Part shown: one piece after another, positions 1 to 64,000 of the stretch
Position numbering within the stretch: the first letter of the stretch is position 1
How the letters are laid out: each line of letters starts with the position of its first letter
Assembly (NCBI RefSeq): GCF_964355755.1
Contig: NC_092670.1
Span: forward strand, 41,205,388 to 41,269,387
Length of the DNA: 64,000 nt
Direction: 5' to 3'
Source: Antedon mediterranea
Lineage: Eukaryota; Animalia; Echinodermata
Translations under genes and position numbers: made by a program
The notes under the pieces: generated by a model
Database searches by the model: none
The model's input: only the letters and a program-made list of their open reading frames with translations
What the model was told of the DNA's origin: nothing

Positions 1-116
1 CTCATTTCCTTTCCACGCTGCCTAGAATCCTAACAGACCTGGCTTTGGAAATATGCATTCCACTGTTTCAGGTCTGTTAGGATTCGCGTGGAAAGGAGAT
101 GAGGGTACCCAGGCTT
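1..116. mobile_element. Palindromic MITE, truncated by the window edge
   Basis: ctcatttcctttccacgc..gaatcctaacagacctg is inverted relative to caggtctgttaggattc..gcgtggaaaggagatgag; the element ends in ggtacccaggct. Confidence 0.55.
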
Positions 117-160
117 AATTGCCTAAGAGGTTGAGAAAACAATCGCGAGCGGGAATGACA

Positions 161-406
161 TACGCCACCAATAGTTTGACTTTTCAATTCAATTAAAACA
201 TTTAGTTCCAAACATTTCATTCAAAACATTTCGTTCAAAACATTTCATTCAAAACATTTCATTCAAAACTTTCAATTCAAAGCATTCAATTCAAAATAAT
301 TATTTCATTCATATATCGCGCCATTCAATTAATATCGTAGCATTTCATTCACATATCTCGTCATAAAATTCATATCATCGAAATGTTGCGTAAACGGCGT
401 TCCATA
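161..406. repeat. Degenerate ~14-bp (cattcaaaacattt)n array, possibly inside a small DNA transposon
   Basis: Repeated catttcattcaaaa units at about 195-300; no convincing TSD. Confidence 0.45.
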
Positions 407-871
407 CACTACACTAGCCTAGCAGTCACAGCTGAAACCCTCGTCCCTGGTGGCCTGGGCCGACGTGTACTGAGTCCTGGCTTACTTAGTCTTGTTTAAA
501 ACTCTCACTCATCAACCAAAACACCAACCAGATCAGTGCTAAAAACAAAAAAGCTCACTACTACTAGCTTTCCACTTCTGTTCTACACTAACTTACTTCT
601 ATATATGGAGTAAATTCAAACAAAATCGGATGATATCACCGTATATATTTAAAAAATGTTTTTTTCTTATTAAACACCACTGCCACACACACACAACAAG
701 CATGTTTTTTATACGACGATCCATCCGCCGCCACCAATTTATTCAAGCGTGACAATCACTGGAATCATCGAAGCGTGAAAGATTATATCCAGCATGCAGG
801 TTAACAACCACAGTACACAAGTTGGAAAAACCACCACCACGAGCGAGTCGAGTAGAACGCGAGGAAAAAGG

Positions 872-3800
872 ATGGCTAGGTCAACTGCTGAAGAAATTGA
901 TGATGTTGCAGGCCTTTTTGCAGAATTTTGTGTCGTAACTGGAGCTTCGGAAGGTGAAGCACTTGAATATCTACAAAAAACAAATTGGCAAGTCGTGGTA
1001 AGTATAAAGCCAGCTAAAATCGGATAAAAACATCACTCACTCAAATCTCCATTATGAATTTGCATTAAATTAGTGATCGTATTGGTCGGCACACCTGTGG
1101 GGTGTCATGACATTTTAATAATACACACACGTCATAAGTAGATTTTTGTTATTGGAGGAGGACTGTGCATGGGTCACATGATATTATAAATGACAACTTC
1201 TATTGCACTTTTAATGATGTCATCGAGAGTGCAATGTTGTTCCATTGCTCTCAGTCTCATATAACCATTCATATGTATACTATCGGGTATACTAATGCGT
1301 CTGATTTATTTCTACTCAAAAAATACAAAAAAAGATGGCCGGCACACAAGATTTCTGAGACATAATCTGTTCAGAATATGCTAATTTTAAATACTAATGT
1401 TATTCTATGTTTTGTTATTGAGGATGCAATCAACCTATACTTTGATACAGTGGCAAACCAACCAGATGATGATGAGAATGGAACAAGCTCAAATTCAAAA
1501 GACAGGTATTTAATTCAGCTTTTAAAACAAGATTTTGGATCAAACAACAAAATAAATTTTGAAAAAGATACTGGCATGTGCATGTCTTTTATTTTTACAG
1601 TCTCAAAGTTGAAGGCAGTAAAGAAAAAGAAGACAAAAAGATAAAAATGATAACATGGAATATTGATGGTCTTGATGACCGGAATTTAATAGACAGAACA
1701 AAAGCAGTTTGTAGTATAATAGAGAGGTATATCAAGTGACTCATTTTAACATACAGGTGACCCTTGTACTCCTAACCAATCACAATCAACTAAATGCAGT
1801 TTGTAGTATTATAGAGAGTGATGACTCATTTCTATTAACATACAGGTGACTCTGGTACTCTCAACCAATCACAATCAACTAAATGCAGTTTGTAGTATTA
1901 TAGAGAGTGACTCATTTCTATTAACATACAGGTGACTCTGGTACTCTCAACCAACCACAACAATGTAGTTTAAACCATTCAGGATCTTCTTTCTTGAACA
2001 GTATGATAGAATCGGACTGGGTTCATGTTGAACATCTATCTCTAGTTTGTTTTATCATAAAGCTTGTTTTTTGTTTACCTATAAATTGTATATCTTTACT
2101 AATTATTGTATATCTTTACTAATTATTGTATTTATTTCATAAGACTTGAACCAGATATCATCTTTCTCCAAGAGGTCATAGTTGAAACAGCATCTCACAT
2201 CGAAAAACGATGCCAAAAATACAAAGTGCTACCAACAAGTGATGCTGCATACTTCACTGCTATGATGTTGAAAAAAAGTAGCGTTTCAATTCTTTCAAGT
2301 ATTGTTGATCCATTTGAGAATACAACGATGATGAGGGCGCTTCACAAAGTCAAGGTTTATCATTTTATTTTTTACTAATTTTAACATTAATGCTACTTTA
2401 CAAATATTTGATAACACAGTAGGTCTACAGTTCAACGTTTAGCTACACCAACAAAGTATTTCTGACAAATGTACAGTATTATTATATGTTGGGTACAATT
2501 GTTTTTGCTAGGTGAAATGTGCCGGAATAGAGTTCCTTCTGTTGAATTCTCATCTTGAAAGCACAAAAGATGCAAGTGGTAAACGCAAAAGACAGTTTCA
2601 GATGGCACTTCAAGAAATGTGCAATTCTAACGATGGTACTGTTGCCTTGTTTGGAGGGGACACCAACCTACGAGACAGTGAGGTAAGTGAACACCAACCT
2701 ACGTGACAGTGAGGTAAGTGAACACCAACCTACGAGACAGTGAGGTAAGTGAACACCAACCTACAGGACAGTGAGGTAAGTGAACACCAACCTACGTGAC
2801 AGTGAGGTAAGTGAACACCAACCTACGAGACAGTGAGGTAAGTGAACACCAACCTACAGGACAGTGAGGTAAGTGAACACCAACCTACGTGACAGTGAGG
2901 TAAGTGAACACCAACCTAAGAGACAGTGAGGTAAGTGAACACCAACCTACAGGACAGTGAGGTAAGTGAACACCAACCTACGTGACAGTGAGGTAAGTGA
3001 ACACCAACCTACGCGACAGTGAGGTAAGTGAACACCAACCTACGCGACAGTGAGGTAAGTGAACACCAACCTACAGGACAGTGAGGTAAGTGAACACCAA
3101 CCTACGTGACAGTGAGGTAAGTGAACACCAACCTACGTGACAGTGAGGTAAGTGAACACCAACCTACGCGACAGTGAGGTTAGTGAACACCAACCTACAG
3201 GACAGTGAGGTAAGTGAACACCAACCTACAGGACAGTGAGGTAAGTGAACACCAACCTACGTGACAGTGAGGTAAGTGAACACCAACCTACAGGACAGTG
3301 AGGTAAGTGAACACCAACCTATGAGACAGTGAGGTAAGTGAACACCAACCTACAGGACAGTGAGGTAAGTGAACACCAACCTACGAGACAGTGAGGTATT
3401 AGTGAACACCAACCTACAGGACAGTGAGGTAAGTGAACACCAACCTACAGGACAGTGAGGTAAGTGAACACCAACCTACAGGACAGTGAGGTAAGTGAAC
3501 ACCAACCTACGTGACAGTGAGGTAAGTGAACACCAACCTACGTGACAGTGAGGTAAGTCATAATGAACACAGTCCTCTGACAAACATACAGTGTACACAA
3601 GATGCTCAACATAAACAAATCTTGGGATTAGTAGCTGACCAACCTTCCACTCCACGTACTTGGTGCATAAAACAGGCAACAAGTCAGTGTATTTAGAAAG
3701 ATATTTGGAAAGACTATTAAAATAATAAATTTCATCATTTTAAAAATAGTTTATTAATTTAACAATGATTTTAGGTGAAAAGTATTGGAGGGTTACCTGG

Positions 3801-4059
3801 AGGAATTGTTGATCTATGGGAAATGTTTGGAAGTCCAGAAGAATCAAGATACACATGGGATGTCAAAAGAAACAATAACCTAGATTGGCAATTTGCAAGC
3901 AAACCAAGAATAAGATTTGATAGATTGTTCCTGAAACAAGCAAAGCAGCAACAAGTTCATCTGCAAACTTTTAAACTCATTGGAGACCAATGGATTTCAA
4001 CAGTTGAGCGATTTCCAAGTGATCATTTTGGCATTTACTGCGAGTTTAAAGTAAATTAA
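872..4059 (+). CDS. TDP2: Tyrosyl-DNA phosphodiesterase 2 (UBA-like + EEP domain), 6 exons
   Basis: Exons about 872-997, 1423-1505, 1601-1726, 2144-2354, 2512-2682 and 3775-4059, all GT-AG. Motifs ITWNIDGL, IFLQEV, SHLES, GGDTNLRD, RFDR and FPSDH. An in-frame upstream ATG at 794 is also possible. Confidence 0.93.
1704..1960 (+). repeat. ~90-bp x3 degenerate tandem repeat spanning the TDP2 exon 3 donor
   Basis: gcagtttgtagtat.atagagag recurs at about 1704, 1796 and 1885, followed by the same intronic sequence. Confidence 0.8.
2661..3558 (+). repeat. 31-bp x29 minisatellite containing the TDP2 exon 5 end and its 5' splice site
   Basis: Unit caccaacctac(gag/gtg/agg/gcg)acagtgag|gtaagtgaa; the first copy encodes TNLRDSE. 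Confidence 0.97.
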
Positions 4060-4836
4060 TTTGAACCAGTGCTAAACTTGACTTTGATTTTGTAAATTAG
4101 AGTGAACCAGGTGTAATAAGACGTGATTTCCGTTTCTTTTATTACCTCTTTATTGTTTGTGATTATTATATCAAACCAGTTACTTACAAAAAAAAACCAT
4201 ATTTGTCATAAAACTAAAACAAATATAAATAAATATAAATTCAAATATATTCTAAATAAATCTTGCACAAAATGTTTAATATTTGGTATTTTCAGGGAAG
4301 GAAACTGTTGGGCGACATGTTTATGAAAATGAAATGATTATGCTATAAAAATGCTTGTTAAAATCAGGTAACCTGGATTATTTAAATCGGGTAACCTGGA
4401 TTATTTAACAAATTGTACATGTTGTATTATTACTACTAATTGATTTCCACTAGCTTTTTATTTGCAAAAATTATATTATAAAGTTTAGTATCAGATTATA
4501 AGCACATGCTAAACCAAAGACAAGCTTGTACTCAACCACCTTGTATGTAACATTTATACTTGCAATCATTATTGTTATATGGTTATAAGTCATTTTTGAT
4601 ATTTAAGCCCTTAGTCAGGCTTCTCATATAAGTTGGTTTTTCTATAAAAGGGGCAAATATTGTCAAGAGCAAGTCTACTGTAATTAAGAAAGAGGGGTTT
4701 TCGTTCTAATCCACTGGCTACAGGCTTGCTATCAAAACAATAAAATAATATTCTTCTGCCAAACATTTGGACACCTTCTTCTTTTAATTCCTTCTGAGTT
4801 TGCATTTCTTATTTTTCTTATATTACAGTTAAGTAT

Positions 4837-5277
4837 GTACACATTCCGTTTAGTAGAGCACTAAATGAACTTAATGTTACGCATAATACATGCGACTATT
4901 TTGTTTTACGTCTATTTCAACAGTGTTGTTCATTTTCTTTTAATGTACGTACACATTCCGTTTAGTAGAGCACTAAATGAACCTAATGTTACGCATAATA
5001 CATGCAACTATTTTGTTTTACGTCTATTTCAACAGTGTTGTTCATTTTCTTTTAATGTACGTACACATTCCGTTTAGTAGAGCACTAAATGAACCTAATG
5101 TTACGCATAATACATGCGACTATTTTGTTTTACGTCTATTTCAACAGTGTTATTCATTTTCTTTTAATGTACGTACACATTCCGTTTAGTAGAGCACTAA
5201 ATGAACCTAATGTTACGCATAATACATGCGACTATTTTGTTTTACATCTATTTCAACAGTGTTGTTCATTTTCTTTA
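4837..5277 (-). repeat. 112-bp x~4 repeat containing the Argonaute C-terminal codons, stop and 3' UTR
   Basis: Each unit reads ...KQNSRMYYA* (or a one-base variant) on the minus strand; stops at about 5213, 5101, 4989 and 4877. Confidence 0.93.
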
Positions 5278-8200
5278 GTTCTTCACTTGTTATTTTAGGC
5301 TGGTCACTGCCTCCGCTGTTTGTTGTGCTTCCAGAGTCGCTAAACAAAATAAAATAAATGTAGTCACACAATTGTTTCCATTAATGTACACATTGTGTAT
5401 TATTTTTATTCAACTTTACTTCTTGAATGAACCAAGTAATGACATGACTAGCAGTGCAAGTACATACCTGAACCTGAGATCACTGTATAAAATATCTCTA
5501 GCTCTGAAAGCAGCGTGATGTGCGTAATAGGCTGGACTTGGAATGGACGTACTCCGTGTACAGCGGGCATATGTATAACACATTTGATTGGTAAATTCTT
5601 CGAGCTGATTTTGTGTGAAATCATTATCATCCCACAACACGTAATAATGAGCTGGACGACTTGTTCCCTGTCATTCAGAGAGAAATGTTGTATTTTTTAC
5701 TTGTCAGTGAAAATAAGTCGACCAATGAAGAAATTTGTCTATTAATAACTACCAAATATACAGGCAGTAATCATTGTCCAATTGGATCATAATGATTATA
5801 ATCATAATTATCAATCAATAACTTCATTATCATTTACCTGTATTCCAGCATGGCTGCAAAGGAAAAAGTCCCAATTGACAGGGTGTGTAATATCCCTATC
5901 GACAATGGTTCCTGCCGGTACATTGCGACCACGTCCATTCTGTAGAATTTATATTTAAGTTTTTATTTCAATTGGTGGCCTTTTTGTGTAGAATTGTGTA
6001 ATTTACAAAATAGCTTGAAATTAAAGTGTGTTTACCTCATCTCTCCTGTCTACACAAAACAGGCGAGTGTGATGGCGTTTCTGCACGGTCAAAAATGTGA
6101 TTCCTGGTTTGTATTCTGAATGCAATGATGAACAAGCCCTGCGAATCGCCATTAGCTCACTGTCCAAAACCTTGTTTGAAAAAAAAATATAAGATCAAAA
6201 GAAAACAAAGTTTGGAAAATTAACATAAATTGGTCACCTGAGAATTGACCCAATACCTACTTGCTGAAACTGCCCTTCACTAACACCATCTCTGTACATG
6301 ATTATTTTCTTTGGTTGAACTCCTGTGCACTTTTTAAAATTAATGAGTAATTCTGTCACCATTTTGTCTAAATCTTCAATAATTTCTTGTCTATGTGCTT
6401 GAACTTTGACCTTAGCATCATACTTGAATGTATGTTTGTCCTTACTACCAACCACCTATAAATAATACACCAAGTGTTAGGGTTAGGGCATCAAGTGTTT
6501 TATTTTCACTGAATATACAAATAAAAACTTTAAACAATTTTAGATAACATTATTTGACCAATACAGTAGTCTGTTTTTGTTGCAAATTTAATCAAAACGA
6601 ACAATTCTTACGGCAGCTATTGACGGTCTGTGAAAATCTCCAGGAGACGGGTGTGTGACGTCAGCACCAAGGACTAAGGCTGGTTCTCTCATAACAGAAG
6701 ACCTTAAAGTATTTAATTCAATATTAAGCTCTGTCTACACTATCAAACTTTATGTGACAACAAAATGTGATGTGCCCATATATAGACATGATGACATACC
6801 ACAATATTTGGGCATATCGTTACCATATTTGCTTTTAACTATTATTACAGATTGACTGTATCTGGCACAAATCAAATGAAAACTCACAAAAATGAGCGAC
6901 AATCTATAATCGATTGAATTTTATAGTATTTGGTAAATCTGTGGTAAAAATGTTGGGTTAAAAAAAATTCATGAGGCAAAACTCTCCCTTAGCAAAAATG
7001 GTCCACAGGCCTGTCAAGAGTGTCAGCCCAGAAAACACACAATTGTAATTTGATTATATTAACTGCCCAGCAAATACAACCCAAGGGTACTATTAGGTCA
7101 TTTACAACAAGGTCACCTGGACAGCTCATGAAAATTCTACATGCATGGTTTTCAGCAAATTCTGTAGTGAAGTGTCTGTCACACTCCAGCTGGCCTCTCA
7201 TGTGTGTCAAGATAAATAATCAGAACTCGTAAATTGTTTAAAACAGACCAAGATTTATTACCCGGAGTTTTTCAAAAACCCGGGTGAAATGGACTGATTC
7301 TGCTAAGTGAGAGAAATGCCTAATGTGTAATTTTGGACGCCTGTCTAATAATGGAACTTTATAAATGACACTCTGAATAGTAGTATTGTACTCAAATGTA
7401 TGGATTTATCAAAGAAAAGTAATACATTACATTTGATTGATGACATTATTAATGCCTCCAAGTTTAGCATTGATTTTTAAACAGATGTTCTCCATTGTGC
7501 GAGGGCTTGCTTTCTTGGCATTTTTCAACTGTATATTTTGTGTTGCTATACCAACTTGAGCATCACCAGCATTTTTTATGTCACCTAGAAAAATATAATA
7601 AACAATCGCCTTTAATTAATCAATTGCAATGTAGTTTTTACAGCCAATAGTAATTTTGATACCATGTTTTGTACTACTAATATACGAATTAAAGTGAAAA
7701 CTTATTGAGAAAAACAAAGCTTACAAACAAAATAGAAAGTTAAAATTATTAAAATTGTAGGTGTTTGTACCTAACAACCCAACCCAATTTCCACAACCGT
7801 ACTGCAGGGCTATCTACATACTGAACATGACAACCAGAAATAACAACTTACCATAAATATCGTTACCTTTACCAGGTAACACAATAAATATAAGCTGAAG
7901 ACCTTGATGTTCTTGACAGTAGAACTGAAACATTTTTACAAAATCCACATTATGTGGACTTTCATACTGAACAAAACTGGCGCTTGCCATTGGCATTCCT
8001 ATCTTAGCTGATGTACCTGTCAACACATCATGCATGTTACTGCAAAAATACAATAAATAACACAATTAATATCTATATTAGTAAATTATACATACAAACA
8101 TACAGGGGTAAAATATATCTCAAATAAGCAACTTTATGTCTATTGTTATGACTGTATATACAGCTTTGCTGATTTTTAAACCATATATCTTTTTATCTAT

Positions 8201-11200
8201 TTTGTACTCATTTTCAAATTAGCTTGTTAAAAATTGCCAATCATTGAATAATTGTGCCTATTAAACTCACTTTAAATCGTCATAACGGCAAAAGCGTTCA
8301 TTTTCAAAGCATAGGATGCCCCAAATCTTCACACTTACAGCATTATGGAATTTCCTTCCCTGTAAATTCCAACTGCCTTCCCTGGGTTTTATTTCCTAAG
8401 TATAACAATAAATGTTTGAATGGACCATTTTGTAGTTTTATTTAAGTTATTCACTTCCGTAGAAATAATAATAATGGTTTTACAATATAAAAAAAAAAAA
8501 CTTTTAAATTTAACATTTAATTTAACTACCTGTAATTTTGTTAAAAATCCAATTTTTCCTATTCATCCCGATAAGCACTTTAATAACTATTATGTGACAT
8601 TAAAATGTATACTAAGATAGAAAACTTACAGCTTGTTTGTACTTGATGTCTGGTGGCGCAAGTACTCGTCCAGGGATTTTTAACAGATTTGGATCGATTG
8701 AAATTCCAAATGATTTCAGATAAGGATCACCAGAGTGGTTTGCTTCTTTGATCTTGAAAAAAAAATCATATCATACCATATATGGCCATATCAGAAATGT
8801 ATATAATGGCAGGCATTTAAGATATCCATATACGTGAAACACAAATAAGCCAGGTAAGATGAATACAAAATACAGTACGGCAAAATCAAATTGTACATTC
8901 AATGAAAATGAAGTCTTACCCAGTTTTGAATCTCTCTTAGTCTGTCTGGTGCTGGAATTGCAGTTTTCTGCAAGAATGAAAGAATATTGCTATTTATTAT
9001 GTCATGGTCTGCGGATTTGATGAATATTGAATTCACTATGTAGAGCCTGTGTGCCAATCAATGATAATATTACTATATCTTGGACAGCAGGATATAGAGT
9101 ATGTTATACATACCTTTATCATATCTGATGTCTGCATTGGGGTCAATTTTCTTCTACATGGTTGATTTGCAACGACATGGCACATCTAAAAACAAAATGC
9201 TCAAAACCTTATAAATAAGTTCATTTTAAATTATATTTGTTCATATTTTTGTACAGTGTCTTCCAGGCCTTAATTTAAAATATTTATTATTTGAATATTC
9301 ATCGGCAGAATGACCAATAAAGTTAAGACTGCTTATTTAGTTACACAAAACAATTACTGTATGTAATACGTTCCTGAATTTCTGTTATTACCTCAATTGG
9401 AATGTACGTCTTTTTATCTGGCTGCCCAACATGCAAACATGGAAGTCTTGGATACCTAGTAAAAAAACATAAAAATTCATTCAAAAACAGTTTTAACAAT
9501 GTATTTTAAGTTTAAAAATAATATAATTTTGAAATGTGTAAATCACTCACCTAAGGCGAATTCCATATTTGTCAAAAAAGTATTTGGCAACAACACACTC
9601 TGAAGTTCTTCCTTTATCATCTGTCAGTGGAAAGCTGAGAAATATAAAATAAAACTCATCACAATATCATATTCATTGGTATTTATTCATAAAACAAAAA
9701 GAAGGCAAAATTACAAATTATTGATTTAAAAGTCTAATCAAATATGGAGCAGAACTTCTGCAGATATGGCATTTGGTATGGCATTGAGTTTCAACAAACA
9801 TGTGTCTATACCTAGTATTATAAGGAGAATGGTTGTAAGATGTCTATGCCTAGTATTATAAGGAGAATGGTTGTAAGATGTCTATGCCTAGTATTATAAG
9901 GAGAATGGTTGTAAGATGTCTATGCCTAGTATTATAAGGAGAATGGTTGTAAGATGTCTATGCCTAGTATTATAAGGAGAATGGTTGTAAGATGTCTATG
10001 CCTAGTATTATAAGGAGAATGGTTGTAAGATGTCTATGCCTAGTATTATAAGGAGAATGGTTGTAAGATGTCTATGCCTAGTATTATAAGGAGAATGGTT
10101 GTAAGATAAAAAAGCATTTAATGAGATGAAAGGGCATCAACAACCAGACTGTTACCAGTAACAAAAACATAGTATACAGGTTTGCTTACGTCAATTTTTG
10201 AGCCTCCTTTGCTGTGACCCCAATGACCCTGAACTTGCGTTTGTATGATGGCTCTCGTCGTACTTCAATCTGTAATCCTTTAAGGAAAAAACATATCTTT
10301 AGTCTCATGATATGCCAACCCTCAAGATATAGTGCCATTACATTTTTCTAGTAAGTATGCCAACCCTCAAGATATAGTGATACTACATTTTTCACATTGA
10401 ACAATGAATAATTCTGTGTTGCCTAAAACATTATGTACTGCTGTGTTGCCTACCTTTGATGATCTTTTCAAACTGTTTTCTTTCAGCATCTCTCACAGGC
10501 ATGCCAATAGAATCTCTTCTCATATTTAGAACCTCAACCATAAAATCTAAAACAGGACCAGGCTTGTAAAATGCAGTATTGGAAACTATGAAAAACAACA
10601 ATAAGTTAACTTGATTTATAATGATCAAGGACAAATATTGTCTACAAGTACAGTAATCATAATCCTACAAATTCAAATGAAAAGATTCAAAAGCACTACT
10701 GTACTTATATTATCTATGGATATTACTAATTTATAAAAAAAAGTCATACCATCAATGTTAACACTCATTTTGTAATCTTTCCATGCTGCTGGTCTCATAC
10801 TTTGAAAGAACCCCTTGTGCAGTTCTAAGCCTCCTCCGAGGTTAAAATCATCATTTTGTCGTGGTTCACAAAATAAAGAACGACCAACTGGTGTGAACCT
10901 ATAAGAACAATATTGTATTATTGTACTTAAAGGGGGGTTCCGGGTTTAAAATGAATAGTAAAAAATGTAAAATATATTTGTTTGTCTCTTGAACGGTAAA
11001 AGTTTCAATTTATATAAGCGCCCAGTGAAGCAGAACGAAGGCTGTGAAATAAGGCCAGATTACAAGTGCAGCTACGGCGATATGACACTGTGTTACAGAA
11101 TAGGAAATTCGTGAAATGGTCAATCTTCCGACGAGTCGTTATCAATAACCATATCAATTACTTTTGTAAAATTATACTTATCTGATGTAATTTTAGTCGG

Positions 11201-14200
11201 TCTTCCCATTTATAAAGTCAATGTTCTATGAAAATTCATCAAAACAGTGAAAAATTAGATATGTTTGCACTTTACGTTTGCCGATTTTCGCACTGACTTA
11301 GGGAAAGCCTTCAAAATCAATGAAGTGTAACGTATACATTCCTGCTGAGCGAGGAGAGCGAGACGACGATACACGTGCTCTACCTGCCCATGCCTGGCAT
11401 CGTCACGTGATAAGCAGATACAGTATACAATACCAAACTGGTCGGGTCGAGTCTCCCCCTTCTATAATTACAACATGAACGATGTACAGTATTTGATTGA
11501 AGGTCGACTCGACCTACCGGAATGGTATAGATAATATAGTTCGAATGAGAGAGTTGGAATATTTGTAAACATAAGTATTGCTAATTTTAAGAACTGTAGC
11601 CTAGTAAAAGGCCTGGTAGTATCAATTCGCATAGGGTCTACTACACTAGCTAGCTCAATTTTTAACTGGGCCGGATCGGCTAGGTCTCCTTCCTACTACC
11701 TGGTCTACTTGCTTGATGCAGTAGTATCCGCTTTTTTGGAGAGTAAACTAGGCCTATTTTAGGCCTACTTAGACGATCGGGACACCATACAACATGCGGA
11801 CGGCGATATTTACAGCCGATTTTGTAGAATGTTTTAGGTTTAGATTGTTTAGGAGTTTGGTTGATAGGATGGGTTTGGAATCCACTGAGTTTTGTTATTG
11901 ATGGGCCAATCGTTTAGTAGTTAGTAGGCTAGCTAGGCCCATTGTATTATTGTACTTAAGTACACCTACCCACTAGAAGTAAGCTGGAATTGTTAATATT
12001 AATATGTCTGTACATAATAGCTCTAGAACCGTTATATAAACACAATGCAGGTTATCTTTACCTCATTGATGGATAGTAACGCATAATGACATCCATCGCC
12101 TGCAGGGCAACATACGGCGTAAAGTTCAACTTTCCACTCAGATACTGGTGCAGATCATGCAGATCGATTGTTGCCACTTTCTTTAATGTTACTTTGGCTT
12201 TTAATGTATTGCTGCCCTCATACTTTTTCTCCACATTTAAATCAACCTAAATAATTCATTAAAATAAAAAAAGTAGTGTTGTTTATCATGGTGCATTAAA
12301 AATGTAAAGCTTAAGTTGTTTGTGGTTGGGTAAAATTTAAGCTGGCACAAAACTACAGGGTCCCATATTTTTCTTATAGTTGTGACAGAGATTGCCTTCT
12401 ATCAAATTAAACTATCCATAACAGGTTCCTGTAGTGATTATATCATTGATTTTGAGATTCTTCAAAATTGATCATGACAAAATAAAGTTTTTATAATATT
12501 TTACTCGTCCTTACACGATTTAAGTAGTCTTGGACAATCAGACGACAAAAGGCACAGAAACCAGCAAGTGAATTAATACTAATATAATAAGTTTCATTGT
12601 TTATCAACTCAAAATAGACTAGAAAATGTTCAACAAATATTCTAAACTGAAATTAACTTATAAGTTCACCAATGAACAACAGCACTACGGTGTTAATAAC
12701 AAACAAAGAATTAACAGGAAAGAAAAGACTTACTTGTGCTCCAGTAAACCTGAGTTCTGCTGGACTATAGACACATTTACGACCATCAAAAACACACTTT
12801 CCTCCAGCAAAAATGTTTCTATTGGTATTTTGTATCTCTTCAAAGATATCTCTATGTAATTGAAAAAGCCATCATTTCAATCTTAAAAGATCAAATTAAA
12901 GAAACCGTCTATGGCCTGTAATGGTTAAACCAGAGAGGTATAAAACTCCATGGTTTAACAGTAAGACCTACAAGTGTCATATATCAACTAACCTAAGTTT
13001 TTTCTTAGGTAGTTTTTCTGGTTGAGTGCTCATGTCATATTGGAAAATGATGACATCCGTTGGAAACTTGACTCTAAAATGATTGCTGTACAGCTGTATG
13101 GGTCGTCCACTAGTGCCATAGCCACGCCTCTTCACTAGTTGCAAAACTAAACAAATACATTAATTGACAATTTTTTAATAACAAAATCTTTAAACTTTGC
13201 CATCTTGGCTAATAAAATTGTCACACTATTATTAGTGTTAACATCTTTCTATAAATAAAATTAACAAAAGATAGAAAAAAAGATATGAAGCAAAAATTTG
13301 GAGAACAATTTTGGCTAGGATGCATTTATTATTTGTTTGGTTCATTGGCCTTAACAAACCAAATTTGATGTGAATAACCAAGAAAAGTATGTACTACCTT
13401 GATCAGTCCTAGCAGGAGAGATCACCTTCTGACCACCACTGGTAACTGGTTTAGGTGTAGTAGGACCGGTCAAGCTAACTGAAGTCACTTTTTGACCACC
13501 ACTGGTTACTGGTTTAGGTGTAGTAGGACCGGTCAAGCTAACTGAAGCCGTAACTGGTTTAGGTGATGTACCACTTAAGCTAACTGAGGCTAATTTCTGC
13601 TCCACTGTCTGATGACCCCAGGCCACTGGTAGAGGCCCACTGATTGAGGCTTCTTTGGGTCTTTCCACCTGCTCCTTAGGTCTTGCACCACTTGTATGTG
13701 CCAACCTGGTAGTTGATTCCTGAGTAATACCAGCGGTAGAAGACAGTTGGGGTTCTGGTAGAGAGGCACCACTCTTTGGTTGTTGAGAATCTTCCTTTCT
13801 TTCAGATGCCTCAACATTTTGTGGTTCAAGTTTTTGCTTGGATTTACCAACTGTTTGTTCTGCAGAACTTTGCCTTCCTCCTGAAAAATATAATAAATAA
13901 ATCAAATATAAAAAGATATCTGCCACTGCAATAAAATCATATTGCAAAACAATTTATACTTCAATTGAGGAATTCGAAATTGCACACACAATCAAATAAT
14001 TGAATTCCACAATAACATTTTAACAACCCACACTTCACTCATGGCTTGCTAGCCAATAATGGTAGGTATCATTCAACATGTTTCCACGTACAGGTAGTAG
14101 CTAGGTACACTACCAATGGAACCATGGAGATAACTAACTAATCTAGCTAGGCCTCGTCCTTCTAAGCCTACAATAGGCCTGTAACTTAACTGTATATACC

Positions 14201-14359
14201 ACTTTTGCCGAGCGGCCTGCCTACTTCTACACACACATTTGGCCTAATTGTTTTGAGACTACTGTATATTATTATATATATAGGATAACGATTGAATCTA
14301 CTTTAATAGAGACTACCTGAGCCTCTACCACGGCCGCGATCCTTCTTTTGTTTTGTCAT
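5213..14359 (-). CDS. Argonaute (AGO subfamily; N, PAZ, MID, PIWI), multi-exon, divergent
   Basis: ATG at 14359 ([14 protein letters not shown]). Motifs [85 protein letters not shown] and C-terminal MYYA*. Confidence 0.95.
6727..6818 (+). mobile_element. Harbinger-like MITE fragment (same family as 16009-16076 and about 32324-32387)
   Basis: tta|agctctgtctacactatcaaact matches the TIR at 16009/16076; its internal part matches the reverse complement of about 32324-32387. Confidence 0.65.
6975..7320. mobile_element. TIR MITE, possibly Harbinger-like, in an Argonaute intron
   Basis: Imperfect ~30-bp TIR (ggcaaaactctcccttagca / tgctaagtgagagaaatgcc) with tga/taa flanks. Confidence 0.55.
9802..10107. 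repeat. 38-bp x8 intronic minisatellite
   Basis: Unit atgtctatgcctagtattataaggagaatggttgtaag. Confidence 0.95.
10931..11940. mobile_element. ~1-kb insertion with a Kolobok-like left end, flanked by a 19-bp direct repeat
   Basis: attgtattattgtacttaa at 10912-10930 and 11941-11959; the insert starts ttaa|aggggggttcc and is more GC/CpG-rich than the host intron. Confidence 0.65.
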
Positions 14360-15160
14360 CTTTGTTATTTTTAATTCAGTTTCTTGTACAGAAATCAAAG
14401 GTTTGTGAATCGCTCATCCACTCTCCTACTTCAGGATTTTCCATTTTTGCAAAAAATTATGGGTAGAGCAGAGCTAAAGACGATCCGACCAATCGGAAGC
14501 AATGACTAAAACTGGAAATTCCCCAACACATGACGAAATAATTATCGCAGCCATGATTGAATTTGTTGTAATTAATTTATTAGGTCAATTAAAAGATTTA
14601 AAACAAAATTACAATCGTCACAAAATTTCTTTACAAGCAATATTTCGATATTGGGATGAGGCAAAACTACATAAAAGTATTATATCTTACTAATGGAAGG
14701 TACTGTATTCATATAAAATACAAGGCCTACTACTAAATCCTGACCTAGTAGTACGTTCGTTTTGTAACTTTGAATTTCAACTTTTCATGTAATTATATAC
14801 AGTATTATTCTTGAAATAATGTAGTTGAAAAAAAACTTCAACTTACCTCTGCCTCGAGCACGTCCTTTTCCCCTTTTCGGCATTTCTTTAGAGCAACTCT
14901 TCTAGCAATAAGCGTTTAGCATTTGAAGGTAGTACAGTCACAGTAGTGAAAATTGAGATCATAGATTTATTTCGCAATTCAATTTGGAAAAAATGACTAA
15001 ATTTTGGAATTTCCCATTTTCAAAATAAATTTTCTTTAAATCAGGTTTTAACCAGCGATATATGTGATTAACTTTTCATATTTTGTCAGTTAATATCAAT
15101 ATAAAAAATCGTTATAATAAAACAATTAGGCAAAATTTTATTTTACTTTAGATACTTTAT

Positions 15161-15754
15161 TTACCTCCGCCAAGGAGGTATATGTAATCGATCGCGTGTG
15201 TTTGTTTGTCTGTCTGTTTGTTTGTTAGCAGGATTACTTAAAAAGTAATTAGGCCTACAAGGTCTTTACCAAAATGAATGTACAGATAGATATGTGGTCA
15301 AGGACCATTCCATTAAATTTTGGGACCATTTCGGACCACGGTCCCAATTCTGGACCACTTTTTAGTATACTTTTTTTTTTTTCGAGAAAACTACTTGTCC
15401 AAAAAACTTCATTTTTGTACAAGAGGCAAGAGTTATAATTTCTGATTTGTAATTTTAAAACATAATTTTATTTAATGTGCACGTTTTTTGATGCGAGTAG
15501 TTAAAAAAAACTCGTTTGATTTTCGCGTTGCTGTTCTATTGTTAGTCAACTGAAAGCTATTGTTAATTGTTGAAAGGCTTGTTACATAACCATTACACCA
15601 AACTCGCATACACATGCTTGTATATAAATTAGCCTAAATCAGAAACAGCATTAAGACACACACAAATATACATATTTTTTTTTTACCGGAGAAATCTTAT
15701 GTAGGAGAATTTTACAGTAGGCGGAGGTATGCACTCTCGGAGTGGCTTTCTAGT
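15161..15754 (+). mobile_element. Helentron-associated non-autonomous element (HINE/DINE-1-like)
   Basis: SubTIRs acctccgcc/ggcggaggt, (gttt/gtct)n microsatellite, 3' hairpin cactctcggagtg and ctagt end; a near-identical copy lies at 49501-50997. Confidence 0.85.
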
Positions 15755-16008
15755 TATTATATGTAATTATTGACGTATTATTATATTATTGCAAAGTATT
15801 TTACTACAAATTGTTGTGCAAAACCTTCATACATACATACAGTATGCATACTGTAATTTAAAATGATACGAAAAGGAATACCATATTTTTATTGTTCAAA
15901 AGGTATTTTAATAACTTTAAAAAGTCACTAATATTATATTACACTCTCATCTTATGTGTTTTTATAAATAACTCAATTCATAACTAGAGGCTGCTTTAGC
16001 CTGGCTAA

Positions 16009-16076
16009 AGCTCTGTCCACACTATCAAACTCACACATTTTTTTGTCGCATAAAGTTTGATAGTGTAGACAGAGCT
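16009..16076. mobile_element. 68-bp PIF/Harbinger-like MITE
   Basis: TIR agctctgtccacactatcaaact / agtttgatagtgtagacagagct; TAA on both sides. Confidence 0.8.
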
Positions 16077-16095
16077 TAACTTGGTGTAGATGTAC

Positions 16096-19000
16096 TTATA
16101 GGCTGCTTTTAGCCTGGCCAACACTTGATGCAGATTTCTTTCCAAGTGCTTTACATATAAAGTCTGCTGAACTTATCAATTTTCCAAGATCAACGCCCTG
16201 TAAATAAATCATAAATGTCTTTGGTTTAAAGAGCTTATAGTACTTGGCACCATCAAGTCAATAATGATTTGATTTCTAAAAGTATACAGTATTTTACTTA
16301 AGTCACAAATATGAAAATAGTGTATTGAAATAGAATCTTACTGTTTGAATCCCCAAACCATCTAACATATATACAACATCTTCTGTAGCAACATTACCAG
16401 AAGCACCTTTAGCATATGGGCAGCCACCAAGGCCAGCAATTGATGAGTCTACAACACTTATTCCCAGCTAGAAGTATAACAGACATTTTATTAATTAATC
16501 TATTGGTATCTACTAGTAATACGTTAATACCCCCCCCCCCCCCCGTCCCACAAGGACGTAGATCATAATAGCTATTAAGGTTGCAGTAATGTTTATTTTA
16601 CTGATACTGGCCTAGATACGTACACTCTCAATGGATGGAGAACAAACAGCAATCAACATGCTTTTATTGAAGTTTAAAAATGATGATGTAATCATGGTAT
16701 TGTTGACTGCTGCTGGTTAATTTTCCGCTGCAGTCTGTCAATTTACATAAGGCTCTTCCAACCCTGGACTTCTATAACGTAAATGGTTATTAGGTATTAC
16801 TGTATGATGAAATAGGATCTTTTAATTTAGTGGCATAAAAAACATTTAGTATGTAATTAAGGGTGTTGCTCAGGCAACTGGGGCAACACCCTTGCATCCG
16901 CCCCTGGCATACATAGGAATTGAAGGAACAAGAAACAAGGGTATGTAAAATGTCCTACTGTAATCAGTAAATAAATCACCTGTAAAGCAGCAAAGATATT
17001 GACTAAAGCTTGACCATAAGTGTTATGAAAATGAACAGCAAGTTGTTCAATTGGTACATCATTTATGACATCTTGTAGCATCTGTTGCACAGCTAGAGGA
17101 GTTCCAACTCCAATCGTGTCACCAAGAGAGATCTCATAGCAACCCATTTCACGCATTCTCTTTGCTACCTAAAAATACAGTTACATTTATTGTTTCTTTT
17201 CAGGTTGTCTTTTATTATTTCTTTTCACTATGCTATATGCAAGACAAGTGCATACACATTTTACATAAAAAATAAAATGTAAACCGCTATTTTGTTGTTG
17301 AATAGACCATAATCAGTTTGGGAGTGTTGGTGTACCTCATTATCAGAAATGTGCTTATTCCCACAATTTTGCCCTAAACATGCACCAGTGCTTTGAATAA
17401 TTTATTACGGGTTCAATGGAAGATTGGCTGACGATCACATACAAAAATTCAAAGTATTTCTTTTTTTAAATGCAAATCAATACTTGGAAACAAGTTTACC
17501 CTAGTTACTGCACTTGGTTCTATTTTGCCTTCGTATGGACAGCCTACTACGCAAGATACATAACCTCACAAGTTTACCCTAGTTACTGCACTTGGTTCTA
17601 TCTTGCCTATGTATGGACAGCCTACTACGCAAGATACATAACCTCACAAGTTTACCCTAGTTACTGCACTTGGTTCTATCTTGCCTATGTATGGACAGCC
17701 TACTACGCAAGATACATAACCTCACAAATTTACCCTAGTTACTGCACTTGGTTCTATCTTGCCTATGTATGGACAGCCTACTACGCAAGATACATAACCT
17801 CACAAGTTTACCCTAGTTACTGCACTTGGTTCTATCTTGCCTTTGTATGGACAGCCTACTACACAAGATACATAACCTTACAAGTTTACCCTAGTTACTG
17901 CACTTGGTTCTATCTTGCCTATGTATGGACAGCCTACTACGCAAGATACATAACCTCACAAGTTTACCCTAGTTACTGCACTTGGTTCTATCTTGCCTTT
18001 GTATGGACAGCCTACTACACAAGATACATAACCTCACAAGTTTACCCTAGTTACTGCACTTGGTTCTATCTTGCCTTCGTATGGACAGCCTACTACGCAA
18101 GATACATAACCTCACAAGTTTACCCTAGTTACTGCACTTGGTTCTATCTTGCCTTTGTATGGACAGCCTACTACGCAAGATACATAACCTCACAAGTTTA
18201 CCCTAGTTACTGCACTTGGTTCTATCTTGCCTATGTATGGACAGCCTACTACACAAGATACATAACCTCACAAGTTTACCCTAGTTACTGCACTTGGTTC
18301 TATCTTGCCTTCGTATGGACAGCCTACTACGCAAGATACATAACCTCACAAGTTTACCCTAGTTACTGCACTTGGTTCTATCTTGCCTTTGTATGGACAG
18401 CCTACTACACAAGATACATAACCTCACAAGTTTACCCTAGTTACTGCACTTGGTTCTATCTTGCCTTCGTATGGACAGCCTACTACGCAAGATACATAAC
18501 CTCACAAGTTTACCCTAGTTACTGCACTTGGTTCTATCTTGCCTTTGTATGGACAGCCTACTACACAAGATACATAACCTCACAAGTTTACCCTAGTTAC
18601 TGCACTTGGTTCTATCTTGCCTTCGTATGGACAGCCTACTACGCAAGATACATAACCTCACAAGTTTACCCTAGTTACTGCACTTGGTTCTGTCTTGCCT
18701 TCGTATGGACAGCCTACTACACAAGATACATAACCTCACAAGTTTACCCTAGTTACTGCACTTGGTTCTATCTTGCCTATGTATGGACAGCCTACTACAC
18801 AAGATACATAACCTCACAAGTTTACCCTAGTTACTGCACTTGGTTCTATCTTGCCTTCGTATGGACAGCCTACTACGCAAGATACATAACCTCTTACTGG
18901 AATATTTGCTTGTTTTGCAGATTTCATAACTTCCTCAAACCTCATCAAACTTTCGTCAATTGAACAATTTATATTTTTTCTAAAGTCAAAAATAAAAACA

Positions 19001-21523
19001 CAATTAGTTTAAAGACACCTTCCCTACAATTTGTGACGTTTTGTAAAAATAATACATATATATTACTTTAAAAACATTAAACCAGGTCATTCCTTGTCTT
19101 AAATGTACGTTTTATGGTAAATTATGATAAAAAGTGAGAAACAATGCACTACCTAAGTAGCTCGCGGCGACTGACCTCTCGTGGACGGTCTTTAGGCCTA
19201 GCCTAGCTAGGCTTAGTTATGTAGGCCTAGCTGGTAAACATCGGTAACGTACGAACATCGTACGCTAGCTATATACCTAGCCTGACATTGTATATTTGCT
19301 GCATTAATTGTCTTTCTATTTTTGCCAGACTCCGTTGATACAAATTGGGGAAAACCGGTATTTTCGCTGAAAAGTTAGGAGTCTTCCATTTGTTTTGGCC
19401 TCACAATCGATCGAAAAGTGGGTGAATTACAGAAGAAAAACAGAAATATCAATCCGCGCGCAATGCATTTAGGGATTTATAGCAGGCCGCTATAAATATT
19501 AGAATCGACTTATTTTTCACATTTTTAACCATTTAAAGACGAAAAAAGTTATCGCAATAGGACCATATATTATTTTTACATTAAATATAGTTTGTGATCT
19601 TAAAATAGATCTAAAAAACGTAGGGAAGGTGTCTTTAACTAATAAATTAACATTAAAAAGAGGAGATTGAAGAGAACGCTATGATTATAGGAATGCCATA
19701 CCTACTGAAAGATTCTGAAGCTGCTCCAAATATGGCAACTTCTTCCGCACCAGCTTCAACTGCTGAGTTAAACCCTTTCAGGTTTGGAACTAAGACTGGA
19801 TACTTTAATGATGGGTTCTTACTGATTGTCTTCATTACTTCTGTATGATCTGCCATCTTTAAACAAAATTAAATAATATCTCTACAATATGTTTTGTTTT
19901 CTAAATCATTAAAATCCAGAACTTGTACAGTATTTGATCATACCAACCTGAGGAACCCACTTTGGAGACACAAAGCTGGTGGCTTCAATGACAGCAAGAC
20001 CTGTCTCAGACAATCGGTTTATAAGCTCTACTTTCACCTCTGTTGGCACAATTTCCTAAAAAATATACAGTAATAAATGTTTCATTTATGGCCGACAAAT
20101 GTTTAGTACAAAACGTAACTTTAATAGCTTGCCATTGCAATAAAAAAATAATCACCTTTTCATTTTGAAGTCCATCTCTCGGGCCAACTTCAACAATTTT
20201 TACATATTTGGGTAGTTTTGATGCTAATGCCATTAAATCCTGTGGAAATAAAATATTTATAATTTATATATTCAATTAAGATGATTTGTCAGTGATACTT
20301 TTCTGGACATTCCAAGTTTAAGATGATTTGTCAGTGATACTTTTCTGGACATTCCAAGTTTAAGATGATTTGTCAGTGATACTTTTCTGGACATTCCAAG
20401 TTTAAGATGATTTGTCAGTGATACTTTTCTGGACATTCCAAGTTTAAGATGATTTGTCAGTGATACTTTTCTGGACATTCCAAGTTTAAGATGATTTGTC
20501 AGTGATACTTTTCTGGACATTCCAAGTTTAAGATGATTTGTCAGTGATACTTTTCTGGAAATTCCAAGTTTCAAAGACCAATTATTTTGTCTAATGAAAC
20601 ACCTATGTTTTTTTTCTCATATTTCTGTACTAATGCAATTAATTAATGCTTATGTATTTTGGATGCTTACAATGAGAGTAATTAAAAAAAAATACCATTA
20701 TTAATATCTTTCTTTAATATTTAAAGTTAATTTTCAAGGGGTTTTGATTGTGCAGAGAGATGTAAAAAATAGAGGGATCTTGGACAAGTGCAGCTGACAT
20801 TCTCATTCATGTGTAAGTTCCTTATTATTTTGTTCTCATATTAAACAGCATTATTTTTTCTCCCATCAACTTAAGGCAAAATGAATAATTCACAGATTAA
20901 TTATGGCATAAATTTTATTGGGGGCGCAATAAGCATGGAGATGAAAGTTTTTGTGTCGGTTTTGACAAATGTTCGGCTTCAGTCGAAGGCACCGAAGCAC
21001 TGCGTTCGATGCTCATCAACATCATCCATGTTTTTTATAATACTTTAATAGTTGAAACGTCAATCTTTTTTGTCATTAAATTTTATTTTTAAGTTAAAAT
21101 TAATATTTTAGAAATATGCTCAGTTATATTTATGAGGTCAGCTATCTTGTAATGTTTAACCCTTAACAATAATTAGGCTCCTGCAACAATATTCATAATT
21201 TCTGCCCTAACTTGAGAGGGAAAAAAATAATGCCCTGGTCGCAGCCTCTGCTGGGATACAGTCTAAATGTAGGCCAGGCTATGCTAATGCTATCTATTTA
21301 ATTATAATGCAAATGCAGGGTGTAGGCTAGTAATAGTATAGCGGCTAGCCTATTTATTTTAATAACTGCAGTTATAGTATGAAAGTCTGAATTTCTTTTG
21401 CTAAATACATAAATGGCCTGTTCAAAATCTATTAGAACTAAAGATAATACTTACCACTGAATACTTTTTTTGTAAAATCAGTGAAATTTTTTTAACTAAA
21501 AACCCACCTCTCCAACCACCCAT
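16096..21523 (-). CDS. HMGCL: Hydroxymethylglutaryl-CoA lyase, multi-exon
   Basis: ATG at 21523. Motifs [61 protein letters not shown] and [19 protein letters not shown]; ends QAKSSL*. Confidence 0.96.
17490..18893 (-). repeat. 78-bp x18 tandem array of an HMGCL exon end plus 5' splice site
   Basis: The minus-strand unit encodes [22 protein letters not shown] followed by |gtaaacttgtga. Confidence 0.97.
19013..19634. mobile_element. Kolobok-like non-autonomous DNA transposon
   Basis: TIR agacaccttccctac/gtagggaaggtgtct; TTAA on both sides. Confidence 0.85.
20276..20571. repeat. 42-bp x7 intronic minisatellite near the HMGCL exon 2 acceptor
   Basis: Unit ttaagatgatttgtcagtgatacttttctggacattccaagt. 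Confidence 0.95.
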
Positions 21524-21661
21524 GTTTACTGTTTTTGATATATAAAAGTGTTTGTCGCCCTCTATTTGAAATAAGTAAGATGGCTGCGTCCATGAAAAAG
21601 TAAGAATGAAAACGTGTTGAGTTTTGCTTGCATTTTAATTTATTTTCGGACTATAGTAAAC
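21524..21661. promoter_or_regulatory. Compact bidirectional promoter between HMGCL and DDX54
   Basis: Divergent ATGs are only 138 bp apart; YY1-like aagatggctgc at about 21578. Confidence 0.75.
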
Positions 21662-24600
21662 ATGGGGAAAAAACAAAAATTAACTGACAAGGTAATTTTT
21701 TCACGTAGTACATTAGTGCCAATTAATAAATTATTATTTATGTCTAGCTAGGCTAGTTAGCTTCTCTCTCTATTTAGGCTAGGTTAGGCCTAGCCTACTA
21801 GCTAGCTAGCCCGGCTAGCTAGCTAGAATACAGATCACTCCGGCCGCGCTTCACTCCGGCCGCGCTTCACTCCGGCCGCGCTTCACTCCGGCCGCGCTTC
21901 ACTCCGGCCGCGCTTCACTCCGGCCGCGCTTCACTCCGGCCGCGCTTCACTCCGGCCGCGCTTCACTCCGGCCGCGCTTCACTCCGGCCGCGCTTCACTC
22001 CGGCCGCGCTTCACTCCGGCCGCGCTTCACTCCGGCCGCGCTTCACTCCGGCCGCGCTTCACTCCGGCCGCGCTTCACTCCGGCCGCGCTTCACTCCGGC
22101 CGCGCTTCAATCCGGCCGCGCTTCAATCCGGCCGCAGCTATGGAGCGCCCAATGAGTCTTTTACAACTGAGACACGTTTTTTTGTAGAGAATCAAAATAT
22201 ACATTTGTAATCATACAGTATATTTTTTCTCTTTCAGGATCATAACAACATCGCAAGTGTTTTAAATTAGGTCTAATGCTAAAACAAAATAATTTATGTG
22301 TTTTATCCAATGTAATAGGCTAGGCCTAGTATATTAATTGTAATGTGATTAATTAATGTAATTTATTGCAATGTACCCTATATGTCATATTATTTTTATC
22401 ATATATAAATTAAAATATAAAATCATTGTAAATTGGACTGTACAAAAATGATATATTAATTCTTGATACAATTCCAGGTAACATTAATTAGACGGATATT
22501 TGATTATTTGAAATAAATAAATTAATATTGTAAATATTGTTATTAACTATAACAAACATCAATAATAATTGATTATTTGAAATAAATAAATTAATATTTT
22601 ACATTGTTATTAACTATAATTAGTAAGTATGGGTACTGGCAAGATAAAGTGTTATAAAAATAAGGGTTTTAACTAATTTTTAATGTTAATAAATGTAAAG
22701 CTATAAAAATAAATGTACATAGAAAGAAATTAAATATTGTTATTCAAGCATTAATTAGACAGGTATTTGATTATTATTTTATTATTGAATTTAATTAAGT
22801 TAAGTTTAGTTTGAAAGAAAAAGCAGTTCCAACTTCTTTGAATGTTATTCTTAATGAAAAAAAGTAAAATTGTTGCTAATAAATATTCAACTAGTTCCAT
22901 TTAAATTCACCAAGAATTTGTTATAACACTGAACAGTATAGAAAACGTAGATATGGGCGCTCCATACTAACCGGCCCCTTTGCACAGGAAGTCGAATTGA
23001 ATAGCGGCCGGAGTGCATAACATCGCGCTAAACTGATACGGCGGCCGGAGTGAAGCGCGGCCGGAGTGATCAGCTACCGCTAGCTAGGCCTACTAGCCTA
23101 GCTGTAGTTACGCCGATTCAGGGATGATTCGGCCCCAAGACGACATATTCTGTCTGAAAATAAAGTTTGGGGAAAAAAGCTTATTTTATGCTTAATGCAT
23201 ATCAAAGTCGATAAATGTAAGTGTGCCGAATCGTCTCGGGGCCGAATCGAGTCTGGGTTCCAGACGGAGTTTTGTCTTAATATTAGTAAAAAGATAAATA
23301 TTTTGGCACATATGGCGTTTCATACGTATACTACTTGATTTTGGATACTCCGTCTGGGGAAACACGCACAAGTCACGTGGTTTAACACCAAGAATTCTTG
23401 GTGCATACGATTATCCGGTTGACTAGTTTCAGCTGCATGCGATTGGATACTCACTCGTACACCGTTTTAATATTCATATTTCAGAATTTCAAAGACTCAA
23501 CAACTAAGATGATGCGCATGCGCTATGTTACGTTTAGACAATGTGTACATTTATGAAAGTTATTATTTTATATGCCTAGTAGTCTGCTAAACATTTGATG
23601 GGATTTTTCCCAAGAACATGCTCGTCTTGATGTGATAGGCTATAGCTTCTCGGCAATTCAAACATTGAATGGATCATTTATTACGCGGAGATAATTTTGA
23701 TTTAATTCCCACCCAGACCCGGTCCTGTTTTGTGTGGTGGTGGTGTAGCCCTGTTGTGTGCCGGTGGTATGTAGGCCTCGACCTTTATTGGCGTTTTATT
23801 TGGCAGGTCATACGTGCGAGTTGAGTAGGACCTACGAAAGAGGCCTAGGCCAAGGACTAAACAATTCATAAACAACAACAAAAAAACAACTTGGCATTAC
23901 GATTTTATATTTCAACAGTCTCGATTGTACATTCAGCACTGTACGTATTCGATCATCAAAATAATTATTGGTTGATTCGAAATCCATATTTACATACCGG
24001 CCGCCCCATATAGCCAAATACGGTATGATAACCTACGTCATTCTTATCGGATGTTTGCGGTCCGCAAATCGATTTCTATACGTGTTTCACAAGTCTGTAT
24101 TTTCAGACAAAAATCGCGGTCGAAATAAAAACAAATAAATAAAAAAAAAGACAATAAATACAGACTTGGGGCAAGTCTAGGCCGAATCGTCCCGCTACCG
24201 TTACGCCTGGCCCTGCTAGCTAGCCTAACTGGTAGCTACTATGATTCGGCCCAGCGAGAGGCTTTCGGCCCACTTAGGAGGTCGGCCTTTAATATAAATG
24301 TGATTCTTAATTTCTTATTGATTTTTTACAATTTAGGTAGCTGACTTCCTACCTGATTCATTTCCGTCAATGGAAGATGAACTCGATACTCGTAAAATGG
24401 TTAAAATTCAAAACAAAAAGAAAAAGTCAGGCGGCTTTCAATCAATGGGTGAGTCTATTTAAAAAGTTTACAAAAAAATGTTATTAATTAAATGATTCTT
24501 GAGATTGTGATTTTAATTAATAAAATGTTGTATCATTTATAGGTTTAAATCATGCAGTTTTTAAAGGTATAATACGTAAGGGATACAAAATTCCTACACC

Positions 24601-27600
24601 CATTCAACGCAAGGTAAAAGGCTATTGCATTTTTTAAAAAAGTTTTTAATGAAATTTAACATATCCAATCCAATCTAATTTGTCTGCGATCATTTACAGT
24701 TTGTTAAATTATTTTAAATTGTGAAATATGTCTACCTGTTTTCTAGAGTATCCCAGAAATAATGGAAGGCAAAGATGTGGTTGCCATGGCAAGAACAGGT
24801 AGTGGAAAGACTGCTGCGTTTCTTATTCCAATGTTGGAGAAGCTGCAACAAAGGTCAGGGCAATCTGGTGCAAGAACCTTAATTCTGTCACCTACAAGAG
24901 AACTGGCTCTACAGACACTTAAGTTTGCCAAAGAGGTAAGTAGAATGAGTAGAACCTTAATTCTGTCACCTACAAGAGAACTGGCTCTACAGACACTTAA
25001 GTTTGCCAAAGAGGTAAGTAGAATGAGTAGAACCTTAATTCTGTCACCTACAAGAGAACTGGCTCTACAGACACTTAAGTTTGCCAAAGAGGTAAGTAGA
25101 ATGAGTAGAACCTTAATTCTGTCACCTACAAGAGAACTGGCTCTACAGACACTTAAGTTTGCCAAAGAGGTAAGTAGAATGAGTAGAACCTTAATTCTGT
25201 CACCTACAAGAGAACTGGCTCTACAGACACTTAAGTTTGCCAAAGAGGTAAGTAGAATGAGTTAAGAACAAAATCTTTATAAATAAAAACTTACAGATAT
25301 ACTGAAGTAAAAATATAATAGTGATAATCTAATAGCTTTTTCTGTAACTTTATATTATCAAGAGTTCAAACAATAAATAAAAGTATTACTCTAATTGTTC
25401 CATTTTTTTTTTATTAACATTTTATATTTGTTGTATTTTCAGTTAGGTCGTTTCACAGATCTGCGTGCAGAGGTAATTCTAGGGGGCGACAGCATGGAAG
25501 AACAATTTGCTGCCTTACATGAGAATCCTGATATAATTATTGCAACACCTGGTCGTTTATTACATATCATTATGGAGATGGATCTAAAATTGAAAGCAGT
25601 TCAGTATGTTGTCTTCGATGAGGCTGACAGGTGAATATTTAGATTTTATTGTAGTTCAGTGTGTTGTCTTTGATTAGGCTGACAGGTGAATATTTAGATT
25701 TTATTGTAGTTCAGTATGTTGTCTTTGATGAGGCTGACAGGTGAATATTTAGATTTTATTGTAGTTTAGTATGTTGTCTTTGATTAGGCTGACAGGTGAA
25801 TATTTAGATTTTATTGTAGTTCAGTATGTTGTCTTTGATGAGGCTGACAGGTGAATATTTAGATTTTATTGTAGTTCAGTATGTTGTCTTTGATTAGGCT
25901 GACAGGTGAATATTTAGATTTTATTGTAGTTCAGTATGTTGTCTTCGATGAGGCTGACAGGTGAATATTTAGATTTTATTGTAGTTCAGTATGTTGTCTT
26001 TGATGAGGCTGACAGGTGAATATTTAGATTTTATTGTAGTTCAGTATGTTGTCTTAGATGAGGCTGACAGGTGAATATTTAGATTTTATTGTAGTTCAGT
26101 ATGTTGTCTTTGATTAGGCTGACAGGTGAATATTTAGGTTTTATTGTAGTTCAGTATGTTGTCTTTGATGAGGCTGACATGTGAATATTTAGATTTTATT
26201 GTAGTTCAGTATGTTGTCTTAGATGAGGCTGACAGGTGAATATTTAGATTTTATTGTAGTTCAGTATGTTGTCTTTGATGAGGCTGAAAGGTGAATATTT
26301 AGATTTTATTGTAGTTCAGTATGTTGTCTTTGATGAGGCTGACAGGTGAATATTTAGATTTTATTGTAGTTCCGTATGTTGTCTTTGATTAGGCTGACAG
26401 GTGAATATTTAGATTTTATTGTAGTTCAGTATGTTGTCTTCGATGAGGCTGACAGGTGAATATTTAGATTTTATTGTAGTTCAGTATGTTGTCTTAGATG
26501 AGGCTGACAGGTGAATATTTAGATTTTATTGTAGTTCAGTATGTTGTCTTTGATTAGGCTGACAGGTGAATATTTAGATTTTATTGTAGTTCAGTATGTT
26601 GTCTTTGATGAGGCTGACAGGTGAATATTTAGATTTTATTGTAGTTCAGTATGTTGTCTTTGATGAGGCTGACAGGTGAATATTTAGATTTTATTGTAGT
26701 TCAGTATGTTGTCTTTGATTAGGCTGACAGGTGAATATTTAGATTTTATTGTAGTTCAGTATGTTGTCTTTGATTAGGCTGACAGGTGAATATTTAGATT
26801 TTATTGTAGTTCAGTATTTGATTTGATTTATTTTGATACCATACAAAGTTAACAAATACAGATATACAGGTAAATATTCATGATTGTATTCAGTACATTG
26901 TCTTTGGTGAGAAAAATATTCATTTTGCTGTTGAATTATTGTAGTGTGTACCGTGTTGTGGAGAAGCATTTCCTAGGGAACTCAATTGACAACATACAAG
27001 TCCATGCGCTGTCTTTTTGAAGTTCTGGTTTGTTAAAGCATAAAGAAATGGGTTTATTGCTGCATTGGTCCAAACCAAAACATTAGCACTTCTTATAAAA
27101 ACCATTGATGTTTGGTTGTCCTTATTTGTAAAAACAGCAATACCGTAAGGAATCCAGCAGAAACATGTAATGCTAACAATAGCAATAACAGCTTTCATGA
27201 CTCTAAATTCTGGATTGCGTGGCGCTTGTGATATGGTTCTAGGTAATGTTCTACCATTCCGCATTGTTAGTGAATGTGTATGTACACGTCGTCTGCTCTC
27301 ATGATAAGCTTTATATATCAAGTAATTTGTAATAGTAACAAGACAAAGTGAATAACCCATTGCATATCCTATTATGATTGCTTCAAACGTCCATGATTCC
27401 AAATCTCCATAAACTATTGCGCAATGTCGTAATGCAACGTTAAATCCCACCTCACCAAAACCACACATTGGCGCTAACACCGGCCCAAGAGTCAACAGAA
27501 AGTTTATACAAATCGTAAACACAATATATTTGTATTGTGTAAAGCGGATGTAAAATCTATGAGATTTAGTTATCAGTATATAACGATTAATACTAATAGT

Positions 27601-30600
27601 TGTCAGGGTAGTTAAAGACATGCCTAGAGTCCAAAGTGTAACATATCCCAGAAACTTACACAAATTACAATCAAGGTTCCAACTGTTGTTGTACACACTA
27701 TAAATAAAGAATGGCATAAGAAAGCCTGTAGTGATCAGATCAAAGACTGCTAGATTGGCAACCCAAAAGTAAGTTACAGTCCGTAATGCTGGCGTGAATA
27801 TAATGGCTGATATCACAAATATGTTACCCACACTTCCTACAATACATAAAGTAATGAGGTAGATAACTTCAATGACTGTTCCAAAAGGCCCGCTGGATTC
27901 TGTCAGAATGTCTGTCACATTCACTATTATGGGATAGCAGTAATTTGCCATGATTTGGAAATATTCAATTCAATCTTTTGATTTTTACTAAACAATCCAC
28001 TGAGACCTAAACAGAGATTAAAACAAAAAAAGTAGTGATAATAATAAAGAAATTTAGGAATTCTATGACTATAGAACATGTCAATTACTTGATAAATGAA
28101 ATGAGAATGTAGCTATTAGTATTATGGATCATGAAATGAGAATGTAGCTATTAGTATTATGGATCATGAAATGAGAATGTAGCTATTAGTATTATGGATC
28201 ATAAAATGAGAATGTAGCTATTATGGATCATGAAATGAGAATGTAGCTATTATGGATCATGAAATGAGAATGTAGCTATTAGTATTATGGATCATGAAAT
28301 GAGAATGTAGCTATTAGTATTATGGATCATGAAATGAGAATGTAGCTATTAGTATTATGGATCATGAAATGAGAATGTAGCTATTAGTATTATGGATCAT
28401 GAAATGAGAATGTAGCTATTAGTATTATGGATCATGAAATGAGAATGTAGCTATTAGTATTATGGATCATGAAATGAGAATGTAGCTATTAGTATTATGG
28501 ATCATGAAAATGTTTGGATAACAACAGAAAATGAATGAAAACAGTGGTATATTCATCATGATGCCAACATCTGGTGAGCTATCGATATAGAGTGAATATA
28601 AATATTGAGCTATGCTTCCTGGTCCCCATGGTATACCTTAAATTAATTAAATAAAACATTTACACAAATAAAATCATACTTACCGCCGACATCATACTTA
28701 CCGCCGACACTGGGAGTTGGGAACAACTAACAAGACCATTTCAACTTGACCAGATTCAGATTTCTAATAAGATTTTTAATTCTTGCTTGGAGTATGAAAT
28801 TTAATTCTTTTAAGGCTCTGTTTACCTTAATCTTGAGTTGTATGACGAAACATGTTTGATTAAATGCCATATCATAGATATAATTATCAAAGTAGATTGC
28901 ACTAATAACTTATATCAAGTTGAAACACTTAATTATATCATGGAGGGATGATTATATTGTGAAGCTAATGGGCTTGTTTACCGTAACTGTCCATTAGTCT
29001 TGTGTAAAGTAAAGTGAATATTAATGTGTTTACCCTTAATATATTTACACCAGTATCTGCATATAGATAGACGAGGTATCAAATACCATACACAAGATCA
29101 TATCACATTTAGAATATTCCATTGGCATCTGTACGATATTATTCTGTTTTTATCTGATTTGGCAGTTAATACTTAGTTATACACTGTTTACCTCAGTATC
29201 AAATAAAAAATTTGTTTTTTTTTGTGTTTTGTGTGCATGCTACGTGTGTTGCTTTAACAACATTTTAAAGTTAAGTCGTGATGTAGTCATTGTAGGGCCA
29301 TTCAAAATGACTTGTTGACTTTTAGACCCTTGGTACCTCCCTGCTTGATGTTTAATCAAAATATTAATAAATGAATTTGTCTACTTTGACAGATTGTAAA
29401 TTACGGTCGCTCATTTCTCATTTGTTTATATTAGGTTATTTGAGCTTGGATTTGCTGAGCAATTAAGAGAGATAATTCAGAGATTACCTGACAACAGACA
29501 AACAGTCTTATTTTCTGCAACACTTCCAAAGTCATTGGTAGAATTTGCTCAGGCAGGTCTTAATGATCCTCTACTTATACGTCTTGATGTCGAAACTAAA
29601 ATCAGTGAAAATCTCAAGGTATATCAGATTTGATTTTTTTAATTATGGCGAAACAAATAAAATGTTGATAAACAAGCTGTTCAACAGAGTTAGATGTTTG
29701 GCAGAATATCGGTAAAATTCAAAATGCATACAACATAAATACCATAAATATTTGTATAATAATTGCTGATATAATAATTAGACATCAATTTGAGTCAAAA
29801 CCATTTAACGTTATTTCACCCATTGATTTTATAGACATCATTTCTTTGTATGAGGGCAGCAGATAAATTACCAGTGTTGATGTACCTGTTGAGAGAAGTT
29901 GTGAAAGCCAATGAACTTGCTGTTGTTTTTATGGCAACTAAACATCATGTAGAATTTGTTAAAGAGGTGAGATTGATGTTTGCATTCATTTCAAATTTGT
30001 AGTGTTTTACATTCACATGTTTGTGTACATGTAGATGATATCAAATTGAACATTTTTAGCAGTCTTTATTTGGCCAAGTCCAGTAATAAAAAAGGAACTG
30101 TTTTCCACAAACAGTATTTTAAAGAAATTGAGTCTTGAAATACAAAATAAAAAATGCTCTTCCAATTCTACAGTAATTAAAAACTAAACCTAAAATATAT
30201 TTTCTATCAAGATTCTAACGCAAGCTGGTGTAAGCTGTACTTACATCTTCAGCTCTCTTGACCAGACTGCACGTAAAATTAACGTGGCAAAATTTACAAA
30301 TAGAAAAACAAATGTGATGTTAGTGACAGATGTAGCTGCTCGTGGTATTGACATCCCAATGTTGGATTATGTCATAAATTTTAACTTCCCAGCAAAACCA
30401 AAGTTATTCATACACAGAGTTGGTAAGTTGTAACTTCTTCATTTGTATTGTAGTAGTGTGGCAAAAGCAGCTTGTAGTTTCTCATAAAGTTTTTTTAAAA
30501 TTGAGCTTTTTTAATTGTTTTTCAGGTCGTGTAGTTTTAAAAATTGAGTTAATTTGTTTTTCAGGTCGTGTAGTTTTAAAAATTGAGTTAATTTGTTTTT

Positions 30601-33600
30601 CAGGTCGTGTAGCAAGAGCTGGTCGTAGTGGTACAGCTTTCTCAATGGTAGCACCTGATGAATTGGCACATTTAGCTGACCTTCATCTGTTCCTTGGCCG
30701 ACCTTTGACATTCTGCCAAAGTTTACACACTAAAGGTGATGATCATATTAGTATCCACTGAATTCAATTTTAATGATTAAATTGAGTATGTAATGTCATA
30801 ATGTAAATATTATCAAGTAAATTTTGGTTTAAAATGATAACAAAATCACAAAAATAGGAGAACCCATTTGAAATAATATTTTGCAAAAGAATTAACACAA
30901 GTTCAAATTTACTACTAAGATGATGATGGCTTGTTTGGACGTGTGCCTCAAAGTATAGTGGAGGATGAAGCAGATCACATACAGCAGTTAGAAAACAGAT
31001 CAATGGAGATTGAAGGATTGAAAAAAGTTTGTCGCAATGCTTACTCACAATATCTTAAATCACGACCGGCGCCCTCTACGGCTAGTATTAAACGTATGAA
31101 AGAGTTTGATGGCGTTAATGTCATGTTGCATCCAATGTTTGGTAAGTTAATAATTTATAGAAGAATAATAACTATTAGATCAAAGTGAAACATAAAAACA
31201 AAATGTAAGTAATCTTAATATCCACAGAAAAGCATTTTTGAATTCATTATAATGAAATTTATTTTTAAATAGATGTAAATGATAAAGATGAAACTACAAG
31301 ATACCAACTTGTGGATGGAATCAAGAATTATAAAGCAAAAACGGTAAAATAAATAACTTGTTACACCCTTTCTCCACCAACTATATAATAAACTGTATAC
31401 AAAGTAAGGGTTAATTGTCAATACTTCACAGACAATATTTGAAACCAACACTACAGCAAAGAGTTCAGCATTTGATGTTATGAAAACAAAGAGAAGAATT
31501 CATCAAAACGCAGTTAGTAAAAGAAGGAATAGATTGGAAGAAAAGGAATCAATAGAAAGTGGAAAAAGTAGAAAAAGAAAAGCAAATGATGATGATGGTG
31601 TAAAAATGGCAATGGTAATTTTATTGATGTATTACTTATTGATTATAGAATGTTTTAATATGTGTATGTTTATATATGTTTATTGATCTATTACTTATTG
31701 ATTATAGAATGTTTTAATATGTGTATGTTTATATATGTTTATTGATCTATTACTTATTGATTATAGAATGTTTTAATATGTGTATGTTTATATATGTTTA
31801 TTGATCTATTACTTATTGATTATAGAATGTTTTAATATGTGTATGTTTATATATGTTTATTGATCTATTACTTATTGATTATAGAATGTTTTAATATGTG
31901 TATGTTTATATATGTTTCATATATGTATGCTTTAATGCTTCTTATAATCATATAAACCTAATAAGGAGTTGTTCTTATTTTTAAGGATACATTCTCAGTA
32001 GTAATAGACGGCAAAAGAGGACGTAAATCAGCCAAATTTGATGAGGGTAGTGATTACTATATTTCCTATACACCATCAGACAAACAAACAGAGCAAGGGT
32101 ACATATGCTTCTATTTTATCAAAGGGTATATTTATCATATTCATGTTACTTTTATCTGCATGTTATTTTTGTGTGTGTGTTTTATTTGACAGGCTAAGTG
32201 TTGGTTCATCGTTTAGTCATCAAGCTAAGTCTGCTGTACTTGACTTAACTCAGGATGACAGTCGGATAATGAATAAAAATCAGAAGCTTATTCGCTGGTA
32301 AGACAATTAATCTGTTATGTAGTGATATGCCCAAATATGGTAGTGATATGACATCATCATGTCCATATATGGGCACATCACATTTTTATACAGTTTCTTC
32401 AGTAATCAATTAACGTTTAAAATATAATAAACATTTGTTTAAATATTTCACTTTCTTTTTTTAGGGACAGAAAAAAGAAGAAATACATAAACGAAGCTGG
32501 AAAAGATACACTAAAGAAAATAAAAACAGAAAGTGGGATGTACATCTCGGCATCTTACAAAACAAACAGGTATATTCAACCAATGTTTATCAAATCAAGA
32601 TCACTAATTAAAAGCAGGTTGTTAATTAAATAATATATTTTAACTTTATTTGTTGTTTAGGTACAAAGATTGGCAAGAAAAGAGCAAGGTTGGTATGAGG
32701 GCAGCAGATGAAAGTGATGATGAAGATACAGCAAAAAGAAATGGTAAAGCCCTGCTTCTATATTGATTGCACACTGATTACTGTAGTACCTATTATGTAG
32801 AGCATTTAAAGAAATACTGTGTTTATATTGATTGCACACTGATTACTGTAGTACCTATTATGTAGAGCATTTAAAGAAATACTGTGTTTATATTGATTGC
32901 ACACTGATTACTGTAGTACCTATTATGTAGAGCATTTAAAGAAATACTGTGTTTATATTGATTGCACACTGATTACTGTAGTACCTATTATGTAGAGCAT
33001 TTAAAGAAATACTGTGTTTATATTGATTGCACACTGATTACTGTAGTACCTATTATGTAGAGCATTTAAAGAAATACTGTGTTTATATTTATTGCACACT
33101 GATTACTGTAGTACCTATTATGTAGAGCATTTAAAGAAATACTGTGTTTATATTGATTGCACACTGATTACTGTAGTACCTAGTATGTAGAGCATTTAAA
33201 GAAATACTGTGTTTATATTTATTGCACACTGATTACTGTAGTACCTATTATGTAGAGCATTTAAAGAAATACTGTGTTTTTTTAAAGGCAAACTTGGATT
33301 AAAATCAACGTTAGGAAATCGTTACCGTGGTCATCATAAACAACAAAAAGGAAAAGCACGAAATGAATTAATACCAAATGAGAAAATCTTAAAGACACGT
33401 AAGAAAAAAGAAAAGAATCAAGAAAGAAGTAAACCTAGGAAAGACCGGGGAAGAGATGGCAGGGGTGGAAGAGATGGCAGGGGTGGAAGAGATGGCAGGG
33501 GTGGAAGTGCTGGTAAAGGAGGCAATGTCTTTGGCAGAAAGGGAGTCAGCAATTTTGGTGGAGGCCGAGGAGGTGGAAGAGGCGGCCGAGTTGGTGGTGG

Positions 33601-33709
33601 AAGAGGTCGAGGTGGTGGAGGTCGAGGTGGTGGAGGCCGAGGTGGTGGAGGCCGAGGTGGTGGAAGCCGAGGTGGTGGAAGAGGTCGAGGTGGTAAATCC
33701 AAAAGATGA
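21662..33709 (+). CDS. DDX54: DEAD-box RNA helicase DDX54/Dbp10, multi-exon, with a C-terminal RGG tail
   Basis: Motifs [63 protein letters not shown] and a DBP10CT-like KIKTESG; RGG-rich about 33445-33700; TGA at 33707. Confidence 0.95.
21826..23078. mobile_element. Non-autonomous DNA transposon with subterminal inverted 16-bp arrays and an 8-bp TSD
   Basis: TSD gctagcta at 21818-21825 and 23079-23086; (cactccggccgcgctt) x~18 on the left and inverted copies at about 23023-23071. Confidence 0.85.
23115..24199. mobile_element. Non-autonomous DNA transposon with subterminal IRs and an 8-bp TSD
   Basis: TSD gttacgcc at 23107-23114 and 24200-24207; IR gggatgattcggcc / ggccgaatcgtccc. Confidence 0.85.
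24873..25262 (+). repeat. 78-bp x5 perfect in-frame repeat of DDX54 motif Ia plus 5' splice site
   Basis: The unit encodes [21 protein letters not shown] followed by |gtaagtagaatgagt; first donor at 24936. Confidence 0.97.
25598..26817 (+). repeat. 55-bp x22 repeat of the DDX54 DEAD motif plus 5' splice site
   Basis: Unit agttcagtatgttgtctt(c/t/a)gat(g/t)aggctgacag|gtgaatatttagattttattgt. Confidence 0.97.
26920..27951 (-). CDS. Rhodopsin-family (class A) GPCR with an intronless CDS, nested antisense in a DDX54 intron
   Basis: 343 aa with 7 hydrophobic segments. Motifs GN (TM1), NLAVFD (TM2), INRY (TM3, melatonin-receptor-like NRY), CWIP (TM6), NPFLY (TM7) and helix 8 NFKK. Confidence 0.93.
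   Translation of the reverse strand: MANYCYPIIVNVTDILTESSGPFGTVIEVIYLITLCIVGSVGNIFVISAIIFTPALRTVTYFWVANLAVFDLITTGFLMPFFIYSVYNNSWNLDCNLCKFLGYVTLWTLGMSLTTLTTISINRYILITKSHRFYIRFTQYKYIVFTICINFLLTLGPVLAPMCGFGEVGFNVALRHCAIVYGDLESWTFEAIIIGYAMGYSLCLVTITNYLIYKAYHESRRRVHTHSLTMRNGRTLPRTISQAPRNPEFRVMKAVIAIVSITCFCWIPYGIAVFTNKDNQTSMVFIRSANVLVWTNAAINPFLYALTNQNFKKTAHGLVCCQLSSLGNASPQHGTHYNNSTAK
28096..28508. repeat. 35-bp x~12 minisatellite in the probable 5' UTR intron of the GPCR
   Basis: Unit atgaaatgagaatgtagctattagtattatggatc; two copies carry a 7-bp deletion. Confidence 0.93.
30497..30612 (+). repeat. 39-bp x3 repeat of a DDX54 3' splice site
   Basis: tgtttttcag|gtcgtgtag with AGs ending at 30525, 30564 and 30603. 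Confidence 0.92.
31622..31917. repeat. 59-bp x5 intronic repeat
   Basis: tattgatctattacttattgattatagaatg... units starting a few bases after a donor. Confidence 0.9.
32759..33279. repeat. 65-bp x8 repeat filling almost the whole last DDX54 intron
   Basis: Unit tatattgattgcacactgattactgtagtacctattatgtagagcatttaaagaaatactgtgtt. Confidence 0.93.
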
Positions 33710-34349
33710 TTAAAAAAACAAAAATCAACAATTTGTTCATGGGTATAAAGAGCAATCAATAAAGTAAAAAGCTAATATATTTTGCATTTTGTTTTTATTT
33801 TACATCAATACAACAATACAGATATGATTATCAATAAGGGCAACAAAAGGCAAGCTTCTTTCACAAACTGGAGTAACATCGATAAGGACATTATTACATA
33901 CACTCTCAATGTACCAAAGTAACATCTATTATGTACTACATATAAATATATGGCTGATATTATTTATCAATATTTTCAATAGTGCATAGATAATGCTTTT
34001 GTGTTTGCAGGACTGGTGCCTTCTCCCATTGATGGGGTGTGTGTGCTAGTCACAGGGTGACTTTTGGTCTAAATTATAATCCCTGAGGAAATACAACTGG
34101 TAACTTTAAGTACCTAATATTAATTATAAATAAATAACATAGTAAGCAAGCACAATTTTTATCTCTTGAAATTGCACATTTTTCATCATTGTAAGCAGAA
34201 TAGTATCAACTTATACATTACGGTGATATCACATAGACGTACAGTGATTTCAGTTCAGTAAATAACAATACTTGGTTCACAGTATTAGCAACATGTAACT
34301 GAACACTGGGTTTTTATCTCTCTTGGTAATCATCAGAAGGAGCTTACTA

Positions 34350-39524
<5,175 letters not shown>

Positions 39525-40547
39525 AGCAACAAATCAAAATGAAACCTATTCTTTTCTTTAAAAAAAAGAATGAAAATATTAATTTACGGCAGATTGATTA
39601 GAAATAATTGTGTATGTGTGTAATTTATATTTTTTTACATATATTCTACATGATTATATATATGTTAATGTATCAACCGTCCCCATAGTCAATATAGTTT
39701 GATACTATATTTATTAATACTGTACTAATATAGTAATAGTGTGGTATGTTGTGGTGGCTAAAACTAAACTAGACAAATTGTCAACCGTGCGAAATAGAAT
39801 AATAAATAACACCTATTAATAATTATGTTTCACCGTGCCATGCCGATAGTTACTAATAGAAATACTAGCCTATGTACAACTAGGTTCTTTGGTACAGTAT
39901 TGTGCAGTAAGAATATTTATTGGTATTAGCTGTAGCCTATCTATAGTATAGTTTAAACATGGACTATTTTATACCTCCATGGTTTAAACATGGTACTACT
40001 ACCCTGCCTACTACTATGAATTTTCTCTACCAAGCAAGACATCATGGATAACAAGCATCGGTAATTATATATCATCCAGTGAATAAAATGGACGATTTGT
40101 CAAATATTACAACGAATATAAATTATGACTAAGATAAACAAGTTAAGTAATACTTTCAAAAAAAGAATTAGTGTCAAAAATTCACATACAAAACATATCA
40201 CATCTGTTCTCTCCTCCTCCCAATTTCCCAATTTTCACAAGTTGTTTGGCTGTTTGTGACCTGTTTTGACATTTTGGGTTATACCATTAACAGGTAAGGG
40301 AGAAAAGCAAACATTTTAGTTTTATTTTATTTTTAATACCCAATAGTTGTAATTGTATGAGGCTAATATATAAATTTAATTATTTATCAATAAATAAAAT
40401 ATTTATTTTAATTCATATCTGCATTTTTATTTAAACTAAACTTTTAATTCCAGACACTCGCCAGCATGCCGAAGAAGAAACTATTATTAAAGGAGCATGA
40501 TGGGAAGATTCGGGATTCCCACAAAACACAAAATCATCAAAACAAAC

Positions 40548-40937
40548 ATGGCGCTGTTACACAAAGTAATGATCACTTCTGTTTTTACCTCAATATTCTT
40601 GATTTTAGTCGCCTTGCGCTTAGATGAAGAAACGGCATGGAACTGGTTTATAATATTTATTCCTGTTTGGTTTTTTGACGCAATATTGGTTACTTACGTG
40701 ACCCTTCGTTTGATGAGACATTGTAGAAATGGATATGATCAGGCAGACACTTTGAAAAGTTTGACCTTAAAAGTTCAAATGCTTGTTGTTTTATTACTAA
40801 AGATTGTATTCCAGGTTCTGTTGTGTTTGAGACTGCAAGAAATCGGTGACCTGCGCTACTACTACGTGTTTATACCACTCTGGATGATATTCTCGCTTGG
40901 TGTTTACAAATTATGTCCAAGAATTAATGTCTCGTAA
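40548..40937 (+). CDS. TMEM60: Transmembrane protein 60 (TMEM60/TMEM185-type domain)
   Basis: FLILVALRLDE..WNWFIIFIPVWFFD, LLCLRLQ and YVFIPLW. The CDS lies in one exon after a 5' UTR intron (gtaagg about 40293, ccag about 40453); the start could be 40497. Confidence 0.88.
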   Translation: MALLHKVMITSVFTSIFLILVALRLDEETAWNWFIIFIPVWFFDAILVTYVTLRLMRHCRNGYDQADTLKSLTLKVQMLVVLLLKIVFQVLLCLRLQEIGDLRYYYVFIPLWMIFSLGVYKLCPRINVS

Positions 40938-41108
40938 AAAAGTTGAAACTTAAAACTTAATTACAATATAGAGAAGAACTGCTGAAAATGTATTGTGTAT
41001 GCTATTAATGTTTGATACTGCATTCCAAGACCAATAAGACAACATATTTACAGACAGCATTGAATTCAATAGCCAAGAAAGAATAGAAGGTTTATGTCTG
41101 CCTAAGCC

Positions 41109-41890
41109 AATAATAATAATAATAATAAATAACATTTTTAAAGCGCAAGAGACAAAGGTTTCAAAGCGCTGTGTTTTCCAAGATCTGTGCAAGTAGTAGC
41201 GTGTGATTATGCTTCTCTGAAGAGATGAGTTTTGAGTTTAGTTTTAAATGTGATTACAGATTTTGATGAGCGTATTTCGAGGGGTAGAGTGTTCCAGAGT
41301 TTTGGGGCTGCGACAGCGAAAGCACGATCACCGTAAAACCGAGTTCTGGAACGGGGTCCAGGTTTTAGAAGAAGTCTGCTGGATGAACGAAGTGTAGAGT
41401 TTGTTGACGGAGTAATGATGTCACATATGTAGGCTGGAGCACATCCGTTGATGGCCTTATATGTCAGCAACAGGATTTTAAAACGAATGCGCAGATCTAC
41501 AGGCAACCAGTGTAAGTCACGTAAAACGGGAGAAATATGTTCATGTCGTTTAGTGCCAGTGATAAGTCTTGCGGCGGAATTTTGGATTCGTTGAAGAGGA
41601 GACAGATAAGAAGTTGGTAGGCCGTACAGAAGCGAGTTATTACAGTCCAGACGAGATGAAACAAAAGCATGAACAAGACGTTCAGTTGATGTTTTGTCAA
41701 GGTACTTACGAATCTGGCCGATCTGGTAAATTCCAAAGGAAGCACCACGGCAAACATTACGAATGTGTTCTTTTAAACCGAGGCTGTTGTCTAGTTGGAC
41801 GCCAAGATTTCTGGCTGAGCTGGAGGTAGAGACACTAGTATCTCCAATGAACAATGACACAGCAAAAGTGGGATTTAGCTGAGAACTACT
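41109..41890 (-). mobile_element. 5'-truncated L2-clade LINE (RT C-terminal part, 3' stem-loop, (TTA)n tail)
   Basis: ARNLGV.LD, LVHAFVSSRLDCNNSLL, LHWLPV, AFAVAAPKLWN and FKTKLKTHLF; agcgctttga..gcgct stem-loop followed by (att)n. Confidence 0.92.
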
Positions 41891-42229
41891 ACTGTACATA
41901 CAATGCACCAGACATTCAAAACCTACTCATTTCATATTGGAAAATAAACTTCTGTAAAAAATGCTGCTAACATATTTAAAATTGTTTTTGAATAAATTCA
42001 CTACAGCCAGTAGATTATATAGTATTAATAATGTGTATAGTATGTGTATTATTTTCTGGTTCCTTTTGATAAAAATGTGTACGACCTGAAGAAAATTTCT
42101 ATAAAACAATTGATGTTTAAATATTTAAATAGGTTTTATTCTGGTTTTATGAAATAAACACATTTATTTTGAAAACCTACAAAATACTGTACTTACAAAA
42201 ATTCATAAAATATTCATATTTATTGTTAA

Positions 42230-42789
42230 AGGCCAGGTACGGGCAAAGAATTTCTATTGATCATACATTCCAATAATTATCGATCTATAGCTTCCCCTAT
42301 GTTTCATCATTTTTGGGATTTTATTTGTATTACCTTGTTGAAAGTGGGGGGGGGGGGGGGGGATAAGTTCAAATTACACATTAAAATCGCTATTTTTTTG
42401 TACACAAATGTTTTAACTAGAGAGGCATTTTTTAAAAACTGTTAAAAATGTTATCAGATGACTTAATATAGGTAATATAACTTGAGTTTTACGTTCCTGG
42501 TGTTTTATTTCAACTTCTGATAATTTTATTTTTGTGCTATAGCAAAAATGATCCACCGTATGCCCACCATCCTTTTTTCATTTTCTAGGGAGTCACCAGA
42601 CATGTTATTACATTAGGTTAAACTACTGAAAAAAAAATTGTGCCTATTATTGCAGAATTGTGGCAAATTTTGTATTTGACCATTTAAAGGGAAATTCATG
42701 TTTTTCGTCATGTTTTCTGTTATACACATATTTCATTTATGTACAATTAACCAAATATTATGTTTAAAATTCATGCCTGTACCTGAGCT
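42230..42789. mobile_element. Kolobok-like MITE
   Basis: TTAA on both sides; imperfect TIR aggccaggtacgggca / tgcctgtacctgagct. Confidence 0.7.
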
Positions 42790-42932
42790 TTAAAACAGTA
42801 CAACTCATGACATGAAAATACCTATATCTACTAAACAGTACAACTCATGACATGAAAATACCTATATCTACTAAACTGTGTACAGCTTTAAAGGTGACAA
42901 ATTTGGTATTTCACACTTTCTCCCATAACATT

Positions 42933-43158
42933 TTACTTTCCGGGAATGCCAAACCCTTCCTGGTGGTTTCCATGACATCTTACTTTCCGGGAATGCCAAA
43001 CCCTTCCTGGTGGTTTCCATGACATCTTACTTTCCAGGAATGCCAAACCCTTCCTGGTGGTTTCCATGACATCTTACTTTCCAGGAATGCCAAACCCTTC
43101 CCGGTGGTTTCCATGACATCTTACTTTCCGGGAATGCCAAACCCTTCCCGGTGGTTTC
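42933..43158 (-). repeat. 47-bp x5 repeat of the FMN reductase terminal codons and stop
   Basis: Each unit encodes NH(R/Q)EGFGIPGK*; the true stop is at 43121. Confidence 0.95.
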
Positions 43159-44196
43159 TCATGGCATGTGCATGCCAATCTAATTGGGTAAGAAGTCTCT
43201 TTGCTCCAGACTCCATATGGTCATTCAGAGGTTTGCCTTCTTCATCCAGACTCTTGTTAGTTTGAGGTAATCCAAAAATATTTGACACACTGATGCATCC
43301 AATTTCACCCAATAAAGCACGGAGCTGTATGGCTGCCCTCATTCCTCCATACTGTCCTAAAAAAGAGAATTTTAGAGCTTAATAAAATGCAGTCTCTATG
43401 ATAATGATAACTATTGCAACAGCTTAATAATAAATGATATACTCACCTGGAGAGTAGCAAACGATTCCTGAAGGTTTATATGAAAAGCTGCTGCCTGGGA
43501 AGTGGTCCAAGAGATTAGCAAGTGCTGGTGGAATGCTATGATTGTACTCTCCAGTAATGACAACATAACCGTCGGCTTCCTTTATTCTGTTTCCCAGATC
43601 AACCAATAACGGAGGAGCTTCAGATGGATTCTTATAAAAGTGAAGAGGTTTCTTGAGTAGTGGCAAATTTAGTTCTTGGGCATCTAAAATAACATAAATT
43701 ACATTTAGTTAATTGCTTTGAGCAGAATGTGGAAATTATCATTCAATTATAATAAATTTGTTCTTACAAAAACAACACGTTAATCTTTAATTTATTAGAA
43801 AACCCATTAACTTGATTTAAAACCAGGATACATAGCTCAGGTCAAGGCGATCGCGTAGCCTTTTGGCAAAATAATTAGTACTGTCGATCGGTGTCAATCA
43901 CAATAAATTTGATATTGTTCATAAACTGTAAATCACCACGATGAAGGCGCGGCTGCTAATACCACAAAGCAATCAAAGACGGACGATCAATCACAGCTGT
44001 GTTACTTATGGCCTACACGCGATCTCGATACCCTGGTATTGTGGCTAGCTTACTTACCCCGTTACTTACCCATAAAATCTACGTCGTGGCCTGCTTTTAG
44101 CAAGAAGTTTTGCATAAATTTTGCAACACGTAATCCAAGTCTGTTTTCTCGTACAGTTCCAAGGAAAAGTACGTATTTCAATGGTTTGCTAGCCAT
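43121..44196 (-). CDS. NAD(P)H-dependent FMN/quinone reductase (FMN_red flavodoxin fold), 3 exons
   Basis: Exons about 44196-44070, 43683-43447 and 43356-43121. Motifs LGTVRENRLG, ADGYVVITGEYNHSIPPALANLLD, YKPSGIVCYSPGQYGGMRAA. Confidence 0.9.
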
Positions 44197-44899
44197 ATTA
44201 TTATTGTGACCCTTCGATTTACTGTTTACAGTACTTGTTCGTCCTTCTTCGTGTAAACACTCGCATTAAATGACACAGCAAATTGCAGTACTGTACTGTG
44301 TTATGTAGCTAGTTCTATTCGGATCGTATTTCATTCATACAGACTAATCCAAACATAATACTATACCAGCCCGAGTTACCACCGCGCATGCGTAAGATAA
44401 GAAGACACCGACTTTGTGCGAAAATTGTAATGCGAAACCCCCACCTCCTCCCACCCCATGGCCTGCTACCCCTCCCCTGGGGCTAAGCCTAAGACAATTT
44501 TGAAAAAACAAAATGGAAATGGCACTTATAATTGAAATTTGAAACGAAATATTGGAGCTCAACTATGAACATTTCGAAAAACAGAGTTGCTCGGTCCCCG
44601 ACAACATTTGTTTAAATATGAAACAAATAATTGGTATTATATATCTCTGTAAATTGTAAACGATTATTTGATGATCTAGTTTATTTTGATATTTGAATCC
44701 TCATTGTTAACCTAACCAATTTAAATGAGCAGTTGAAACACATAGTAGATTTGTGTGATATAAATACGGACAATCAATTCTAAAAAGACACATTATATGC
44801 TATTATTATTCTGTGGACAGGACAACATGCAATGAGTAAAAGGGATATATTACAAATAAAAAATAATAAAAGAAAAACAATACTTATTATTTTCCATTA

Positions 44900-44977
44900 A
44901 AAAAAACATCGGTAGAGGTTCGAACCCAATCTACTAGAGCTGAGAGCACTCAAACCTGAGCATTAACCGTTACGCCA
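44900..44977 (-). other. tRNA-like Pol III element (SINE head or pseudo-tRNA)
   Basis: On the minus strand: A box tggcgtaacgg, B box ggttcgaacc and a T-run; no clean cloverleaf. Confidence 0.55.
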
Positions 44978-45044
44978 CAAAGTAGTATATGACTGAACAG
45001 CTGATAATAGTCTATTTATACGTGTATTACGCAATTCATCATTA

Positions 45045-45250
45045 CGTTAGTCGTAACAGCTGCACGTATGTGTCGTGGGTTCGATTCCCACGCTGGTCGA
45101 TGGAATAGAGTTAAAGCTATGCGAGCAACTGTGTTGGGGTTCACAGAATTATACGTCCGCCTTTCCACCACACATCATGAGGCGACAACATCAATGGATG
45201 GACATCAGGAGTGCTGAGGCAAGGAGAGCACATTTAATATCTTTTTTTTT
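45045..45250 (+). mobile_element. Probable tRNA-derived SINE fragment
   Basis: T-arm/B box cgtggg-ttcgatt-cccacg, followed by a GC-richer body. Confidence 0.4.
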
Positions 45251-45448
45251 CATTTAATTTTTTTTCAACCTGTATTCGATCTCGTAAATTTTATGTTTGC
45301 CGTTTTTTTTAAAAAGAAATTGAATTTATATTTCATCGCAACATCTATTTTTATGTGCTTGTGCGGCTGCGGGATTATTCTTTCGATCTCCTGCATTTTA
45401 TATTTAGCGCCCTCAATTTTAAGAACACCCGCGTTAGCTTACCTTGGT

Positions 45449-47099
45449 CAAAGATAGTGTAGTAGGAAGATGTTACACTTCGCTCAAAAATTAGAGAACC
45501 GCTCGAGATAGGGCGCCTCTCACGACGAGTAGGGATAGACGAATCTGAAAGATGAGGAGCGCAATAGCAAATCCCAACGAAAATGGTGTTTTCGGCAATA
45601 AATTGTAAAAATAAGCCACAAAAAACATAAAACTTCTTTTTTTTTCTTTATTATACAAAGTTAAAAATTAATATGATGTTTTCATACTGTTTTTGGATCT
45701 TTTTAATTGTTAATACATTTATTTGGAGTGAGTTTTGGAATGACATGACTGTAAACACTGAGCTAGGATCAGGAGGAGGCTTACGCGCGCCTGTAGACGC
45801 AATCATGAATGGATGCTGGTCATCTCGTACCCAAACCAACCCGTACCCAAACCAACCCGTACCCAAACCAACCCGTACCCATAAAAACTCTTACTCATCT
45901 TGGTAAACACCAGTCAAGTCTGAAGTCATAATGCACATTTTACAGTATTGTTGTTGGCAAACAATATATGATTTATGAATAAATGATAGCAATTCTTCTG
46001 CAATTTCAATATTTTCTATACAGCAATTTCTAAAAACTCTAGGGGTAGGTAGAAATTATTCTTTTTCTATAGATTAATATAGAATTCTAAAACTTCTATA
46101 TATAGATTCTACAGAACATTTTTTGTAAGGGTAGTATAATAAAAGGGGCTAAAGTAGGCCTCCCCACGGATATTTTTTTCTTTGATATACCTTACCAATA
46201 TTAATGATGAACTCATCGGCTTATATTATTATCGATAATGTTAGGCATTACATAATCATGGCAAATTACGATGAATGCACGAAAGTTCGGAGTGTTACAA
46301 GCATAATATAATAATTAGTTATTATTAAATTATTTAAATTAATAGATAATTAACAATAATTGTTTTTTTTTTAAGTAAAAAAAACATACCCGTAGTCCTA
46401 TATTCCTATTGAATGTTGCGGCCTACTGGTACCGTATTCATTGTATATGTTTCCCCTTATAGACGACTATTTGTATAATAATTAATATTATTGATTACAA
46501 TAGAGATTGATTGATTGATTACACATGCCATACTACCTATTCTCTTTTATTACCCATTTAGAAATAAACCATACGTAATCGATTATTATATAGGCATACA
46601 CATTGTAGGCCTATTATTATTACCACTAATAGGCCCCTAATATATTTATTCACTCTGATAAAAAAGTGTTTCTAAAGCTAGGTATTACATTCTTTATCTC
46701 TGTCCAATGTTAACAATTAAATGTAAATAATAATTTTTTTAAAGTTAAGTTGATTTGCAAATAAAAACATTAAAATAAAAGAAATAAAATATGGTAGATA
46801 TTCCAGGTACCTAAACAATTCCAGGTAATTGAAACACAAATTTGTATTCCAAAACATAAAAATATGATTCATTTGCACTTTCTATAAAGATAACATTACA
46901 TTTTATATGTTAATTCGTATTAAATCTTAATTTTACAATCATATTATTCTACTGTTATAATAGCCTATTTCCTATACAATAACTTTCCGTATCCCTACTC
47001 GACGTGCGAGGCGCCCTTTAAATTTAGCTCCATGTTGTCTAGCTTTTATTTGCATTGAACGAATAGGAAGTGTAACATCTTCCTACTACACTATCTTTG
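45449..47099. mobile_element. P-element-like non-autonomous DNA transposon
   Basis: Perfect 33-bp TIR caaagatagtgtagtaggaagatgttacacttc, extending imperfectly to about 95 bp; 7-bp TSD ccttggt; CA..TG ends. Confidence 0.88.
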
Positions 47100-47578
47100 C
47101 CTTGGTGATGATAGGGCGGCCGCTGCGTGACCAATCAAATTGGTCGTCGCGACGAAAACAGCAAAGTACAACAACTTTATGTATCGACGATTCACCGTAG
47201 TGAACTTAAACCTTGTGTAAGTTTCTCATGTTTTACAAAAGAGGATAGGTCCGGGGATAGGTCAGGGAGGGCCAGCATATGTTTCACAATTAACATTGAT
47301 TTATCCTTAAATGTAAAGGTAAGACTCAATTACTTGTATTGTGTCACATTCATAAAAATAGCCCACAAAAGGGACTATCCCTAAACCTTACACGAGTATG
47401 CCCTCTACTGTACTGGACAGGCTATAACAACTAGTAGTAGTAGGTGGTGGTCTAATAAAAACCCAGAGAAAAGATAAGGGAGACAGACGACCACCAGCAG
47501 TTCTCATATTCTACTGTATTCTATCTATCAGAAGAAACACAAAATGACAAAATGCTAGTAACACAGCGTACTCTTTCC

Positions 47579-49348
47579 GGATGCTAGTCAAGTCGCCCCA
47601 TCGCAAAGTCGCCCCATACAAAGTCGCCCCTTACACAGTCGCCCCATCGCAAAGTCGCCCCAAAACAAAGTCGCCCCGACACAGTCGCCCCATCGCAAAG
47701 TCGCCCCATCGCAAAGTCGCCCCAACGCAACGTCGCCCCATCGCAAAGTCGCCCCATCACAAAGTCGCCCTATCGCAAAGTCGCCCCAAAACGTTAAAAA
47801 ATAGTTTACAAGTGCGTAAAATGTCGCAATGATACACAAAATAACACGGAACGTGTAGGCATAAAAAGGGGAAGCCCCGCCATGTAGTTTCAGGTCACAC
47901 GATCGGCACGCACCACCATCATCAGAGAGGAAGCCCCCGACTAATCACTCCGCGGTCGCACTAACGTGCTAGCTTACCAGAGGGAAACCCCCGTAATTAC
48001 TCCGCCGTTGTCGCACTACAACGCACCATCTGAAGATGGGGAAACCCCGCCGGAGTTTTACGATGATATCAGTCGCGTTCGAAATCGGTCGCGTTTAAAT
48101 TTGGTCGCGATAAAATGATGTTATACGATCTAGATTATATACATAGTATTACGTAATGAACATTGATTGTAAGCCTGGAAAGGCAATCCCATCATTATAT
48201 CCATTATAAAATTGCATCATATCACCACTATATGTCGTAAATGATGACGTGCGTGTGTGTATTCGTCGTACGTCCGTGTACGTATTATTCCGTGCCTCTT
48301 CACGGTCTTGTTTAATTTAAAATTAAATAAATACCCGATATGAGGATATTTATTAGGCATGATAATTAGAATGTTCTAGGCCTAACCAAAAGGGTTGAAA
48401 AGAATTTCTTCAGTAAAATGATCATTGTGCTGTTGAATAAAAGGCGACTCGCCATCTGAAACATTCTCTGAAACCAATCGGAACTGCGCCGTCTTTCTGC
48501 TGACCGTCGGGGATTGCTCTTTTTAAAAAACACGCACACGATACTGTACGATGGTTTTTCCATGGTCAAAATGTAGCGTTTTAATTTTACTAAAATACCT
48601 GCATGTAAAACAATCATATCGGCGATGAAATCCTTTTTTTTTAATTTCTTTATTTTGAAAAGTCATTATAAAATTAAGACACATAACTTGTCAATAAATG
48701 CAAAATGATCAATAAGTAGCCTATAACACTCATTGTCTTACAACACTGTTATTGTTTTAACTACTGTAAATCTATAGGAAGGCCTAGGCTACTACACATT
48801 TATACATTTATTATAATTATTATCCTAAAAAATTAGCTGGTATCCACGCGTAGGTTGAAGAAAGATTCGTAATTGTGGCTCTGGTAACTAATTTTAAAAT
48901 CATATTAAATTAACATTTTCGAAACTATAAATCAGGGATAGGCCTAATCTTTTTAGAACTTTCAAACAAGGGACTATTTTTTTAATGATTTTTAATAAAA
49001 AGCACATCACTCCATTAAAACCTTAAAAATTAAAACACAAATTATGTATATAGGATAAACATTATACTGTATACGACATTTAGCGCGACCAAAGTAACAA
49101 CGCAATCGATATCAAACGCAACCAATATGATTAAAACCGTGGGCGACTTTGCGATGGGGCGACTTTGCGTTGGGGCGACTTTGCGATGGGGCGAATTTCC
49201 GATGGGGCGACTTTGTAATGGGGCGACTTTGCGATGGGGCGACTGTGCCGGGGCGACTTTGTTTTGGGGCGACTTTGCGATGGGGCGACTTTGTATTGGG
49301 CGACTTTGTATGGGGCGACTTTGCGATGGGGCGACTTGACTGGATCCC
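47579..49348. mobile_element. Non-autonomous DNA transposon with ~200-bp inverted subterminal (aaagtcgccccatcgc)n arrays and an 8-bp TSD
   Basis: TSD ctctttcc at 47571-47578 and 49349-49356; arrays at about 47586-47790 and 49141-49341. Confidence 0.92.
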
Positions 49349-49500
49349 CTCTTTCCACGTATATATAGTGCATGTTTATTCAGAATGTTTAAACAGTACA
49401 GAACAAATCTAGGGAAGTGGAGAAGAGACAAGAAGAGTGTAGTGCATATAAATGATGAGTTTGTACTAAAATATTTTGAATGTTGTTGAACTATCGTTAT

Positions 49501-50997
49501 TTACCTCCGCCAAGAAGGAGGTATATGTAATCGGTAGCGGGTGTTTGTTTGTTTGTCTGTTTGTCTGTTTGTTTGTTACTTGGCAAAAAGAATTTTGCCA
49601 AGTATAGTATTTACTTTGTAAGTATAGTATTTACTTTGTAAGTATAGTATTTACTTTGTTTGTATGTTTGTTTGTTTGTTAGCACGATAGCGCCTACAGT
49701 TTTCAAGTTATTCTTCTGAATTTTTGGGTGTAGATAGGTATATACAGTACTTTCAGACCATGCCTATTGAAAGTCAACAAAATTAGTTTATTAATAACTT
49801 CACAAATAACAAAAATGATATTATTTTCAGACTGGCTAGTGTTCAAAGATAGGAGACAATTTTTCAAAAGCCGGTGAGCAGTTTTAAAGTAACACGTAAA
49901 CTGAAATTACATTTTCTCGAGAACTACTTACAGAACATGCCTATTGATTTTCAGGTAAATTGATATATTGTTTGTCACAAAAGCTTATCTTCCGTACGAT
50001 ATATTAAATAGCACGCATTCTGTCTTTTTTTAACATAGACATATTCTTTGATATGGACCAAAACATTAGTCGACTGGTCAAGCGGTTAAGCTTACTACAT
50101 GGGTTAAGGCAGAGGCGCCGCAAATCGGCACAGTTTCAAGACACTCCTCGATCATTATTCTGGTCAATCTTGATTTTAGAAAGGTCATTGTTGCAATGCC
50201 AAAGTTGTTTGTATCCAACAATTATTTAAACAAATTATTAACCCCAGCAAGATTTTAACAATGTAAAGCTAATACCTAAAGCAAAAAAAATGTATCTTTC
50301 AACATGCTCCGAGTCCGAGAGATATATTTTGCCAAGTACTTCACTCAGTTTCTGAGTGCTTTCATTTGTTTGTTTGTTAGCAGGATTACTCAAAAAGTAA
50401 TTACAAGATCTTTACCAAAATGAATGTACAGATAGATATGTGGTCAAGGACCATTCCATTAAATTTTGGGACCATTTCGGACCACGGTCCCAATTCTGGA
50501 CCACTTTTTAGTATACTTTTTTAGACCTGCTAGTGTTAAAAGATAGGACAGAATTTTCCAAAAGCCGGCGAGCAGTCTTAAAGTAACAAGTAATCTGAAA
50601 TTGCATTTTCTCGAGAACTACTTCATTTTTTAAAACAAGAGCCAAGAGTTATGATTTGTGATTTGTAATTTTAAAACATAATTTGATTTAATGTGCACGT
50701 TTTTGGATGCGAGTAGTTTAAAAAACCTATTTCTTTTCAAATTCACTCGTTTGATTTTCGCGTTGCTGTTCTATTGTTAGTCAACTGAAGCTATTGTTAA
50801 TTGAAAGGCTTGTTACATACCGTAACCATTACACCAAACTCGCATACACGTCATGCTTGTAGTGAAATTAGCCTAAATCACAAACAGCATTAAGACACAC
50901 ACAAATATATATATATATTTCTTTTTTACCGGAGAAATCTTATGTAGGAGAATTTTACAGTAGGCGGAGGTATGCACTCTCGGAGTGGCTTTCTAGT
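49501..50997 (+). mobile_element. HINE copy with a second HINE family nested at about 49576-50367
   Basis: The outer element matches 15161-15754. The inner one has subTIRs tacttggcaaaa/ttttgccaagta and the 3' hairpin cactcagtttctgagtg. Confidence 0.85.
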
Positions 50998-51514
50998 TAA
51001 TTATATATTTTAGATTAGACCATCTTTTTGAAAAATAACACATGTTAAAAATGTAGTATGTGATTCAAAGATTAAAATCTTATTCTATTTTTATATGGAT
51101 TTGTTAAACCAAAAGGAATATTACTGAAAAAATTACAGATCTCAATGGATAAATAAAATAAGCAAAAAGAAAAACTTTAAACAGCCAAAATGAAATTTCA
51201 GAGCTTTAGGATAAAACAATAATCTAGTTTCCTAAATAACATTAATAATTAATATATTTATTTATGGGTTTTTAAATAATACTTAATTTTAATTAATTAT
51301 TTTAGTTTAAATATTATTTTAATTTGTAAATTTTAAATGACAACTTTACCTGGATGAACTTTCATTGTTTAACATGTACAATCCTATATATTTGTTGTTG
51401 TATAGTTTTCAGAACATTGCAATTAATTCTTAAAATAAAGGTTTAAGATGGTTTTAAATAAAATTGACAAAAATGTTTGTGATCAGTTCAGTTAGTAATC
51501 AGCGCAAAGTTGTG

Positions 51515-51672
51515 TCTTGATCTAACCGGGTACCCATTTATACACCTGGGTGGAGAGAGGCAAACGTAAGTAAAGTATCTTGCCTAAGGATACAAGCAAT
51601 GCGGCGAGAGTGGGATTCGAATCACAATCTCACGATCAGTTGTCCAACGTCCAACATACTGCACCACACGCC
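51515..51672 (-). mobile_element. tRNA-derived SINE (head plus conserved central domain)
   Basis: On the minus strand: A-box-like gtggtgcagt and B-box-like gattcgaatccc. The body reads gggtacccatttatacacctgggtggagagagg on the plus strand. Confidence 0.7.
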
Positions 51673-52291
51673 CTTATTTTAATAGATTTAATAATTTATA
51701 TTTGTAAAAAAATAATTTGTTGAAAATTTGCTGGATTTTTACAAGAAGTGTACAGTACTTTATTGTATGTTTATGGTATTTTAAAAGCATTTTTGTTATA
51801 ATTGAAATGTGTTTTGACGTAATTTCTTCATTATGAATATTACACTAGATCTATTTATATAACCATGCAGTATATTAATCGTTGTTTGATCGCATCATTG
51901 GTTCTTTACACTTTAAAGATTCCATATGAATAATAATACAAACAGAAAGCCATATTAAAAGAAACACAAAAGATGTCAATTGAAAGCAGGAAATACCAGT
52001 GAAATATTTTAGAAGAAGCTAGCTTCAATCAACTTGTTGTACTTGATAAAATAAAATTTGGTTTTAAATGCATTCTACTGTATTTGTTACAAATTGAAAA
52101 TTTTTGTTGGCAATTGACTAAAACCAATGCTTACCATTAGTGGTATTAATGTTTTAGTATGTTCCTAATAATGTCATGTTTGCATGTCATTTTCTAATCC
52201 ATTTTTAGCATGTTTTATGTTGCATGCTTTGCTCTTTTTTATAAATATATTTTAATTATGCATATTTTCAGCTTTTAATATCTAACCCATC

Positions 52292-55200
52292 ATGGAAACT
52301 ATGTCATGCACTGGACATACAGTCGGTAAGTATTGCATTGCATGAAATGTTAACATAATAATAAGAACAAACTTTCCTTGGAAGTAGTTTATACACTTTA
52401 AAAATTATAGATGAGTTAGGGTACAGTAGGCCTACTATGCGTTTTTCCAAAAAAATCCATGGAACATTGTCTAAATCTTTATCACTATACAAATATTTGA
52501 TTGCAGTTTGAACTACATACACACTACATAAAAACTTCATCACTTGACATAATGTCATCTTAAGTATACATGAGAAATGCAATATTTACGTGAACTTTGG
52601 TTGAACTTTAGTCTATTAATGTCTAATATGAAATCCAGACACACTGTTATCAGGTGTATTATGCAATTCATTTTAAGTCTAGACTTAACAATAAAATTGA
52701 GGAAGGAACATTTTGAGTTGTCACTAGATTTTGAAATTTAAGTTTTGATTAATAAATCTTATGTATTCAGTCTTCCATATCATGTAGGTTCCTCAACAAG
52801 GAAAGTCAAATAAATATGGTTTGAACTTGTAAAGCTGTATTATCCCTTAATTATGGTAGCATATTGTAAAAACATATAATGCGACCTACCGCTGATAGTT
52901 TAAAAGATCAGCTTGATCATGCAGAAAGAAGGTCATATTTTGGCTTTAAAACTTGCTGAAGGGTGATGTTGTCTTCAAAATGTTCTTCCTGTTTGTAAAT
53001 TAAACATAGTCTTGGGTGGTGTTTAACCTATGATGTTGGATTGATTTTAATCTGTAAGTTATTGTCAAATTGGTAGTTAAATACACCTGTACTTACTTCT
53101 TTAAGTTAGATTGTTTGTTGCTACTGTCTTCTTTAAGATTTAATTGTCTCTTGCTATAATTTATACTTTTTACTTTCTATAGCTATATAATTTCTTATTT
53201 AAGTTACATTGGCTGTTGCTATAATTTATTCTTTAGGCTAGATGTCCTTTACATATTAATGTTATCTTAAAATCATAACGTGTATACATTACCCTGCATT
53301 GTCCTTTAATAAATGAATCTATATTTATGTTTAACTCTTAATTACATTGTTAATTATCTTATGAGAGAAGCATAAGAAGCATTGAGAAAACCGAGAGGTT
53401 CTCGTGGTGGCAGAAATAAAAGTCGTAAGATTAAAGTCGTTATTGGTAATGGGCGTAGGCCTAGGCCTACCACCATGGCCGCCCTCAACAAAAGTGGCTC
53501 TTCTCGAAATAATCTGGTCACAATTAAACTACGTAGATCAAGAGTTTCTTGTCCGAGACTTTTCCTTGCTAATGCCCGCTCTGTTAAAAATAAGATTGAT
53601 GAATTTGAAGCCACCACTTCCAAATTCAAAGTCGATATAGCTGTGTTAACAGAGACTTGGCTGAATGATGCTACTATTGATTTTGTGAATTGTTCCGGTT
53701 TTAAAAAGTTCACGAAGAATAGATGCAACAAGAGAGGTGGTGGTGTTGCTATTTTTGTTGGTGATGATTTTGCCTGTGAATCTTGCATTGCACATGGTAG
53801 CTGTAATTTCGAATGCTTTTGGATAAAGACATCTATTCCAGGCAAGTCAAATCAAGGTAGTCACTTTTATATTGGAGCTATTTATTATCCTCCGTCTGCC
53901 GCTAATGCGGATTTGTTGATTGAGCACATTGTTGATACAATTGATAACATTCGTTCTATGGATTTCGCTGCTCCTATTGCTATTTTGGATGACTTTAATG
54001 ACCTAGATCTAGCTGAGCTGGAAGTGAATGTTGGACTGTCGCAAGTTGTTAACTTCGCTACACGAAAGGATGCCCTGTTGGACAAGATATTTTTGAGTCG
54101 TGCTGATCTTTACCATCTTCCGCAACGCTTAGCGCCACTGGGTCGGAGTGACCATAATGCCATCCTATTGGAACCACTGATTGAATTACCTCAGCACAAG
54201 CGTCTATCAGTGCGTTCTCAGCCATATCGTGACTCCTCTGTTTTGTCCTTTGGTCAATGGGTTACAACCCATGAGTGGAATGATGTGCTGAATATTGAGG
54301 ACGTCAATCGAAAAACCAAAATGTTCTCTTCAATTTTGAATGGTGCTTTTAACAAGATATTTCCTGTGCTGATTAGGAACAAGCGCACTGCTGACAAGCC
54401 CTGGATGTCCGACAAGATTCGAAGATTAATTGACTCTAGACAAAATTTGTTTCGTAGGTTTGGATGAGTGGCGTTCAATTCGCAACTTAGTCCAAGATTG
54501 TATTAGAAAGGCTAAAAACAAATATTATTGTAATTCCTTATTAAGTCTTAAACGTAACAACCCTGCCATGTGGCATAAAGGTATTAAACAACTATGTAAT
54601 CTTAAGACTAAAAATACTAATTTCACCTTGCCTGGGCTGTCCAAAGTTGAAACTGCCTCTGATGCCCATTTCTCTAGTGTTTGTAATGCCATCCCTCCTC
54701 TTAATTTAAACGATTTGCCTGCTTATCTCCCAGCCCCTGGGCCACCACCTTTAATATATGCTGGTCAGGTCCTAAAAGCCCTTTGTAATCTTAAGCCTAA
54801 CAAAGCTGGCCATCCAGATGAACCTCCTATTAAACTATATAGAGATTTTGCTCCTGAACTTGCTGAACCTGTTGCGGATATCTTCAATCATGCATTGAAG
54901 GATGGTGTTTTCCCCGACCTTTGGAAAAGGGCTACTGCAGTTCCCATTCCTAAAACTGTGAATGCTAGTTCTGTCTCTGACCTTAGACCTATTTCCCTTA
55001 CCTATGTTCTTGCCAGGGTATTTGAATCTTTTATTGTTAAGTGGATTCTTGAAGATATTAAGGGTAAATTAGATTCTCGTCAATTTGGTAGTAGGAAAAA
55101 GGCTTCCTCAACTCACTATCTTGTTAGTCTTATTGACTCTACACTCAAAGATGTTGAGAAGGGTAAATGTTATGTTAACCTATGTGCCACTGACTTTACT

Positions 55201-57580
55201 AAAGCTTTTGATCGTGTTGATCATAATGTTATTATTATAAAGTTGATTGAACTGGGTGTGAGGTCGTCCATAATTCCCATCGTCTGCAGCTTTCTCACTT
55301 CCCGTTCTCTCAACACCAAGTTTGCTGGGATTTTGTCATCTTCAAAGTCACTGACTTGTGGTGTCCCACAGGGGACATTGCTTGGCCCTGTACTTTTCCT
55401 AGTACTTATTAACGATGCTTGTGTTGATTGCTGCAGACGATGGAAATATGTGGATGACCTCACCCTTGGGGAGGTCGTTCGCAAAGGTGATTTGCCTTCC
55501 ATGCAATCCCTGTTAGATGATCTGAGTGTTTGGTGTTCATCCAATAATAAGATACCCAAACCCTCCAAATGCCATATCTTGGTTGTCAATTTTCTTAAGG
55601 ACAAGTCGGATGATATTATATCGCCTTCGTTTAGTCTGAGTGGTTCCATTTTACAAGTAGTTGATCACTTGACGCTTCTTGGTGTAATCATTCAAAATGA
55701 CCTGAAATGGGAACTTAACACAAATAATATTGTGTCTAGAGCTTCTAGACGTTTATTTTCCTTGTGCATTTTGAAGAAAGCAGGAATCTTAATTAATGAT
55801 CTGTTGACTGTTTATATGGCGTATAAACCTAGGAAAAATATTTTTAAATATTCTTAATTCTAGGTTAACACAATTTACAAATAGTAAAAAGTTAATTCAT
55901 GAGGAACAAGCAGGCTTTCGTAAGGGATATAGAACGACAGATAATATATTCATTTTAGATACCCTCATCTCTAAATACTTAGATAAAAAGCGGGGTAGGA
56001 TTTTTGTTTGTTTTGTTGATCTTAAACGTGCCTTTGACTCTATAAATCATACACTTTTACTACATAAGTTGAAATGTATCGGTGTTTCAGGCAGAATGTC
56101 ACACATAATAAATTCCTTATACCAAAACTTATCTGCTCATGTTAAAATTGGCAACAAACTTAGTCCATCTTTTAATTGTTCGATTGGAGTACAACAAGGT
56201 TCTCCGTTGTCGTCTTTACTCTTTAATATTTACATTAATGATTTGAGTGGTATACTTAATCAGGTAAACGATTTCATTCAAATTGGAGATTGTCATATGA
56301 ATCATCTTCTTTATGCAGATGACTTAGTGCTTGTTAGTGATACGGTGAAAGGTCTCCAAAAATTAATAAATAAACTTGAACTTTATTGTGATACTTGGAA
56401 ACTTACTGTAAACACTACAAAATCCAAAATTATGGTTTTTAAAAATGGCCGCAATTTAAGGAACATTGAAAAATGGAAGTATAAAAATATTCAATTAAAA
56501 ATTGTTAATTCGTATAATTATCTTGGTGTTATTTTTAGTTCAAATGGTGCATGGAACAACTCAATGCAACATAATCAACAAAAAGCAAATCAAAGTTTAT
56601 TCTCCTTAAAATCATTCATTTATCGTAACTTATCTTTTCTTCCAATTAATACATGGAACCATATCTTTGATGTGAAAATACTTCCTATTTTAACGTATGG
56701 AAGCGAAATCTGGGGAATGTCAGATAGCACAAACATTATAGAAAAAACACATACTAAATTTTGTAGATATTTATTGCAAGTTGGAAAAAATGCACCAAAT
56801 GCCGCTGTTACTTCTGAGTTAGGTAGATTACCACTTTCTGTGGATTGTTTAGTTACAGTTATAAGATTTTGGTTACACATTATTACTTTAGATCATGACA
56901 GATTCATTTTTAAGTGTTATGAGTTTCAACTTAGAAAAGTTAACCGTAATGAGAATTGTTGGGCACAACAGGTCAAACACTTACTCTTTTCTACTGGTTT
57001 TGGTTATATATGGTTACAACAATATGTTAATAGTAAAGGTTTATTTTTGAGAGAATTTAAGTTGCGCTTATGTGATATTGAAAAACAAAAATGCATTCAA
57101 AAATTTAGTTTACATAATAAGTTAAGGCTCTTTTCTCTTTATAAAAAAGAAATATGTTTAAGTTATCACTTGACCAACATCATTAATTTTAAACAAAGAA
57201 GATTATTAACTAAGTTACGTTTAGGGATATTAGAGCTAGAAATTGAAAAGGGCAGATGGGAGGGTGTAGAAAGATATAAGAGAACGTGTAAATTATGTAA
57301 AAAGAACATTGTTGAGGATGAATATCATTGTATTTTGCAATGCACATTTTACAATGATTTAAGAAAAAGTTTTATTCCAAGATTTATTCGTGTTTTTCCT
57401 TCTATTAATAAGCTTTGTTTATTACTTTCCAACACAAATTTTACTTATAATTTAGGAAAATACGTCTACTTTGCTTTTGAAAGAAGAAACCATTATCTTA
57501 AGTTATAGTTAATTTTTATTTGTTTGTATTAGGGCCAAAGGCCAATATACTTTGAACCAATAAATTCCCTGAAAAGGGGG

Positions 57581-57625
<45 letters not shown>

Positions 57626-60600
57626 GGCGTATATAAGACCTATTTTAGAATATGCTGCCCCTGTTTGGCATGGCGCTATCACTAAGGACATGTCCAAGTC
57701 TATTGAAAAGGTACAAAAGAGAGCATTGCGTATCATGCTAGGTTACAACTATTTGTGCTATGATCATGCATTGTCTGTTACTGGTTTACCTACTCTTGTT
57801 GAGAGAAGAAACAAACTTGTGTTGTCTTTCGGGGAAGGCTTATTAAAATCCGAGCTGTTTAGAGAAATACTTCCCCCTCTTCATAAGCCAGCTCGGTCTC
57901 TCAGAGTCAACCGCTTTCTAGAAGTACCTCATTGTAAAACCAGCAGACTTAGGTCGTCTCCAGTTCCCACCATGGTGGATATAATTAATAGGCACCACTA
58001 GCTCTTTTTTAGATATGTAATAAGTGAATGTTTTAAGGTTTTTTATTGATGTATGTTTTTAATTGTATGGTACGATATCTAATTTTATTAAGATGTTTCT
58101 ATTTTTATAGCAATTTTAACTAATTTTTAGTCATTTGTAATACATTTCATTTCAGTCCTTGACTGTCGTTTTGTAATATATTTTTATATACCGAATAAAT
58201 AAAAAAAAAATAAATGTTTGGTGTTTTATGCTCTTTTATGTTCATACATTATATTGTCGTTTAATCACCACTCTGTTTACTATTCTTACCATTGAAACAT
58301 AAAATTGTTGGTGTTTTATACCTCCTTGCTTGAGTGTTTAATATTCCACAGGGTCACTTGAGCTTGAGTGGGATTTCAATAGCTTAAAATGACATTTGAT
58401 AGGCGACAGTAGCCTGCAAAGTGGCTTATTTTGGTAGTTACAAAGCACTATGAAAGTAGATAGATAGTAACATTCCGTACTGTGTTTGATGACTGCAAAT
58501 CATAAATCGTAGCCTAATTTATATTAACATAATTGATATTTCATATGAATTTGTGGAAATAAAATTCTCCTTTATTTGATAGTCAACTTTAATTTTAAAA
58601 ACAGATGATATACTGTACAGTTAAGTTTATTTTGTAAAAAGTTGATATAAAATATGTTTAAATTTCATTGCAGAATCATCCAAAAGTTTGAAAGCAAGTA
58701 AATTTAATGAGGAAGTGTACGAGAATTGTTTATCTTCAACAGTTCATGATTTAGAAGGCACAATTGATGAATCTCTTGAAGATGAACTCAATGATTTGAT
58801 TAAGGAATCTCAGAAGTGCTTGGAGTTTTATATAGATAATACTGACTTAACAACAAACACTTTAAATGTACCAAAAACAACATCTTGTTTATTAACTGAA
58901 GAATATAAAGCAGAGGATGCACAAGTCAGTACAAATATAAATGTTGTTGAATGCAATGAATTATTAGAAAACAACATTACCAGAAGTGGAATCAATGAAT
59001 CAAATTCTGTTTTGACAGTTCGTAATTGTGAAAAAAGAAAGACAAAATTAGAAGAAGACCCTGGTGTTTTAAAATATTCTGATTTTAGATCTTCTGATCC
59101 AATCTTGCCAGATAGTTTAGAAAGTACTGACACAACTCCAAGGAATTCATTTGTGGGGAATACTACATCTGAATTAGAAGAAGACCCTGGTGTTTCAAAA
59201 TATTCTGATTTCAGATCTTCTGATCCAATCTTGCCAGATAGTTTAGAAAGTACTGACACAACTCCAAAGAATTCATTTGTGGGGAATACTACATCTGCAT
59301 TAGAAGAAGACCCTGGTGTTTCAAAATATTCTGATTTTAGATCTTCTGATCCAATCTTGCCAGATAGTTTAGAAAGTACTGACACAACTCCAAGGAATTC
59401 ATTTGTGGGGAATACTACATCTGAATTAGAAGAAGACCCTGGTGTTTTAAAATATTCAGATTTCAGATCTTCTGATCCAATCTTGCCAGATTGTTCAGAA
59501 AGTACTGACACCACTCCTAGGAATTCATTTTCAGAAGATTCCTCATCTGGGTTAGAAGAAGGAGACAACATGAGGTGGAAAAAGAAAGGAGACCATCCAG
59601 AGTATTCAAAGGAGGAGTTCATGGAGGAATATTCTAGACAAACAAGCTCTAAGAATTCACAGAAAAAAGCTAGAAATCCAGCTAGAAAGGACTCTGTTCA
59701 AAATAACAATGTATTTGAAGTTGAACAAACACAACAGGCCAGTGGCATGAACCAAAATACTACACAATTGAAACATTATCCTGACGCTTTAGAAAATAGA
59801 GAATTGACTACAAATTCAAGTGACTTACAGCACCAAAAGGTACAAACAGGATTTGGCGGAGGAATTTTTATTGCACCACCAAAACCACCAAGAATTCAGT
59901 CTCAACTGAGTGAATCGTCAATAGAAAATGATATACAGTCAAATCCACCTAAAACAAACAGGAGTATGAGTTTACCAACACCACCACCAAAGCCCAGGAG
60001 GAGATCAGTAAAAGATGAAAAGGGCAATGAGGCAGAACATTTGGGATCAGCTACACAAGTAGATATAAATCAATCACAAATTACTATGAGATCAATGGGT
60101 CAGCAGAATGGAAGTGACCTTGTTAGAAGGGATCATTCAGAAACAGACTACAGAACAGCAAACCATCAACTGTCTTGTGATGTGGGTGATTCACCAGTTG
60201 GAAACAACAATGAAGATAAAATAGTCATACGCAATAAACAAACAGACAGTTGTCGTTCAGAAATCGTTAAAGAACATCGTAAACAGAGTTTGAAACAATT
60301 AGCAACACCAGACTTTCCTGATGATGGTTATTTGAGAGATGACATTACCAATGATCAATATGAAGATTCTGATACTGATGATCAATACTTTGATGCTGAA
60401 ATGCACTTTCGTGGTTGGACGTGGGTGTACATTGGTGATGATGATGAATTAAATGCTAAGTTGCAGAGTCAAGGTCATGGTAAGTTTTAAAATGTTATCA
60501 TGCAGTAAAATATGGATACAATGCAATCAATTACTGTACAGTACAGTAGTACTAAAGTACCATACAGTATTTACTTATACATATGTTTTTTGTTATTATT

Positions 60601-63466
60601 GCTAGGGATATATATAATAATTTTAAAGTATTATAATCTTTTGTATTGATCATTTTAATCCCTTTTAAACAGATTATAAGAATAATAAAGAAGAAGATGA
60701 TGCGTTTAAAGATGATACAAGTTCTATCTCAACTACAGCCTCAGAAAAAGAGTTCAAAATACAAGTTAAAACAAGCATTGTACGAAAATGCTCTGAGATT
60801 GACTATCAAAGAGTGTCTATGTATGGTATGTAGAATATATGATAGTACAGCACAAGGTATTATTAATGTGTTAAAAGGTAATAATATTCATTTGTCTTCC
60901 AGCAAGGGAAAGAGATATATGTTTAAATAAGAAGAATGGTCTATTTGGTCTGCGTATTCAAAGAAGTCGCCCTGTTGTTGTGACTGAGGTTGATAAAGGT
61001 AATCATTGTTTTTTAAAGCCTAAGATATACTAAATGAACATTATTTGAAACTCATGGTACTGTATGGGTATTCAAAGAAGTCGCCCTGTTGTTGTGACTG
61101 AGGTTGATAAAGGTAATCATTGTTTTCTAAAGCCTACAATATACTAAATGAACATTATTTGAAACTCATGGTACTGTATGGGGAATTTCCATTCTAATAT
61201 TTGTGTGAAATCAAACTGAATGAATTTATTGTTTAATTATTACACAGGTGGTGCAGCTGAAGAAGCAGGAATTAAAGTTGGTGATGTAATTCTTAGTATT
61301 AATGGAAATGATGTTAGCAGAGCACCGCATTCTGAGGTTGTTAAGCTTGCATCAAGTCAAAATGGTGAATAAGTAATTAGACCTCTTCTGGTATATAGCT
61401 TCCTTTTATTTTGGACAACCACCATAAAAGTCTTCCATCAAAGTCTAACCCACACCAGAAACCTTAGATTACCTCCAAGTACTATTTTTGCCACAAGCCA
61501 ACCCTTGAGATTCCAACACTCTGCAGAATTTGATTTAAACTCTAGAAATTAGATTAAAAAAAATTATGATTGTTATTTTTTAAATTTAATTTCATAATAG
61601 CATTTATTATAAGATTTAAAATTAGTTTATATAATTTTATTTTTATAGAGAAGGATGAGTTAATGTTAGTAGTTGGCACAAATGTATGCAACAGTTTAAA
61701 TGTTGCTTCAGATCAAGCAGTGATGTCGGGTTATATGTACAAGAGAGGTGACAGTGGAATAATGCAGTCCTGGAAGAGACGGTGGTTTGTTCTTAAACAA
61801 GACAACTGCTTGTACTATTACAAAACTCAACAGGTACAATTAGTACCACTTATTATTTACTATAAACATAAAATATGTTTCATTCATTCATCCATTTAAT
61901 CTTTTATTCAGAATCTCTGGTCCATAGAAAGTAAAATTACATATAAATTATTATTTTTTCTCTTTATTTTACTTTTTATGTATACTTTCTTTAGGATATA
62001 GATCCACTAGGTGCAATTGTTCTTGCCAATTACACTGTTGCAAAAGCATTCAACATTGATAAACCATTTGCATTCAAGCTGAAGAAGTTTAAAGCTAAAA
62101 CATATTACTTTTACACTCAATCTAAAGAGGAATTCAACAGGTAAGACTAATTTATATTTGTACTATATGATTGTGTAAAGTGCTTACTACTACTGCTTAT
62201 ACATAGACACAACCTAATGTGACAGAATACAAAAACATGAAAAGATTAATTAAGATTAATAAAATCAGATTTTAAATAGGCCATTTTGTAGTTTAAATAG
62301 ATATCCAAAGATATAAAAAGACAAAACAAACCGCTAAATTCAACGGCAGCCAATTTGACTATTTTTTGTTTTAAATTTCAGTTTTTTCAGGCAAATATTT
62401 TTTTTTTTTTTTTTTCAATTTTTGGTCAAAGTGAATAACTATTATGGAACATATTGGCATTTTCAACAACAAAAATTGAAAAAAATTATTTTTTTCAGGG
62501 GGAAAATATATATTTAAATCATAAAATAAATATATTAAAATATTTGCTCTTTTTTCTTGTTTTTCATCTTCCATGACAATTATTACAAAATGGTTAAACT
62601 TGTTTTTTTTCTTTTTATTCAAAACAACTGTTTACAGATGGACTTCTGATATCACCGATGCTACACATCAAACTATAAATTCTAATATTTGGATGGGAAT
62701 CAGTTCACATAATGTTCAAATTTCAGCATTATCAATTAATAACCCTGAATGTACAGGATACTTAACAAAGCAAGGTGCACATCGTAAGAACTGGAAGCGT
62801 AGATTCTTTGTCCTCAAAGATGCATGCATGTATTATTATGAGAATAACAGTTCTCAAAAAGCTATTGGTAAGTCTCTCTCTTTCTTAATTGGTCTTTCCA
62901 ATTTAGTTGTCTATATTAAATCTTTTAAATTAAATTTAATGTTTTTATTTCAGGTGTTGTTCATTTCCATGGTTACACAATCCAAGAAATTGGTACAAAT
63001 AATAAGAAGTTTTTGTTTGACTTAATACCCCCTGAACTAGAGCTAAGAACATACCATTTCCAGGCAGACCATGAAACTGACCGAAAACGGTATGTTTTGC
63101 ATGTGCTAGCTATTAACTCTGTTTCATACTTTATAATAAAAGAAAAATATTTTAATTTTTAACCCGAATGAATGTGAAAATATTTGTCGTGAGGTAATTT
63201 CCCGAATGATCGTAAAATCAAAACGGTACTGGGTTTTGGTCTACTAGCGTTCCTGCTCCAAACTAGTCATCTCAGCTTTATCCCCATCCTATTTCAGTTC
63301 ATTTTAATATGATTTATATACATAATACACTACTACATACATAAAAGTACTAGTTTAAATGTGTCTTTGCAGATGGGTAGCAGCGTTGGCATTGTCAATA
63401 GGCAAGTGGATCAGAACAGATATCTGTAACTCAGATGATGAGGAAGATTGTGAGATGCTCATTTGA
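52292..63466 (+). CDS. PDZ + tandem PH domain protein with a long acidic disordered N-terminus
   Basis: Putative first coding exon 52292-52325 (phase 1) joins in frame to the large exon starting at 58674. PDZ: LFGLRIQ..PVVVTEVDKGGAAEEAGIKVGDVILSING. PH1: SGYMYKRG..SWKRRWFVL. PH2: TGYLTKQG..NWKRRFFVL. TGA at 63464. The start assignment is tentative. Confidence 0.8.
53350..58215 (+). mobile_element. Degenerate CR1/L2-group (Daphne/Crack-like) LINE with APE + RT, interrupted by a second LINE
   Basis: APE: LANARS, TETWL, GGGVAI, LDKI, SDH. RT: LRPISL, QFG, DFTKAFD, GVPQG, YVDD. Frameshift at about 54450; the ORF resumes at 57624; aataaa plus A-tail at about 58195-58210. Confidence 0.93.
55826..57621 (+). 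mobile_element. 5'-truncated young LINE (RTE-X-like) with poly(A) tail and 12-bp TSD
   Basis: Open frame 55826-57508 with EEQAGFR, FVDLKRAFD, GVQQG, LLYADD and C-terminal CKLC..EDEYH..C; ~42-nt A tract; TSD atatggcgtata at 55814-55825 and 57622-57633. Confidence 0.95.
59046..59530 (+). repeat. 120-bp (40-aa) x4 in-frame coding repeat
   Basis: LEEDPGV(L/S)KYSDFRSSDPILPDSLESTDTTPRNSFVGNTTSE. Confidence 0.95.
60954..61182 (+). repeat. 114-bp x2 duplication of a PDZ exon end plus donor
   Basis: gataaag|gtaatc at 60999 and 61113. Confidence 0.92.
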
Positions 63467-63589
63467 TGGATGCTTAGAATTAGTACACATTTATGCAATG
63501 TAAACACTGTTACATCAAATTGTTACTTTTACCTTGTATGCTACTACATACCATATCTCATTTTTCACATCATATGCTATACAAATCCA

Positions 63590-64000
63590 AGTTTATCTCA
63601 CTTTCACCTTGTATGCTACACAGCCTACTAAATCCTAGTTTATCTCACTTTCACCTTGTATGCTACACAGCCTACTCAATCCTAGTTTATCTCACTTTCA
63701 CCTTGTATGCTACACAGCCTACTCAATCCTAGTTTATCTCACTTTCATCTTGTATGCTACACAGCCTACTAAATCCTAGTTTATCTCACTTTCACCTTGT
63801 ATGCTACACAGCCTACTCAATCCTAGTTTATCTCACTTTCATCTTGTATGCTACACAGCCTACTCAATCCTAGTTTATCTCACTTTCACCTTGTATGCTA
63901 CACAGCCTACTCAATCCTAGTTTATCTCACTTTCATCTTGTATGCTACACAGCCTACTAAATCCTAGTTTATCTCACTTTCACCTTGTATGCTACACAGC
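63590..64000. repeat. 47-bp minisatellite downstream of the stop, running off the window
   Basis: Unit agtttatctcactttcaccttgtatgctacacagcctactcaatcct. Confidence 0.95.

Follow-up and report, generated by a model that had tools for sequence, protein, structure and literature searches.

The exon 5/intron 5 junction of the TDP2 gene in the crinoid Antedon mediterranea is the first copy of a 29-copy minisatellite, whose units each join an exon end to an intron start and lie head to tail. The preferred reading, held at a probability of about 0.8, is that slippage between two ACAC words, separated by 31 nt, recently gave rise to this junction repeat, which is tolerated without function. Toleration is argued because copy 1 supplies the donor of the assembled mRNA and the remaining 28 exit with the intron. 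The analysis covered 64,000 nucleotides of the forward strand (assembly GCF_964355755.1, contig NC_092670.1, positions 41,205,388 to 41,269,387), here called the window. The features of the locus are as follows.

794..4059, + strand: TDP2, 359 aa, six coding exons (794-997, 1423-1505, 1601-1726, 2144-2354, 2512-2682, 3775-4059)
2660..3558, + strand: minisatellite of 29 units, each 31 bp long (23 nt of exon end and 8 nt of intron start), from TRF, motif search and DNA contigs at matching depth
2660..2682, + strand: exonic part of copy 1 (exon 5 end), which codes for part of the active-site motif G-D258-T-N-L-R262-D-S-E265 (motif aligned to solved TDP2)
2680..2688, + strand: authentic donor GAG/GTAAGT, cut after 2682, used in the RNA-like contigs of runs X5 and X9
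2691..3558, + strand: 28 intronic copies, with 26 identical pseudo-donors and two weakened ones (cuts after 3178 and 3395)
2704..2706, + strand: in-frame TGA met by every downstream-donor transcript
3559..3774, + strand: intron 5 tail, unique in sequence, holding ATTAAA (3716), AATAAA (3724) and the acceptor (3773-3774); a homologous tail is present in organism B, run X6
3775..4059, + strand: last exon, with the SDH motif (residues 347-349)

The array and its units

The repeat was detected by TRF at 2660-3558 (period 31, 28.9 copies, 94% matches), and a motif search gave 29 unit matches against 0.00 expected, a number reached in none of 100 shuffles. The two methods agree with the tandem array of 29 GAG/GTAAGT donors in TDP2 reported in a preliminary description. 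That account had also given a unit of 22 nt of exon and 9 nt of intron starting at 2661; the repeat is the same, and its longest register is shifted by one base, to 23 + 8 nt from 2660. The GT is kept in all 29 copies and the whole GAG/GTAAGT in 27, as had been stated to within about two copies. The exceptions are copy 17 (GAG/GTTAGT) and copy 24, a 33-nt unit with GAG/GTATTA. Scored with a matrix built from the same 75 donors of the window, the authentic TDP2 donor ranks first among them.

Variation between copies was thought to be focused on one triplet, and this holds, with the triplet corrected to unit positions 12-14; differences are also found at position 26, together with one 2-nt insertion. 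Read in the frame of TDP2, the triplet is the Arg262 codon. Its versions among the 29 copies are CAG (11), CGT (9), CGA (4, exon copy included), CGC (3), AGA (1) and TGA (1). The sole CpG of the unit lies at positions 12-13, and from the sequence it likely explains part of this hot spot. Eight distinct unit types follow one another in a non-periodic order. Copies 2-10 hint at a three-unit higher-order periodicity, and no lag from 1 to 7 beats the shuffles (best P = 0.24). The unit has no match elsewhere in the window and none in metagenome contigs, where animals are rare.

Is the number of copies real? DNA run X1 is from organism A and is probably the source sample. Its unique flank contig has a depth of 309, and three short array contigs, read as single-copy variants, have depths of 230-259. 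The contig that exactly matches the CGT copy has a depth of 2384, or about 9-10 copies, where nine are assembled; the summed array depth is 29,727 against 309 for the flank. The junction of the last copy is also present among the X1 contigs. These records are all contigs and none spans the array: five of the nine runs that cover the stretch were aligned, to the two flanks of the array. Tandem repeats are frequently mis-sized, and an assembler might have expanded a short repeat. Against such an artefact, whose probability is negligible, stand the eight unit types in their non-periodic order, the read-derived depths and the occurrence of array contigs in a second sample (X5). The array is real and the X1 contig depth fits the assembled copy number; absence from the reads, named at the outset as grounds for dismissing the array, is not what the read-derived X1 contigs show.

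The host gene and the fate of downstream-donor transcripts

The host gene is identified from its translated product as TDP2 (5'-tyrosyl-DNA phosphodiesterase). Splicing at donor 1 gives a product identical at 359 of 359 residues to the NCBI TDP2-like protein of A. mediterranea (P0001), which bears out both the name of the gene and the position of the unit astride the exon 5 donor. The spliced product shares 231 of 331 positions with the Anneissia japonica protein, is assigned UBA_4 and Exo_endo_phos by Pfam, and has 13 TDP2-type matches in PDB at E<=1e-20. An N-terminal UBA-like domain is followed by an EEP nuclease with the motifs WNIDGL, LQEV, SHLES, GDTN and SDH, and all introns are GT-AG.

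What would be the product if a downstream donor were used? Each of the 28 leads into the same TGA at 2704 and yields 272 aa in place of 359, with residues 266-359 and the SDH motif lost, so that the earlier claim of a lost last exon is true for all of them. The distance past the stop is 7 nt for donor 2, 38 nt for donor 3 and 69 nt for donor 4. Nonsense-mediated decay acts on stops more than 50-55 nt upstream of a junction; by this rule, transcripts cut at donors 4-29 would be broken down and escape notice in steady-state RNA. Most of the GDTNLRD motif (residues 257-263) is encoded within the exonic bases of the unit. In the accessible text on human TDP2, D262, D350 and H351 are essential and D262 is catalytic (PMC5778467); their counterparts in the feather-star protein are putatively placed by motif.

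Which donor is used

No run is recorded as RNA; X5 and X9 were taken as such on the ground that intron 4 is missing from their contigs, with the break at GT..AG. In X5 (organism A, a different sample from X1), a 1684-nt contig of depth 119.7 skips intron 4 and leaves exon 5 at 2684 for exon 6; ahead of its exon 6 part stand the bases that precede copy 1 and are unique to that place. The X9 contig (organism B) likewise leaves exon 5 at 2684 for exon 6. X5 contigs cover neither intron 4 nor the greater part of the intron 5 tail, and no weight is put on this gap. The main mRNA is made with the first donor, as seen in one run per species and in contigs, which drop rare variants. Downstream-donor junctions are absent from the contigs at this resolution, which loses rare forms, and decay would hide those of donors 4-29.

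X5 also has at least five array contigs over 2674-2725, with depths of 18-78 that sum to 197.5 against 119.7 for the mRNA contig. These might be pre-mRNA, excised intron (lariat) or DNA; their variant mix, with identities deduced from mismatch counts, resembles the whole array and not copies 2-3, which suggests one of these sources. RNA structure that might hide the pseudo-donors was looked for in the array, with a z of -0.80 and 34 of 200 shuffles folding as well. The possibility that CAG copies act as acceptors of a 9-nt micro-exon was rejected, as their best score is -0.44 and the minimum among 75 real acceptors is 3.63.

An array-free relative and the origin of the unit

How did the unit originate? 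Organism B, whose exons differ from the window at 8/211, 1/175 and at least 5/285 bases (about 2%), has no array in an intron 5 of about 220 nt, and its spliced mRNA is the same. The five differences listed for exon 6 are all synonymous. In two DNA contigs of organism B, X8 of sample S4 (1523 nt) and X6 of sample S3 (1862 nt), the sequence crosses one unit and continues without a break, while the X1 flank contig ends at 2689. X8 aligns to 2694, through GTAAGTGAACAC, and then enters non-repeat sequence (2 of 19 differences have no assigned position); X8 and X9 both have zero depth at 2695-2725. Two samples of organism A thus have the array and two of organism B lack it, as judged from contigs, in which allele lengths are unreadable. 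Its absence from two samples of a close relative makes it likely that the array is young; the alternative to a gain in A would be a loss in B.

In organism B the exon ACAC (2660-2663) and an intron ACAC are exactly 31 nt apart, so that one slippage yields the unit and a 6-nt deletion becomes superfluous. The preliminary description had proposed ACAC microhomology together with such a deletion. The microhomology is borne out by both words in organism B. The deletion is disfavoured because it would have to happen twice, the intron of organism B already beginning with GTAAGTGAACAC like the 28 internal junctions; the CATAAT of the last copy would more simply be a later change. Birth of the unit by slippage at the ACAC repeats is therefore the likely course, as far as can be read from the two sequences, and the array-free close relative displays this probable birth step.

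The Arg262 codon is CGA in the window exon (2671-2673) and CGT in the organism B exon, and both versions occur within the array. Over 3530-3550, X9 has no differences from copy 29 (CGT), and none of the 19 differences in X6 falls before 3565. The pattern would be accounted for if array and exon had exchanged sequence, or if copy 1 had acquired a synonymous change that spread afterwards.

Known junction minisatellites

The array is a junction minisatellite of the 'mirage' or F7 IVS7 type, a kind of repeat already known. The unit of the human CBS repeat is 31 bp. In lancelets, mirages (Adh3, the globins BflGb6/BflGb9, troponin C, PGBD5) are tandem exon-intron boundaries that are reported to leave splicing undisturbed and to show length polymorphism and somatic instability (PMC3087553, PMC3902484). 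Shared with the TDP2 array are boundary copies with intact splice signals, no apparent disturbance of splicing and the occurrence of several arrays in a region, and the TDP2 unit length falls in the 10-72 bp reported for Adh3. The TDP2 array differs in belonging to a crinoid echinoderm, in having 29 copies against 3-6 in BflGb6, and in having an array-free relative that makes its origin traceable.

The 37-bp VNTR of human F7 IVS7 also has a first unit that spans the boundary and identical pseudo-donors, and only the most upstream donor is seen in use. Its copies number 5-9, each with 4 nt of exon, and its donor is weak (consensus value 74). TDP2 has 29 copies with 23 nt of exon each, and its near-consensus donor places it in the regime where F7 pseudo-sites began to compete. 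In F7 minigenes identical pseudo-sites are functional yet unused, and only perfect-consensus sites compete, with 70-90% use (PMC1557585). In silent arrays of the F7 type, the pseudo-site that is then most upstream would take over once the first donor is destroyed. Further human cases in that source are IFI6 (6-16) intron 2, CBS intron 13, LMNB2 and PDGF intron 4. The authentic site is used in F7 IVS7, LMNB2, PDGF and the lancelet mirages (PMC1557585, PMC3087553, PMC3902484), and in IFI6 and CBS two pseudo-sites are used beside it (PMC1557585). The latter two are donor arrays of a size like that of TDP2 (25 pseudo-sites in 6-16, 15-20 units in CBS); in contrast to them, no pseudo-site use appears for TDP2 in contigs, from which rare forms drop out.

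The accessible portions of PMC10078293 and bioRxiv 10.1101/310433 hold no junction-spanning case, and a literature search outside of which most subscription journals lay gave no such minisatellite in crinoids or echinoderms. The TDP2 array is probably the first to be noted in a crinoid.

Function or toleration

In the preferred reading, that of a recent and tolerated junction repeat, a single slippage or unequal exchange at ACAC would have made two copies, and the usual minisatellite turnover, rampant in this genome, would have enlarged the array, with the lone CpG of the unit (positions 12-13) probably behind much of the variation. The first donor would win through exon definition and 5'-to-3' order, by analogy with what was shown experimentally in human F7, and clearance by nonsense-mediated decay of products from donor 4 or later would lower the cost. 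With 28 near-consensus donors behind the real one, the locus is a natural test of the rule that the first donor wins, at high donor strength and outside mammals. What speaks against toleration is the very strong donor, the array contigs of X5 and the evidence of one RNA run per species.

Could the array set the dose of TDP2? A few per cent of transcripts might use downstream donors and be truncated or degraded, with copy number determining the loss. Some leak is plausible because the TDP2 donor ranks first of 75 and perfect-consensus F7 pseudo-sites competed. The 26 pseudo-donors are identical to this top-ranked donor, proximal pseudo-donors are used in IFI6 and CBS, and the X5 array contigs amount to about 7 per copy if 28 intronic copies are counted, or about 6% of the mRNA depth, a rough figure for which contig depth is a poor measure. 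However, the X5 mRNA contig is unbroken at the junction, and the deepest of the at least five X5 variants makes up 39% of the sum, close to the CAG share of 11/28, which fits whole-intron molecules better than use of donors 2-3; moreover, a leak is by itself not regulation. A dose-setting leak is on balance unlikely. An extended form, in which the array is a young, species-specific device that diverts a copy-number-dependent share of splicing and also swaps sequence with the exon as a mutational reservoir on the active site, is similarly improbable. If the reservoir were true, exchange could bring into the exon the missense or stop versions of the Arg262 codon (CAG or TGA) that 12 of the 28 intronic copies carry.

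The roughly 900 nt of donors were also suggested to act on U1 snRNP, as a sponge or by suppressing premature polyadenylation in intron 5. From the sequence of the U1 5' end, each intact copy could pair with U1 at -2 to +6. ATTAAA (3716) and AATAAA (3724) lie downstream of the array. U1 protects over a range of about 1 kb; donor 1 is 1042 nt from the AATAAA and the last copy 172 nt, and later copies could offset the distance that the array itself made. A sponge is difficult to reconcile with about 1 million U1 per mammalian cell, as given in the accessible text of PMC10870369, against 27 sites on a few nascent transcripts. Protection from polyadenylation fares little better, since organism B makes the same spliced mRNA from its short intron without an array, AATAAA occurs in 33 of the 75 window introns, and the array is not conserved. 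Both U1 roles, very improbable on these grounds, are set aside in favour of the tolerated repeat.

Arrays and junctions in the window

Are tandem arrays directed to splice junctions? The window was modelled as eight genes with 75 introns (median 182 nt), and the enrichment test rests on this one window. The TDP2 and argonaute models match NCBI proteins exactly; the other genes were modelled by hand with open frames, and with Pfam for most, and include those that we take to be DDX54, HMGCL, PHTF-like and TMEM60. The start of the first, non-coding exon of TMEM60 was guessed; a search for DEAD-box exons returned nothing at E<=1e-30, and the helicase model was made by hand. Forty non-redundant arrays cover 16% of the window. 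Those within genes, of period >=15 and matches >=85%, number 24, or 20 after four exonic ones are dropped. A junction lies inside six of the 20, a donor in five cases and an acceptor in one, where chance would give 4.22 (P = 0.23). The corresponding figures are 6 against 4.16 for all 24 (P = 0.22) and 4 of 11 against 2.33 for large arrays (P = 0.19). Arrays that span a junction or lie within 40 nt of an exon are 13 of 20 against 7.68 expected (P = 0.013), at a threshold picked after looking. There is no clear sign of a junction-targeted process in the window; dense minisatellites in short introns often hit junctions. This suggests that genes with short introns and dense minisatellites can come to have junction arrays by chance. 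Junction arrays in addition to that of TDP2 include the following.

25598-26817, + strand: 55 bp x 22, helicase donor; tested downstream donors truncate the protein
17490-18893, - strand: 78 bp x 18, donor of the HMGL-like gene; tested downstream donors truncate the protein
60954-61182, + strand: 114 bp x 2, donor of the PDZ/PH gene; tested downstream donors truncate the protein
30511-30612, + strand: 39 bp x 2.6, helicase acceptor, in which the last copy is the real one

In the DEAD-box helicase (DDX54-like), a perfect array of 78 bp x 5 (24873-25262, + strand) spans a donor. This array keeps the frame and is free of stops, and later donors would add 26 aa each (876, 902, 928 and 954 against 850); it is the best place in the window to look for real use of a downstream donor. 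Directly after the 55-bp donor array, an intronless 349-codon 7tm_1 receptor frame (26920-27969, - strand) lies antisense in helicase intron 5. At the first donor of the FMN-reductase gene (44050-44080, - strand) there is a two-copy echo of about 12 nt, under the TRF threshold. An 89-bp x 2.5 repeat in TDP2 intron 3 (1746-1960, + strand) has units in which the last ~21 nt of exon 3 recur in decayed form, with the donor missing. A 112-bp x 4 repeat (4829-5276, - strand) holds the last ~20 codons and the stop of argonaute, repeated into the 3' region.

Mobile elements are also found. Two reverse-transcriptase (LINE-like) elements lie in an intron at 53376-58001 (+ strand), the second with a tail of 42 A at 57581-57622 and apparently inserted in the first. 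The segments 47586-49341 and 21833-23071 have terminal inverted repeats of 16-bp tandem units, with arms of 201 nt (94% complementary) in the former and of 31 nt, one side grown to 19 units, in the latter; both are likely non-autonomous transposons of the foldback type.

Follow-up and report, generated by a model that had tools for sequence, protein, structure and literature searches.

An 18-copy minisatellite across the exon 5 donor of HMGCL in the feather star Antedon mediterranea, with a probably incidental antisense reading frame

Which of 18 tandem splice donors serves a gene that contains them all, and does the long open frame on the opposite strand of such an array mean anything? Both questions are raised by the HMGCL gene of Antedon mediterranea. 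It lies in an intron-rich animal region, of which we analyzed 64,000 nt (hereafter the window). An earlier note on this DNA had described repeated copies of an HMGCL exon end and, antisense to them, a candidate repeat protein. Our reading, in which we have high confidence, is that a donor array was amplified and is likely spliced at its first donor, and that the antisense frame is a product of chance. A 78-bp stretch comprising an exon end and its donor would have been amplified head-to-tail to 18 copies; the spliceosome would pick the first donor, and the other 17 would leave with the intron.

Structure of the array and its gene

The minus-strand array has a period of 78, 18.0 copies and 97% matches (TRF). 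Slicing yields 18 full 78-bp units with seven variable columns and a mean pairwise identity of 97.5%. Each unit comprises the final 68 nt of HMGCL exon 5 and the initial 10 nt of intron 5 with its GT donor, which is identical in 17 of the 18 copies. The exon carrying the array matches human HMGCL (PDB 2CW6, E 2.6e-19), so that TRF, slicing and this match together bear out the basic description in the earlier note (18 copies of an HMGCL exon end plus donor, 78 bp each). An eight-exon model using the first donor equals the RefSeq HMGCL protein of A. mediterranea (XP_071951397.1) at 328 of 328 residues, and this protein contains one unit. Exon 5 ends at ...AVTR in phase 0, and two bases of an Arg codon come before the unit peptide. 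Intron 5 would be 331 nt long if counted from the last donor. The coordinates are collected in Table 1.

Neighboring units meet at TGT|GAG, and exact microhomology is absent at both edges of the array. The junction had been said to recreate AG|GT; this motif is instead the native Arg-Gly codon pair and lies inside every unit, including copy 1. What the junction does form is an in-frame TGA three codons past each donor (V-N-L-stop). It is correct, as previously noted, that every downstream donor gives an in-frame stop, but the TGA is not immediately adjacent to the donor. A copy included as a mini-exon would add 65 nt and shift the frame.

The unit had also been compared with human exon 6. Human numbering was inferred here from PDB 2CW6 with an offset of 27, which assumes a length of 325 aa. 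In this numbering the exon part of the unit starts at about c.494 of the human gene and ends at c.561. The comparison is therefore roughly right at the 3' end (donor at about c.561), while the start at about c.494 departs from the human exon 6 start, which we take to be c.498. A search of papers for a human c.497/498 exon boundary did not find one. We regard the position of the unit start within a few bases of the human intron site as a modest coincidence and give it no weight. The further statement that no intron interrupts this gene at RG/YV is supported. In the human gene, V168 is placed in exon 6 by the title of a cited paper, and exon 8 covers Met251-Thr292, the smallest exon of the paralog being 64 bp, according to the accessible parts of the literature.

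We compared five of 20 listed sequencing runs, none of them recorded as RNA, on two stretches flanking the array. Run X5 carries the same organism label and comes from a second sample, while X6, X7 and X9 come from a sister organism (organism B). The run data are collapsed, unstranded contigs in which repeats are merged, and neither donor position nor strand is readable from them. X5 contains three GT-AG joints of HMGCL, including one from the donor unit to acceptor 17169 at a depth of 37.4. The unit junction is likewise covered in this run, by a 60-nt contig with 0 mismatches and a depth of 94. The joints and the junction contig indicate that the array is present in a second animal and that a spliced form exists. 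We considered an assembly artefact and rejected it on the basis of this junction-spanning contig. The HMGCL donor array is real.

In X9, a 794-nt contig joins 19702-19856 to 18823-18979 and contains one unit; it departs from the reference at the donor, without running into a unit junction, and the gene of this sister organism may be without the array. X6 and X7 (filtered records) have no cover over the 78-bp unit. Since they also lack cover over other HMGCL exons, this is no evidence that the array is missing from organism B.

Three further features of the gene were observed. Exon 1 encodes an unusual N-terminus and adjoins a small dispersed repeat; the true mitochondrial leader exon may lie elsewhere. 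Intron 4 contains a high-copy dispersed element (19010-19640), whose ends, near 18990-19040 and 19600-19640, are related and which is probably a non-autonomous transposon. In intron 6, 112 bp (16618-16731) are absent from the matching organism B contig (X6, X7) and likely represent a small insertion in the A. mediterranea lineage.

Table 1. Features of the HMGCL locus, in window coordinates
Feature	Coordinates	Strand	Basis
Minisatellite, 18.0 x 78 bp	17490..18893	-	TRF and slicing
Array copy 1	18816..18893	-	
Array copy 18	17490..17567	-	
HMGCL exon 1	21455..21523	-	RefSeq model
HMGCL exon 2	20156..20239	-	gene model
HMGCL exon 3	19948..20055	-	gene model
HMGCL exon 4	19702..19856	-	joined to exon 5 by X9 contig; gene model
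HMGCL exon 5, 154 nt, includes exon part of copy 1 and ends at first donor	18826..18979	-	model equal to RefSeq protein; spliced X9 contig spans 18823-18979
HMGCL intron 5, 1657 nt if the first donor is used, 17 pseudo-donors within	17169..18825	-	
HMGCL exon 6, 189 nt	16980..17168	-	X5 joints; gene model
HMGCL exon 7, 126 nt	16342..16467	-	X5 spliced joints 16467-16980 and 16196-16341; gene model
HMGCL last coding exon	16096..16197	-	X5 joints; gene model
Array of 42 bp x 7, purely intronic, in HMGCL intron 1	20276..20571	.	TRF
99-bp unit, single copy in assembly: 16 intron nt with acceptor and 83 exon nt	16385..16483	-	runs X5, X6, X7
Antisense ORF, 497 aa, 26-aa Tyr/Thr/Trp-rich repeat	17470..18963	+	ORF list, translation

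Donor choice and splicing

Spliced RNA keeps one copy, likely with the first donor in use. The variants among the copies are in line with copy 1 as the coding one. The native peptide is encoded by only six of the 18 copies (1, 4, 6, 8, 11 and 18), the other 12 being altered. In 11 copies the Glu that follows GCPY is replaced by Lys or Ile, and in one an Ile has become Thr, while copy 1 is native throughout. The GCPY motif is held by 118 of 121 fetched homologs, and the residue after it is E in 86, Q in 22, D in nine and A in one of them, never K or I. Choice of the first donor would follow from exon definition or from 5'-to-3' scanning, the latter having been shown in human F7. Transcripts that leaked to later donors would reach the in-frame stop and likely be degraded. 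We consider the array likely near-neutral: it would survive by virtue of an upstream copy that keeps the exon whole. It would have originated by local tandem duplication followed by slippage or unequal exchange, as the shuffled patterns of variants and the lack of flanking microhomology suggest.

Exclusive use of the first donor is not guaranteed, since the human 6-16 and CBS genes also use second and third sites. A leakier choice could even have a function, with donors 2, 3 and beyond leading to the in-frame stop and decay, and with copy number tuning HMGCL output. The identity of 17 of the 18 donors suits this idea, as does the use of the next two sites in the human CBS and 6-16 arrays (according to the accessible text of PMC1557585). 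In X5, a contig of unspliced or antisense type in the intron downstream of the array (17140-17519) has a depth of 13.4, while the spliced joint reaches 37.4, a weak point in its favor given that contigs give no levels. The ratio of junction depth to flanking-intron depth in X5 is 7, where about 12 would be expected from unspliced RNA of the assembled allele (a rough comparison based on contig depths). As the ratio is below expectation, extra array-bearing RNA is not required to explain the junction depth; the figures are too rough for a call on copy number between alleles. Nothing shows selection on copy number, and about 15% of the window bases belong to such arrays. We thus regard this dial on HMGCL output as unlikely.

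The second alternative is the birth of an intron according to the Rogers model, in which a tandem duplication containing AG|GT leads to intron gain (PMC4974935, accessible text). Here, the AG|GT of copy 1 would be the donor and its counterpart in copy 18 the acceptor, 17 units would be excised, and copy 18 would be coding. Every unit provides the motif, the product would be in frame, and copy 18 encodes the native peptide with one synonymous change. The distance of the site from human intron 5 would be about 2 nt. Precedents are ATP2A1 and cases in fission yeast (PMC4974935, accessible text).

We scored these sites with splice weight matrices derived from the 68 introns in seven gene models that were built by hand and have confirmed open frames. 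The real HMGCL donor scores 6.4. The exon-internal AG|GT reaches 5.0 as a donor, and only seven of the 68 real donors are as low. As an acceptor it scores -0.2, lower than all 68 real acceptors, which does not support its use as one; the copy 14 version scores 2.0 (two of 68 as low). The site is a GAG without a pyrimidine tract, and G at position -3 occurs in just one of the 68 real acceptors. Thus, as far as the sequence can tell, the duplicated AG is no acceptor with pyrimidine tract and branch point of the kind that the model describes. The main unit contig of X5 (71 nt) also differs from copy 18 by one base, at a position that is not listed. This mismatch fits copy 1, although the contig comes from a different individual. 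Finally, the likeness to Rogers-type cases described in the accessible sources is limited to a duplicated exon piece with AGGT: the HMGCL unit has neither a pyrimidine tract nor a YAG acceptor, and it carries a real donor, which makes a new intron unnecessary. We judge the intron-birth route to be very improbable and retain splicing at the native donor of copy 1 as the likelier route.

The antisense reading frame

As the earlier note stated, an antisense ORF of 497 codons spans the array. The frame opens with an ATG 20 nt ahead of the array, which encodes 468 of the 497 aa. The ORF is likely a by-product of the unit length, a multiple of three: 78 nt equal 26 codons, so a single stop-free frame is repeated 18 times. 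On a given strand, 68% of 20,000 shuffled units hold an open frame. When units were cut in the same way at the other donors of the window, 41 of 66 had an open antisense frame (two of the 68 exons were too short), and five of the six other arrays in the window with a period divisible by three hold an open frame as well.

Could the plus-strand frame nevertheless be a gene that arose de novo and is translated into a 497-aa repeat protein rich in Tyr and Trp? The ATG ahead of the array, the 497 open codons and the lack of a stop among all seven variants would agree with it. A stop-free set of seven variants has a chance probability of 0.52, however, and six of the seven variants alter the antisense peptide, so that one in seven is synonymous against 20.5% expected. 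The frame is thus neither longer nor more constrained than chance would make it. A Pfam search of the peptide gave no match, and its exact sequence is absent from the protein collection. The AATAAA at 18991 is simply the acceptor tract of HMGCL itself, read on the complementary strand. These results argue against the frame as a notable de novo candidate and agree with the verdict, given in the same earlier note, that it is more likely incidental. A translated gene is the least probable of the readings considered here, and we treat the frame as incidental to the amplified donor array.

Splice-site arrays in the window and in known systems

We kept 29 of 48 TRF rows (non-redundant, period of at least 16, about 90% matches or more), which together cover 9,433 bp or 14.7% of the window. 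Twenty-two of these arrays overlap gene models: five at a donor, one at an acceptor, two at a stop codon, three in frame within coding sequence and 11 in non-coding parts. The donor arrays belong to TDP2, HMGCL, DDX54 (two) and a PDZ-PH gene. In the TDP2-like gene, an exon end plus donor forms 29 units of 31 bp (2660-3558, +), with the native peptide in 17 of the 29 copies; upstream, an older array of 89 bp (1704-1960, +) copies an exon end whose donor was lost via a short deletion. The PDZ-PH gene has an exon end plus donor duplicated as 114 bp x 2 (60954-61182, +).

DDX54 carries donor arrays on two consecutive exons (24873-25262 and 25598-26817, +). In the first (78 bp x 5) the copies are identical and open in frame, so that splicing at later donors would add 26-aa repeats and meet no stop. 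The second is an array of 55 bp x 22 in which copy 1 is intact and eight of the 22 copies contain a stop, the last one among them; a late copy therefore cannot be the coding one there. The acceptor array of the same gene (39 bp x 2.6; 30511-30612, +) offers earlier acceptors that would each add 13 aa in frame. Immediately after the 55-bp array, intron 4 of DDX54 harbors on its other strand an intronless rhodopsin-family GPCR gene (7tm_1, E 4e-33; 26920-27969, -).

The stop-codon arrays are found in an Argonaute gene (112 bp x 4; 4829-5276, -) and an FMN reductase gene (47 bp x 5; 42923-43167, -). Other repeats in the window include three long frames (41207-41926, -; 53376-55857, +; 55808-58001, +) that by eye look like parts of LINE-type retroelements, encoding reverse transcriptase and endonuclease. 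Two inverted 16-bp arrays about 1.4 kb apart (47590-47788 and 49141-49337) are possibly the ends of one transposon.

Five donor arrays among 22, HMGCL counted, are not a significant enrichment over the 2.35 expected under uniform placement (P 0.073) or the 2.88 expected under viable placements (P 0.147). Nor is the 5:1 ratio of donor to acceptor arrays significant (P 0.22). Counting the decayed TDP2 case as a sixth gives P 0.022-0.055, and the two stop-codon-spanning arrays compare with about 0.1 expected, both post hoc. The density of repeats in compact genes, together with tolerance when the upstream copy is whole, explains the pattern without targeting.

HMGCL also shows presence/absence variation of a second array. 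A 99-bp unit at the exon 7 acceptor, present once in the assembly, forms a tandem joint in X5, X6 and X7 at depths of 47, 3060 and 381, or about 4, 12 and 10 times those of single-locus contigs. The array is absent from the assembly and from X1, where one unbroken 726-nt contig bridges the site. Use of the first acceptor of such an array is predicted by computation to reach an in-frame stop. One gene thus has an 18-copy donor array here and an acceptor array in another individual and a sister organism. This raises the possibility, for now a tentative one, that feather stars turn over splice-site arrays so fast that a single gene differs between animals. If exon ends were targeted genome-wide, the choice of first donors and last acceptors could be tested in Antedon on a natural allelic series, and the genus would point to a process that preferentially amplifies splice sites. 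The locus would gain importance in that case, or if allele length altered splicing, and its value is raised by diagnostic base differences among the copies, which let RNA reads report the donor chosen among 18. It also carries a warning for annotation, as such arrays yield decoy exon ends and, on the antisense strand, long ORFs that are spurious.

The HMGCL array is a splice-site-spanning minisatellite or ‘mirage,’ a class that has already been described and to which it adds an echinoderm case; a search of the open-access literature found no report of mirages in crinoids. The class is characterized by head-to-tail units of 10-150 bp, here 18.0 x 78 bp at 97.5% identity, with a terminal unit that straddles a real exon-intron boundary, here with 68 + 10 nt, and with further copies of the splice site in the intron. 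Normal single-copy mRNA is still made, as seen in the X5 joint, the X9 contig of the sister organism and the one-unit RefSeq protein.

According to the accessible text of PMC1557585, the first unit of a minisatellite lies over an exon-intron boundary in human F7 (IVS7, 37 bp x 5-9), CBS (IVS13, 15-20 copies), LMNB2 (100 bp x 10-15), PDGF (intron 4, 81 bp x 16-18) and 6-16. The first donor or the first few are used, with 5'-to-3' scanning shown for F7 and second and third sites also used in 6-16 and CBS. As far as these descriptions go, the HMGCL array resembles them in the first unit over the boundary, the donor repeated identically in the intron and the normal mRNA, and it comes close to PDGF in unit size and copy number. 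Exon sequence makes up most of its unit (68 of 78 nt), whereas that of F7 has four exon nt of 37. The stop made by the junction past each donor and the echinoderm host set it apart from the human arrays, in which, moreover, first-donor use has been demonstrated, whereas we infer it for HMGCL.

In lancelets, mirages occur at donors and acceptors of Adh3, troponin C, the globins BflGb6/BflGb9 and PGBD5 and leave splicing undisturbed, with somatic instability reported for Adh3 (PMC3087553, PMC3902484, accessible text). To the extent described there, the arrays of HMGCL and of the window are alike in their tandem exon-intron boundaries, in affecting both donors and acceptors and in occurring several times per genome. 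They also share end copies distinct from inner ones and apparently unharmed splicing, in a crinoid here as opposed to a cephalochordate. The lancelet arrays differ in copy number between haplotypes, and here the 99-bp acceptor array varies by presence and absence.

Follow-up and report, generated by a model that had tools for sequence, protein, structure and literature searches.

A young minisatellite repeats the exon 3 splice donor of a DDX54/Dbp10 helicase gene in an open frame and is probably removed with the intron

Tandem repeats that run across exon-intron boundaries are known from lancelets as 'mirages', in the genes for Adh3, the globins BflGb6 and BflGb9, troponin C and PGBD5. Splicing of these genes is described as apparently undisturbed, and the accounts given there include no aberrant mRNA (PMC3087553; PMC3902484); minisatellite units in the lancelet work measure 10-160 bp (PMC3087553). 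Comparable arrays have been described in humans. For the 37-bp VNTR in IVS7 of F7, which offers several identical donors, splicing is reported to use the first one only, with pseudo-donors of this type described as silent unless the first donor is mutated, and LMNB2 and PDGF (81-bp) are presented as alike; in two of the five precedents given, 6-16 and CBS, the two nearest pseudo-donors are used as well. Minigenes of F7 are reported to have given no pseudo-donor product in 50 clones (PMC1557585). In duplicated human genes, internal tandem repeats are also said to change exons and introns (PMC2812944). As for the general rules of donor choice, human data indicate that the downstream donor is preferred for short introns and that exons longer than 250 nt are disfavoured, and in human minigenes with 365-nt introns the upstream of two identical strong donors is reported to be chosen exclusively (PMC9225289).

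The locus described here lies in a DDX54/Dbp10 helicase gene within a stretch of 64,000 nucleotides, the whole of which we call the window. The predicted protein contains the Pfam domains DEAD (PF00270), Helicase_C (PF00271) and DBP10CT (PF08147, E 3e-11), and, judged by their positions in this protein, helicase motifs I, Ia, Ib, II, III, V and VI are all intact. A homologue search gave 2671 matches from 7992 candidates. Among the best 120 of these matches, the named ones are nearly all DDX54, and over the helicase core the closest are from a sea star (70.6%), a hemichordate and sea urchins, which makes an echinoderm or a relative of one the probable source. Motif Ia is repeated in one of the best 120 of the 2671, a predicted mandrill protein; the duplicated block is longer there and the downstream sequence is missing, so we took this to be another event, namely an annotation or assembly error. 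After subtraction of extra array copies, 14 of the 15 introns of the gene are at most 250 nt long.

Several other features were observed in and around this gene. Its RGG-rich C-terminal tail is made of short coding repeats (33449-33700, plus strand). An intronless open reading frame for a 7-transmembrane receptor (Pfam 7tm_1, E 4e-33) lies antisense inside intron 4 (26920-27969, minus strand), and a contig of 201 nt from sequencing run X5 maps near it, at 27865-28065. Intron 13 contains an element of about 70 nt (32319-32387) that matches contigs by the tens of thousands in each of four runs, which makes it a very high-copy short dispersed repeat. Upstream of the gene, at 21835-22135 and 23000-24290, there are a GC-rich 16-nt array and related motifs in opposite orientation, possibly the ends of a DNA transposon. 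Further away, overlapping open reading frames with endonuclease and reverse transcriptase matches (53376-57508, plus strand) indicate a LINE-like element.

At the border of exon 3 and intron 3, a unit of 78 nt is present 5.0 times, with 100% matches between copies according to both Tandem Repeats Finder and direct comparison. The latter also shows that the 78-nt periodicity ends at both borders of the array, with no extension on either side. Each unit consists of the final 63 nt of exon 3 and the initial 15 nt of intron 3. The five donors, of which the first has its GT at 24936, are identical, and their sequence (GAG/GTAAGT, with the slash at the splice site) has 8/9 consensus matches and is the best among the gene's 15 donors. 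Read in the frame of exon 3, the unit contains zero stops and encodes 26 residues around motif Ia. Direct comparison thus confirms the central claim of the initial annotation, that there are five identical, in-frame and stop-free copies of motif Ia, each with a donor. One minus-strand frame is also open across the array, with sub-threshold Pfam matches only, and the other four frames contain stops. The RNA fold of the array does not stand out (z -0.12) and is the same for every copy. The unit (24873-24950) also carries AG dinucleotides behind pyrimidine-rich stretches, and splicing into these from an earlier copy would yield mini-exons of 21 nt, in frame, or 37 nt, out of frame; some aberrant products would therefore not escape decay.

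In a related organism with about 5% different letters (organism B), both of two samples (X9 and X7) have the site crossed by one contig, in which a single unit is followed by the same flanking letters. The array thus arose after the two organisms had diverged, and the recent origin that had been proposed for it holds. Sample X9 is also without at least four arrays of the helicase gene within 24873-30612, with units of 78, 55, 35 and 39 nt, hinting at a lineage-specific minisatellite burst or at fast turnover.

Of ten sequencing runs, none is recorded as RNA. The RNA status of X5 is a guess, though its contig is spliced. This run comes from a different individual and study than the window sample, its individual may lack the 78-nt array, and contigs drop minor forms. 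A 2391-nt contig from X5 joins exon 3 to exon 4 at donor 1 (Table 1) and contains one unit. With exon 3 as the anchor, the contig's offsets fit the 16-exon model exactly at all five checkable exons (5/5), so that this mRNA contains no array-derived bases at any array of the gene. Only two X5 contigs fall on 24700-25660; none extends over 24936-25262 and none has a repeated junction, absence in contigs being no proof that the sequence is missing. The second of these contigs is a cycle of the neighbouring 55-nt array (25598-25660), with a depth of 13.4 compared to 21.6 for the mRNA. This individual therefore has the neighbouring array, yet its exon 4 is joined at the first donor. The cycle could represent unspliced RNA, DNA or leaky downstream donors. 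If unspliced RNA in X5 amounts to about 0.5, the value obtained when 13.4 is spread over 22-30 copies, the signal of the 78-nt array would sit near the detection limit.

It had been proposed that donors 2-5 give rise to stop-free mRNAs with 26-104 extra residues, and a single product from the donor at 24936 had been named as the outcome that would speak against this. The arithmetic of the proposal is correct. As to the existence of such mRNAs, X5, the sole RNA-like run, has the join at donor 1 only, and extra units were not seen in it as coding sequence of mature mRNA. The contrary outcome is thus what the X5 contig contains, for an individual that may lack the array and in a type of data that loses minor products.

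Table 1. Coordinates of the helicase gene, the 78-nt array and the other arrays of the gene
Feature	Position	Strand	Basis
DDX54/Dbp10 DEAD-box helicase gene, 16 coding exons, 829 aa using donor 1	24370..33709	+	exon model with GT-AG introns, Pfam, homologues, spliced contig offsets
Exon 3, 189 nt, motifs I and Ia	24747..24935	+	exon model, RNA-like contig (record 281-469)
Minisatellite, 5.0 x 78 nt	24873..25262	+	repeat finding, copy comparison, contig depth
Donor 1, ancestral position, join seen in RNA-like contig	24933..24941	+	507-nt skip, GT..AG, depth 21.6
Intron 3, measuring 507 nt if donor 1 is used and 195 nt, close to its ancestral length, if donor 5 is used	24936..25442	+	exon model, single copy in organism B
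Donors 2-5, identical pseudo-donors, all in frame, GT at 25014, 25092, 25170, 25248	25011..25253	+	use not observed in X5
First in-frame stop of the intron (25263-25265) and hexamer aagaac (25264-25269) shared with 24872-24877	25263..25269	+	same letters in organism B
Exon 4 with motifs Ib and II, 188 nt	25443..25630	+	exon model, RNA-like contig, Pfam
Another donor array of the gene, 22 copies of 55 nt, not in frame and containing stops	25598..26817	+	repeat finding; cyclic X5 contig, exon 4 joined at first donor
Acceptor array of the gene, 2.6 x 39 nt, in frame, stop-free, within motif VI	30511..30612	+	repeat finding; X5 uses last acceptor

We consider it likely, with a probability of roughly 0.75, that the array is a young minisatellite of the mirage type, that the spliceosome takes the first donor, and that the extra copies leave with the intron, so that the normal 829-residue helicase is made. 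Such an array could have begun with one imprecise 78-nt duplication across the exon-intron border and then expanded by slippage or unequal exchange. The donor nearest to exon 3's own acceptor would be chosen, in carriers of the array too, and the array would be close to neutral. Its open frame would be accidental, because the length of the unit is divisible by three and the 15-nt head of the intron has no stop. When duplications across the gene's 15 donors were simulated, 12-19% of them kept the frame and lacked a stop, the figure varying with the length ranges, and the probability that at least one of five donor arrays is open by chance is 0.48-0.66. While the array itself is beyond chance, its open frame is at chance level.

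The five arrays in this calculation are those in the window with intact repeated donors: 31 nt x 29 copies, 78 x 18, 78 x 5 (the array of exon 3), 55 x 22 and 114 x 2. This count leaves out an 89-nt array whose donor has decayed, a 47-nt array that spans a stop codon, and purely intronic arrays. In the other four donor arrays, none of the 65 downstream donors keeps an open frame (0/65). The residual introns of these arrays are 222, 331, 2649 and 135 nt long; two of them (222 and 135 nt) are short, as is the 195 nt in the exon 3 array, and one of the four arrays has the same donor sequence as the latter. If these genes work, the animal would follow a first-donor rule, also beside short introns; the argument assumes that they are functional. 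The statement that the array of exon 3 differs from other donor arrays in being in frame and stop-free is accurate for these four, but the 39-nt acceptor array of the same gene shares both properties.

Three of these donor arrays lie in other genes, and in each of them all downstream donors shift the frame or hit a stop. The array at 2660-3558 (plus strand) belongs to an endonuclease/phosphatase gene, presumably TDP2-like by its motifs, that at 17490-18893 (minus strand) to an HMG-CoA lyase-like gene, and that at 60954-61182 (plus strand) to a gene with PH domains downstream. The 47-nt array (42923-43167, minus strand) repeats the last codons and the stop codon of an FMN reductase-like gene. 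If splicing took one of the upstream acceptors of the 39-nt array, motif VI would be split by 13 or 26 extra residues.

Use of the first donor is further supported by the apparent presence of the array on both haplotypes, since deletion of the orthologous yeast gene, dbp10, is reported to be lethal (PMC11024185). What speaks against it is that this is a short-intron gene; by analogy with short human introns, which are reported to prefer the downstream donor (PMC9225289), a later donor might be favoured.

An alternative that we regard as unlikely is that donor 1 is dominant in carriers and that use of donors 2-3 ranges from a few percent to 20 percent, which would produce minor DDX54 forms with 26-52 extra residues. 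All four downstream donors stay in frame, and, as the unit is stop-free, mRNAs of this kind would escape nonsense-mediated decay. Such minor forms are compatible with the contig data, the 55-nt cycle in X5 (depth 13.4) could partly be leakage of this type, and the reported use of the two nearest pseudo-donors in 6-16 and CBS offers a parallel (PMC1557585). However, a contig bearing a repeated junction is missing from X5, and the F7 minigenes, with 0 such products in the 50 clones reported, point the other way (PMC1557585). In addition, the exon ending at donor 2 would already be 267 nt long, i.e., in the range above 250 nt that is described as disfavoured (PMC9225289).

A stronger proposal is that carriers use donors 2-5 measurably and that the junction was trimmed to 78 nt by selection for an open frame. 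The minisatellite would then be making a protein repeat of adjustable dose out of the boundary between an exon and an intron, and the essential helicase would accommodate this repeat in its core, as a loop between motifs I and Ia. We find this combination quite improbable. The strongest point in favour of the initial annotation, which also counts against the first-donor reading, is that the end of the unit directly abuts the first in-frame stop of the intron; this could reflect selection, or it could be coincidence. The same annotation had pointed to the shared hexamer aagaac as a sign of a microhomology origin. The hexamer is present and is ancestral, with the same letters in organism B, but its register is shifted by 2 nt relative to the unit. 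An in-register slip on it would give a unit of 80 nt, 2 nt longer than the observed one, that contains the stop. Microhomology therefore leaves the 78-nt unit unexplained, and the junction was imprecise. A match of at least 6 nt at an offset of 1-8 nt has a null probability of 0.025 per test and is reached by 2 of 22 array ends (about 0.5 expected), and several arrays in the window have whole-number copy counts with no in-register homology. The hexamer is thus at most a weak hint of an origin by microhomology, which may have helped.

We consider it very improbable that intron definition makes the last donor, with its 195-nt intron, the main one in carriers. The result would be a 933-residue helicase whose extra units form a loop that follows motif I and precedes the final copy of motif Ia. 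The short-intron architecture of the gene, together with the downstream preference reported for short human introns (PMC9225289), would favour this. It is also conceivable, by analogy with related helicases, that a tandem duplication could fold with the last copy of motif Ia and push the rest into the I-Ia stretch as a loop; between these motifs, DDX1 is reported to have about 240 residues and DDX3X 10 extra residues (PMC4555926). Because of this possibility, essentiality alone does not exclude the use of downstream donors. However, the last donor requires an exon of 501 nt. Moreover, among the best 120 of the 2671 homologues, motifs I and Ia lie 26 residues apart in 119 (the remaining one has no match), and motifs Ia and Ib lie 44 apart in 116 (one has 46, one 30, and two have no match); the donor-1 product has these same two spacings. 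The rule would also wreck the four neighbouring genes or exons whose arrays are out of frame or carry stops, and a product of the last donor was not seen in X5.

It is hardly credible that the assembler created the five copies: their 100% identity would suit this idea, but independent read-derived contigs from two DNA runs give 78-nt and 60-nt pieces of the unit at the depths expected for 4-5 copies, and such separate high-depth contigs mean that the array is not an assembly artefact. In run X1, contigs end at 24902 and restart at 25241, so that the break begins 30 nt into the array, and the unit forms a 108-nt cyclic contig with a depth of 1286, where the flanks have 282-351. In run X3, from the same sample, the unit is split into contigs of 78 nt and 60 nt with depths of 230 and 180, at a flank depth of 49. 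The resulting ratios for X3 are 4.69 and 3.67, and over the two runs the unit has 3.7-4.7 times the depth of the flanks. Five copies predict 5 and 4 times the flank, a 5/4 genotype 4.5 and 3.5, and a 5/1 genotype 3 and 2. Contig depth, a poor measure of copy number, gives about 4.6 copies per haplotype if the flank depth counts both haplotypes. The sequenced sample appears to fit 5/5 or 5/4, and with the assembled allele at five, the other would have about four or five. Since X1 and X3 may be the source of the window, they confirm the assembly rather than describe the population.

As most likely read, the array has little significance, being one more splice-site minisatellite of a type known from lancelets and humans. 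If carriers use donors 2-5 measurably, it would capture a coding repeat as it arises and let donor choice in an invertebrate be read free of decay. Its one useful property is that the five donors are identical and all their products would be stop-free, so steady-state RNA of carriers would report donor choice without loss to nonsense-mediated decay. With its short residual intron, the array is also a natural invertebrate test of first-donor choice versus intron definition. In any case, it is a trap for gene prediction and PCR assays; amplification across identical repeats can itself generate ladders through slippage.

Among the described systems, the internal tandem repeats of human genes are similar in that they, too, lie at exon-intron boundaries, where they may be kept or spliced out; they sit in redundant primate paralogues, as described, whereas for the DDX54 array no retained repeat was seen in X5 (PMC2812944). 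The F7 IVS7 array, as described, likewise has an authentic donor followed by identical pseudo-donors, with the first donor used; for DDX54 this is the donor in the X5 contig, and by analogy it would be the choice of carriers. The DDX54 unit differs in being mostly exonic (63 of 78 nt) and in leaving a short residual intron (195 nt). The lancelet mirages have the following in common with it: a unit over the exon-intron boundary, here 63 + 15 nt with five donors, that repeats the splice signal; a unit of 78 nt, within the size of minisatellites, in homogeneous copies; and several arrays in one gene region. As to splicing, which is regular in the mirages, one RNA-like contig here has one unit, in an individual that may lack the array. 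As to length, the depth fits 5/5 or 5/4 in one sample, and organism B has a single copy. Unlike the mirages, the array described here belongs to another animal group, its best matches being echinoderm DDX54, and its unit is in frame and stop-free over a motif of the helicase core.

Follow-up and report, generated by a model that had tools for sequence, protein, structure and literature searches.

The analysed window (a stretch of 64,000 nucleotides of DNA from Antedon mediterranea) carries a gene for the DEAD-box helicase DDX54. Our model of this gene has 16 exons, with AG/GT at all 15 introns, and one open frame of 840 residues which is 50–59% identical to DDX54 proteins of other animals. For one of the exons, the best solved relatives are DDX54 and DBP10. 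The first model exon comes after an AG, and the gene may start further up than modelled. An intron of 3804 nt, which follows the exon encoding the DEAD box, hosts a tandem array with a 55-bp unit. Behind this array, a single-exon GPCR gene is nested on the opposite strand. The features are listed in Table 1. Among the neighbouring genes, those for Argonaute (1016 of 1017 residues) and a PHTF2-like protein (759 of 765 residues) are identical to Antedon mediterranea proteins at nearly every position. Positions 24000-34000 gave no matches in Rfam.

Table 1. Position and strand of the features at and around the DDX54 intron that hosts the 55-bp array
Position	Strand	Feature	Remark
24873..25262	+	78 bp x 5 identical copies; end of the previous DDX54 exon plus donor	Single in the relative
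25443..25630	+	DDX54 4th exon of 16, ends in helicase motif II (VVFDEADR)	Both splice junctions seen in the RNA contigs (runs X5 and X9)
25600..25654	+	Unit 1: real exon end (31 nt) plus intron start (24 nt)	Authentic donor at 25631
25655..26809	+	21 intronic copies of the 55-bp unit	8 with GAT TAG
26808..26827	+	Stump of an older duplication (putative)	First 10 nt equal the unit start; 17/20 columns alike
26815..26864	.	Dispersed-repeat piece of ~50 nt, interrupting the old duplication	Many unrelated contigs match just there
26827..26832	-	AATAAA hexamer on the GPCR strand, candidate signal	88 nt past the GPCR stop, between stop and array
26866..26911	+	Decayed junction copy, covering donor, spacer, and the beginning of the following unit	Common to the relative
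26920..27969	-	Single-exon frame of a rhodopsin-family GPCR (7tm_1, E 4e-33)	First ATG near 27951; nested antisense in DDX54 intron 4
29435..29618	+	Next DDX54 exon	First letters directly after the DEAD exon in RNA contigs

Anatomy of the 55-bp array

Tandem Repeats Finder reports a period of 55, 22.2 copies, and 96% matches for the region 25598-26817. When cut at 25600, the array resolves into 22 units of 55 bp (25600-26809), each combining the final 31 nt of the exon that encodes the DEAD box with the initial 24 nt of its intron. Being arranged head-to-tail across an exon-intron boundary, it is a member of the boundary-spanning minisatellites. The first-pass annotation had described 22 copies of the DEAD box, each flanked by an acceptor-like AG and a donor. 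There are indeed 22 units, but the first is the real exon end, which leaves 21 extra copies. The flanking signals are as described: an AG precedes each unit and a GTGAAT donor is found in each (22/22 in both cases), with 31 nt from AG to GT. In unit 1, the AG is exonic and falls within Ala-Val codons.

The 22 units fall into 10 distinct types, with an average of 1.5 differences per pair. The conversion of GAT GAG to GAT TAG, which had been noticed in several copies, was counted in 8 of 22 units (2, 4, 6, 10, 15, 18, 21, and 22). The 11-residue reading of the exon end is exact in the exon and in only 8 intronic copies; the other copies carry a stop or another change. Three recurrent variants are scattered across the units, a pattern of concerted turnover inside the array with a diverged edge. 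Position 25616 is a C in the exon and in units 7 and 16, while most units of the array and the exon of the relative have a T. This shared C suggests an exchange between exon and array. Of nine distinct variants, eight lie within the exon-like 31 nt and one within the 24 nt that hold the splice signals (P 0.046, post hoc).

The possibility that the array is an assembly artefact was considered and rejected, the array being supported in contigs of two runs: X1, which is probably the source sample, and X5, which is another sample (organism A) from another study. The X1 contigs break at the array, and the array unitigs have a depth of 1100-5654 compared to 351 on the flank (3 to 16 times). X5 contains an unspliced 85-nt tandem piece (depth 13.4) which is identical to 26755-26817, TAG included. 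The array is thus present in a second individual. This piece may represent pre-mRNA, DNA, or read-through from the GPCR gene.

Splicing of DDX54 and predicted effects of using a copy

No run is recorded as RNA. X5 (organism A) and X9 (organism B) were treated as RNA, since a GT..AG intron (25248-25442) is missing from their contigs, which join 25247 to 25443. In the contigs of both runs, 25630 continues straight into the letters of the exon at 29435, which is the normal joining and represents the major form. Thus, the unit at the edge of the array holds the authentic splice site, and the mRNA is spliced normally. A spliced-in copy is expected to produce a backward joint from 25630 to 25600, and none is listed in the X5 and X9 contigs (major form only). 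Contigs do not retain rare forms, and substrates of NMD are scarce; a low use of the copies would therefore escape.

When each of the 21 copies is spliced in singly, a stop is reached within 6-7 codons, at residue 193 or 194. The two- and three-copy inclusions that were tried also end at residue 193-194 because the stop lies inside the first copy. Reading past the real DDX54 donor leads to a TGA at once. As predicted from these translations, the use of a micro-exon or of a downstream donor would truncate the protein near residue 190 of ~840. Given the early stop on use of any copy, no extra DEAD boxes can be made, and the proposal that the array is a set of micro-exons supplying them is not supported: 31 nt break the reading frame, and 21 of 21 copies give a stop. 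The TAG codons of the variants are read in the frame of the DEAD box and not in that of a spliced-in copy, and therefore say nothing about micro-exon function. Units with a TAG would matter only if a crossover moved one of them into the position of the exon.

Judged by their letters, the copies carry splice-like signals, with a donor identical to the real one and an AG that ranks as weak to moderate. Under a 60-site matrix, for which the sites of AGO and PHTF were shifted to the closest AG/GT and may be misplaced by a few bases, the unit AG reaches 6.1 bits, above 35% of the 60 real acceptors and ~97% of 920 intronic decoy AGs. Under a 28-site matrix, it reaches 1.8 bits and is below the first quartile.

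Comparison with a close relative

Organism B was used as a close relative. Its DNA runs X8 and X6 (two samples, one study) are ~97% identical to the DNA of the window in the GPCR frame. In an X8 contig (3977 nt, depth 198.6), position 25654 corresponds to position 2048 and 25600 thus to 2102; 26755 also maps to 2102 (two X8 records were equated as one contig by equal length, depth, and strand). Because units 1 and 22 map to the same letters, the relative has one copy. An X6 contig of 6251 nt spans the same place with flat depth. No array pieces were found at the locus in the contigs of X8 or X6, where depth is flat. The copy number of the 55-bp unit is therefore 22 here and one in the relative, and potential micro-exon copies are not conserved there. 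The same X8 contig extends 1459 nt upstream of 25185, and the 78-bp array in the preceding exon is thus also single in the relative.

The edge behind the array

A diverged copy of the unit had been reported at 26866-26911. Its position is confirmed, and it agrees with the unit junction in 40 of 51 columns. The score of 46 is reached by none of 2000 dinucleotide shuffles (maximum 35) and by none of 435 other tiles of the window (maximum 27). The end homology of the array coincides with the first 10 nt of the stump (Table 1), and the stump is also found in the relative, where it has 5 nt fewer. Between stump and relic lies the dispersed-repeat piece, which resembles the 3′ tail of a retroelement read on the minus strand; a second copy was not found within the window. 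Stump and relic are kept in the relative with few changes. From these alignments, we conclude that what appears to be an older duplication of the same exon-intron boundary sits directly behind the young array.

The first-pass annotation had considered the array to be old. This applies to the diverged copy, but the relative has a single unit and yet keeps the relic. Hence, the relic is old and the homogeneous array likely young, where the direction of change is read from a single relative (one study, no outgroup).

Other arrays in the window

According to Tandem Repeats Finder, the window is rich in young arrays. Splice sites are spanned by 5 of 13 arrays, compared to 2.9-4.0 expected by random placement (P 0.14-0.36). 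This test covers arrays with a period of at least 30 inside five modelled coding spans, using collapsed genes; it omits 2 of 15 listed arrays with such a period, which are outside the modelled coding spans, and all periods below 30. An enrichment of arrays at splice sites was not found for these five gene models of the window; with a decayed TDP2 case added as a sixth spanning array, P is 0.12-0.17. The median intron has 173 nt, so that a random duplication of 30-90 bp often hits a boundary, and no special mechanism is needed.

The five spanning arrays cover donors in TDP2 (31 x 29), HMGCL (78 x 18), and DDX54 (78 x 5 and 55 x 22), as well as a DDX54 acceptor (39 x 2.6). The names TDP2 and HMGCL were assigned by reading the translated models, with Pfam support that ranges from weak to good. 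In the TDP2-like gene (2660-3558, + strand), the unit comprises an exon end and a GTAAGT donor and is of the same kind as the 55-bp unit. An 89-bp repeat at 1746-1960 (+) has decayed copies of a TDP2 exon end which have lost the donor, and represents an older case. The array in the gene for HMG-CoA lyase (17490-18893, - strand) likewise combines exon end and donor.

The 78-bp unit in the preceding DDX54 exon keeps the frame open (26 residues with helicase motif Ia), and the X5 and X9 contigs are unbroken there. Unlike in the 55-bp array, use of a downstream donor in this array would, by translation, add in-frame repeats. DDX54 has three further arrays on the + strand (30511-30612, 31620-31917, and 32759-33279). 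One of them spans the acceptor mentioned above, and the other two begin 5 nt behind a donor or stop 8 nt short of an acceptor, filling most of their introns.

Additional repeats were observed elsewhere in the window. A 114 bp x 2 repeat at 60954-61182 (+) has a donor-like AAG/GTAATC inside and is probably another exon-end duplication. In-frame coding repeats occur in the Argonaute N-terminal exon (63 bp x 2; 13422-13547, - strand) and in a long low-complexity frame (126 bp x 3.8; 59046-59530, + strand). Two inverted 16-bp tandem arrays about 1.35 kb apart (47590-47788 and 49141-49337) resemble the termini of a non-autonomous DNA transposon, such as a foldback element, and a similar 16-bp array is at 21835-22135. 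Frames at 53376-58001 and 41207-41926 resemble pieces of non-LTR retroelement endonuclease and reverse transcriptase. Within 55808-57622, a retroelement-like frame with a 42-nt A run has seemingly been inserted into another.

Origin of the array and alternative readings

We consider it likely (with a probability of about 0.85) that the array is a boundary-spanning minisatellite which has 22 units here and one in the relative, and which is probably neutral, given that the first donor is the one used in splicing. The stump 55 bp behind the exon may derive from an old and short duplication of this boundary. The homology of 9-10 nt between stump and exon likely seeded slippage or unequal crossover in this lineage. 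Repeat turnover would then have multiplied the unit and distributed a few variants, namely the TAG in eight units and the C in the exon and two units. The "acceptor" AG is probably a by-product, the duplication breakpoint falling on an AG that is common to exon and stump. The first donor is likely chosen by 5′-to-3′ priority, similar to human F7, and rare splicing slips would lead to stop-carrying transcripts that are likely degraded. End homology was not found in the three other donor arrays, and the seeding step is therefore not general.

Alternatively, the array could be old and have stayed uniform through concerted evolution with the exon, with its far edge decayed and the inner copies lost from the relative. 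The relic that is common to both organisms and the exon variant that recurs in units 7 and 16 agree with this, as do the edges of amphioxus mirages, which escape homogenization according to the available part of the report (PMC3087553). However, the relative is single-copy at both the 55-bp and the 78-bp array, which would need two separate collapses. Also, divergence is not graded, with a mean of 1.5 differences per 55 among units and then 11 of 51 columns at the relic. An old array is thus rather unlikely.

We regard it as quite improbable that the copies are poison micro-exons, where a low, regulated inclusion triggers NMD and sets the level of DDX54, with copy number as a dial. Each copy has its weak-to-moderate AG and an authentic donor, every inclusion gives an early stop, and variants avoid the 24-nt signal part, although that bias was noticed post hoc. 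On the other hand, the corresponding joint is not listed for the X5 and X9 RNA contigs, the relative is devoid of the array, and only 24 nt separate the copies while none of 60 introns in the window is shorter than 86 nt. In addition, similar arrays in neighbouring genes have no usable AG. Equally improbable is a more elaborate version, in which a young stack of 21 poison micro-exons, specific to this lineage, derived from the end of the catalytic exon of the gene itself and re-seeded by the older stump, would drain a copy-number-dependent share of the DDX54 pre-mRNA into NMD, with crossover of a stop-carrying unit into the exon as a standing source of null alleles.

The location of the array next to the stop of the antisense GPCR was also correctly described, the distance being 103 nt. 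It had led to the proposal that the 3′ UTR of the GPCR crosses the array, and carries many 31-nt antisense pieces which lower DDX54 where the GPCR is expressed. In addition to this proximity, the GPCR appears intact in the relative and under purifying selection, as indicated by the 33 listed differences between the frames (27 silent, 6 replacement, 0 stop), and the unspliced array piece from X5 would fit. Unspliced DDX54 RNA, or DNA summed over copies, would account for that piece equally well, and in the relative, the GPCR occurs without the array. Cleavage usually occurs 10-30 nt behind a poly(A) hexamer. One AATAAA precedes the array (Table 1), others are present on the GPCR strand in the units (26805-26800, 26750-26745, and so on), and cleavage at the first hexamer would precede any exon-like piece. 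GPCR cover in X5 and X9 is confined to patches around 27700-28095 with a depth of 3-8, and most of the frame has none, which favours neither expression nor its absence. We consider an antisense effect very improbable.

Recursive (ratchet) splicing, with the AG/GT found at the donor of every unit acting as a zero-length exon for stepwise removal of the intron, would leave no trace in mature mRNA, making the RNA contigs uninformative, but is hardly credible, since as an acceptor this AG follows 14 purine-rich nt and outscores only 2 of 28 real ones, the AG with a T-rich tract continues with TT rather than GT, and the 3804-nt intron is spliced in the relative without an array.

Relation to known arrays

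As far as the available parts of the reports go, amphioxus has "mirage" minisatellites which span exon-intron boundaries in Adh3, the globins BflGb6 and BflGb9, troponin C, and PGBD5, with normal mRNA splicing, an unstable length, and diverged edges (PMC3087553, PMC3902484). In the respects covered there, the Antedon array is similar: its units span the boundary, the first holds the real site, the copies carry AG/GT signals, the mRNA is normal, the edge copy is more diverged, and there are several cases per genome. It differs in having a crinoid host, in its 22 copies compared to 2-7 given for the globin and PGBD5 cases, and in the older relic of the same boundary behind it. Length polymorphism and somatic instability are known from the amphioxus mirages.

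In human genes, the first monomer spans the donor in the 37-bp VNTR of F7 intron 7 and in arrays of CBS, 6-16, LAMIN B2, and PDGF, as stated in the accessible part of PMC1557585. According to the same text, F7, LAMIN B2, and PDGF rely on the most upstream donor alone, while CBS and 6-16 additionally make use of two pseudo-donors. As in these F7-type arrays, the first Antedon monomer spans the donor and is followed by identical pseudo-donors. Unlike the F7 monomer as presented there, the Antedon unit includes 31 nt of exon instead of 4, and has an AG at the breakpoint; therefore, the Antedon copies look like cassette micro-exons. Compared to F7, donor choice in Antedon is read from RNA contigs. 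To the extent that intronic ratchet points are characterized in the consulted part of PMC8605326, each Antedon unit resembles them in its AG/GT, but differs by the lack of a good acceptor context, the modest length of the intron, and the absence of the array from a close relative.

A literature search for boundary-spanning arrays in crinoids or echinoderms retrieved nothing relevant. The Antedon array is a crinoid example of a known oddity, an ordinary minisatellite of the amphioxus-mirage or human-F7 type. The array would matter more if its copy number changed DDX54 output, and were the copies indeed poison micro-exons, the minisatellite would be a heritable dial on ribosome biogenesis. What it adds is history, with the relative showing the single-copy state and the shared relic showing an earlier duplication of the boundary. 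Such arrays can mislead gene prediction, and they are natural substrates for first-donor priority outside mammals.
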